Assembly: GCA_043228905.1 (NCBI GenBank)
Contig: JBHGNT010000001.1
Span: 14,322,001 to 14,386,000 of the forward strand
Direction: 5' to 3'
Source: Azolla caroliniana
Taxonomy: Eukaryota > Plantae > Polypodiophyta
DNA length: 64,000 nucleotides
Shown: one piece after another, positions 1 to 64,000 of the stretch
Layout of the letters: the number at the start of each line of letters is the position of its first letter
How positions within the stretch are numbered: position 1 is the stretch's first letter
Translations under genes and position numbers: made by a program
Notes under the pieces: model-generated
Database searches by the model: none
Told to the model about the DNA's origin: nothing
What the model saw: only the letters and a program-made list of their open reading frames with translations

Positions 1-68
1 CTAACCTTCAGTATTTTGCTGAAACTGAGTGGGTTTTCTCCCATAAATTGCCCACATTTTCATGGAAA

Positions 69-965
69 TTAAGGCAAGTGGATGACGTTAGAGTCCAGGT
101 CGGACTGGAGCTCACTTAGTGTTATGAGATCCGCCTCCCAAATTGCAACCCCCTCATTGACATTCTGCCGTGGAGGATCAGTTCGAGATTCCGATACCGA
201 TTCCGAGTCGGAATAGGTATCCTGATATTCCTCTAGGTAGGGCGGTGCCGAAGAAGAGGTAGATTGGAGCGCCCCTTCCCCTGATAGGAAAGCTGCCGCC
301 ACTGCGGAAGCGGCGATGGATCGGACCTCCTTTTTGAGCATGCCCAGGTCGGACTTAGATTTTCCTATGTTGACCCTAGAGAGGTAGAGGTTGTTGCTAA
401 AATTGAAACCCTTATAGCGGCCGTGGCAATTGGCAGCACCTCCTCCACGTAGTGCTATCGAGGCCGCTTCGAATGCGCATGCAGCTTGCTCGGCACTTGC
501 GAATGAGCCGAGCCACACTCTGTCACGGCTCCGGGGAAGCCTGATTTCCGAGACCCAGCGACCCCAGGAGCGGCGTCTCACGCCCTTGAAACGTTTGGAA
601 TGGCAGGATGTGGAGGTGATCTGGTGCGATGTGCCCATGATCTCTGCAGGTGTGTAGGGGCTCAGGAGCCATGCATTGGGATTGGGGGTGGGGGTTGGGT
701 GAGATGTGGCCACATTTGATGTGCCAGTGATGGGAGGTGATTTTGCAATGCCAAGTGGCAATGTGGTTGTAGTGATGGGGGTTATCCCCGTCCCCACAGC
801 AATAGGAATGTTGCAAACCTTCGGCAAAAGGGCGGCATTCCGAGGTGATCTGGTGGAGACTCCGGCTGTAGTTGTGGTAGATGGAGATGGAGATGGAGAT
901 GGAGATGGAGATGGACCAAGGGAGGACGTCTCTCTCTTACTAAGGATGCTCTTCTTCACCTTCAT
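69..965 (-). CDS. AP2/ERF transcription factor, DREB A-5/ERF017-like, intronless
   Basis: 298-aa ORF with an AP2 domain (FKGVRRRSWGRWVSEIRLPRSRDRVWLGSFASAEQAACAFEAASIALRG...FNF), an N-terminal (PS)n tract from a GGAGAT repeat and an acidic C-terminus. Confidence 0.9.
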   Translation of the reverse strand: MKVKKSILSKRETSSLGPSPSPSPSPSPSTTTTAGVSTRSPRNAALLPKVCNIPIAVGTGITPITTTTLPLGIAKSPPITGTSNVATSHPTPTPNPNAWLLSPYTPAEIMGTSHQITSTSCHSKRFKGVRRRSWGRWVSEIRLPRSRDRVWLGSFASAEQAACAFEAASIALRGGGAANCHGRYKGFNFSNNLYLSRVNIGKSKSDLGMLKKEVRSIAASAVAAAFLSGEGALQSTSSSAPPYLEEYQDTYSDSESVSESRTDPPRQNVNEGVAIWEADLITLSELQSDLDSNVIHLP

Positions 966-1051
966 CTTAGTGTAGGGCTCTTTTATCGATGGTTGTAAGA
1001 ACTCTATGTACCCTGGGTACTAGGCAGCTTCATATGCTTGTTCAACTTAAA

Positions 1052-1088
<37 letters not shown>
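1052..1088. repeat. (TG)n microsatellite upstream of the AP2/ERF gene
   Basis: Pure TG run. Confidence 0.95.
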
Positions 1089-1089
<1 letters not shown>

Positions 1090-4000
1090 TATTTTGTAAA
1101 GGGACGACAAACTCACACACACATAGATATACATATATAAGTAACTATGCAATTTGCTTGCTTATGTGTAAAAGAGATGTAAAGATAAGAACTCTTCATT
1201 GCAATTTGCGTCGGTTGTACTGATATTGCAATTGCAATTTGCATGTTTGCTTTCATGAACTTTCCCAAACTGTTCCCACCCTTTCCTTTTCACACCATTG
1301 ATGATTAGGGAATGAATGACCAATGTGTTTATGCTTGTTAGATAAGGTTTGTTATGTTGACCCCCACTTGTCAATCAATGTACCAAGAAGAGATAAAACC
1401 CAAGCAACAAACATCAAGATCTGACGTATTGGATTTAATCCAAAATTTAGACATCCTACTTACATAGGCACGCGTATCGTTATAAAAGATCTCTCATTCT
1501 ATCCATGTAGTTGACGATCCACATCTAGTTGCACATAGAATATAATGACATTGTGATAATCTAGAAACAAGTGACAAACGTCCACTTGCACATAAAATAT
1601 AGTAAAATTGTGAGACTTGTAAGAAACAAATTGTGACCAAAGAGTGACACGTGTTTTTAATGAAAAGACCTAAAATATGCAATACAATATTCTCGTCATT
1701 ACTATGGCGACACTGTACACATGCTCAAAATTTTATAATGGTATGTATCTTCACGACAATTACGCTTATAATGCTTTTTATCTCCTAAAATATCGAATTA
1801 GGTAAAACATTTCTAATTGAATCACGATTCTACAATTAACACCACCTAAAAACTAATATTATACCTCATTAAAATGCTAGGAAAACATTTGAACATCCAA
1901 TATTCATTTCTAGATTCATATCATTTCCCATCTATCATTCAAACATGTGAAGGATTCATATGTTAAGTTCATTGAAACAAAAGTCACTTCTAGAAGCACC
2001 TAAAGTTCTAATATGCATTAGTCCTTCCAAGTGAATTGTAAAAGGAAGGAATAGAATGGCTCCAACATACTCGTTGCAAAACATGTGTATGGAATGCTTT
2101 ACAGAATGGAGTGACAATGCCCATTAATCGACTATAGCTGAGAAGATAGATAAGATTGTGCAACAAAGATTGGCCCCTAAATTCCATAGGTTCACCTTTT
2201 TCTAACAACTAGTAAACTATCATACAATTGTAATATGAGAAATTATATTCGAGATGTGGCATTCCAATCATTTATGATACTTGAACTTGCAAAACTTGTC
2301 TCATGAGAGAAAAAGTAGATTGTCTCATGGAATGCTTTCAAAAGTTGGTTTCGCGCAAAACATGTTGAGTCAATAAGTCTTCTCGTTGGTGATCTAACAC
2401 CGCATCTCATATCAAAGAAGTTGTGAGCTAAGTTGTTGTATGTGTTAACATTTGCGTAGAAAAGTAGAGAACGTACAGATAAATATTGAAGAAAGTACAA
2501 AATGGAGAAGACAAATATTTATAATTCTATTTTCAATGGGTTATGATGGGTGTCCCCAACACTAGCAATCAACTTTAGCATTTGTTGACGGTGTTAGAAA
2601 ATGTTGTTATGTAACTTGAACTAAGAGCTTGATTACTTAGCTTTATTGCACCTAACAAATTATTAAAAGGTCTTTAACAACAAATGTAAGTAACATGTAA
2701 TTAAGTCTAAAGACACACCATACCAACCAAGTTAATGAGACACCAAACATACTACAAGCACTTCAACACAAGGTGGCATTAATGCTAGGCTCTTTTTGTG
2801 AAAATTTTGACATTAAACGTCAAACATTGCTTGAAATTCTTAAGAGTCCTTTTTAGACTAAAAGGAGACAAAATGTCATAGTGCTAAACTCCATGTGTCG
2901 TAAGTAGACAAAAAAACCCATGAGGTTTAGGGTGACTCAAACCCATAACCTCCTAAGAGAGGGCACTTAAAAATTAGCCATTAAACTATTCATATTGGAT
3001 ATAAAAATGTTTTTATGATTAAATTTATTATAACTTTGAGATTATGACCATATAAATATCCAAAGGGTGCTATGACCCTACAATATTCCAAAGGGTATCA
3101 TCCCCCTCAAGAATCTTTTTTCTTTCTTTCTTTTTTCCTCAAGAATCCTACCAAGTGTTATCATTGCCATAGAGTCGGTGAGCAAGCAAGAGTATGTCTG
3201 AGTCATATTTGAGCTAGAGCTTCTCATAAATAAGTTCATGTTGTTAGAGCAAGAGAATCAATGATTGCTTGGCGATTTGCAACAAGTAGGCATAGAAAAG
3301 GCACAACAATGTGATGATTTATCAACACGTGTATTCCAACTCAAAACAACGTTGTAGTTTCTTCATCAACAAGCGTCAATGCAATAAAGCTCTCCCAAAG
3401 AACCAAATATTTCTTCAATCACAGTTTCGAGGATTTCTAAACCCAGAACATCTCACAATTCATATGCATGCTAACAAATATCCAACCAATATAGCTCAAG
3501 TCCGATTACTCAGAACTCTCTTGACAAGGGTAGCATTAGTGTGGTTTGCACCATTACTAGAGAAGAAATCTCCTCTTCTCCGAGACTTTGAAGGTTTCAT
3601 CAAAGAATTTCAAGCAAACTTTGGAGACACTAAATTTAGTGTTCGAATGACGATTAACAAAATTCAAAGGTTGTGTCAAGGGGATCGTCTTACCTTAGCG
3701 TACGTTGTAGATTTATGCCTCCTAGCTTGTGATATTCCGTGGGATGAAGAAGCATTAATGGATCAATTCCAGTATGGACTACAAAATGATGTAAGGGATT
3801 TGTTATTAACTTTCCATAAAGATCCAAGATCACTTACAAAAGTGATAAGTTGTGCAGTGCAGTGTGATAGTTGCTTATTCGAGTGACGTTAAGTGCGTCA
3901 ACTAATCTCAAGTCCAAGAATAGATCAAACATATGCTTTGGTAGTAGCCTTGACACCTATGAGAGCTGCCCAAACTTCACACATGATTCCATTAAGTGGT

Positions 4001-5583
4001 TCAAGACCGATGGAGATCGACGTAACACGTCATCGAGGGCTTTGGTCTGATTGTTTGATAGTCCATGTCACATTGCAATCACCTTACCACAAGCCAAAAT
4101 GACAAGTAAATCAAGTAAGTACTAGTGATAAATTTGATTTCAATTCCCTAGTTACATCATCTAGCCCTAGTAATCCCACATGTCTAGGTCAGTCTAATAG
4201 TTTCGTAGTTTTGAGTCAGGTTGATGAAATATTAAAAGAATTTAAGTCGAGCCAAAATCGAAGCCATTTGGTTGGACAACCCAGAATACGTAAAGTCATC
4301 CCCAAGTATTGGCTCCATTTTATTGAATCATGTTAGTAGCGTTTTTCCAGCATAAGTTGAGCTTAAAACTTTGAGGTGTCGTCAATTTCTTGCCTTTGCT
4401 CACTTAGATTCAGGAGCCAACTCTTGTTTTCTAGACCAAGAATTTGCTTTAACCTAGAAAATCCTATTAATTAACCTCCCTTGTCTTGCAACTGCTATAA
4501 TCATTGATGATCACTCTATTACATCTACAAACATGGTTGAAGAATTTGAGCCAATCCGAGTAATCTTAGGTAACTTGTCTTGTGTGATTTCCTTCAATAT
4601 AATTAGTAGTCCTAAGCATCCAGTTACTTGGGTTGCCTTGGTTTAAACTTCATAATCCTGAAATTGATTTGAGAAAATTACAAAAATGAGCAATCAATGA
4701 TTTCTAACGAGAACCTAAATCAACTTCCTTGTTGCTACGAACAAAGATTCAAAGCCTCACCAAATTTCAACCATCTCTCTACAAAGGTTACAAGAAGACG
4801 GATGAAAAAATGTTATGTTTGTATTTGTAGTGACAACAACTCTATCCTCTAGTTCACAAGGATCGAATGCCCTCGTCCCTACTGATTACCTAGAATTCAA
4901 AGATGTCTTCAACAAGGGTAAAGCTAGTACTCTCTCAAATCATCACCCTTATGATTGTCCTATCAATCTACAACCTAGAAAGGAGCCACTATGGGGGCCA
5001 ATATATAATGTATCACCTTCCGAGTTGAAGGCCCTCCAAGAGTATATAGATGAGCACTTGACAAATGTATTCATTTGACATTCTGTAAAACCTTTTGGTG
5101 CACCCATCTTCTTTGTCAAAAAGAAAGATGGGTCTCTAGGAGTGGCTATAGACTATTGATGAGGTTTAAACAAAATCATGGTTCAAAACAGATATGTTCT
5201 ACCATTCATATTGTCGCACGTTCGTGTTCACAAGTGGAAGGATCACGCAAAAATGGAAAGATAAGGAATATTCTGTTTGATTTTGGGGTTTATATATCCA
5301 TTTCACAAAACACAATGATACCAGTATCACACGTTCTCAAAAATTCATTGGAAAAGCTTTAAAATCCACAATTTCATAAAGTTGGAAAGTCATAAAATTT
5401 AGGCTCTGATCCAAAAGTTACGATGTGTATTTTCTCAAAAAAACAACAAGTAATGTTTTTGTTAACAAACAATCTTCATATGAAGCAACAGATTTCAAAA
5501 CATAACCTTTACAAACAGAATTTGATTACAATTTGATACCAAAATTGCATTCAAGAGTTTAGGGTTTACTCAAATCACTCCTT

Positions 5584-5960
5584 TCATGATCTAGAATCAT
5601 TACTATAGCTAATATACAAGGTTGATTGTTCCTCGTCATCTTCAGATGTACCTATTAAAGCATTGTCTTCATTTGAAACCTGATGACGTGATTCTAAATT
5701 ATGTGTTGATGACCTTATAGACTGCATTTGATTTTGGTTATCCTGCATCACCACATCCAAAACTGTACGAATCCAAAATTGGTGCCCTAGCTCATTATCA
5801 TCAATAGGTGTCTCAATTAACGTTCCCATCTTGAGTTCTTGCAAGTTTCCTTGACACCTAGCTTCAGCTACTTTTGTCCTCCTTGATCCAACATAAATGT
5901 CTCTTTGTTGTGGATGGAGCAAGTTGTCATTAATCGTATTAGGTGTAGGAAGAGGAGTTT
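5584..5960 (-). pseudogene. Remnant of a probable transposon protein C-terminus
   Basis: DIYVGSRR...LKMGTLI...DDNELGHQFWIRTVLDV. The G-x-x-FW-I-x-x-V pattern resembles C-terminal domains of non-seed-plant DNA transposon proteins (from memory, unverified). Confidence 0.35.
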
Positions 5961-6522
5961 GAGAATCACGAGGGTGTTGTTTACATCACATAAAGGGGAT
6001 TTGCATGGTCCAACTACTGACAATACAATTATCAACAATTTCTTCTTGTTCTCTAGCATTAGTGCACATGCTAAACTAACATATTAATTTGTAATAAGTA
6101 AAAAAGAAAACTAACTATAGTTATGCTTAACTAACCTTACTTAACTAACCTATTAATTAGTAACAAGTAAAAAAGAAACTAAACCTGTTGAGCAAAAGGA
6201 CATCTAGGACCGACTCCAGGTAAACGTAAACCCTAAAATGTACGGACATTTTGTTTCTAAATGAGTAATTGTAAGGCAAGGCATTAACTTGATACAATTA
6301 TAGAGTTTGGATTGTAACTTGATACATTGCATTGAATTTAAAGCCCCATGATCCCCAACTTGATAAATGTATCAAGTTGGAAAGTCAACTTGATACATTG
6401 TATGTAGTTGACCTTCCAACTCGAACGTTTATCCATTGTATCAACTACACCTCGATACATGTGTCAAGTTGGTGCACCTAGCAGCCTCAACTCAATACAT
6501 TGTATAGAGTTGACCTTCCAAC

Positions 6523-7016
6523 TGTCAAATTCTAGACTTGAACCTCTAACTTTTAACACACACAGTACATTGTGTTGTGTTAACCATATGGAAACTCTTG
6601 TGAACTGTCCACATTCGATTGTGAACTTGTATATATTCTAGAGTCTAGTGTTAGAATATTCTAGTTGTTAGTATATTCTAGAATTATTCTACACGGTGTA
6701 TTCTAAATGGGTATATTCTCAAGATATTTCTTGAGTATATTCTAGAGATATTCAATCTCGTAAATTGTATAAATACTTGTAACATCCTTGGTCCCTTTCA
6801 AGGGATTCAACACCAGTCATTGACACATCAATCTAGTATTCTTGTTTCATGCTCTTGTGCCATTCCTCTTAGCCATGTCATCGGCGCCCTATCGTAGTTT
6901 GTTCTAGTGTCTTAAGTTCCTCGCATCATCGTCTCGAGTTTTTCGCCTTGTCACATCTAGTTCGTAGCCCCATCATCCATCCTCGGTTAGAGTCTACGGT
7001 TGGTGTGTTTATGACA
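6523..7016 (+). mobile_element. Solo LTR (Tcn1-like family)
   Basis: TGTCA...TGACA termini, 5-bp TSD CCAAC (6518-6522/7017-7021), internal TATAAATA; homologous to the LTR at 11472-11672 + 16685-17008 (-). Confidence 0.85.
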
Positions 7017-7021
7017 CCAAC

Positions 7022-7734
7022 TAGCAATGGGCCTAGTTTCAGCTCAAACCGAACCGAACCGAAAAACCGTGGCTTAACAGTTTATAGGTTCAAAGATAAA
7101 TAAACGGTTTGGTTTGGTTTAAAATGTTAATAATCGGTTTCGGTTCAGTTTTGAATTTACCGGTTTATCAGCTTATCGTCTTATTAGTTTCTGTTTATGT
7201 GGTTCAGTTTAAAGGTTTATAGGTTAAAAAATAGTCATAAATATTTTTTATAGGCTCTAACTTTTAACTTTTAATTTTAAACTCTTGTTTTAACTTATTA
7301 AATTTTATATGTATTATATGTAGAGTCTCCTTTTCATTTATGATAAGTATGATGATCAAATTTATGATAAGTATAATGATCAAATTTATGATACGTATAA
7401 TGATCAAATTATGATATGTATGATCACAAAATTTATGATGAGTATGATCACAAAATTTATGATCATTTATAATAAGTATGATGATTAATATCAATAAAAA
7501 ATGGTTTGGTTTGGTTTGGTTTTGATTTATAATAAACTGGTTTGGTTTGGTTTTAAATTTTTCATAAACGGTTTGGTTTCTCCTATTCTTTAAATGGTTT
7601 GGTTTAATGGCTCGGCTCTAAACGGTTCAGTTTAAATGGCTTCATAAATTTTAAAACAATTTGGTTCGGTTTTATTATTAATAAATGGTTTGGTTTCAAT
7701 GCCAAGAAACCGAACCAAACCGGGCCCATTGCTA
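7022..7734. mobile_element. hAT-type MITE
   Basis: 12-bp TIR TAGCAATGGGCC/GGCCCATTGCTA, 8-bp TSD ACACCAAC, subterminal AAACC(G)/GGTTT repeats and an internal AT-rich ~24-bp tandem repeat. Confidence 0.9.
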
Positions 7735-8649
7735 ACACCAACTGGATACAATTTATCGAGTTTAGGCTCCTAGGTGCACCAACTCGATACGATATATCGA
7801 GTTGAAGTCCCAAGAACCTGAACTCGATATATTGTATCCAGATGGAAGGTCAACTTGATACAATGTATTGAGTTGACTTTCCAACTCGATACAATGTAGC
7901 GAGTTGACCTTCCAACTTGATACAATGTACCGAGTTGGAGTTCTAACTCAATACAATGTGATGAGTAGGAGTCCCAACTCACTACATTGTATCGAGTTGA
8001 GGTTCATGGAACTTCAACTCGATACAACGAATCGAGTTGTAGTCCAAAGTCCATACGTTATAATGAGTTGAGGCTCCTAGGTGCACCAACTCGGTACAAT
8101 GTATCGAGTTTCCATTGCATATGAGCTACTCTCTATATAATGTATGGAAGTGAGTTATTCATGAACAAGACCAAGGGTTCTGTAGTCTTTAGTTGTATTT
8201 AACTACCAAAAAATGCTAAAATTAGTCTCAACAAGCTAATTTAAATAGAAACTTTAGAACTCAAAATGGGATATTTTAGATAGGTTTGTGATTCACAGGT
8301 GATGCTAAAGTATAGGTTTTATGGCCTTTTATCTTTGAAGGCCAAAGTAATAACTTGAACCTTAGAGTAACGTTGATGTTTCTATTAGTTTAATATTAGG
8401 TCTATCGAGCCTTAGGATGAGAGACCAATTAAAAAAATTCGAAACAAATATCAGAGCTCACCCATTGAGACCACCCAAATCCCTGTCATCACCTATTCCC
8501 AAAAAGGAAAAAAACTATTATTTGATGATGATATTGTTGGGCATCCTTTTGACAAGGTCAGTTAGAAGAAAATTGTGGCTACAGTAGGAGGGAAACCCTT
8601 GCAGATAGAGATATGACCGACTATGAGTGGGCCATGACTATGAGTGGCA

Positions 8650-8925
8650 CTTGTCAATCCCTATTAGAAGCCTCAACGTCTGAAGATGCACCTGGTGGAA
8701 ATGTTCTCTAATGAAGATGATTGGATATTAGATTTGTTTTCAATTCATTGTCCCAATTGCTTGATGAAACAAATTGTATTGTTGAACTGTTATGTGAATC
8801 ATTCCTATTTTTAAATCGATGATAGGTATTACATCTACGTGTGTGTTGGAACTTTTCCACAATTCTATTGCATTGGAGAAGGATGAGGAGCAGGAAATCT
8901 TCATAAATATGAGGCTATGGGAATG
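8650..8925 (+). pseudogene. C-terminal (SAM-binding) half of a beta-class N4C/N6A DNA methyltransferase, split by a probable intron
   Basis: LVNPY*KPQRLKMHLVEMFSNEDDWILDLFS (8650-8742), ~83 bp ending in AG (8824-8825), then GITSTCVLELFHNSIALEKDEEQEIFINMRL. Matches the hPxqKP..L..Li...s..gd.vLD.F.GsGTt..a....r..i.iE.d pattern. Confidence 0.65.
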
Positions 8926-11672
8926 CCCTAATCAAGACGAGGAGGTAGGGATGAAACATATAGCAAATACAAAATGTTTTCAACCTACCTCCCGTGAGCT
9001 CATCCGTCCACTAGTTGGTGAACCGAGGAGCTTATAGATCTTGAAGATGAGCTATTAGAGAACCCCACGGTAACCAGTCTATCTAGAGTGGATATCAATG
9101 CACAAAATATCGAGGATAGTTCACAAGGAAGACGAAGACAATGATGTAGATACCCTCATAGCTATGTAAACCATTTTTATCTCGATACAATTGATGTAGT
9201 TGTCACAAACGTGTTGCTTTTAATTAAATATTTACTTTTTTTAAGGTTTTATCTTATCAATGTGGTCCTATAGATGTTTGTTGTAATGTTTCAATTATTT
9301 GTATTATATGGTGTTTAATGTTTGAATTATTTGGTTGATGTGCTTTTTTTTGTTGCACGATCTTATTATTAATTGTAGATTATGTTTTGGTCTATATTCA
9401 TTCTTTATAGCATTAGTCTATCTACATCCATTGCAACATTTATTTATTTATACAGTGTATAATGTTCGAATTATATGTATATGTGCTTTATCTTTGTCGC
9501 ACAAGCTGATTATTATTTGCAAATGAGTGTATATTCATTCATTAGAGCATTAATCTATATGCATCTGCTAAAAATTTATTCCATATTCATCAATGAAACA
9601 TTGCTTCATATTTATCCACCAATTGGGTGTATAATCCCTAAACACATTTTGTTTACTGTCAGTCACATTTTGAATTAAAGCATACTTTTATAAACACTTA
9701 AAACTTTACAATTTTATTTTCTTTCTTATTTTGAAATATTGCCAGTAGTTGGATTTAAATATAGATTAATAGCCATGTGTCCATTTAGGGTTTCCAATTA
9801 ATGATCCATGGTTGTAGGTGTTCTCATTCCTTGGTATGTATAGCTATTTAAGGGTGTTCTTCAAATATCATGAGTACTCCTTTGTATGTTTGGGTGTGCC
9901 CTCTTGCTTTAGGGTTTATGGGTGTCTCTTTCTATACACGTTTCTTATTCACTGTTGACAATTGAATGTCATCTCTATTTTGGCTCCCAATTATTTAGCA
10001 TGTTTATGGCTAAATAGGTGTCATACATGTTTGAGTGTATCTATTTTATGATAAACACAACCAAAATGAATATTTCTCAATACTTATATGTATAATTTGC
10101 TTGGGTTCTCACAAACATATACCTTTGGTATTATATCCTACAAGATCCATTAAGGATAAATTTGAATCAACTGTAATCACTAATGAATGGATCCATAGAT
10201 AAATTTCGAATACACGGTTATGCCTTTCGGTCTCACAAATGTGTGCATAGTTTTTTCAATACACGACAAATGATATTTTCTGTAACTTCTTGGATACATT
10301 CACCATAGTATATCTTGATGAGATCTTGATCTACTCCAAGACTCAAGAAGAGCATCACATACACATCCGTCAAGTCCTCCAATGCTTGTGGAAATATGGG
10401 CAGAAATGTAATTTTCATCGTAACTATGTGGAATTTCAAAGGTATGTGGTTTCACAACAAGGTATATCTATGGATCCATTCAAGGTTCAGAACATTCAAA
10501 ATTAGCAATCACCACGTTTAGTGTGTGATGTTCAAGTCAAGATGGGTTTCGAACCCACGACTTTGTCTATGTCATCAACTAGTCTAGCCGATAAATCAAA
10601 CATAGAATCATGATATAAACACCAATACATATAGGTTCAATATCTCTTTTTGATGTTCCAGAAAGTTATGGAACTTTCTAGAAGCTCCTACATGAAAATC
10701 CCTCTGCTTGCATGCAGAACTCCTGGAATTGTATAAATACAGGGGTTCACCTTGATCCCAATCAAGGTGAATAACGCCAGTTACCGAATCAAATATTCAA
10801 CTTCATCTAACTTCCTTCTACTTCTTGCTCATCTCTCAGTATTTTGTCTTCTTCTTCTTACTCATCTCTCAGTATCCTGTCTTCTGCCCTAGCTCTGCTC
10901 TACTTTTCTCTTGCCTAGCTCTGTTATGTTCTACCTTGCTCTACCCTTCCGTGACAGTTTGTTCACCTTCACATTTTCTAAACCTTAGCATCTCACATCT
11001 TACCAAGAGAATAAATCAACTCATGGAAGCCGTGCATCAACTTCAACTTGAGAATGACAACCTTTGGGAATCATTACAGAAGCTTCAAGTTGAAACACCA
11101 ATGGAACTCGAGGAAGAAAAGAACAACTCTCCTCCTGCATCAAGAAATGTTCTACCTGTAGAGCCTAGTCCCTCGTCCACCCTTTCTCCAACTCCTCTCC
11201 ATCCCACTACAGGTATGGAGCCCAAGATTAGTTTACCTGACAAGTTCAATGGCACGAGGAGGCACTTCCAAGGGTTCATAAATCAGATCAAGCTTATTAT
11301 CCAACTACAACCCTAGCGGTATGCGGATGATTTTCGTCAAGTTGGTCTCATTGGGACCCTTCTGTCAGGAGCTGCACAAGCCTAGTTTGCATCGTTGGTC
11401 GAAATGTAATCACCACTTCTACAAAATTTTCCTACCTTTCTTACAGGGTTCGAGGCAACATTTGGGGATATTGTCATGGACACACCAACCATGGACTATG
11501 ACGGATCTTGGATGACGAGGCTACGACCAATAAGTGGAACCGGAAGTGACAAGGCTAGAAACTCTAGAAGTTGTGGGCGACAAGACTATGAACATAGGAA
11601 GCTAGGGTTAAATGGAGAGCATGAAGAAAAATATGAAGATCAAGGAGACAATCTGGCATGAAAGGAGAATAT

Positions 11673-14600
11673 TGTTGGGAATCCGGTTCCTCCGGATCGG
11701 TAAGGACAAGCCAAACCAAGGACAATATAACTAGGGCAACTAGAGAGTGTAAACTTTTTTGGTGATCATCATTATTGTTGTATTGAGAGAGAGTGAGCAG
11801 AAAACAAAAAGCATTCTCTGTTGTAACCACCGATTGGTGAAGATAGAGCTCAGGTCGTTGCCTCAGAGTCTCACATTGTAGTATCCTTCTCTCATAGTGA
11901 TAGTTGTAGTCTGTGGGCTCCCATGGTTTTTACCGATTAGGATTTTCCACGTTAACATTTGGTGTCGTCTCTTCCACCTTGTTAAGTGCATTGTTACTTT
12001 TTGTTCAATCTTCCATTTGCGGTGTGGAACTCGGTTGTGGCTGAGCGCTATTTCTATCAATCTAGTATCAGAGCATGGAAGATCCATTCGGCGGCATGTT
12101 CAACTCACCAACTCCATCTACTCGGTGTAGAAGTCGAAGATTAGGGACATGCTAGTAGTAAAAGATCTATGGTTGCCGGTACACTTTGGAGATGCAAAAA
12201 CGGACAAAATAGATGCACCGACCTAGTAAGTGATGCACATGAAGACGACAGCCTACATTCGATGCTTCATCGACATGAGCCTTTATAACAACTTCAATGA
12301 GGAGAAGAAGGCCCACAAAGCTCGTGGAGAAGATAGGCATCATATTTGAGAACAAGAATGTCGTAAATTGAGTCTCGGTCTTTCGGAAGTTAGTGAGACT
12401 CAGATTTCAAGATGGCTCCAGCATGGTGGAGCACATGAATGTTGTCTAGGGGCTTATAAATCTGACAACCTCGCTGGAGGTACCTCTAGCTGATGAGGTA
12501 CTCGCGTTGTTGCTTCTTGGTTCCATCTTGAATAGATGGGAGACGTTGGTTGTCACTTTGGGCATTGCCGGGCCAAAAGGGAAACACCTATCCCTAGCGA
12601 GAGTAAAATCAAGCTTGCTGGATGAAGAGGCTCTTCAGAAAGACAAGGAAGTGATCTCCGACTCAAAAGCTCTAGTTACCGAAACCGACACACCATGGGG
12701 AAGAGGCCGGAATCGGAGTCCCCAAAACTGGGACAAATCGAGGACAAGGTCGAAGTCAAGGGGGGTGCCCACATGCTTCTATTGTAGGAAGTTGATGCAT
12801 TTCCAGAAGAACTACCTACATTACCGAAAAGAGAAAGGGTCTGACAATGCCGACTCGAAGAAGAGTTCGGACCGCAAGGGTTCAGATCAGAAAGGGACGT
12901 CGGCAATCGCGACAAGCGAAGAAGAACTATTGCTCATCATCGAGGAGAGAGAACTACATCTTGTCAACGATGAAAGGACGTGGGTGGTCCACTCCGGAGC
13001 GTCGTTCCATCTAACTCCCGACCGGAAGTGCTTCGCATCCTATAGAGTCGGAGATCATGGTTGTGTGAAGATGGGGAATGAAGGTGCATGCCAAATTGTC
13101 GGCATAGGAGACGTGTGGCTGATTACGTCAACTGGGTGCAAGTTGTTGTTGACAGATGTCTGACACATTCCGGAGATTCGGTTGAACCTGATATCAACTG
13201 GCCAGTTGGATGATGAAGGCCTCGAATCCAGAATGTATTCATGAAGTTCAGGAAAGGAAGCTTGATCATGGCCCGAGCTCGAAAGATCAACACAATGTAC
13301 CTAATGCATGCCCATATTTTCCGGGACGAAGTGAATGTGGCAGTGGACACTATCGGTCACTTGTGGCACAAGAGGTTGTGCCACATGAGTAAAAAAGGGA
13401 TGCGAAAACTTTCTAATGATAACCTTATTCCGGAGGTGAAATACGTGCAGCTTGAGAAGTGCACTGACTGTTTGGCCGGCAAGCGGAACCGAACTTCTTT
13501 CCAAACCCGACCACCGACAAGCAGAACCGAACTTCTTTCCAAACCCGACCACCGACAAGACGGAAAGAACCGTTGGAGCTCGTGCATACCAATGTATGCC
13601 AGGTGGACACGAAGTCACATGCTAAGTCGTAGTACTTCGTGACGTTCATAGATGACCACAAACGAAAGTTGTGGGTCTCACTGTTGAAGACAAAGGATCA
13701 GGTACTGACCGCCTTCAAGGAGTTCCACGCGAGAGTAGAAAGAGAAACCGGCCGGAAGTTGAAGGCAGTTCGAGCCAACAACGATGGAGAGTACCAGGGG
13801 AAGTATGAGGAATATTGTCAGTCAAAAGGAATCTGACTCAAATTTATTGTGCCGAAGACACCGGAGCTGAACGGTTTGGCCAAAAGGATGAACCGGACCG
13901 TAATGGAGAGAGTCCGGAGCAAGCTTGTACAATGACGTATGTGCTAAATAGATCACCCTCAGCACCCTTGGACAGAGACACACTGTAGAGAGTATGGACC
14001 GGTAAATATGTGTCTTACTGACACTTGACGGTGTTCGGTTGTCTCGCCTATGTACATGTAGCAAAGCACAAGAGAGCAAAATTAGATCCAAAGTCTTGGC
14101 CATGCATATTCCTTGGGTATGACGATGATGAGTTTTGGCTATCGAGTGTGGGACTTGGTCGACAAGAAGGTCTTTCAGAGCCGAAATATAGTCTTCATGG
14201 AAGACGAGACCATTGCCGACTGGGAGTTAAAGAAGAAGATAGTGGACTCCGGGTCGACCGACGGAGATCGGTTGGAAGATGAAAGGACACATATGGTTGG
14301 ACCGACCGAAGAAGAAATGGACACCGGAATTGGACAAGACCCTGAATCACATTCGGATGAAGAATAGATAGAGGAGTCGGTGGTCCAAAACTAAGGACGG
14401 AGATATGCTCTCAGAGAGAGAAGAGCTCCCCAGAGATTTCCCGATGCAATGCGTGTACTGCTAACCGACGAGGGGGAGTTGGAAGCTTTGAAGAAGTAGT
14501 GAAAGACACCAACGACCAAAAATGGTTGAGCACCATGCAGGATGAAATGGATTCTCTGCATGAGAACTGTTGAGAATCAAGCTCAACTTGGTCTAGTGTG

Positions 14601-16684
14601 TGAACTCACCTTGAGAGTGAAGAGACACTCCAACGGTCAAGAGTCACCATTATGTCACCACTTGCTCCATGAGCCTTGTAGTTAATAAGCTCCATGAGCC
14701 TTGTAGTTAATGAAGAGAGAGGGTGACTACATAAAGCACCCTCCTCCCATCTTGTATAATGTCGTGTCTTTCTCCTTTGTCAATATACTTTTACATTGCG
14801 TATTCCTTGTCTCTCTCTCTCTCTCATACACACACATAACTCATATCTCTTCTGCTTCACAAGAATCCATCTCTTGATTCTTTATAAGAACCATACATAT
14901 AAACTGACGGAGCTTCCAAAAGGAAAGAGAGCGTTCAGGAACAAGTGGGTGTACAAGTTAAAATCGGGAGACGCCGGAAATCCACCAAGATACAAAGCCT
15001 GGATCATTGTGAAGGAGTTCCAACAGAAGAAAGGAGTGGATTTCGACGAGATCTTTGCTCCTTCATGACCGATCACGGATACCACAAGTCGCAAGCTGAC
15101 CACTGCATATTCATGAAGAAGTTCGAGAGAGGACACTTCCTAATATTGCCGTTGTACTTGGACGACATGTTGATCGTCGGATGGGAACATATCAAGATCG
15201 GAATGCTGAAGAAGGCCTTAAGACGATCCTTCTCAATGAAAGATATGGGTCCGGCGAGGCCGATCCTGGGAATGCACATAATCCGGGACCAGTCGAAGAA
15301 ACAGTTGTGGTTGTCACAGGAGAAGTACGTGACAAAGGTGCTTCAAAGGTTCAACATGTCAAACGCTAAGTCGGTCGGGTCGACACTCCCGAAAAATTCC
15401 AAATTTCTGGAAAGCAGAGCCCAAAGACAAAGGCAGAGAAGTCGGAAATGATGAAGATATCATATGCCTCTGCAGTCGGAAGCCTCGTGTACGCAATGGT
15501 GTATACACGATCAGACATCAGATATGCAGTTGGAGTGGTTAACCGGTTCATGAGCAATCCGGGAAGAGAACATTGGGCCGCCGTCAAGTGGATAGTCTGA
15601 TACCTAAAAGGCACCTCGAGCTTGTGCCTTCGATTTGGCTCAGATAATCCCCAACTTGAAGGATTGACCAATTCAGACATGCTGGCTTATGCAGATACTA
15701 ACTGGTCTACATCCGGATATGTCATGCCATTGCAGGGAGAGCCGTATCGTGGCAGTCAAGGCTACAGAAGTTCGTTGCATTGTCGACAACGGAAGCGAAG
15801 TACATGGTAGCTGTGGAAGCCGGCAAGGAAGTAATCTGGATGAGGGATTTCATCAGAGAATTGGGGATCCGGCAGGAGGAATACCGGCTCTACTTCGACA
15901 GTCAAAACATCATCCACCTTGCAAAGAACGCAGCCTACCACTCTAGGATGAAGCAAATCCAGCGTAGATACCACTTGCCTTGGGAGAGAGTAGAAGATCA
16001 AGAGTTCACTCTGGTGAAGATCCACACCGAGGAGAACGGGTCAGATATGTTGACCAAGGTGTTGTCAGTTGACAAACTGGACAAGTGCCAAAGATGGAAC
16101 AGATTGACAAGGAGCCCCATGTTGGAGTGAAGGGGGAGTTTGTTGGGAATGTGGTTCCTCTGGATGGGGTAGGACGAGCTGAATCGGATGATCCAAAGCA
16201 AGGAGCCGGATCAGATGGACCCGGAAGGGGTCCGGCCGGATCCAATGTTAACCATGAGAAGGGACATATTGGTAAATATGTTCCTATGTGCCATTGAGGC
16301 CATACTTGCAAATAACCCGAAAAGTTATATGAGTATAAATATAACTAGGGCAACTAGAGAGTGTAAATGTTTTTTGGTGATCATCATTATTGTTGTACAA
16401 AGAGAGAGAGAGAGAGAGTTAGTGGAAAACAAGAAGCATTCTCTGTTGTAACCGCCGGTTGGCGAGATAGAGCTTGAGGTCGTTGCCTCAAAGTCTCACA
16501 TTGTAGTATCCTAGTCTCATAGTGATAGTTGGAGTCTGTGGTCTCCCATGGTTTTTCTCGATTAGGGTTTTCCACGTTAACATTTGGTGTTATCTCTTCC
16601 ACCTTGTTAAGTGCATTGTTACTTTCTATTCAATCTTCCATTTGCTGTGTGGAACTCGATCGTGGCCAAACGCTATTTCTATCA
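11673..16684 (+). mobile_element. Degenerate Ty1/copia element
   Basis: LTRs 11673-12059 and 16141-16684, PBS TAGTATCAGAGC (tRNA-iMet), PPT GAGTGAAGGGGGAG, TSD AATAT/AATAC; gag zinc knuckle, protease, IN, RT (YLDDML) and RNase H fragments. Confidence 0.9.
14568..14886 (+). mobile_element. Solo copia LTR inside the RT region
   Basis: TG...TA (decayed CA) termini, TSD AGAAC; host frame SLHEN|HTY is restored on removal; same family as 35020-35412. Confidence 0.85.
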
Positions 16685-17081
16685 AATACTAGATTGATGT
16701 TTCAATGATTGGTGTTGAATCCCTTGAAAGGGACCAAAGAGGTTACAAGTTCTAAGATTGAATATCTCTAGAAAATACTTGAGAAATATATCTAGAATAT
16801 ACCCATCTAGAATACACCATAGAATATTTCTAGAATATACTAAAGACTAGAATATTCTGGAATGTAGTATATGCTAGACTATACAATACTAAATTATTAT
16901 ATGTAAATACATGCTCATATCCAAATGATTGAGCATGACATCTTGTTGACATGAGGTTACATGTTCAATACTCACCAACTATCTAATTTATGTCACTATG
17001 TCGTGGCATTATCCTCCCCTTTACGGCTGCCTTTTCGAAAGCATGGTGTAGGGGTGAATGGGAATTGGCGCACCAAAAATC

Positions 17082-17464
17082 ATGAGCAACCATGTGTTGT
17101 CCTCACTGGAGACCGGAACACCAATGGACGTGAGTGACCATGTGCGGTCTTCATCGGAGACAGGAACACCAATGGGAGTGAGCGACCATGTGCAATCCTC
17201 ACCAGAGACACAAACACCAATGAACGTGAGCGACCATGTGTGGTCCTCACCGGGAACTGGAACAACAACGGGCATGAGAGATCATGTGTGGTCCTCACCA
17301 GAGACACGAACACCAATGGATGTGAGCGACCATGTGCGGTCCTCACCAGGAATGGAACACCAACGGGCGTGAGCGACCATGTGGGGTCCTCACCAGAGAC
17401 ACAAACACCAATGGGCGTGAGCGACCATGTGTGGTCCTCATGGGGAATTGGAACAACAACGGGT
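17082..17464. repeat. 48-bp tandem repeat, ~8 copies, next to the PPT of element C
   Basis: Unit GTGAGCGACCATGTGCGGTCCTCACCAGAGACACAAACACCAATGGGC. Confidence 0.9.
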
Positions 17465-19750
17465 GAAGGAGTGAAGGTGAAGTGTTGACTAGACTTCTTC
17501 TATCATGAGAGGGTAAATAATCGAGGTTGACCCAAAACACAGCACAAATGGTAGCATTAACGAGAAACCGACACAATCCGCACCAGGAAAGTGAGCGGTT
17601 GTAACCCCCACCAGAACTAGAAGGTGAGTGATCGAAATCAATCCTCGCCAAAGGAAAGTGTAGTGAAACTTGAACCAAAATGAAAATGGATTGCAAGCAA
17701 GCAATGATTTGATCCCCACCAGGAAAGTGAACGGTTGTAACCCCCACCGGAATAGTGAAGGTGAGCGATTGAAAATCAATCCTCGCCAAAATGGTGATAT
17801 AAAATAATACCTATAGATGATGGCAATGACAATGAGGGCAGAACAATGACAATAATGACAGACCATGAAAAGTCATATTGATGATGATGAAGGTTGGGTG
17901 ACGTAATGTTTATGAAGACAACAAGTGGTGCTAAAAAAGGATGATGTTGAAGACGAGGCAGTGAAGACAATGATGACAAGGAAGTGTCTCTAGAAGGAAC
18001 AACTATGACTATGGTGATGATGGCATCTCTAAAACCAAGGATGTTGATGACGGTAACTCTGGAAGCAACAATGGTGATGATGGTAACTCTAGAAGCAAGG
18101 GCGATGATGAAGATGGGTGATGCTTCCAGTTGGAGGGTATTCAAAATGTCACTAACTATGTAATTTATGTCACTGTGTCGTGACAGATACGGACCGACGT
18201 CGAACTGCCATTACCAAACTCTATTTATTACATCAAGGTATTTGTCAGGTATCCGTTTATGCCTCTGAATTTAGACAATTTGCATGTGATGTTCAGTGGG
18301 ATGGCCAAGAGCTCTACGACCATTTCCGTCAAGGCCTTTGAACCAAGATTAAAAATTTACTACTCAACTTTCTGGAGCCTACTTCATTGTCACAAGCCAT
18401 CATGCAAGAAGTTAGTTGTGACAATCGACTATTTGAGCTTCGTCAAGAGGAAGGAGCAACTTCAAGGTGGCAACCCTCTTTGAGATCTCCTTCATCCTCA
18501 TCATGCGATGACCCTGTGCCGATGGAAATTGATTGAGCTCGACCCCACATTTCAAATGACATTGTTATGATCGTGGCCCACATTTCATCTCAATATTCTA
18601 GAAACACTTGCTTGGGAAATCTCTTGTAAATTCTCTCTTCATGCCATCATCCACAAAGTGATTGTCAAACTCAGTGCACAAATCGGACACTAGAACAATA
18701 TCTTCAGTGTTTCATCAATTACCAACATGATGATTGGGTAGATTTTCTACACTTTGCATAGTTTGCATACAATAATTCAGTTCATTCCTCAATAGGATAT
18801 ACTGCATTCTTTGCAAATGTAGAATACCATCCGCGTTGGACAATGATTGAACATCCAAAAATCTCGAAGAACCTTATGGTTGAGGATAGCTACATCAACT
18901 CCAAGAAGTTCATGGTGCAATTTCTCACTACTTGCATACCGCTCTGTTACCGGTTACGGTTACACGGTGCGTAACCCTCAGTCCTTCGAGGTTAGGGTCA
19001 AGGTGATTATGGTTTAGGGATGAACACGTACGTCGTGACCGTGGTATAGATGACTATGTACTAATCTCGTAAGTGCTGACCTAATCGTGGAGACTCCGGA
19101 GATTTGGAGGATGGCTACAACCGACTCCTTACGCAATAGCGCGCCCCTGCATATGAGACTCGACATGGAAATGAACTCGACACGAACAGAGATAAGAATT
19201 ACGAGAACATAACAAGTCAAGCAAAACAAAGACTATATTGCAGAGATTGAATACAAAATTATTGCTCGTTATTACAAGTTTTCCATGCCCTTTATTTATA
19301 GGGTTATGGTCGGTTATGCTCGGCGCATGAACCATTACACGCATTCATAATGCTTCGGCTTTTACTACAGCTGCTACTACTCCCTCATTATTACACTTCG
19401 GCCCCCACCTGTCTACATCGCATGCCATAACCGTCCATTTTGTCTTTCCTTCTCAACTTTTCCCACTTGTCCGTCCAAGGCGGTCAACACATGGTACACC
19501 AATGGGACAGTGCATGCACGTCAAATCCATAGAAGACCTTCATTCGTCATCAAAGATGTCCAGGATGTTTGGTCCCAAACAGTCTGGTTCTGTAGAAACT
19601 ACAGAGGGTGTCGTGGTCTGCGTCATAGGCGTGGCTTTGAGGGGACTGTTAGGCTCGGTTGTCTCAACTTTGGGGGGCCCTGTGTGCGTTGTCAGTTCTG
19701 GTACGGGCGGGGCAGTGGGTTCTATTGGTTCCGGTTTCACAAGACCTTTG

Positions 19751-19842
19751 TGTTGAAGACAAGGCCGTCAATGCGGAAGATCTGATAGCATTCGATTCGT
19801 GTTGAATACCTGCGTATGACAAATTCCAAGATCTTGTGCATC

Positions 19843-19884
<42 letters not shown>

Positions 19885-22800
19885 ACAAAGGATCTTTTCT
19901 ATTCAATAGAAAAACAACAATACAACCAACCTTACAAAAAGGTTACAAGGTCACTATATATAGTGACCGACTTCGGGCAACTACCATTTATGCTAATTAC
20001 ACAAATGGCCCAAACTTGATCTATACAAGAGGATAGTGTGAATACGTCCATTATACACTTGTATTCGACACTCCCCCGTAATGGGCGTATACATGGGTTA
20101 TCTAAGATTACAGGTATAAACCTAGGTTCTCGGACATATCAGTTTTGTTCGAGTCGGCAGTGTCCGAAGGCAGAAGACCGGACTGGTCGGGTCGGAAGAG
20201 TTGAAGCCGATCATTAGGGAACTGATGTCGGTTGTCTGAAACCATCCTGCGCTGTGTCCGGCTCTAACCGGACTGGTTTGTCGTTACGCCCATTTGATGC
20301 CGAAGGGACCGAAAGCGGTCTGCCGAAAGACACTTGGTCATTCCATCTGCGACATTGTCGGTTGTAGATATTTTCTCTAGACCGATTTTCCCTGAAATGA
20401 CGCAGTCCCGAACGAAGTGATATCGAACGTCGATATGTTTGGAGGCGTTGTGGTGAACCGGATTTCTCGACAAGGCAACAACACCTTGACTGTCGCTATA
20501 GACAACTGGAGCCGAGTCATGGTCGACTTGCCGAAACGTGTGCGCCAGCCGGCCGAGCCACAAAGCTTCTTTTGCAGCGTCGGACGCAGCTACATATTCT
20601 GCTTCGGTCGTTGAGGTCGTTGTGCACTCCTGAAGTTTCGACTTCCACGAAATTGCTCCATTGCCGAATTTGAAGCAGTATCCGGTTGTTGATTTCCGAC
20701 TGTCTATACAGCCGGCGAAGTCCGAGTCGGTGTAACCGACTACGCCTGAGGTTGAGTTCGGACCGAAAAGAATGCCGTGATCTTTTGTGCCAGCCAGATA
20801 TTTGAACACATGCTTGACTGCGTTCCAATGCGATCGGCCAGGATTGTGCATAAATCTGCTAACGACTCCTACGGCATGAGAGATATCAGGCCGTGTCGCG
20901 ACCATCAAGTACATAAGGGAGCCGACTGCCGGTGCATACGGTACCGACTTCATATCTTCCCCCTCCGGACCGGATGTCGGGCAGTCTCGCTGAGAGAGCC
21001 GAAGATTCATGGGGAGCGGGGTTGAAGTAGATTTGGCTGATTGCATGTTGAAGCGTTCCAAGACACGTCCGATATAGTCGGTCTGAGACAAAAAAAGATG
21101 TCGTTTATCGCGATGCCGACTAATCTTCATGCCAAGTATGTGTCGTGCCGGACCGAGGTCCTTCATGGCAAACTTCAACCGCAGTTGCCGAATGAGATCG
21201 GCAAGTTCGCCCGCGTGGCGTCCAGAAATTAGCATGTCGTCCACGTAAATGATGAGGAAGATGGGTGATCCATCTTGAGCTGTGTTGGTAAAAAGACAAT
21301 GGTCCTCATCGCTTTTTGAGAAGCCGATCGATTGGATGAAGTCGTCGAACTTCTTGTACCATTGTCGCGGTGCCTGTTTGAGGCCGTATAGACTCTTCCT
21401 GAGTCGGCAGACTAGATGTTCTTGGCCAGTTGCCACGAAGCCTTTTGGCTGTTCCATATAAATTTCCTCTTCAAGATCACCATGGAGGAAGGCTGTTTTG
21501 ACATCTAGCTGAATCAGCTCCAAGTTGTCGGCTGCCACTACGCCGAGTAGAAAACGAAGGGTTGTCATTTTCACCACTGGTGAAAAAATCTCGTCGAAGT
21601 CGACGCCATATTCTTGTCGGAAGCCCTTCGCAACTAATCTGGCCTTGTACTTTGGGGTGGTCGAATCAGACGTCTCTTTTAGTCGATAAACCCACTTGCA
21701 AGGAAGAGCACGTCGATTCTTAGGTAGTTCGACCAGATCCCAAGTCTTGTTTGCCCGAATGGAGTGCATTTCCGACTCCATCGCCAGATGCCAGGTGGCT
21801 GAATCGACAGATGTCGATGCTTCTTCGTAAGACGTCGGTTCGCCAACGTCGGTGAAGAAAATTCCAGGAGAATACCTCTCCGGAGGTTGCGACAGTCTCT
21901 CGGATCGTCGAGGTATGATTGGACTGGTCGCATTGGGTATCGAGGTCGGATGGTCCGAAAGCGAATTATTCTGCTGTGCCGAGTCGGAGTTGTCCGAGTC
22001 GGTGGTGTAAGGTTCAGCTACCCGTGAAGCTGACCGTGTGTTAAGAGCGGGGCCTTCTTGAAGGGTCGGCACATCGGAAAATGTTACCCTTCGGACTTCG
22101 ATCGGTTTTTCGACTGATGGATTCATAGCCGACTCGTTGAACACAACGTCCGAACTTCGAACGATTTGTCTGCGTTCGGGGTCCTAGAGTCGGTATCCCA
22201 TTTCGCCGTCTGATCCATATCCAAGGAAAATGCATTTCCTGGACCGAGGTGCAAGTTTTCGGCGATCATCTTTCGGAATAAGGGCGTACGCCTCGCATCC
22301 GAAGATCCTCAGCTTGTCGTAATTCGGCTTACTGCCGATCCATAGTTCCTGAGGAATTTGAAGTCCTAGAGGTCTGCTTGGCGACATATTGATTATGTGT
22401 ACTGCCGTGAGTAGAGCCTCTGCCCAGAAGCCATCCGACAGTCCGGAGTGTTGGAGCATGGAAACTATCCGTTCTTGGATTGTCCGATTCATGCGTTCTG
22501 CAATCCCGTTTTGCTCCGGACTGTGTGGTGCCGTAAATTCACGTCGGATGCCGCGTTGTCGGCAGAATTTGACGAATTCTTCTGATTTGAACTCTCCCCC
22601 ATTGTCGGTCCGAAAGCATTTCAGTTTTCGGTCAGTTTGATTTTCTACCATAGCGAGCCAATCGGAGAAGATCGAGAAGACACGATCTTTGGTGCGAATT
22701 GGATAAGCCCACACCTTTCGAGTCGAATCGTCAATAAAACTGACGAAGTAAGAAGCACCGCCGAGAGACTGATGCGGCATTGGGCCACAGACGTCCGAGT

Positions 22801-25753
22801 GGACTAAATCGAGAGGTCTCGTTTCTCTTGGTGCTGATGTCGAGTGTGATGCGGCTGCTTGTTTGCCATACTGGCAATGTTCGCAGAATTGATGGTCCGA
22901 GAAGGAGAGTTTAGGGATGTATCCGGCTCTAGATAGGTGCGTAATGCCGGCCTTGCTGAGGTGTCCTAATCTTCTGTGCCATAGTGATGACACAGGAATA
23001 TCCACCAAAAACAGGTTACCCTCTCTGAGCGTAACATGTAACGGATACAGTGAGTGTATCTTGGGTCCTCTAGCAAGCAGGAGGTTCCCCCTGTGGAGTG
23101 TCCACCCTCCCGAAGAAAAACCGGCATGAATGCCGTCTTCATCGAGTTGTCTGACTGAGATCAATGGCCTTGAGAGCTCGGGTACATGTCGGACATTGTG
23201 AAGTACAAGTGTAGAGCCACCTGCAAGGTTGAGCTCTACTGTGCCGATTCCGATGATGTCACAGTGTTGCGAGTTGCCGACTCGAACTGAGTCGGAGTTG
23301 TTGGGATTTCGGTCCCTCCGGATGGGATGTCCAGAGATGAATGACGGCAAGCCCGGTTGCGGTTACGGAGCCGGATGATGAAGACCCTGGCTACGGAGCC
23401 GGATGATGAAGACCCCGGCTACGGAGCCGGATGATGAATACCCCGGCTACAGAGCCGGATGATGAAGACCCCGGTTACGGAGCCGGATGCTGAAGACCCC
23501 GGTTACGGAGCCGGATGACGAATGTACCCGGAGAGAGATCCGGATGCGGGGACATATTTGTGAATATGTTTTGCCAAGAGCCCTTGAGGCTATATTTGTA
23601 AATAGCCCGAAAGTCATATGTGTATAAATATGACTTAGGGCAAACAGTTTAAATGTTGTTGCTCATTTTTATGTGAAGTGATAGCAGCCGAGAGAGAGAG
23701 ACGAAGAGGTCGTTGCCTCTGTGTATTACCGCCGCCTGTGGCGAAGACAGTGAGCTCAAGGTTGTTGCCTTGCAGCTTCACCAGTGTACATCCCTGTTCA
23801 TAGTGATAGTTGGAGTTTGAGGACTCCCGTGGTTTTTCCCATTTAGGGTTTTCCACGTAAAATATCCAGTGTACCTTTCTCTCTATTGTCCTCGTGCACT
23901 TTGTATTTCCCGTTTTCTGTGAGTTGATCCTATTCCTCGGTTGTGGCCGAGCATTGTCTACAACAGGAGTGACGGATCGTATATTGCCGAAATTGGGATC
24001 GATGAGGAGTCACGTGAAATGACGCGCCCGAATCTAAGAGCCATGTGCTCGATTCTTCAGTCGTGAGCAGAACTTCTGATCCGACTGGATTTTCGATTGA
24101 TAGTATATTCGGGTCGTTTGGTAGCACATCAGCTGAGAAGCTGACGTAATTGATCTCCTCATGCCGGCCACTCTTCTTGTCTGATTTCTGAGACTTGTCG
24201 TTCTTGTTCTTGAGTGCGCGGCAGTCGGCTTTGATGTGTCCGGGTTTCTTGCAATAGTTGCAGATTCGATTATCCCGTGACTGGCTCCGTCTTCGCTGAT
24301 TGTTCGGCTGCCGTGAGGAATCTCTTCCTCGTATGTTCGATCGGTCTGTCGAACCTTGTACTACATAAGCGTCGTCTGTTGAGTCTTTGGCGAAAGACTT
24401 TCTCCAAGCTGCTTCGGTCAGGATTGTGCTCGTGACTTCGGAGTATTTAACAGTCGTGGTTGACGCGTTGCACACGGTTGTGACGAAAGTTTCCCATGAT
24501 GAGGGAAGGCTGCTCATGAGTATCATTGCTCTGAGTTCATCCTCGATTGCCGTCCCCTGAGATGAGATTTGGGAGCTTATGCTTTCGTACTCATTGAGAT
24601 GTGTTTGAACCGAATCTGATTCTTTCATCCGCAAGTTGTAGAGGCGCCGGATCAGAAACATCTTTGTTGCAGCGACCTTCTTTTCGTAAGTGTCCGACAG
24701 TGTTTTCCACAGTTCGAATGCTGTCGTACACGATTGCACCGTAAAGTATACCGATTCCGATAGGTGCATCCGAATCGTGGCGCGGACGATTCTGTCCAGC
24801 TTCTGCCACTCAATTGGTTTGTATCCTTCTGGAGGTTCTTCATTTTCGATGGGATCAATTTGCCCCTTGACTATGAGATAGTCCTGCATTTGCTCCTTCC
24901 AGAAGTTGAAGTTCGATCCATCGAACTTTCGTAGACTCATTTCTGACGAGCCGGATGTTGATGCCATCAAATTTGGTTTCGGTTGACGAAGCTCGGTTCA
25001 GAGTTGACTACGAACCTTGTTGGAGTGCAGCCGGTTGGCTCACCCGATATCGTTCTAGTCGGATTTGAACCCAAGTCGGTTCGGCTTCGGATATATGTAT
25101 TGTTGAACTTGCTCGAATTGACTCCGGTAACTTGAGGGACAGAACCGACTGGTCTTCCCGAATGTTGCCGAGTCGGAGTGAGCCCGGTTCGCTTCCGAAT
25201 ATATATGCAAAAAACCGATTATTGAAGCCGATTGTCTGGACCGATTCTGCTTCGGGTGACTGCAGCGACGAGAGAGACGGATCCAACTGATCCTCCCGAA
25301 TGTCGATCAGCCAGATGAAGCACGAATTTGGGTTGTTGTCTTGAGACCGATCTGCACCGAGTGGTTACAATAAGCGGCGAGCAGCGTTTGATGACCTCTT
25401 CGGATGCCGTTTAACCGAGTGGAGCACGATCGTGTCAATGTTGCACAAGGGGATTTCACCTCGAGCGGTTACGATCACAAGAAACAGAGTACAACCGGCT
25501 GGCTTACTCCAAGCGAAGATGATCTGACGCGATGAGATGCAAACCTCGTTTTTCTTCTTCTTCTCTCTTCTTCGAATGACTCAAGAAATCGAATGTTGTG
25601 CAGGCTGAGACGACGGCCGACAGCGGGATGAAGGACCGAATACTGTGCAGGCTCTGATACCAAATGTAGAAGACAAGGCCGTCAATGCGGAAGATCTGAT
25701 AGCATTCGATTCGTGTTGAATACCTGCATATGACAGATTCCAAGATCTTGTGC

Positions 25754-25788
<35 letters not shown>

Positions 25789-25978
25789 ACACACAAAGGA
25801 TCTTTTCTATTCAATAGAAAAACAACAATACAACCAACCTTACAAAAAGGTTACAAGGTCACTATATATAGTGACCGACTTAGGGCAACTACCATTTATG
25901 CTAATTACACAAATGGCCCAAACTTGATCTATACAAGAGGATAGTGTGAATACGTCCATTATACACTTGTATTCGACA
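19751..25978 (-). mobile_element. Ty1/copia element nested in the Ty3 extra ORF
   Basis: LTRs 19751-20070 and 25665-25978, TSD CTTTG, PBS TGGTATCAGAGC, PPT ACGGGGGAG; gag-pol 24970-20264 broken by a solo LTR and a stop. Confidence 0.95.
23299..23965 (+). mobile_element. Solo copia LTR with 28-bp tandem repeats in U3
   Basis: TGTTG...CAACA termini, TSD GGAGT (single copy in the sister element at ~49620); ~5.5 copies of CCGGATGATGAAGACCCCGGCTACGGAG. Confidence 0.9.
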
Positions 25979-25983
25979 CTTTG

Positions 25984-28795
25984 GGGCCGTCTCCTATGGC
26001 CGCTGGCATTGGTACTGCTTCTTTCATAGGTGTAGTTTCTTGTGCTTGCTCTTCTTTCGGTGCTTCCTACATTGGGCTTTCCACGGCATCTGCCGTCGTG
26101 GTGCCAAGGAGGTCCAAATGCACCTCCTCAGTTGGGTTCCGTGGCACCGTGGTGACCTCCGGAATTTCTTTGTCCGGGTGTTGCGGTCCTTTTTTTGTGT
26201 GCTCCCCAGAGTCGTTGTCAGGGAGTATGATGGCGGCCACTTTTTTTTCCTCTTTTGCCTTCTTCTACTCGTTTTGGATTGCCTAGAGCAGAAGGGAGGT
26301 GTCGAGCTGGCTATCTCCAAACTCCTCGAGGAATTGCACGATCTCCTTGGAGTGTCGGTCGGCAAGGGCTTGATATTCTTGCATAAGGTTCTCGCAGATC
26401 GTGGCAATGCTTTCCTCATTCAGCTTGTAGAAGCCCTTACCGTCTTTCTACCGATTTTCTCAATCGGCCCGGTATGTGTGGAGCTCAACGTCCTGCTTTG
26501 CCCATTCGGCCCATCCTCTATTCATCGCCGCTTGAAGTTGTTCCCATAATCTTTCGCACTTTGTTTCTAAGAGGATTTTTATGTGTTCGCTCTTCATTTC
26601 TGTGCATGTCTACATCTCTTCGAGAGCCACCTTGAGGTTCAAAATTTTGTTTGTGTTAGAGGCCATGTTTTCTTCGTAGCATGCCTTTAGCTCTTGCCAT
26701 AGTTTTGATTCTTTATCGTGCAATGCTTCGAGTTGACCCATTTCATTATTCAAGCATACTTCGATAGCGCGCGTGTTTTGTTGTTTGTTCTCGATATTTT
26801 CCTCATACCATTGGCATCTGTTATGCTCAGCCTCCTGTAGTGCCGTAATGATCCCTTCAGCTCGACTAACTTCCTCCCTTTTCTTCTTAAGCTCTTTGGT
26901 CGTCTTTGCGTGAGCCGCGATTTCGGCATCCAATTTTTCTTGAATCATTTTTACGGCTTTTCGTCCCTTCGCCCTGATATCCGACTCACGATGCGATGAG
27001 TGTCGGAGTTCGGAGCGGAGTCTCTCTATCTCCATGTTGGCGATTTCTGCCACCTATTTGGCCTTGGCCGATATCTCCCTCTAAGCTTCGACCTCTTCTT
27101 GGAGCTTTTGTAGCTCGGGTGTGCGGGTGGCCGGGGTGGTGTTTGAGGTTGTGGCTGCTTGGAGTCTGTGCTCCAATTCGGCGATTATCTTTTGGGCCTC
27201 CTAAAGTTGTTCTTTTGTGTACTTTTCAGCCTTCTTTGTTGACTTGTTCTTGTGGACCATATCCTTTGCTCCGTTCCGCACTGTGTACTTCGACTAAGGC
27301 GATGTTTAATGGGGGCAGCTTGATTCCCATACAACTTTCATCCACGTTCTGCATTCGGCCGATCTTGCTTAGAGCATGTTTTTCCTCTCGTTCGATCATT
27401 GCGGCCAGGGCTCGCTTGATCATTTGCCTTTCCGCATGCTCCTCCGTCATGCATTGCAAGACCTAGATTTGCTGCGTGGCCAAGAATTCCATCATTTCAA
27501 AAGAGGTGCCGAATTGGAGCAGCGTTGCGAATTCATGGGCCACGACTGGCATCGCTGGGTAAGCCATTACCACATTATTGGGCGTGATGATGCCTTTGCC
27601 TCGTTCTGTATTTCCGGTCAGGGTTGATTGGGACCGCAGAATTTCTTCAAGCACCTACGTGGGCTCCTTTTCTATTGTTACGACGGAGGTAGGTTGTGCC
27701 ACCACGTCTTTTACCAAACCCCGATCGTCTTTTCGATCGAGTCGGCGGCATTTGGGCTTGGGGCTACTTGGTTGTTCGTTTGTTTCCTCCTCAAGAGGAG
27801 TATGTTGCTCATCTCGGGGAACTATAAGTTCTGAGGCCCGAGTGCTCTCTTCTTTCTCCCATTCGGTTGTGGTGAGGTCTACAAGCCTCCACTTCTGTGG
27901 AAGCAGCACTGGTGAAGGGCGGGCCAAGACTGTACCTGAGAGAGCCTGTGGAGCAAACAGTATCGTAAAATATTGTTGGATTATCGGGCGGAGCTTCTTA
28001 CCTGCATGGAAGGTGTGGAGGCCTTCCCGTAGGGACGGCCCTGTAATCACACCCCAATCAACGGCTTGTCCTTCGAAGGTTGCGATGATGATGTTGACCT
28101 TCTGCTTCGGCATCCCATACGCATTCGGGTGTACGCATCCCACTTCTAATAGGAACTTTGTGATTTCGCAGGAAAAGGGATCAGGGGCATCCCTGTTCTG
28201 TAGACTTTGGTGAAGACGGAATACCCACCAAAATAGTGTTCGGGAACCTCTAAGGAAGGGATCTTGAACTGGCGTTTTCCTGTTGGATTTAAACCCAGCT
28301 TCTTCCTGATATTGGCGTTGGTGATCGTCTCAATGTTTATTTTCTCCGCCATGTCGTGGGTGTTGGGGTGGGTCGGTGCCTCCACCACTCGGATGTACCC
28401 AGCAAAGCCGTGGTCATGAAGCCATCGTCGATCAACATGGCGCTATCATCGTTGAACGGTGCAGAGGGTTTGTCTGAGTGCTGGGAAGAACAAGAGGGAC
28501 GGGCTAAGGGAAGAGTGAGAGAATTTGAGAGTCCGTGGGAGCGAGGAGACCTTAGCGAGCGAGGGGAGCTTAGAGAACGAGAGGAGCTTAGAGAGTGAGA
28601 GGCTTTTCTTCTATGTGTAGAGAAATGTCTTGAATCCCCTTTTTGTGAAGTTGGAAAGTTAGGGTTCAAGATTTGTCGAGCCATGATCTGCACGTGTGTA
28701 CTTGCTTTCTTGGGATCTATGTCTGCATCCAAAACTCTTTTAAATAGTTCTGAATGCCCTCTTTTTTTTCTTTTTTTTCTTTTTTTTTCCCACAC
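25984..28795 (-). pseudogene. Decayed extra ORF downstream of pol (globular N-terminal part plus long coiled coil); its tail continues at 19745-19540
   Basis: Chain of same-strand ORFs at 28337-28795, 28146-28388, 27655-28143, 27226-27654, 26610-27053 and 26024-26419 lying between IN and the 3' LTR. Confidence 0.6.
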
Positions 28796-28899
28796 CTAAC
28801 GGTCATGGTTATTACTATGGTACATTAATGATACACGATTACAAAGTTGGGGTCGCATTTAATGCGATATGGGCCCCTCCCCCAAAGTGAATTCAGCAC

Positions 28900-31800
28900 A
28901 GAGTGGGACGGCGTTTTCCCCCACTGATTCGCGGTGTATTGGAAAGGGTTTGGTGGTGTGGGACCCCAGTACGGCTTGAGCCGGAAGCCATTAACCTTTT
29001 GTTATACCACTCCCCCGGCGAGAGTGCTGAGTTCAAATGTACCATTTGCGACACCGATTATCCAATACGGCCTTTCGACGGTGTTGCTCCTATTCCAGGA
29101 TTGCCATGCTCCGAACCCTATCTTTGCCGAGGTCAAGAAGATGTTGCAAGCATATCTATTCCGATTGTTTTTTTGGGAGGCGCCTGAATCTGTATTCGCA
29201 AGCTTGGAACCTGGAACACGACGGGCATTACGGCTTTGAGTCCAAATGCTAACCGGAATGGGGTAGACTAGATACTAGTTTTGAAGCTTGTTCGATATGC
29301 CCATAGGGCGTTGTGAAGCTTTGTATCCCTATCCGTGCGATTTTCGTTGATGATCTTTTTTAGGATATTCTGTAAGGTTTTATTCGTCGACTCTGCGAGT
29401 CCATTCGCCTGGGGGTAGTAAGGGGTACTCTTTTTGTGGACTACGGCGTAATGGTCGGTGAGTCGTGAATCACTTTGTTCAGGAAGTGGCCTCCTTGGTC
29501 ACTGATTAGTTCGATCGGACAACCGAAATGTCACTAGATATTTTCGTACAAAAATTTTGCGGTGGATGCGGTCGTGTTGTCCCTTAAGGCTTTCGCTTCG
29601 ATCCATTTGGTGCAGTAATCTATTGCTACTTGTTACCCGTGTGTGCCGCGGCTGGGCTAAATGGGCCGACGAAATCGAGACCCCATTTTTGGAAGCTCAA
29701 GTGGAAGCAAGGGCTGATGCATCATTCGGGCTTGCTCCATAGGTTGGCCCATTCTTGGACACAAGTCACATTCCCGACAGCTATACCGCAATGGGCTTCT
29801 CGTAGCACGGCGTCTTTTTCATCATGCCGAACACACCTTTGCCAAATGTCGTCGCTTCCTTTGTGGTACAAAGATTCCTTCATGTAAGCAAAAGTTGTGA
29901 CTTCTGACCGCCAATCATTTCTTCTCGTTTGTTCGCATTCGTGGGGGTAGTAGGCCCATGCTTAAGAAATGGCTCATGTCCTCAAGCCATTTGTCATTAG
30001 GTGACGACTTGTCTGCCTCGGTGTCGCTCGTCGAAATGCTGAGGATTCCGGTGTCCAGAAAGTCATCATCCCCTTCGATAGCCTCCTCACCATTTTCGAT
30101 ACGGCTTAGATAATCAACCACCGTGTGTTGAGCGCCTAGTCGATGCCGGATTTCGAAATCGAATTCCTGTAACAGCAGCATCCATCATGTCAGCTTCCCT
30201 ATAAAAGTGTTTGCTTTGAAACCAGATAGAGTAGCGCCACATGATCGACGTGAAAGAGGAATTTTCGGCCTAGTAGATAGGGCCGAAATTTGTTGACGCT
30301 CAGTCGTGGAGTAGTTCCTCTCCGCGATCGACAATTTTCGGTTGGAGTAGTAGACCGGTCGATGCAAATTCGGCCCGGTCAACTGCATCAGTGCATTGTC
30401 GATGGCTATATCTGAGGCATCCACAAAGACGTGGAACGGGTTCGTCCAGATCGGTGACTGTACTATTGGTGCTTGTGTGAGCATTACCTTTAATGCCATG
30501 TACTCCTTGTCTTCCGTCTCTATCCAACTGAACGGTATGCGGTGCACTGTCGCGTGCAAGGGTATCGCGAAATCCACTAGATATCAAAGCATCCGACTGT
30601 GCCAACAAATCTGCCCCAGAAATCGATTGAGGGCCTTTGCATTTTTTGGGGTCGGGGCCTCAATGATGGCCTTGATCTTTCCCGGATCAACCGCAATGCC
30701 TTCTCAGCTAACTATGTGTCTGAGGAGAGCCCCGCTGATTATGTCGAACGCGCACTTGGCTGGATTAAGGCTAAGTCGTGTTGAGCAACATTGCTCTAAA
30801 CACAACCGGAGGTGTCGTAAATGCTCGACTCGTGCGTCGTAAACCCCAAAATCATCGAGGAAGACTTGCATGAAAGCCGAAATTTACTCACCAAAAATTT
30901 CAGCGATGATGCGCTGAAATGTTGGAGGTGCAGTTTTAAGCTTGAACATCATCACCACATCTACGAACATGCCCCAATCTGTCATGAAAGCGGTTTTTTC
31001 CTGATCATTAGGATGCATGCATATTTGATTATAGTCGCTGAAGCCATCCAAAAAGTTATACATCTCGTGCCCGTCTACAGCGTCGAGTACGCCATCCGTG
31101 AACGGATGGGAAAAGGCATATGTGATCGTGACTGTGTTGAGCTTCCTGTAGTCGACGCAAACGCGGATTTTCCCCTTCTTCTTCAGGACGACTACAATCA
31201 GACTCAGCCACGTTGCCTGCTTGACTGGTTTGATGAACCCAATTTTTAGGAGCTTATCGATTTCTTCTTTAATGTGTGCTGCATAGTTCGGGTTCATGCG
31301 GTAGTGCCTTTGCTGGACGAGTTTTGCGTCCGTCTCCAGATTAATTTGATGTTGGTAGAATTTGGGGTCTAACCCCTTCATATCCTCATGCGACCATTCG
31401 AACACATCTTTATATTCGTACAGGAGGTCGATCATGGTTGCCTTCTCTGGAGGAGGTAGATCCTTCACTATAGAGAGGGGTCGTGGTGCATCGGCCATAC
31501 CGACATTGATTTCTTCTAAGGTCGATGCCGTGAAGCGTCGGGAGATTTCCATTTCTCGATTGAACGCGTCCCACGCCCTATGGAGTTCGAATGAGTGCCT
31601 CTATATCAGGTTCGCAGTCTTCTATCTCTAGTGCCATAGATATGACATATGCGTCGGATGTCTCGATGACGTCGATCTCGAATAGTGGCACGATCCGAGG
31701 ATTCTCCTCCAGGTAAGTTTCGAGTTCTTCGTCATTTATCCCCTCCAACATGTGGATTTCCTCCGCATAAAGCGGAGTCATAGCCTTAGTGGGTGGTGTG

Positions 31801-33520
31801 TTCTCTTGCGTTGGGACCCGAACCTTAGATCGGCCTCGACGAAAACTGATGTTGTTGTGCTGCCAGTTCTGCTTGATGTTTGCGGAACGTGGCCATGGGT
31901 GGCCTAACAGGAGGGGTACACGCCAAGGGCATCCAGGCCTAATACTACGGCCGTTATCTCGAATGTATGACTACCTACTATGATTTCTAACTTGCGGAGT
32001 AGCTCGAGTGGTCGGACGGATCGTGTATCTGCCATGCGGAGCCAGAATGGGCATACTTCCCACTCTGTAATGCCAAAGCGGTTGCATGTGGCCTTGCTAA
32101 TGACATTCACTCCCGACCATCCATCGATATGCACCCTGATATTTCTTTCCCTTGCAGGAGCACCTTTATAGCCGAATTATGGTGGTCTATCACGGCTCGC
32201 CCCGTGCTCAATTCGACAAAATGGCCGGAATCACGACTCGGTCTATGTGACACATCGGGGTTTCCATGGCTTGTTGGAATCAAGGGACCAAATTTAACAA
32301 CTTGTTCATTGTGAGGGTGATCTAACAGTCCGCAAGGGCCTGCCATATTGGATCGTCACCCGGCGTTGTGTCCTCTATGTAAGATGATGATGCCACGGAT
32401 GCCACGTCCTGACGCATGTGATCAATGTTGACCTCATTGTCTTTTTCGGCCCAGGCTTTCACAGCTTTCTGTATTTCATCTTGTTCTTCCCACTCGGCTA
32501 CTTTGGACTGGTTGCAGGTGGTCACCTACTGGACTTATGTTGTGATGGTATTCACGGTCAGTCCCTTTCCCTTATCGCATTGTGGGCACTAAGTCGTGTA
32601 ATAGGCTGGTTGTTGATAAAATAATGTACAACAAACTCACCTTTATTTGTGATTGGTTGGGTCACGGCCTCCGGTGGTGACGTGGGTTCGTCACGAGGTC
32701 GTTGTTGATGATGCCGCGTGTTTTGGGGCATCCTGCAGTAATCACAGCGATTAGTATTCTGCGGGCGATGTTAGTCCTCCTCTTAGCTATCGTTGTGGTG
32801 TTGTTGGTTTCGTTGGTGTCGATCTCCTTCGTACGCCCGTGTTTCGGCCTGTCCCCCTTGATTGTTTGTGGAATGCCGATTCTCGTAGCGTTGCCCTCCG
32901 TAGTCGTTATACTAATCGTTCCGACGATAGTCATCTTCCTCTTGATTGTCCTCGTCTCGGCTATTACGGTCATTGTGGTTATTACGTCGCATCTGGTTCA
33001 TGTTCCAATAACGCTCATCCTGTCGCAAGCGGTCGTGGGGCTATTGATTGTTACGTTATGGTTTGATCCGCCGAACCGGCACCGAGGGTTCAGGAGCCCG
33101 GGAATGGCATTGGTTGTATTCGCATTGGTTGATTGTACGTGCTCGGGAATGGCAAATAGGGCAGTGAGCCCGCATGTTGCAGTCGACTGCCAAATGTCCA
33201 AAGTTAAGACAGATTGTACATTGAATGGCTTGCCTGAACCGATACTCGTCGTCTCGCGGTCGCGCCTATCATAAGGATGTCATGGAACTACCTTCGTCTG
33301 TGTCCTCTAGCTCCATCCAAAGAACCCGATTGATAACCATGTTTGTCATCTGGCCCATAAAGTCGAACATGCCCAACGTCGTTCGCATGGGTCGGCGTAA
33401 GGCGGCAAGGAAGGTTTCTTTAGCCTCATCCTCGATAAGTGCCTGCATAAGCTGGCTCCTTAGGTTTTGGAATTGGATGATAAAATCGGCAGTTGATTCT
33501 TGCTAGAACTGTCGCTTAGG
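28900..33520 (-). pseudogene. gag-pol of the non-chromovirus Ty3 element
   Basis: PR IDGWSGVNVIS; RT RVCVDYRKLN / FLDGFSDYNQI; RH FHVFVDASD / LLLQEFDFEI; IN WGLDFVGP / YYPQANGLAESTNK; many stops. Confidence 0.9.
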
Positions 33521-35019
33521 ATTACTCACCGATGATTTGTCGCTACGGGACACTCCGGTGAAATAATCAAAGAAATTTCGTACAGAGTTGATCGAAGTTT
33601 GTAAAAGTCAAGAGATCGAGTTGCGAGTGCCATCGCATTGCTCATCTGTCGAGCGTAAGCTCGAACTCGGTGATTTTCGAGGCATGGCTTCAGCCTCCAG
33701 GAGTCTTTGCGACACATGGTTCGCGTTCTAGACGTTGAGGAAGGCTCAGGCGTGATCCTTTGCATCGGGTTCACCACTATAATGGGGATAAGAGAAGGCC
33801 ATAATAGTGTACATAGATCGTTTGAAGCTATCGTAAGTAGACTCGGTCAGGCTTGGTAAGGGGTTTGACTAATTGGTGCTTTCACTATCTGAGTGAAGTG
33901 GGGAGAGGACCTCCTAACCACTCTGCTCGGTGAGAACGGACTCGAACATGCTTTTGGCGATATCCGGTAAGCGGTTGTTGAGGTGTGATGTTTCCACAGC
34001 AAGTTCTAACGCCTACCTCATGACCAGTTGTGCTCTGCTCAGTGAGAGCAGACTCGAACGTGCTTTTGGCGATATCTGGTAAGCGGGTGTCGAGGCGTGA
34101 CTTTTCCACAACAAGTTTTGCGGCCTTTCGGGCTTCTGCCCGAGTCTGGGTTTACCTCGGCGAGTTGTTTCTTTGTTGCCTCTGTGGCTAGACAACATCC
34201 ATCCCCTGATGTTCAGTTGTTCTTGTCACAGATCACTAGGCATGCCAAAAGTGTTACCACTTAGGGTTACACGGTACCTAACCCTCAGTCCTTTGGGGTT
34301 CGGCTCAAGGTGATTATGGTTCAAGGATGAACACATGCGTCGTGACCGTGGTATAGATGACTATGTACTGATCTCATAAGTGTTAACCTAATTGTGGAAA
34401 CTATGGAGATTTGGAGGATGGCTACAACCGACTCCTTACGCAATAGCGCGCCCCTCCGTATGAGACTCGACACGAACAGAGATAAGAATTACGAGAACAC
34501 AGCAAGTCAAGCAAAACAGAGACTATATTGCAGAGATTGAATACAAAATTGTCACTCGTTCTTACAAGTTTTCCATGCCCTTTATATACAAGGTCATGGT
34601 CGATTATGCTCGGCGCGTGAACCGTTACACGCATTCATAATGCTTCGGCTTATACTACGGCTGCTACTACTCCCTCATTATTACGCTTCAACCCCCACCC
34701 ATCTATTTCTCATGTCGTAACCATCCCTTTTGTCTTCCCTTCTCGACTTTTCCCACTTGGCCATCCAAGGCGGCCAACACATGCTCAAGCGACACACAAG
34801 AAGGCTACAATTGATATGGATGAATAATCTTTAAAACAACAGAGAATGAGAGCTAAATCTAGTAAACATGCCATTAAAATCACCAAGCCCTCAAAATTGA
34901 GCTCCCCATCTCTAACACTCTGTTATATTGTAATAGGAAAGTTCATGATACACCCTCGGGAAGGTGCCCTAGAATACATTGAACACATTCTAATCCCCAC
35001 AAATTTCTTGTAGCCTAAT

Positions 35020-35412
35020 TGTAAAGAATCAAGAGATGGATTCTGTGCAGTGGAATAGATATGAACTATGTGTGTGTATGAGAGAGAGTGTGTGTGTGAG
35101 AGAGAGACAAGGAGTAAGACACAGAGAATACGCAAGGTAAAGTATATTAACAAAGGAGAAGGACTCAACATTATACAGGGTGGGAGGAGGGTGCTTTATA
35201 TAGTCACCCGCTCTCTTCATTAACTACAAGACTCATGGAGCATGGGGAATGTGAAAGCTCATAAGTTATGTGTCATAGAATATGATTCTATGACTCATAC
35301 TAAATGCTAGAATACAAAGTGGTGACATAATGGTGACTCTTGACTGTTGGAGTGTCTATTCACTCTCAAGGTAAGTTCACACACTAGACCAAGTTGAGCT
35401 TGTTTCTCAACA
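35020..35412 (-). mobile_element. Solo copia LTR
   Basis: TG...CA termini, TSD CTAAT; reverse-complement homologue of 14568-14886. Confidence 0.9.
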
Positions 35413-37881
35413 CTAATTTACACTATGACATGCAATTTTATGTAATCAAATATCTACAAGATTAGGTGAATAGGACAAATTGACTTAAATTTGAAACTCA
35501 TCTACATCCAGTAGATATTCCTATAGATTTTATTATTAGTCAACCTTGAACAAAAAGAGATCATCATTCTCTATGTGTTGTTATTAGTTAAGTAGCAAAA
35601 TCGGCTAGAATTATACTAATAAAAGTGATAGTAAGTGCTCATGGATTGGCTTACTACTTTGTTGACAGGTTATTGATAGATGCAACTAACAATAGAGATT
35701 CTAATTTTACTAGATATTTCTAAAGTTGCGTCTTTAAAAAGTGAGAAATTATTTGGATCATGAATTCCTCGAATCATCCTTAGTCTAATGGTCAAACTTA
35801 ATCAATCAATCAATCAAATTGTTGAGGTTGATTTGAGCTTATGAGGCAAAGAAGACTACAAATGGTGAACAATAGCTCCCTTCATTAGAGTTTACTTATA
35901 ATATCTCTAAACATGTTTTAGCTAGATATAGTCCTTTTTTTATGATGGATTTCAGCCATGAGCCCCGATCAATGTTTTTTCATCAAAACAAATGAGAGAA
36001 AAACATTTTCTCAAGGATATACAAGAAATATTGCATATTACATGATATAATATTAAGACTAGATAGAACATGTTTGTATGCCAATTATAATAAGCATCCT
36101 CGTGCATATACATTCAAATTTTAAAACTTTATTGACAGGTATGTGGGCTAAAATAGGCCCATACTATTGTGGTCCTTTTATAGTCCAAGTGTCGTGGTTC
36201 ATCTACTTATCATATTAATCCTCCAATCGGTGGTGTTGATGTTTATCTTATTTTTCATGTTAATCACCAAAAATAACTTCTTGGTTCTCACAAAACACGA
36301 TAACCATTACATCTCTTGTAATCCACAAGGAATTTTCTTCTAAGCTTCATTCATCAAAAAAATTCTTAGTCCTTGAACGAAACATTTGAGATTCAAAAAG
36401 ACTTGCGAACCATGTATTATGACACTTAGGAGAAGGACAATGTTTTTCAATCTAACTTCCTTGATTTTGGTTTCTTATTATAGTTCTACAATAATTTGGA
36501 AATGGGAGTATGTTATATACGTAGCCTTAGAGGGCAATTCCAAAGGCTTATTTCAATGGTTTACGGGTAGGATAAATGGGAAGCTAGTTATGTAGGAGTT
36601 GGGACATGTGGGAACATGTGATGGTCGGAGAGTCTAAGGAGTTGTTCTATAAATGGAACTAGGTACCCCCTTCATTATGGCATCTAGAGATGTGTTGGCT
36701 CTATTTGTGTGGCAAATCTCTCTTCGTTTGAATCCATTCATCTCAACTTCCAAGATCTAACAAAAATTCATTGTATTGGTTGTCGATGCTATTTTATGTT
36801 TGTCTCTTGCCCTTATCTTTGGCCTTCTCTTTATTCCATCTAGCGAGAATGTAAAACCGTAATCAATTGTTTATGCATCCATATTGTAGCTCTTCCTCTT
36901 AATAACTCCTTGGACATAAATCTTTGAGCCCAATATATTTTCTATCTCACTTTGCATTGTAAAATTTCATTCTAGTGTTTCTAAATTTGTCCTATACGGT
37001 TTTTGGCCAGGTGTCTCATATGGCTTTTTCGGTGGTCCAAAGGGTAGCAACAATAGTCATTTTCCCAAGTATAATTTGTGATTATTTTCATTAAAATGCA
37101 TTCACCTCTACCACTATGATGCTTGTGCTTCATTATCGTTTATTTTTTACTAACGTCTTGATAATTTAAAAGAAGTATGTTAGAAGTTTAAAAAGAGGTA
37201 AATATAACTATTCCACGTAGTAATCGAATTTTATTGCCATCAAAGTGCATTCACCCCTATGTGTTGTTGTTACTTTCTTCCTTTAGTGGTTTTTTCTTAG
37301 CTAATTTATTGTTATTAAGCATCTAAAAGGCAATGCATGTTATTGTGTTTTGAATGTAACATCTAGTTTAGTTTCTAATCATTGATTACCAATACGCACA
37401 AAAGGTAAGCCCTATGTACTTGCAATAAAAAGTTGATCATATGAGCAACCTAGGTTATCACTTGCAAGCTTCTACACTAAAGTCACCATAAGGAGTGCAC
37501 GTTTATGCGATAACATAATAACATACCCACATGTCGGTGTGCCAACGTGTAACATTTTGCAACCAATGCAATGTCCGTGATACTTGAGAATGATCATACA
37601 AATCTTCCTTGATTTGTAGAAGGTAACACCATCTTTATAGTTTGTAAATGAGAATGAGAACCATATTTCTACAATATGTATGTTCTCTTAACACCATCTT
37701 TTTAGTTAGTACATGAGAATATGAAGCATTGTCTATAAATTATAATATGTTCCTTAACCAATTTAGAAGAACTTTCTTTCTTATTAGTAACTCTATTTCT
37801 CCCAAGAATACTAATACATATGAATAACCTCGTTCTTTGATGAAGAAACAGAGCACTCCTTGAAAGGAGAAACAAATATGA

Positions 37882-39267
37882 ATGGGTGAGCTGCCAGAAG
37901 GGCGAGGGATCCTCTCAAACCTTGCTCTTCTCTTATGCCAATACAGTAAACAGAAGGCATTTTACCATGGTAAGAAAGCCCATCATCATATCTATGAATC
38001 AGGTTATGAAAATAGTAGATTTTTAGCTAATTGGGTCATTCAAATGTATGGAGAGTGTGGGCTTATGGATGATGCTAGGGCTGTTTTTGATCAAATAAGA
38101 TGCCCAAATACACATTCTTGGACCATTCTTCTTGCAATGTATGCACTAAATGGCCATATGGATCATGTGGAGAATGTCTTTTGTAGAATGACAGAGCGTA
38201 AAGTTGTCTCTTGGAATGCTTTGATGACAGCTCATGTGCGAATCGGCTCAAAAAACGAAGCTGTACATGTCTTTTATAGAATGCATTGTGAAAGTGTTCA
38301 AATGGACAATGTAAGCTTTGTTTGTGTGTTAGATGCTTGTTGTGGCCTACACGAAGGAAAGAGAATACATGTTTCTCTTGTAGAATGTGGCTATATGCTG
38401 GACATTGTGGTTGGGACAGCTCTTCTTACTATGTATGGACGATATCAAAGTGTGGAAGATGTGAAGATTGTGTTTCGTAACATGGTAGATAGGGATAAAT
38501 CATGTTGGAATGCAATGATGGCTGCATTAACTCAAAATGATGAGGGTGAAGAAGCTTTAGATGTGTTTTATCAGATGCAATGCATAGGGGAAAAGCCTGA
38601 TATTGTCACATTTGTATGTGTACTTGATGGGTGTGCAAGCATATGCACCACATTAGGGCAAGTTATTCATGCAACTATAATTGAACATGGAATTGAAGTA
38701 GAGCATATTCTCGGTACAGCTCTTGTTGACATGTATGGGAAGCATGGAAACTTAGAGGATGCATTTCATGTGTTCTCTAAAGCACCTCATACCAATGTTA
38801 TCTCGTGGAATGCCATCATAAGTGTGTTTGCTCAAAATGGGTGTGGTAGCAAGTCCTTAGATTTGTTCAATCAAATGCAAAGACAATCCATTAAGCCAGA
38901 CTATACAACTTTCATTAGTGTCCTTACTGCATGTAGCCATGCGGGGTTGGTGAATCTTGGATGGTATTTCTTTGTTTACATGGGTAGGAACCATGGAATA
39001 TCAATAACTATTGACCATTGTTGTTGTATGATTGATCTTTTGGGCCGAGCAGGGCACTTAGAGGAGGCTGAATATTTGCTGAATAAAATCCCTCTTGAAG
39101 TCGATGATGTCACATGGCGTTCTCTGCTTGGTGCATGTAAAATACATAGTGATATTGAACGAGGAATACGTATTGCAAATAGATGTTTGTCATTGCATCC
39201 AGTTGATGCTGCACCATATGTAACTCTTCTAAATATCCATGCCACATCTGGTAATGAGATCTGTTAG
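37882..39267 (+). CDS. PLS-class pentatricopeptide repeat protein with E domain and no DYW (organellar RNA-editing factor type)
   Basis: 461-aa intronless ORF with repeated SWNA.. / VGTALVDMYGK motifs, LTACSHAG, CMIDLLGRAG and E-domain WRSLLGACKIH..AAPYVTLLNI. Confidence 0.93.
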   Translation: MGELPEGRGILSNLALLLCQYSKQKAFYHGKKAHHHIYESGYENSRFLANWVIQMYGECGLMDDARAVFDQIRCPNTHSWTILLAMYALNGHMDHVENVFCRMTERKVVSWNALMTAHVRIGSKNEAVHVFYRMHCESVQMDNVSFVCVLDACCGLHEGKRIHVSLVECGYMLDIVVGTALLTMYGRYQSVEDVKIVFRNMVDRDKSCWNAMMAALTQNDEGEEALDVFYQMQCIGEKPDIVTFVCVLDGCASICTTLGQVIHATIIEHGIEVEHILGTALVDMYGKHGNLEDAFHVFSKAPHTNVISWNAIISVFAQNGCGSKSLDLFNQMQRQSIKPDYTTFISVLTACSHAGLVNLGWYFFVYMGRNHGISITIDHCCCMIDLLGRAGHLEEAEYLLNKIPLEVDDVTWRSLLGACKIHSDIERGIRIANRCLSLHPVDAAPYVTLLNIHATSGNEIC

Positions 39268-40546
39268 TAGCATGAAGTTTCTTATTACATGTTATTCTTG
39301 CAATAACATGCTCATGATTCATGATTTGTCTGAGGCAGTCTGATTTGACAATAATTCCCCCAGGAATGGCAAGTTTATTTCTTTAGCAACCTATTCTTTC
39401 ATTATCTCATGTTATATTTTGACATGTACTTAGCATTGCTCAGACTCGGTTTCCACCCAGGGCATTAATATCACATCAATCTATTTTATTCTATGGGGTT
39501 GCAGATCTAAAGTGTTTATGAGCAAGAATCCGCAATATCCTTGGTAAAACACTTAACGTACATCCTGAAAAACAAATACTATAATGTTGGAAAAGACAAG
39601 TTATTACAGTCAATATTAAAATAATCCTAATTGATGTGTAAAGGAATTTCTCGATATGCAATTTATCCATTAATTTTATCATGGATTAATTCTTCTGAGA
39701 AAGAGATCTACAGAATTACCCTGCATCCTCAAATATTCCAAAGTTTTGGACAATCTTTAAGAAGACGGCTGAATAGTGCTGCATCAGTATAAAATCATTC
39801 TGTTACCAGGAATCCGAATTTACAAATATGCCCTGTGACAATAGGGATTTATCTGCTTCTTCAGAGGTCTACACATATATGATCAACATATCAAAGATTC
39901 ATGTTCCTTAACACCCACCATCTGATTATGGTTTTGTAATACTGTGTGGTCTCACCATACATACATCACTAGTGTTTCTGCTGATTAAATACGATGCTAA
40001 AGAATGGTAGTCTACCATTAGTAATCTTAATCATGGTTTGTTCTCAACACAGCAATAGGAGAAATAAGTTAATCAAATAACATTGTTAAGACTTCAATAA
40101 TACATTGAAGTAAATAGTTTTGTTGGCATCTCATGAGTACAATCAACTATCTAGAGAGAGTTCTCCATGCATTTATGAATCGTCAATCATGCAAAGAGAC
40201 AATTGGAAATCCATGCATCCCTATACATTCCAACCATGCAAGGAGACAGTTGAATTTCTTCATATCACCAAACTTTCACTCTTCTAGAACAAAATAGTTC
40301 ACTATGAAAAAGGACAATTGTGTGCACAATTAATAAATTGCTTTGTATTGTCACAATATCTATACAAATTGATGTGGGTCTGACATACATATGCCAGTCT
40401 GCTTTGATAAATTTTGACCTATGGTAAATATATCACGGAATTGGAAAACACTTATATCTTGGAAAGACTTGTGTCGCACTAATCCTAGATATATATTCCC
40501 TTGCCCACAATCCGCAAAGAGAAAATTTCACAGAAGACATGTAGCA

Positions 40547-43500
40547 TCATGGCTTCTTTTCCATTTTGAAACTAAACCATTTCTTTTTCTGGGATCTCTC
40601 TTTATCTGAATATGCTGCTTCTTGATGTAAAGGAGATTCCTCATTCATATCATCATTGAGCTTCATATTGGTGCTGCTCATGGTCCGTTTAAGAACTGTC
40701 GAAACAAAGGATGCTTGAACCATTTCCCGTTGTTTCAGCAGTTCTTCGATCTACACATAATTAACCATCAATCATTAAATATCAATCCAGTATGGACTAT
40801 CATGGGATTTTCACAACTATTTTCATCCCTGTCATGACCTGACAACACTTTCCAACTATCATTTTATTGCAAGATTTTAATTAGTCCCAAGTTTATCTCA
40901 ATGTGTCATCTTCCAGTCTAAAGAAGCCAGAATGCATAGAAGTAGAGCAATCAAGCATTAAACTAAGCCCTGAGGTTTCATTCCTTTGTATATACTAAAT
41001 ATTCAATTTATATAAGAAACCCAGCAATTATTGCAAGGATCTGTACCTCCTGTTTTTCCTTGGCATATCTGTTTGTGACAGCAGTAAAACGAGCTAGGAC
41101 CTGCTCATGCACATTTAAATTTTATAATAAATAGATCGAAATCGGCATATGATCAAGACTGTCGTTCAGGATAGCCCTAAGTAATGAAGCTTTCCTTAGA
41201 CAAAAAACTATACTTCTTTGTATTCTTTCTCGAATTCATGCAGCATGTTTCGTTTTCTAAGCATTTCAGCTTCGACCTCCTTTAGTTTTTCCTTTGAATC
41301 TTGAAACTCTTCTGATGCACATACAGCTTCAATGGCATAGCTCGCACTCTTGAAAAAGTTGTCACCTATTTTAAAGGAGACTCAATAATGTTTTGTGGAG
41401 ATTACAATTTTGTTTCATTCAGATAACAAATGACAAAACGCTAAAAAAAAGGCCAGGTACCATATACTGCAAAGATATGTGTCCCTTCTTTTAGGGTTGA
41501 AACCTCACAAGGTTGCAGACCATCAAATTTTTTGAAGAAGGCAGCATCTGGATCTTTTGCTGTTGCAATCTGAAAAATATTTACAAAATATTACAACAAA
41601 ATTGGCTTTTTCACAATGTTTCCACAACATCACTTATACCTTCGCATCTATTTACCAGGGTTCTTCGTCCCCTTGTACTTGTGCCTAGCACTGCGTTTTT
41701 GAAGCTTTCTAATATCATGCCTTCTGGGAACACAATTAGCCACACCTCCTTTTCAGAAAAGGAGAATGGGCCAATCAAATATGATTCCCAAGGATCATAC
41801 TACACTATGAACTCCTGATCATATCTAGTCAGATAATTTCTTATCTGATCACTGAGTCTTAATCATGACAGCAACTATCTAGTAGTGTGTGACATCTCTA
41901 GGTTCCATCACAATCCTCTTCCTCCTCTTTCCAAAGTGAAATCATGAATGTGACCCTTAGATAATCATAAGTCATAATCTCTACAGTGATCCAGATGATA
42001 AACATGAGGGGAATGAAGTGTACAGTAAGCCAGCAACTCTAGGAGGCTGCCATCCACAATGTGAGAACGAGAGTATACCTTTCTGGAACTTGCTCTTTTC
42101 CCTAACCCAATGGAGAGAGAGAGTGAGAAAGAAAGAAAGAAAGATATATTAACGTCTTCTAAGGCCAAAATTGGCCCATGAGACAAATGGTTTACAACAA
42201 AAAATGGGATATTTACCCATTCATCGAAAGTAAAAAATAAAAATAAAAATAGTGTTTTAAGCTAAATAGTTCTAGTAAAATAGTTCTGAGAGAGAGAAAT
42301 AAAGCCCGATTGAGCCATAGTTGTGACAGTTGGGTCAAGTTCTTGGAGACTGTAAGGTCATTAGTTTGATACACAAATATGAATATATTTCAGATATGGT
42401 GTAACAAAGATATGTGGGAAGTAAAGATTTGGACCCCTAAACTTTGTGTTGTTAGCCTAATTCCGTAATGTCATTAGTTTGATTCACAAATATGAATATA
42501 TTTCAGATATGGTGTAACAAAGATATGTGGGAAGTAAAGATTTGGACCCCTAAACTTTGTGTTGTTAACCTAATTAACTTACTACTAGGGTAAGCCCATT
42601 AAAATCAAGAGAGAGATGAATGGCATACACAGTAAATTAAAGGATAACATTCTAAAATAAAAAGACACTCACAGTATTTAATGTCGTATCCAATCGATAC
42701 ACTTGATAATGAAGGAAATACATGCCTGCTGAGGTAACATTTCCAGTTTTGACACTATCTTCCTGCAATGGTACACAATAATAATAATAAATCCAAAGAT
42801 CTGAGCATGATAAATGGTATCTCATTTATTCAGTGGTAAAAGTTTAGAACATAATGTTGCTATTGCTTTATAGCAAAATAAGCAAAACCTGTAAGGACAG
42901 CTCTAGGCGACCCATTTCTTCTTGCTCAAAATATAGAAGCTGATGATTGCAAACCCAAACACAAAGTAAATAAACCAATAGCCGAGACAAGAAAAATGCA
43001 ATTCATAATAGCTCAATACTAGGTTATTGATTAGAGAAATGCAATTTGTAACACTAGTTTATTGATGCCTTGAATTTGCTCTGTGCTGCTGATGTGACTC
43101 GAACAACAATTCCTGCTTGAGCTTGAGTATCTGATATCGTTATACCAAAGAAATGAGCTCCTTGTTTTTCAACCTGTCACAAACCAAGCCCATAGGAACA
43201 ATATCGCATTGAAGATTAAAAAAGAGTCTAAATACACAGTTCTGATTAATAAAAAATTTGCCAACCCTGTCATGTACAGTTCGACCCAATGGTAATGGTC
43301 GTATTGTCACAGTGCCATTAATAGCTTCTTCCAAGACACTGGTTGAGATGGTGGTTTTGATAGGTACTCCAAGTTTACTTGTAATGACAAGGCAAGAATC
43401 AAAAAACCAAAAATTTATCATTTTCTTGATTTTTGGCCTTTGCTCGTTCACATAAATTAGAAGCAAAAGAACAACAGAAATGTGCGTAAGATGCACATAC

Positions 43501-45111
43501 AATGCTATGTATAAATATACCTGAAAAGTGCAGCAAACATCGTGTTGACAGTTCCTAAGTTTGAGAGGTCTAATTCCATATCAAATCCATCATTTGAAAC
43601 TCCCTAACATACAACAGGATAGATTATATTATAAGGCATATAATGCCAATAGATGCTAACAAAGAGAGAATCGCAAGATACAGATGGTGGTTATTTTACC
43701 GCAAAACCAACTGCATCATACAGCTTCCGCTTCTCTGGATCTGAGAGAATGCTGTACGAATAAGCCACCTCCTTGAACAATTCAGCTGCATCTTCATTAT
43801 TTGCATTTTTATCAGGATGGTACCTGTAAACATCAAAACATGACAGATAAAGACACAATTATTTTTCTTCCAAAATGCTCAGAGATATCATTTCTTGAGG
43901 CAATGGGAACCCAATCCATGCAATTAGTCCATTTATGTTCAGTTTCAAAAGGAAGCAGAGTAGAAAGTTGAATACTTTTTAGAGAAAAATGGCAAAATCG
44001 CATGATCTAGCTGGAAATTTTGGTCTCTAAGAAATGATAAGTTTGAACTATATGCATTATAGTGTCAGGGATCTTTCGCTTCAATTTGAAATCAGTGTTA
44101 CTGTACTTTCATCTTGTTTCAAGGTTTTCATTGGTTCTATATTCCTGATCTGCTAGTTGTATTTCACGCAAAGGTGTGTATTCTATCCAAAAGCCACTTG
44201 AGCTTGAGCTTTTACCTTTTTTGTTCTGGATGAACAGATTATGCATCAATCAATTGGGTAAGTAACTTATGCATCCTCTAGAGAATGAAACTAGAAAGCG
44301 TGTGCTTCTGGATAGGACCTCTAAGTATGCCTAATGGTTTGGATCTCAATACCAAGTAAACTCAGAGAAAAAATTGTAAAAATTCTGGTGTTAATTTTAT
44401 TGAAACTTACAAAGAAAAACAGCAAATCAGGGGGAGCTGTCACAACATTATAGGAATTTAGGGTGAAATGGATACATGTCAATACGATTCAATCACTTTA
44501 TAAAGAAACATGATGCAACAGGAAGATTCAAATTTTTGACGGACTAATGATCAGGAAATCATTTTCCTAAACACAGGATGTAATTCGTGTATCGATGACA
44601 TTTTCACTCAATTGCAATGCTTTGATATGAAGCATGGTATGCTACTTTGCCTGTTAAACGTATATATATGCCTATCAAAATTCATTCGGGAGAATTACCA
44701 ACATTTTATAGAGATTGAGGATGAAAATGAGCAACATCTTATAGAGATTTAGGATCAAAATGCATAATTTTCTGTCAAAAATTGTTCCCTTTACTAAGCA
44801 AACTATACGATAACAATATATTTAAAAAAAACAATGTCCAACAGGGTAGAAAAGATCAATCAAAAACATATAAAATAACTCATGTTTCTAAATTCTACTT
44901 CTAATTCCATTTCAAGTATTTAAACATGGGAAAAATGTCAGACGAGTGCTGTAATGAATAACCGAAATTCCAGATGAGAAGAGATACAGAGGGAGCTTTA
45001 CTTGAGAGCAAGCTTCTTATAGGCAGACTTGATTTGATCATCGGAAGCATCTGTGGGAACGCCGAGAACTTCGTAAGGACTCCTTTTGGGAGCTGAAATG
45101 GTATCAGACAT
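40547..45111 (-). CDS. ARG1: DnaJ protein of the ARG1/ARL (dnaJ 15/16) family, 11 exons: 45111-45002, 43823-43700, 43603-43521, 43377-43266, 43173-43069, 42939-42889, 42762-42673, 41569-41461, 41365-41214, 41100-41047, 40750-40547
   Basis: J domain [22 protein letters not shown]; [26 protein letters not shown]; SKFKLLYFEQ; TSAGMYFLH; FAVYGDNFFK; coiled coil; KKKWF near the end. GT-AG junctions keep frame (one GC-AG). ARG1 versus ARL orthology not resolved. Confidence 0.92.
42352..42575. repeat. 113-bp direct tandem duplication in DnaJ intron 7
   Basis: GTCATTAGTTTGAT... at 42357 and 42470, near-identical copies. Confidence 0.9.
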
Positions 45112-46571
45112 GGTGTATTCTTTGGTTTTAGGGTTCCCCTGCTGCGTGTGCTTTTTCCTCTGTTTCCCTTCAGAGAATCTCCTCTATACATACATATGTA
45201 CATAATATGTATGTATGTATATATACATACACTCACGGGAACAAAATGTGTCCCAAGTTCTTGTAAGTGTGTGTTGACCAATAGATTCTCTCAAAGAGAA
45301 AGAAAGAATCTCAAGCCTCAAGCCTCTCCTCTCCTCTCCTCTCCTCGCTTATTATTTTTACCATATGTCTCTCTCACTCCCTCTCTCCATTAACCTTTGG
45401 CCGGGGTCAAGCTCATAACACCACTCTTTACGTATGGTATGAGCTCCTCCTGACACACTCTCGATCCTGTTATTTTCCATGTGATATAACGCCCTTTTTA
45501 CCTCTTCTTCTTCTAACCCCATCTACTTACTCATTACGTCGTTGGCTCAATTGAGTGTGATATGCTTTCTTCGTTGGAAGTTGGAGCTCGTAGATTGTAT
45601 CCCCGTGGTGTGTCACTAACCCTTCCATCTACCCAATATGTCTCATTTGAGCTTGCTACATGAAACCCCAAATTTATGGACTCGATATAGTCTTGGAGAG
45701 AGTTGAAGTACCATTGCCCATCCCTTAACTAGACTCATAGGCGCCCCACCTTCACTCTATCCAGTAGACTGATTCAGATTTCGCCAACTCCATCATACCC
45801 ATCCATCCCTACGTTTGTACTCGCAAACAAGACCATGGATTCAAAGTAAGGTTATAGTGGATTGGACAATATTCTAAGACTATAAATCTATAGAAAAGGG
45901 CATCTATTCTACATGCTCATCACTCTACATTTTGATAGATGGGTGTTAAGTAATTAGGTAATTAACTAGGGTTAATTAGAGACTAATTATATGGTTACAT
46001 TAAGCAATGGAAGATTAGTATGATATGTGCGTGAGAGTGTGTGAGAGGAAGAGAGAGAGAGAGAGGAAGTTACACTTATGAACACGAAGATAAATGGGGG
46101 ATGATTGACTATATTGAAAAGTGTCATCAACATACAAAAATACCCACAATGAGGTATATATACAACCCATGTGCAAAGGTGCACATGTGTGGGTAGAACA
46201 TAGGTACTTATGTGTAAGTCCTACATTAAATGTACTAAGGAGTGGAGGATCTAGAATATCCCACTTAAGTACAAGGTCCTATTTAAAGGCTTAAGGTCAA
46301 CACATTAACTAGATTCAATCTAGGTAACTACTAAGTTACATGTGTTGACTAACTAGATTAAACTAGTTGAGCTTGATATCTCAACACGCCCCCTCAAGCT
46401 CAAGTGTGAGGCGTCCAACGTCCGGTTTAGCTCGAGTATTTGCCGATTCTTTCTCTCGGCTACCCCATTTTGTTGGGGAGTGTGTCGGCATGAGAATTCT
46501 CTACGAATGCCTTCACCTTGGAGGTAGGAGGTGAACTCGTCGGAGAAGTACTCCTTTCCTCCGTTCGATCG

Positions 46572-46995
46572 TGTCAGGAATAGTACTAAAGCAGAGATGG
46601 AATTAGTACTAAGAAGAGTAGTACTATTAGTACTAAGAGGACGGGACTGCGTAAGATTCCCGAGAGAGAGGAAGTGAGAAGAGGAGAGAGAGAGATAGGA
46701 TGATGACAACAGCTCTTATATTATATGAAAGATAAGTACAAATCGGCTAAGAGGCTTAAGACTAGTGTTGAACCAATTTGGTTCAAAACAATGCCTTGTG
46801 CCTCCTTTTATTGTGTTTTTAGGAATAATCCTGAAGCTTCTAGAATGTTCCAGAGAGATCTGGAATATACATCAATTTTCTATGATAAAGTATAAATGAA
46901 AATAATATCCTACAAATTATAATTCATAGTCTAATGGTAAGAGCTCGACCCATGTAGCATAAGGTCATGGGTTCGAGTCTTGCCATATCATGACA
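46572..46995 (-). mobile_element. Solo Tcn1-like LTR carrying a tRNA-like segment
   Basis: TGTCA...TGACA termini, TSD GATCG; A box TAGTCTAATGG (46927) and B box GGTTCGAGTC (46970). Confidence 0.9.
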
Positions 46996-47655
46996 GATCG
47001 TAGGCATCGAATGTGCCGACCGGTTTCTTTCTCCACTTGGCTTTTGAGCCTTTGAAAGTGGGAGAGCACTTCTCTCTTCTTCTTCATCGGGTATATCCAC
47101 GCGTAGCACGAGTGGTCGTCGATGAAGGTGACGTAGAAGCGGCATCCGCCGAGCGTCGGCGTTTGAGCCGGTCCCCATACGTCTGAGTGGATTATGTCAA
47201 GGAGGCCTTTGCTTGCGGAGCTCTCCTTCGGGAATGGGAGTCAATGTTGTTTGCCGAGTTGGCATGCTTCGCACACTCGGTCGACTCCTTTCGATTCGAA
47301 GGCCGGAAGTTCGATTACGACTCCCTTTGATTGCATTCCGCGAAGCCGTTGGATGTTTATGTGGCCGATTCGCTTGTGCCACAACTCGATGTTTGTCTCG
47401 GTCTTGAGACCTTTGGCGTACATGGCCGATTTTACCTTGTTCGAGTCGAGGATGAACAAGCGACCGTCTCTCCGTCCCTTGGCTATGAGTCGGCTGTCTT
47501 TCTCGATGAAGCAACCTTCATTGTTGAAGCGGACTTGCATGCCTTGCTCCACGATTTGGCTGACCAAGACCAAATTCTTTGTTATTGTGGGCACGTGCAA
47601 GAAATTCTTGATGCAAGTTTGCTCGCCTTCTTTCCCGAATGGGACATCGCCGATG

Positions 47656-47821
47656 TGTCGAATACATGTGTATAATGGACGTATTCACACTATCTCGTCT
47701 TTGGCCATTTATGTAATTAGCATAAAGGGTAGTTGCCCTAAGTCGGTCACTATATATAGTGACCTTGTAATCTCTTTGTGAGGTTGGATGTTGTATTCTT
47801 GTTTATGAATAAAGAGTCTTT

Positions 47822-47859
<38 letters not shown>

Positions 47860-50800
47860 AACGACCTACAAACAGTCATACGCAGGGAATAAACAGGAAT
47901 CGAGTGCTTCTTGATCTTCCGCAAAGACGACATTGCTTCCAACATCTGGTATCAGAGCCTGCACAGTAGTCGGTCCTTCAATCCGCTGTCGGCCGTCGTC
48001 TCTGCATTCGGTTTTCTGCGTCATTCGAAAAAGAGAGAAGAAGAACAAAAGAAAAAAAAAACGAGGTTTTGCACCTCATCGCGTTAGATCCTCTTGCTTG
48101 GAGTAAGCCATCAGGTTGTACTCTGTTCCTTGTGATCGTAACCGCTCGAGGTGAAATCCCCTTGTGTATCATTGACACGATCGTGCTCCATTCGGTTAAA
48201 CGGCATCCGAAGTAGTCAACAAACGCTGCTCGCCGCTCGTTGTAACCACTCGGTGCAGATCGGTCTCAAGACAACAACCCCAATTCGTGCTTCATCCGGC
48301 TGATCGACATTCGAGAGGATCAGTTGGATCTGTCTCTCTCGTCGCTGCAGCCACCCGAAGCAGAATCGGTCCAGATAATCGGTTTCAATAATCGGTATTC
48401 GGCATATATATCCGAAGCGAACCGGGCTCACTCCGACTCGGCAACATCTGGGAAGACCAGTCGGTTCTGTCCCTCAAGCTACCGGAGTCAATTCGAGCAA
48501 GTTCAACAAATACATATATCCGAAGCCGAACCGACTCAGGTTCAAATCCGACTAGAACGATATCGGGTGAGCCAACCGGCTGCACTCCTTCAAGGTTCGT
48601 AGTCAACTCCGAACCGAGCTTCGCCAACCGAAACCAAATTTGATGGCATCAACATCCGGCTCGTCAGAAATGAGTCTCCGAAAGTTCGATGGATCGAACT
48701 TCAACTTCTGGAAGGAACAAATGCAGGACTATCTCATAGTCAAGGGACAAATCGATCCCATTGAAAATGAAGAACCTCCAGAAGGGTACAAACCAATCGA
48801 GTGGCAGAAGCTGGACAGAATCGTTCGCGCCACGATTCGGATGCACCTATCGGAATCGGTATATTTCACGGTGCAATCGTGTACGACAGCATTCGAACTG
48901 TGGAAAACACTGTCGGACACTTACGAAAAGAAGGTCGCTGCAACGAAGATGTTTCTGATCCGGCGCCTCTACAACTTGCGGATGAAAGAATCCGATTCGG
49001 TTCAAGCACACCTCAATGAGTACGAAAGCATAAGCTCCCAAATCTCGTCACAGGGGACGGCAATCGAGGATGAACTCAGAGCAATGATACTCATGAGTAG
49101 CCTTCCCTCATCATGGGAAACTTTTGTCACAACCGTGTGCAACGCGTCAACCACGGCTGTTAAATACTCCGAAGTCACGAGCGCAATCCTGACCGAAGCA
49201 GCTCGGAGAAAGTCTTTCGCCAAAGACTCAACAGACGACGCTTATGTAGTACAAGGCTCGACAGACCGATCGAACATACGAGGAAGAGATTCCTCACGGC
49301 CGCCGAACAATCAGCGAAGACGGAGCCAGTCACGGGATAACCGAATCTGCAACTATTGCAAGAAACCCGGACACATCAAAGCCGACTGCCGCGCACTCAA
49401 GAACAAGAACAACAAGAAGAGTGGCCGGCATGAGGAGATCAATTACGTTAGCTTCTCAGCTGATGTGCTACCAGACGACCCGAATATACTATCAATCGAA
49501 AATCCAGTCGGATCAGAAGTTCTACTCACGACTGAAGAATCGAGCACATGGCTCTTAGATTCGGGCGCGTCATTTCACGTGACTCCTCATCGATCCCAAT
49601 TTCGGCAATATACGATCCGTCACTCCGACTCAGTTCGGGTCGGCAACTCGCAGCACTGTGACATCATCGGAATCGGCACAGTAGAGCTCAACCTTGCAGG
49701 TGGCTCTACACTTGTACTCCACAATGTCCGACATGTACCCGAGCTCTCAAGGCCATTGATCTCAGTCGGACAACTAGATGAAGACGGCATTCGTGCCGGT
49801 TTTTCTTCGGGAGGGTGGACACTCCACAGGGGGAACCTCCTGCTTGCCAGAGGACCCAAGATACACTCACTGTATCCGTTACATGTTACGCTCAGAGAGG
49901 GTAACCTGTTCTTGGTGGATATTCCTGTGTCATCACTATGGCACCGAAGATTAGGACACCTCAGCAAGGCCGGCATCACGCACCTATCTAGAGCCGGATA
50001 CATCCCCAAACTCTCCTTCTCCGACCATCAATTCTGCGAGCATTGCCAGTATGGCAAACAAGTAGCCGCATCACACCCGACATCAGCACCAAGAGAAACG
50101 AGACCTCTCGACTTAGTCCACTCGGACGTCTGTGGCCCAATGCCGCATCAGTCTCTTGGCGGTGCCTCTTACTTCGTCACTTTTATTGACGACTCGACTC
50201 GAAAGGTGTGGGCTTATCCGATTCGCACCAAAGATCGGATCTTCTCGATCTTCACCGATTGGCTCGCTATGGTGGAAAATCAAACCGACCGAAAGCTGAA
50301 ATGCTTTCGGACAGACAATGGGGGAGAGTTCAAATCAGAAGAATTCATCAAATTCTGCCGACAACGCGGCATCCGACGTGAATTTACGGCACCACACAGT
50401 CCGGAGCAAAACGGGATTGCCGAACGTATGAATCGGACAATCCAAGAACGGATAGTTTCCATGCTCCAACACTCCCGACTGTCGGATGGCTTCTGGGCAG
50501 AGGCTCTACTCACGGCAGTACACATCATCAATATGTCGCCAAGTAGACCTCTAGGACTTCAAATTCCTCAGGAACTATGGATCGGCAGTAAGCCGAATTA
50601 CGACAAGCTGAGGATCTTCGGATGCGAGGCGTACGCCCTTATTCCGAAAGATGATCGCCGCAAACTTGCACCTCGGTCCAGGAAATGCATTTTCCTTGGA
50701 TATGGATCTGACGGCGAAATGGGATACCGACTCTGGGACCCCGAACGCAGACAAATCGTTCGAAGTTCGGACGTTGTGTTCAACGAGTCGGCTATGAACC

Positions 50801-53015
50801 CATCAGTCGAAAAACCGATCGAAGTCCGAAGGGTAACATTTTCCGATGTGCCGACCCTTCAAGAAGGCCCCGCTCTCAACACACGGTCAGCTTCACGGGT
50901 AGCTGAACCTTACACTACCGACTCGGACAACTCTGACTCGGCACAGCCGAATGATTCGGTTTCGGACCATCCGACCACGATACCCGATGCGACCAGTCCA
51001 ATCTTACCTCGACGATCCGAGAGACTGTCGCAACCTCCGGAGAGGTATTCTCCTGGAATTTTCTTCACCGACGCCGGCGAACCGACGTCTTACGAAGAAG
51101 CATCGACATCTGTCGATTCAGCCACCTGGCATCTGGCGATGGAGTCGGAAATGCACTCCATTCGGGCAAACAAGACTTGGGATCTGGTCGAATTACCTAG
51201 GAACCGACGTGCTCTTCCTTGCAAGTGGGTTTATCGACTAAAAGAGACGTCTGATTCGACCACCCCAAAGTACAAGGCCAGATTAGTTGCGAAGGGCTTC
51301 CGACAAGAATATGGCGTCGACTTCGACGAGATTTTCTCACCAGTGGTGAAAATGACAACCCTTCGTTTTCTACTCGGCGTCGTGGCAGCCGACAACTTGG
51401 AGCTGATTCAGCTAGATGTCAAAACAGCATTCCTCCATGGTGATCTCGAGGAGGAAATTTATATGGAGTAGCCAAAAGGCTTCGTGGCAACTGGCCAAGA
51501 ACATCTAGTCTGCCGACTCAGGAAGAGTCTATACGGCCTCAAACAGGCACCACGACAATGGTACAAGAAGTTCGACGACTTCATCCAATCGATCGGCTTC
51601 TCCAAAAGCGATGAGGACCATTGTCTCTTCACCAACACAGCTCAAGATGGCTCACCCATCTTCCTCATCATTTACGTGGACGACATGCTAATTTCTGGAC
51701 GCCACGCGGGCGAACTTGCCGATCTCGTTCGGCAACTGCGGTTGAAGTTTGCCATGAAGGACCTCGGTCCGGCACGACACATCCTTGGCATGAAGATTAG
51801 TCGGCATCGCGATAAACGACATCTCTTTTTGTCTCAGACCGACTATATCGGACGTGTCTTGGAACGCTTCAACATGCAATCAGCCAAATCTGCTTCAACC
51901 CCGCTCCCCATGAATCTTCGGCTCTCTCAGCGAGACTGCCCGACATCCGGTCCGGAGGGGGAAGATATGAAGTCGGTACCGTATGCACCGGCAGTCGGCT
52001 CCCTTATGTACCTGATGGTCGCGACCCGGCCTGATATTTCTCATGCCGTAGGAGTCGTCAGCAGATTTATGCACAACCCTGGCCGATCGCATTGGAACGC
52101 AGTCAAGCATGTGTTCAGATATCTGGCTGGCACAAAAGACCACGGCATTCTTTTCGGTTCGAACCGAACCTCAGGCGTAGTCGGTTACACCGACTCGGAC
52201 TTCGCCGGCTGTATAGACAGTCGGAAATCAACAACCGGATAGTGCTTCAAATTCGGCAATGGAGCAATCTCGTGGAAGTCGAAACTTCAGGAGTGCACAG
52301 CGACCTCAACGACCGAAGCAGAATATGTAGCTGCGTCCGACGCAGCAAAAGAAGCTTTGTGGCTCGGTCGGCTGGCGCACACGTTTCGACAAGTCGACCA
52401 TGACTCAGCTCCAGTTGTCTACAACGACAGTCAAGGTGCTGTTGCCTTGTCGAAAAATCCGGTTCACCACAACGCCTCCAAACATATCGATGTTTGATAT
52501 CACTTCGTTCGGGACTGCGTCATCTCAGGGAAAATCGGTCTAGAGAAAATATCCACAACCGACAATGTCGCAGATGGAATGACCAAGTGTCTTTCGGCAG
52601 ACCGCTTTCGGACTCTTCGGCATCAGATGGGCGTAACGACAAACCAGTCCGGTTAGAGCCGGACACAGAGCAGGATGGTTCCCGACAACCGACATCAGTT
52701 CCTTAATGATCGGCTTCAACTGTTCCGACCCGACCAGTTCGGTCTTCTGCCTTCGGACCCTGCCGACTCGAACAAAGCTGATATGTCCGAGAACCTAAGT
52801 CTATACCTGTAATCTTAGATAACCCATGTATACGCCCATTACGGGGGAGTGTCGAATACATGTGTATAATGGACGTATTCACACTATCTCGTCTTTGGCC
52901 ATTTATGTAATTAGCATAAAGGGTAGTTGCCCTAAGTCGGTCACTATATATAGTGACCTTGTAATCTCTTTGTGAGGTTGGATGTTGTATTCTTGTTTAT
53001 GAATAAAGAGTCTTT

Positions 53016-53053
<38 letters not shown>

Positions 53054-53138
53054 AACGACCTACAAACAGTCATACGCAGGGAATAAACAGGAATCGAGTG
53101 CTTCTTGATCTTCCGCAAAGACGACATTGCTTCCAACA
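47656..53138 (+). mobile_element. Young full-length Ty1/copia element (sister of 19751-25978)
   Basis: 289-bp LTRs 47656-47944 and 52850-53138 that appear identical, TSD CGATG, PBS TGGTATCAGAGC, PPT ACGGGGGAG. Confidence 0.97.
48640..52656 (+). pseudogene. copia gag-pol polyprotein with three in-frame stops (51469, 52240, ~52496)
   Basis: CCHC knuckle, LDSGAS, IN HSDVCGP/DNGGEF, RT YVDDML, RNase H; the stops correspond to Q, Y and R codons in the sister copy. Confidence 0.93.
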
Positions 53139-54808
53139 CGATGTGCCGAATGGGATGCGGAGTGTCGTCTCCGGTCTCTATGTAGCCGGGTCGATCCGGC
53201 ATTCGCAAGTCGCGAAACCACTCTTGGTGCGACGTCATGTGGTGCGAGGCTCCGGAGTCTACGAACCACGCGTGTTTAGAGTTGGAGGTGCTTGCGGAGT
53301 TTGCGGGATCGGAGGCCATCATAGAGTTCGCTTTATGCCTCATCGCAAAGAGTTCGTCGTAGTCCGCATTCGCGGTGTAATTTGTGAGTTACCGACTTGT
53401 TGAAGCTGACTCACTTCGTCTTTTTCGGCACTCCTCTTCGTGATGGCCAATTTTGCCGCAATAGTTGCACGTAGGTGGCGTCGTTCGCCGACCTTGTTCG
53501 GCATGGAAGCTCCCTCTTCTTGTGAAGGTTCCTTGATGGCTTCCGTTTCCTTGCCGAAATTGTGAATTCCCTTCGTTGGAGAAGAGCATTTGTCTTTCCG
53601 ATGTGTTGGTCTTTGGTTGAACGTGGTTTTCTTCGACCAATAGCATTGATTGGAGGTTGAAGAACGAGGGAGGGGTATCTCTCGCCAAGATTGCCGTTCT
53701 CAACGGGTTGAATCGTTGTGCGAGGCCGCCCAAGCATACTTGCACCATCTCATCCTCATCGATGTTGACGTTGATGAAGCCAAGAGAGTCGCAAATGCTC
53801 TTGATCTTGGCGGTGTAGTCCGTCACGAACATTTCTTTTTGTCGTATGTTGTTCAACTCTTGCCGGAGTTGAAGCTTGCACGCGGATGTGTTCGCGGCGA
53901 AAATCTTCTTGAGATTTTCCCACGCCTCTTTGGGCGTCTTGGTGTCATGAATGTGGCTAAGCATGTGGTCGTTTACACATGTTGCCAAGCAATACATTAC
54001 ACAACTCGCGCCTTGCTCCCACGTTGGGTAGTTGGCGTGTGTGGTTTCGGGTTTGTTTTCTTGTGCGCCGTTGATGTAGGTCCAATACCCTTGGCCGACA
54101 AGGTATTGATTCATCTTGTACTCCCAAGATGAATAGTTGCTTCGGTTTAGCTTTTCGCTAGGGAGTGAGCTTCCCCTTTGTTTGTTCATGTTGATTGTTG
54201 TGTCTTCCGTTTTGTTTTTCTTCTCTTGGTCGTGTACACGTCCTTCGTAGCGGCACTACGATAGCGGATAGCGAATAGTTGGGATTTGTCGTTGGCGTCT
54301 CGAACACACAATCACGAATAAGCGGTGGGCTTAGTGGATTTCCTAAACCACGCGCTCTGATACCATGTTAAGTAATTAGGTAATTAACTAGGGTTAATTA
54401 GAGACTAATTATATGGTTACGTTAAGCAATGGAAGATTAGTATGATATGTGCGTGAGAGTGTGTGAGAGGAAGAGAGAGAGAGAGAGGAAGTTACACTTA
54501 TGAACACGAAGATAAATGGGGGATGATTGACTATATTGAAAAGTGTCATCAACATACAAAAATACCCACAATGAGGTATATATACAACCCATGTGCAAAG
54601 GTGCACATGTGTGGGTAGAACATAGGTACTTATGTGTAAGTCCTACATTAAATGTACTAAGGAGTGGAGGATCTAGAATATCCCACTTAAGTACAAGGTC
54701 CTATTTAAAGGCTTAAGGTCAACACATTAACTAGATTCAATCTAGGTAACTACTAAGTTACATGTGTTGACTAACTAGATTAAACTAGTTGAGCTTGATA
54801 TCTCAACA

Positions 54809-56816
54809 AGAATCTTTAATGCCACATATCTCAAGGATGCAAAAGGATATGCAAATGTATAGTCTCTCTTCTAGCGATGAAAAAGATCCAGACCAATTTG
54901 GGAAGTTACTCCTACAAATATGCAATAGTACCGGATTGCTTATTGCAAATTGTATTTCCTTATGGCCCAACACTAATGGTTTTACATGTATAAAACACAA
55001 CAGAAATAGTGTGATTGACTATGTGCTACTTTCTGAAGGTATTTTGGATCTTATACATAAATTCTCACTTGGTGAATGGACACCGGAATCCGATCATAGG
55101 CCTTGATGTATTGATCTCAAATGTATGCATAGGTTTGATTGTGAGAAGGCTATTGAAGATAATAAACCGCACTTGAGCATGAACCTTAAGCGAGGACCCA
55201 TTTATTCCAAGATGGTTGAGGATATGTTACAAATGACAAAGATACAACATGGTGCCACATTAAAATGCAAATGGGAAGCTTTCAAGAAAGTCATTCTCTC
55301 TTATACAAACAAATGTTTTTCAACCAACCGCACATCTTGGAAATGCACCAAGAAACTTAGGAAAAAATTGTTTCATAAAGAATGTCGTGAAGCTCGAAAG
55401 TGCCTTATGGTTTTGGATGTAGTTAAGGATAAAGAGAATTACCAAAAGCATTTGCATGAGTATAAAAGGCTTATTCAATGAAAGAGAAGAATATGGGAAG
55501 TTACTCAACAATTTATCCAAACGCAAGAGAAAGCACATGCATGTGCTAAATTTTGGGGAAATTTAAAGGGGAAACGTGTTGAGAGTTATGGTGACTTAAC
55601 TCTTCACGACTTGTCTATGCATTGTAAGAATTTATATGAGTTATCTCTTGCTGGAAAGATGAAGTGTTATGGTTCTCTTTCACATATGTCTCCCTTCTTT
55701 ACAATTGAAGATATATGCATAGGACTTAAGAAATTGGCCTCTCGAAAGGAAAGCGATCTTCAATGTATAAAGGCTTAAATGCTCAAATGGACGGGGAAGG
55801 AAGCACATGTATGGATAAGCGATATGTTTAATGATGCATTACAACATGGTATGCCATACGATTGGACTACAAATTGGATGAAACCTTTACATAAAGATGG
55901 AGATGTAAAATAATGTAAACAACTATTCAACCATCATGGTTGGCTCATTAATGGCAAAACTATTTGGATATATAATGGAATCAAAGATAAGTGTATGGGC
56001 TGAAAAAAATGGTTTAGAGATCTTATGGACAAGCTGGCTTTCGAAAACACCATAGAACCATTGATCACATTGTCACCCTTCGAGTATTAATGGAGGAAAG
56101 TCACCTTAGAGGTAAAGGTTTATATTGTTGCTTTGTAGACTTCAAGAAAGCTTTTGATATGGTACTTCGTGAGTATCTTTGGAGGCGAATGGAAGAACTT
56201 GAGGTGCCAAATGAATATATGCTTGCAATTTCCCGAATTTATGAGAAGGTTATATGTTGTGTGCATATGAAAGATAAACTTTCTAATTTTTTCAAAAGCA
56301 CTATTGGTGTTAAGCAAGGATGCCCACTCTCACCAACACTATTTGGTCTATGCATTGATGAATTGGAAGAAATGGTTACCAAGTTTGCAAAGGAAGAATG
56401 TGTTGAAGAAGTTACTATTGGGAATGTTGTGATTATGCTTTTGCTATATGCAGATGTTGTAGTGCTTTTTGCAAATACTTTAGGAGATGCACAAAAGCTT
56501 ATGAAAGCATTGGAAAAACTTTGCATGCATACTAAATTAAGTGTCAATAGCTCTAAACAAAGATTATGCTTGTGAAGAGCCAAAAAAGAGATAAAGCGTG
56601 CATTATGTACAACAATGAGCCACTTGAATGTGTGGAAAGCTTCAAATATCTTGGCCTTGAAGTTCCTTCAAATCATAGATGGAATGAATGTGCTACACGC
56701 CGCTTAGAGGCAAGTAAGCGAGCATACTATGCATTTGAGAACACATGCAATCTTGGAGATATTAAGTGTTGGGTCTCCAAGAAATATATTTTCGACACTT
56801 TGGTGACACTGATTCG
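54809..56816 (+). mobile_element. Degenerate LINE (APE C-terminus plus RT)
   Basis: SVIDYVLL..ESDHRP; FVDFKKAFDMV; GVKQGCPLSPTLF; LLYAD; FKYLG. Confidence 0.9.
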
Positions 56817-57215
56817 TGTTGGGAGACAGGTCCCTCCGGATGGGAAGGGAGAAGAACAGTGCCGACAAACAATCTCGGCCGAGGCCGAAACCGGATGAGG
56901 AGTACCCGGCTACGGAGAGCCGAATGGTGCAGACCCGGTGTGAACCGGATGAGGAGTACCCGGCTACGGAGAGCCGGATGGTGCAGGCCCGGTGAGAACC
57001 GAATGAGGAGTACCCGGCTACGGAGAGCCGGATGACACAGACCCAGTGAGAACCGGAGGAAGAGACATATTCGTAAATATGTTTCTGAGAGCCCATCGAG
57101 GCTATATTTGTAAATAGCCGGAAAGTCATATTAGTATAAATATGACTTAGGGCAAATATGTGTTTGTAGTTGTTGTCATTCTTGTTGGTGCAAGAATATA
57201 GTGTGTGCGTAACTG

Positions 57216-57274
<59 letters not shown>

Positions 57275-60200
57275 GTCGTTGCCTCTGTTGTAACCGCCGC
57301 CTGTGGCGAAGATCTGTGAGCACGAGGTCGTTGCCTCAGTGAATTCACTGTTGTACATTCTTACATAGTGACAGTTTGCAGCTTGTGGGCTGCCGTGGTT
57401 TTTTCCCCTAGTTTGGGGTTTTCCACGTAAACCTCCTATGTATTCTCTTCCTCTTTGTGTCACGTTTTATTTCCCATTTTCTGTGTATGATCCTAAGCTC
57501 GGTTGTGGCCGAGCGTTGTGTATAGGGAGCGTTGAGTTCCCGACAAGTGGTATCAGAGCGAAACGACACAGAAATATGGACGAATCGTTTGGCGGCATGT
57601 TCAAGCTCACCGGTTCCAACTATTCGGTATGGAAGTCGAAGATGAGGGACATGCTCGTGGTTAAAGACCTCTGGCTGCCGGTTCAGTTCGGGGACAAGAG
57701 ACCGGACAAAATCGACGCTGCGATATGGGAGGTGATGCACATGAAGACAACGGTGTACATACGGTGCTTCATCGACATGAGCCTGTACAACAACTTCAAT
57801 GAAGAGAGCAAGGCTCATGAGCTCTGGGAGAAGATCGGCATAATGTTTCAAAACAAAAATGCTGTTAATGAGGTTTCGGTATTCCGGAAGCTAGTAAGAC
57901 TCCGGTACCAAGATGGCTCCAGCATGGCGGAGCATATGAATGCCTTCCAGGGCTGATACACCAGGCAACGTCATTGGAAGTACCTCTCGCCGATGAGGTA
58001 CTAGCGCTGCTCCTGCTCAGTTCCCTCCCGGATAGCTGGGAGACGTTGGTTGTCACTTTGGGCAACGCTGGACCGGAAGGAAAATGGTTATCCCTAGCAA
58101 GATTAAAGTAGGGCTTGCTAGATGAGGAGGCACGTCGGAAAGATAAGATACGAGCTCCGACTCCAAAGCGCTCCTTACCGAATCGGAACGCGGAAGACAT
58201 AGAAACCGTAGTCCCCAGAACTGGGAGAAGTCGGGGACACGGTCAAAGTCAAGGGGGAGGCCTACTTGCTTCTATTGCGGCAAGCCGGGACACTTCCAAA
58301 AGAATTGTCGGCATTTCCAAAAAGATAAGGAGACCGATGGTACCGATTCGAAGCGGACCCCGGACCGGAACGGTAAAGACCGGAGGGGGCCGGACCGGAA
58401 GGGGACGACGGCAATCGCGGCAAATGAAGAAGAGTTGATGCTCATCACCGAGGAGTGTGAGATAAACCTTGTCGGCGACGAGATGACCTGGCTGGTAGAC
58501 TCTGGAGCGTCATTCCACCTTACCCCAGACCGGAAATGCTTCTCACTGCCGGTGAGCTCTGGCATCCGACACTGCCGGTGAGCTGTGGCACAAGAGGTTG
58601 TGTCATATGAGCAAGAAGGGGATGAAGAGGCTTGCAGACGACAACCTCATTCCAGTGAAGAACGTGCACTTAGAGAAGTGCACTGATTGTCTGGCCGGTA
58701 AGCAGAACCAGACCTCCTTCCGACCAAGGCCACCGATGAGACGTAATGCACCACTGGAGTTGGTGCATACGGATGTGTGTCAAGTAGACACGAAGTCACA
58801 TGCCGGAGCGCAGTACTTCGTGGCGTTCATAGATGACCACAGCCGGAAGCTGTGGGCCACACCATTGAAGACGAAGGATCAGGTGTTATCCGTCTTCAAA
58901 GAGCTCCACGCGAGAGTGGAAAGAGAAACCGGCCGGAAGCTGAAGGCGGTCCGAGCAGATAACGGAGGAGAGTACCGCTCGAAGGGAATCCGGCTCGAAT
59001 TTACCGTGCCGAAGACGCCGGAACTAAACGAACTGGCCGAGAGGATGAACCGGACCATAATGGAGAGGGTCCGGAGTATGCTAGCGCATGCAAAACTACC
59101 CAAGAAGTTTTGGACTGAGGCATTGTCGACGGCGACATACGTGATAAACAGATCACCCTCAGTACCCTTGGACGGAGACACGTCACAGAGAGTATGGGCC
59201 GGTAAGGAAGTGTCCTACCGGCATCTGAAGGTGTTCGGGTGTCTCGCGTACGTGCATGTAGCAAAGGACCGGAGAGGAAAGTTAAACCCAAAGACCCGGC
59301 CATGCATATTCCTCGGTTACGGTGACAATGAGTTCGGCTACCGAGTGTGGGACCTGGTCGACAAGAAGGTATTCCGGAGTCAAGAAATTATCTTCATGGA
59401 GGACAAGACGCTTGCCGACTAGGAGTCGGAGAAGAAGATAATGAACTCCGAGTCGACCGGTAAGGATCGACTCTACGATGAGCAAACCCAACCGGCGAGA
59501 GACTGGTTAGCACTCGAAGAACCAGCCGGATACGGTGAGGATACCGAACCGGCAGAAGAAGAAGTAGAGGAAGGTGAAACCGGAACCGGCCAAGACCCCG
59601 AATCGGATTCAGATGAAGAGCAGATGGAAGAGCCGGTCACCGAAGCCCAAAGACGGAGATACCCTCTCAGAGAGAGAAGGTCCCCCGGAGATTTCCGGAT
59701 GCAGAGCATGTTCTGCTGACCGATGAGGGGGAGCCGGAAAGCTTCAAAGAAGCGAAGGATGACACCCATAGCCGAAAATGGTTAAGTGCCATGCAGGACG
59801 AGATGGATTCCTTGCATGAGAACCATACGTAAGAATTGGTGGAGTTGCCGAAAGGAAAGCGGGCACTTCGAAACAAGTGGGTGTACAAGTTGAAACCGGG
59901 AGATGCCGGAAACCCCCCGAGATACAAAGCCAGGATCGTGGTGAAGGGGTTCCAGCAGAAGAAGGGCGTGGACTTCGACGAGATATTTGCCCCGGTAGTA
60001 AAGATGACCTCCATCCGGACGATGCTGAGTATAGCGGCAAGCATGGATCTCGAGGTAGAGCAGCTAGACGTGAAGACGACATTCCTTCACGGTGACCTCG
60101 AAGAAGAGATCTACATGCAGCAACCGGAAGGATTCGTGGAGAAAGGGAAGGAGCACCTGGTTTGCTGGCTGAAGAAGAGCCTCTACGGGTTGAAGCAGGC

Positions 60201-61765
60201 CCCCCGGCAATGGTACCAGAAGTTCGACTCCTTCATGACCGATCAAGGGTACTACAAGACGCAGGCCGATCACTGCATGTTTGTGAAGAAGTTCGAAGGA
60301 GGCGACTTCTTTATACTCCTCCTATACGTGGATGACATGTTGATCGTCGGACGTGACCAAGTCAAAATACGGATGCTGAAGAAGGCTCTCAACCGGACCT
60401 TCTCAATGAAAGACTTGGGTCCGGCAAGACAGATGCTGGGGATGCACATCATTCGGGACCGGTCAGCGAAGCAATTATGGCTGTCACAGGAGAAGTACGT
60501 GACAAAGGTGCTTCACCGGTTCAACATGTCAGATGCGAAACCGATCGGATCGACACTTCCGGCAAACTGCAAGCTATCCAGTAAGCAAAGTCCGAAGACG
60601 AAAGCAGAGAAGGCGGATATGATGAAGATTCCATATGCCTCTGCCGTCAGGAGCTTGATGTACGCAATGGTTTGTACCCGACCGGACATAGGATACGCAG
60701 TCGGAGTGGTGAGCCAGTTTATGAGCAATCCCGACAAGGAGCATTGGAACACGGTCAAATGGATACTCCGGTATTTGAAGGGCACTTCAAATATGTGTCT
60801 CCGATTCGGCTCAGGAAAACCTCAACTGGACGGTTTCACCGATTCGGACATGTCGGCTGATGAGGATACCAGCCGGTCTACATCCGGGTATGTAATGACA
60901 TATGCAGGGGGAGCTGTTTCGTGGCAGTTGAGACTGCAGAAGACGGTTGCATTGTCAACCACAGAGGCGGAGTACATGGCGGCTGTGGAAGCCGGCAAGG
61001 AAATATTATGGATGAAGGACTTCATCGAAGAGCTCGGTATCCGGCAAGAGGAATACCGACTCTATTGCGACAGTCAAAGTGCCATCCACCTTGCTAAGAA
61101 TGCGGCCTACCATTCCCGGACGAAGCATATCCAGCGGAGGTATCACTGGATCCGGGAAAGAGTAGATGACCAGGAGTTCGCACTGACGAAGATCCACACA
61201 GACGAGAACGGGTCAGATATGCTGACCAAAGTTCTGATACCCGACAAGTTGGATGCATGCCGGAAGCGGATCAGACTGATAAGACACCCCATGCCGGAGT
61301 GAAGGGAGAGTTTGTTGGGAGACAGATCACTCCGGATGGGAAGGGGAACGAGCAGTGCCGACGAACAATCTCGGTCGAGGCCGAAACCGGATGAGGAGTA
61401 CCCGGCTACGGAGAGCCGGATGGTGCAGACCCGGTGTGAACCGGATGAGGAGTACCCGGCTACGGAGAGCCGGATGGTGCAGACCCGGTGTGAACCGGAT
61501 GGGGAGTACCCGGCTACGGAGAGCCGGATGGTGCAGGCCCGGTGAGAACCGGATGAGGAGTACCCGGCTACAGAGAGCCGGATGACACAGACCCGGGGAG
61601 AACCGGAGGAAGAGACATATTCGTAAATATGTTTCTGAGAGCCCATCGAGGCTATATTTGTAAATAGCCGGAAAGTCATATTAGTATAAATATGACTTAG
61701 GGCAAATATGTGTTTGTAGTTGTTGTCATTCTTGTTGGTGCAAGAATATAGTGTGTGCGTAACTG

Positions 61766-61810
<45 letters not shown>

Positions 61811-62081
61811 GTCGTTGCCTCTGTTGTAACCGCCGCCTGTGGCGAAGATCTGTGAGCACGAGGTCGTTGCCTCAGTGAACTCACTGTTGTACATTCTTAC
61901 ATAGTGACAGTTTGCAGCTTGTGGGCTGCCGTGGTTTTTTCCCCTAGTTTGGGGTTTTCCATGTAAACCTCTTGTGTATTCTCTTCTTCTTTGTGTCGCG
62001 TTTTATTTCCCGTTTTCTGTGTATGATCCTAAGCTCGGTTGTGGCCGAGCGTTGCGTATAGGGAGCGTTGAGTTCTCGACA
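56817..62081 (+). mobile_element. Ty1/copia element inserted at the LINE 3' region (family of 11673-16684)
   Basis: LTRs 56817-57545 and 61313-62081, TSD ATTCG, PBS TGGTATCAGAGCG, PPT GAGTGAAGGGAGAG; RT-RH ORF 59836-61302 open, gag and IN disrupted. Confidence 0.96.
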
Positions 62082-62183
62082 ATTCGTAGTGTACTTTGTA
62101 CACTACGTAAAATATGTATGGAGTACCCGATTGACTAAGTATAAAGAAATAGGAGAAAATACTAAAATAATTATGTTACATAC

Positions 62184-62392
62184 TGTTGAGAATCGAACTC
62201 AACTTCCCATATAAATAGGTTTCACACTAGCTCATGGACATACCAGGCTAGTTTTGTAAATAGTAGAAAGGGTCCTTGCCCTAGTTTAGTTGGTATTTAA
62301 ACCAACCATTTGTAACTTTGTTACTGCTAGATGTAATACATAGCTTTCTCATCTTAAGAATCTCTCTCTCAGTTTCGCATAAGTGCTCATAT

Positions 62393-62437
<45 letters not shown>

Positions 62438-63187
62438 GTCCTAATGTTGCCTACAATCACTCTCCTTTCTTTTCATGGTATCAGAGCGTGTGGTTTTCTG
62501 ATCAAGACTAATCGACTATGGTGTTCTACATACTGACAATCAACAGAACCGGTTCAAGAAATGGAGAAGAAATCATCATGAATACTCAGATGGGAAGCGT
62601 TCTTCCTATGGAGAAGTTTGACAGGACAAACTTCGCATCTTGGGAGTAGAAGATGCATCAGTACCTTGTCGGACAAGGATACTAGAGCTATATTGAAGGA
62701 GCTCACGAAACGCAACCCAACCCAACACACGCCGACTATCCTGTTTGGGAGCAGGCCGCAAGCCGTGTGTTGTATTGCCTTGCATCATGCATACATGATC
62801 ACATGCTAGGCTATATTCGAGAGACGAAAACACTGAAAGAAGTGTGCGACAATCTCAAGAGGATCTTCATGGCCAATACGGCTACCCGCAAGCTCCAGCT
62901 CCATCAGGAGTTGAATGACATTCAACAAAGGGACATGTCAATTGGTAGCTACGCCTTGAAGATGAAGGAGTTGTGTGATGCCCGTGGGTCGATCAATGTT
63001 GGCATTGAAGACGAAGAAATGGTGCAGATATGCCTCGGAGGCTTGGCACCTCGATTTAGCGCAATAAGGTCCGTCGTCCTCACAAGAGAGAATCCTCCCA
63101 CCTTTTTCGATCTCCAGTCAATATTGCTGGTCGAGGAAAATCACGTTTGACAAAGGAGCAACGCACCAGAGGGTCAGATGCTCTACT
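62184..63187 (+). mobile_element. 5' part of a Ty1/copia element (LTR 62184-62475 containing (CA)n, PBS, degenerate gag)
   Basis: TGTTGAG...TTTCA, PBS TGGTATCAGAGCG, gag homologous to 53389-54189. Confidence 0.85.
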
Positions 63188-64000
63188 TGTTGTCCAGAGT
63201 ACAGAAATGTAAAATTAGGAAATTAGCAGACGTCGAGTCCGAGTGTCACGGGCCACCAAGGGCTTGGCTGTGTGTAAGGGGAAAAGTTATTTAAACGAGG
63301 AACAATACCTCAGAAAGGGAGAGAAGAAAATTATAGGCGGAAGCACTAGCTTAGTCATTCGAATTAGATAAACTTGTAAGGTCACCGGCCATAGGCCGTG
63401 TTCTGTAATCCTTTCTGCCATAGTAATACATCTTATTTGTGCCTATTTTGGTTGCATGATTCTGTGTTTCGATCTATACCTATGAGTTTCACGCCGCCAC
63501 GTCTATCAAAACCTCGTTAGTGTTTTCTCTTTGAACCCTGTATCTCTCTCGACGCCTCTGTACGAGCCTTCACGTACCACGCCCTTGAAGACCGATAGTC
63601 GCAGATCTATCGAAGGTGTTCGCCCAAAGGAACGGGTAACACAATTTGGCACGCCCGGTTACAACTGTGAGTGCACAACGAACTTCGTTGAAGGTAACTA
63701 CCAGCCGCCGTTACGACGCCCTCTCGCACCACGAGGTCTCGGCCACCTGCCCGATGCCCTGAGCCTGTCGAAGGAACTTCCGACTCGGCGGTCACTGACC
63801 AATCCTTTCCCGATCAATCGGGGGCTTGTCCAGTGCAATCCTCGCCACCGGACACTCGATCGCGAGTGGATTCACCACTAGAGCCCCCGTCGAGCCCTCC
63901 GGAGGTCAATCAACCGGAACCAAACCCTTTTCTGGTGCTACCAGAAGAACCACAATACAACATCATGCCGTACCCATACCCACGATATGCCGACGGACCT
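63188..64000 (+). mobile_element. 5' LTR (~63188-63641) and leader of another non-chromovirus Ty3 element nested in copia gag; runs off the window
   Basis: TGTTG...GGTAACA, the same LTR end as the 18945-34781 element, followed by PBS TGGCACGCCCGG (tRNA-Arg-like). Confidence 0.75.

Follow-up and report, generated by a model that had tools for sequence, protein, structure and literature searches.

A dead Sola1-like transposon copy in Azolla caroliniana and its family with a predicted ParB-methyltransferase gene and an intronic palindrome array

A short stretch (8650-8925) of a 64-kb window of the Azolla caroliniana genome (64,000 nt; assembly GCA_043228905.1, contig JBHGNT010000001.1, positions 14,322,001 to 14,386,000) resembles a bacterial-type DNA amino-methyltransferase, which raises the question of what carries such an enzyme in a fern and what it may do there. 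A sequence-only reading had proposed that the stretch is the relic of a spliced β-class methyltransferase gene encoded by a DNA transposon. Coordinates below are those of the window. Frame +1 from 8650 reads LVNPY*KPQRLKMHLVEMFSNEDDWILDLFS, the stop being TAG, followed by 83 AT-rich nucleotides (8743-8825) that close with AG at 8824-8825; past this spacer, frame +2 reads GITSTCVLELFHNSIALEKDEEQ. These pieces thus lie where the reading had placed them. In a Pfam search the first peptide alone remained below the cut-off of PF01555 (19.5 bits, E 0.001; cut-off: 26.7) and the second matched no Pfam family. Exons of an intact copy elsewhere in the genome matched the two window pieces with 78% and 52% identity (E 2e-13 and 2e-33), which rules out chance likeness, and one exon of that copy scored 38.3 bits against PF01555. 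The significance of the relic therefore derives from its paralogues and not from the window peptides alone, and the proposed PF01555 membership holds for the intact copies.

The window copy has no complete PF01555 domain: motif IV is deleted, motif I is cut and motif X contains the stop. Two TGTTTT-like repeats flank an 18-bp deletion that took away the last part of motif I, glycines included, and the GT splice donor, so that the last codons of 'DLFS' could stem from the start of the intron. The sequence GACTATGAGTGG occurs twice (8619-8630 and 8637-8648), and at the deletion junction (8633-8648) exon 2 is fused to exon 5, with the loss of ~2 kb including the ParB domain and the catalytic motif DIPY. 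The claim that this copy is dead and the suggestion that its catalytic motif was lost at the duplication were both confirmed. Among 25 loci fetched with window positions 8300-9200, the identical junction occurs at seven distinct places, which rules out a lesion private to the window copy. The 18-bp deletion is later; it is present in three junction-sharing loci, and the donor is retained in L003, L007 and L009 of these loci and in the sister copy L020. A 4.3-kb sister copy, 91.9% identical to the window copy over 3722 aligned bases, lacks the 1.2 kb inserted into the palindrome array of the window copy (an LTR-like piece and a MITE). All three sister derivatives carry both terminal inverted repeats (TIRs) and their own 4-bp target site duplications (TSDs), showing that the deleted form was moved in trans. 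We conclude that the ~2-kb deletion defines a non-autonomous subfamily that went on transposing.

The window copy extends from its left TIR at 5215 to ~10192, lies inside a Ty3-type reverse transcriptase and has lost its right end (Table 1). It is a dead, non-autonomous deletion derivative of a Sola1-like TIR DNA transposon. The opposite-strand gene that had been noticed at 5584-5960 is present as a remnant, which is not an intact gene but the last ~240 residues of a transposase; it contains an internal gap and stops, and its catalytic core is deleted, a reading based on 260-bp and multi-kb gaps of the sister copy C15w relative to a fuller relative. The start codon of the first-exon remnant appears to be mutated. 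By the length of its target duplication, the MITE is presumably hAT-like; seated in the palindrome array, it has the TIR TAGCAATGGGCC, GGTTT-rich subterminal repeats and a 24-bp tandem repeat. The other late insertion, the LTR-like fragment, has an inverted relative (85-94% alike) ~10 kb downstream. Decayed Ty3/gypsy-type reverse transcriptase flanks the element on both sides (4760-5212 and 10193-10510); the element appears to have inserted into it, and a deletion seems to have removed the right element end and a short part of the reverse transcriptase.

Table 1. Features of the transposon copy in the window
Feature	Position	Strand	Basis
Left TIR, first two bases altered	5215..5250	+	Differs from the lineage A/C TIR at 3 of 29 bases; 33-nt match (90.9%) with the right TIR of an intact copy
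Remnant of DUF7869 (Sola1-like) transposase, C-terminal residues ~686-926 only	5587..6051	-	tblastn 49% and 55% to the intact 927-aa protein
Remnant of short first exon of the ParB-MTase gene, followed by GT donor at 6220	6185..6219	+	Resemblance by eye to exon 0 of lineages A and C; inferred
First intron of the ParB-MTase gene, with palindrome array and two later insertions; AG at 8398-8399	6220..8399	+	
Left part of the palindrome array, with 3 degenerate copies of AACTCGATAC-N3-GTATCGAGTT	6316..6511	.	≤5 mismatches in 20
Later insertion, LTR-like fragment	6543..7013	.	Missing in sister C15w (gap 6543-7738); matches 16685-16858 in inverted orientation
Later insertion, MITE with 12-bp TIRs and 8-bp target duplication ACACCAAC	7022..7734	.	
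Right part of the palindrome array, with 11 degenerate copies at intervals of mostly 31-40 nt	7740..8110	.	
5' remnant of long second exon, residues ~12-116, with stops; downstream ParB domain deleted	8400..8636	+	tblastn 44% and 67%
Deletion junction, GACTATGAGTGG twice, exon 2 joined to exon 5	8619..8648	+	
MTase exon 5, remnant with motif X (NPYQKP, a stop replacing Q) and the beginning of motif I	8637..8734	+	
Last intron without donor (18-bp deletion); acceptor AG 8824-8825	8735..8825	+	
Last exon: end of motif I, motif II (LEKD), acidic tail; stops and frame changes	8826..9169	+	
3' non-coding part of the element; sister likeness ends at 10192, ~240 bp short of the lost right TIR	9170..10192	+	

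To describe the family, we compared copies across the genome. Window positions 8300-9200 gave 610 candidates, and the 40 that were scored contained 49 matches. PF01555 gave 904 candidates, all 150 scored ones exceeding the cut-off, and DUF7869 (PF25273) gave 1179, of which 150 were scored. The 20-kb surroundings of 40 copies were picked from the top Pfam matches, and the sample therefore leans to well-kept copies. Ten lineage-A copies are 98-99.8% identical over ~9.17 kb and end sharply; in lineage B, ten copies have ~7.6 kb in common. The TIR of lineage A (36-37 bp) begins with AACACGTTCGCG and that of lineage B with AACACCGGG; across the examined copies TIRs are 29-37 bp long. A 4-bp TSD flanks 10/10 lineage-A copies, all eight lineage-B copies with both ends in reach and six of seven further copies with two ends; in the seventh it is one base off. 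The 29-base form of the A/C TIR has 676 exact matches in the 523-Mb genome (reversed control: 0). High-copy, transposon-borne homologues with TIRs and TSDs rule out a single-copy host RNA or protein methyltransferase, and chromosome-scale contigs, introns and TSDs rule out bacterial contamination.

In intact copies the ParB-MTase gene lies head to head with the transposase gene. The latter, on the minus strand, is a single frame of 927 aa that matches DUF7869 (E 1.8e-51, Pfam search); it is full length in 4 of 10 lineage-A copies, with 921 aa in a fifth. Its conserved stretches DGMDQ, LDN..RENKN and GHTHDHID may correspond to Sola1 motifs. Ends, TSD length and element size agree with Sola as summarised in the available part of PMC10741241, and by eye 15 of the first 19 TIR bases of a fern Sola1 entry (Cibotium cluster_4009, Table S2 in the accessible material of PMC12973397) are those of lineage B. 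The family is thus an abundant Sola1-like cut-and-paste TIR transposon of 7.6-9.2 kb when intact. The predicted transposon with its own spliced methyltransferase gene and a head-to-head partner is borne out by these copies, with five predicted GT-AG introns, and the partner, left without identity by the sequence-only reading, proved to be the transposase. Searching for intact paralogues, as that reading suggested, had yielded the intact copies, the partner gene, the TIRs, the 4-bp TSDs and a legible catalytic motif, DIPY.

Three side observations concern these ends and copies. Seven exact same-strand matches of one TIR variant lie within 200 kb (G000:C2:21046900-21242861), which suggests tandem amplification or a segmental repeat holding element ends. 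Family copies are nested or adjacent at L051-L052, L071-L072 and L097-L098, with lineage A within lineage B and C copies. In the same Table S2 of PMC12973397, as far as available, the representative sequences of cluster_4008 and cluster_4009 look swapped relative to the listed TIRs.

The gene opposite the transposase is predicted to comprise six exons and five GT-AG introns and to encode 974 aa in lineage A and 968 aa in lineage B. A stop-free full-length frame of 2925 nt is present in 5 of 11 lineage-A copies; in lineage B only 1 of 13 copies is stop-free, which counts against the explanation that we prefer below. Reads of one run of unknown kind cover parts of the gene and no joints, two other runs cover nothing, and these reads are uninformative on splicing. 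The methyltransferase motifs (DIPY at ~692, NPYQKP at 827, DLFSGTGT at 852 and LEKD at 874) follow the order IV then X, I, II, which is the permuted order of the β class. The methyltransferase is thus the C-terminal part of a fusion which, going beyond the sequence-only reading, is by its predicted translation a 974-aa protein with a ParB-fold N-terminal half. A 24-sequence profile aligned with most of M.MboIIA (residues 7-248) and placed DIPY on its DPPY (E 7e-12). DIPY lacks the first proline of (D/N/S)PP(Y/F), and this departure from the canonical DPPY also counts against our preferred explanation; a DLPY variant is known in prokaryotic relatives of another clade (PMC4738411, from part of its supplement). 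For the Adiantum homologue P0086, a structure model (pLDDT 78.7) had CcrM, M.BceJIV and M.MboIIA as top matches (E 4e-14 for CcrM to 2e-12), with the bdelloid 4mC enzyme close behind. A β-class Rossmann fold is accordingly predicted on the Adiantum protein. Compared with the PF01555 enzymes M.MboIIA, CcrM, M.RsrI, M.BceJIV and M1.HpyAVI, the family shares the motif order IV...X-I-II, the full-domain profile match and the predicted fold. It differs in DIPY for DPPY, the ParB-fold N-terminal half, five predicted introns and location on a DNA transposon, and structural sequence identity is 12-20%.

Which base such an enzyme would modify bears on a further claim, kinship with the N4-methylcytosine (4mC) writers of bdelloid rotifers and Marchantia. 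The enzyme might write 4mC, for example on the CG of the palindromes described below, and so block host 5mC there; it shares its structural class with bdelloid N4CMT and M.PvuII, and the palindrome core usually starts with CG. We consider this very unlikely: SPPY was found in no homologue seen, with DIPY in four lineages and 46/54 related metagenome loci, and N6-adenine enzymes outrank N4-cytosine enzymes in both searches, by small gaps. The aspartate at motif IV, a guide to the base only as a rule of thumb (PMC8885841, available part), and the top rank of N6-adenine enzymes favour 6mA over 4mC. Absence of SPPY rules out membership among the 4mC writers N4CMT and MpDN4MT1, and with DIPY in place of SPPY or DPPY the kinship stands at class level only. 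Bdelloid N4CMT and Marchantia MpDN4MT1, as described in the available parts of PMC8885841 and 10.1101/2021.02.12.428880, are likewise bacterial-type β-class amino-methyltransferases in eukaryotes; they are host genes with SPPY that write 4mC, whereas the Azolla genes are element-borne, high-copy and read DIPY.

The N-terminal half matched no family in sequence searches of Pfam and PHROG. Its structure model (pLDDT 80.6) resembled ParB, Noc, KorB, Spo0J and sulfiredoxin, with ParB/Noc at E 5e-6 in Foldseek; VIA matched it to PadC (Z 10.0, rmsd 2.8, 97 aligned) and to a pNOB8-like ParB (Z 8.6, rmsd 4.9, 203 aligned). The model predicts a nucleotide-binding fold of ParB/Srx type with a helical DNA-binding domain after it. 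In the Atlas the nearest named clusters were DUF3723 (score 0.96). A two-chain model gave a dimer score of 0.35, compared with 0.00 for the best of three controls, with at least 64% of contacts agreeing between runs and pLDDT of at least 73. For the same mark, eukaryotic pairs passed in 17 of 29 cases and single chains in 0 of 30. The predicted homodimer may owe its pass to likeness to solved ParB dimers. CTP-binding ParBs carry a GxxR arginine motif. The family reads GGSHSAEARR at this site, with GG and DHN nearly invariant, and GGSHS in place of GxxR makes nucleotide binding by this half doubtful.

We compared four lineages, using majority versions of A, B and C and a single copy for D. In the methyltransferase core, pN between lineages was 0.06-0.26 and pS 0.62-0.87 (A-C: 0.06 vs 0.80); where pS exceeds 0.75, decay through host 5mC may have inflated it. 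Between B and D, dN was 0.079 and dS 1.34, compared with 0.102 and 0.712 in the transposase core. DIPYGF, NPYQKP, DLFSGTGTT and LEKD are invariant across the four lineages, with synonymous sites saturated. The ParB-MTase gene is under strong purifying selection in all four lineages. This selection, the fixed head-to-head linkage and the position-specific palindrome array argue against a captured cargo gene without a role for the element, or one acting on host DNA or RNA elsewhere, which we regard as scarcely probable.

Homologues are annotated as gene models in the ferns Ceratopteris (71% to the ParB half), Adiantum nelumboides and A. capillus-veneris, in Ginkgo (46%) and in the liverwort Riccia sorocarpa; the Ceratopteris, Ginkgo and Adiantum models, themselves predictions, run through the sites of the last four introns. 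A search with the DIPY exon gave no longer proteins among 356 candidates. From 117 metagenome loci, 80 were kept; they look as if they came from a single series of samples and may belong to close relatives of the host. The 54 that match the DIPY exon include, besides those with DIPY, one with GIPY and seven with no motif in the matched part. A transposase match was found in 13 loci; in all 12 with at least 3.5 kb upstream it lies upstream on the opposite strand, and in one it lies downstream. A pattern scan with single proteins, sensitive to close relatives only, detected no such relative among prokaryotes and viruses. At motif IV, more distant homologues have DAPY, DIPH or DLPR, and some lineages may therefore be inactive. 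Among Logan contigs, P0182, P0115, P0170 and P0177 hold the whole methyltransferase domain in one frame, as transcripts or intronless genes; three of the four read DLPR and may be inactive or of other chemistry.

The non-canonical motifs DIPY, DAPY, DIPH and DLPR would also fit a catalytically weak or dead protein that uses the methyltransferase fold for DNA binding or base flipping, as a transposase co-factor or an anti-silencing scaffold modelled on VANC or on the second proteins of Harbinger and CACTA elements. Methyltransferase domains of DIRS1 type have been judged inactive (PMC4738411, in the parts available), and VANC works through tandem target motifs in its element (PMC5735166, available part). 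Invariance of motifs I and II and of the D and Y of motif IV at saturated synonymous sites, together with the DIPY count among related loci, makes such a protein quite unlikely in our judgement.

The palindrome array had been placed between the two genes. It is present, but in the family it lies within the first intron of the ParB-MTase gene, within ~1 kb of the start codons of both genes. The palindrome is AACTCGATAC-N3-GTATCGAGTT in lineages A and C and AATCCGATGC-N3-GCATCGGATT in lineages B and D. All four share the core GATRC-N3-GYATC in introns that are otherwise unlike. Of 41 metagenome loci, 36 have the core upstream of the long exon (151 sites in 39,965 bases); none of 31 has it downstream, and 126,209 bases of gene body contain no copy. 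The three-base spacer accounts for 177 sites in these loci, compared with 0-6 sites for spacers of 0-2 and 4-7. Four palindrome variants had no match in the plant TIR supplement, but its sequence entries may be truncated, and this negative carries no weight. A conserved core with fixed spacing in unlike introns is the trace expected of a dimeric reader, and we infer that the ParB half reads the palindromes. In the window copy the 14 palindromes are degenerate, their decay being partly C>T/G>A; the array thus gave this copy no protection.

The simplest account of a mobile unit that combines a conserved enzyme, a conserved reader of predicted ParB fold and a palindrome array at a specific position is self-targeted methylation. 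Dimers of the ParB half would bind the first-intron palindromes of their own element, the fused methyltransferase domain would then methylate adenines on the bound element, and the mark would keep the element expressed or mobile; deletion derivatives, with both TIRs and the array retained, were moved in trans. On this account, on which our confidence is evenly balanced, the window copy is a dead, deleted member of a Sola1-like family whose intact copies encode a fusion that likely binds its own GATRC-N3-GYATC sites as a predicted dimer and likely favours expression or mobility of the element. A more specific form is doubtful, though possible: a ParB clamp might load on the parS-like intron palindromes and spread the fused methyltransferase, and the resulting 6mA self mark might counter host 5mC silencing, in a lineage across land plants. 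If true, the element would carry a complete read-and-write module of bacterial style, and plants would possess a naturally occurring epigenetic system other than 5mC that is addressed by sequence and present at hundreds of recent insertion sites.

An active, self-targeted enzyme might instead restrain the element. KorB represses, and Dam controls IS10 and IS50. By analogy, ParB bound to the array between divergent promoters, together with methylation of ends and promoters, might limit the transposase or tie transposition to replication. The array's distance of ~1 kb or less from both start codons, KorB among the structural matches (Z 8.7, but rmsd 12.5) and the coexistence of hundreds of copies with the host would fit. 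Gene-less non-autonomous derivatives kept the array and spread, however, which fits a positive role in cis at least equally, and we consider restraint unlikely. Self-targeted methylation in favour of the element has a parallel in DAM retrotransposons, whose amino-methyltransferase has been proposed to favour their own activity, although 6mA did not rise in E. coli (10.64898/2026.05.21.726589, available part). VANC (PMC5735166) offers a further analogy for a role in favour of expression.

The DAM-carrying DIRS/LTR retrotransposons (10.64898/2026.05.21.726589 and PMC4738411, parts available) are likewise eukaryotic transposable elements with a prokaryote-type amino-methyltransferase. They are retrotransposons, with a reverse transcriptase or tyrosine recombinase, and carry a Dam-type domain with an NPP motif, whereas the Azolla family is a TIR DNA transposon with DUF7869, a β-class enzyme with DIPY, a ParB fusion, introns and the array. 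The words 'Sola', 'ParB' and 'land plant' are absent from the text of the preprint 10.64898/2026.05.21.726589. For Sola, neither a ParB-MTase second gene nor a palindrome array is mentioned in the available parts of PMC10741241 and PMC12973397. Phage ParB-MTase fusions and ParB-terminase loci (PMC4738411, in part) also have a ParB-like domain ahead of a β-class methyltransferase; P0236, phrog_67 and phrog_498 belong here, and the sequence likeness is weak only (P0236: E 1e-6). VANDAL elements with VANC (PMC5735166, available part) are plant DNA transposons with an accessory protein and its tandem target motifs. VANC induces loss of host methylation, whereas the Azolla accessory protein is predicted to write a mark. 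DUF3723, to which the nearest Atlas clusters belong, is a cargo gene conserved in Starships, mobile elements of fungi that rely on a tyrosine recombinase; in the available part of 10.1101/2021.12.13.472469, a methyltransferase fusion is not mentioned, and the Azolla ParB half has no Pfam match to DUF3723.

In the mostly open literature searched, which did not include Repbase, we found no description of a DNA transposon with a ParB-fused β-class methyltransferase, and a prior mention is possible; the parts covered of the survey PMC4738411 hold no such transposon clade. The transposon-borne ParB-methyltransferase system is apparently undescribed. Element-borne amino-methyltransferases are known in retrotransposons, and the same literature gave none for a DNA transposon or with ParB and its own array. 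Two open questions, whether 6mA in land plants is genuinely written by an enzyme and by what means transposons counter silencing, become directly testable in this family, which offers candidates for the writer and for its recognition site together with hundreds of young loci. With its 13-15 bp address, a compact ParB-MTase might also serve as a targeted epigenome tool. The window copy is a relic only, and the interest rests in the family.

Elsewhere in the window, direct repeats 4625 bp apart (11776-12060 and 16401-16685, ~91% alike) surround a decayed Copia-type polyprotein and probably form an LTR retrotransposon with it. A tandem array of ~9 copies of a 48-bp unit occupies 17023-17492. Near-identical Copia-type polyprotein regions lie in opposite orientation at 20267-24997 (-) and 48571-52239 (+). 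The only clear host-gene candidates are an AP2-like frame (72-1019, -) and a 461-aa open frame (37882-39264, +) that by eye resembles a plant PLS-type PPR protein.
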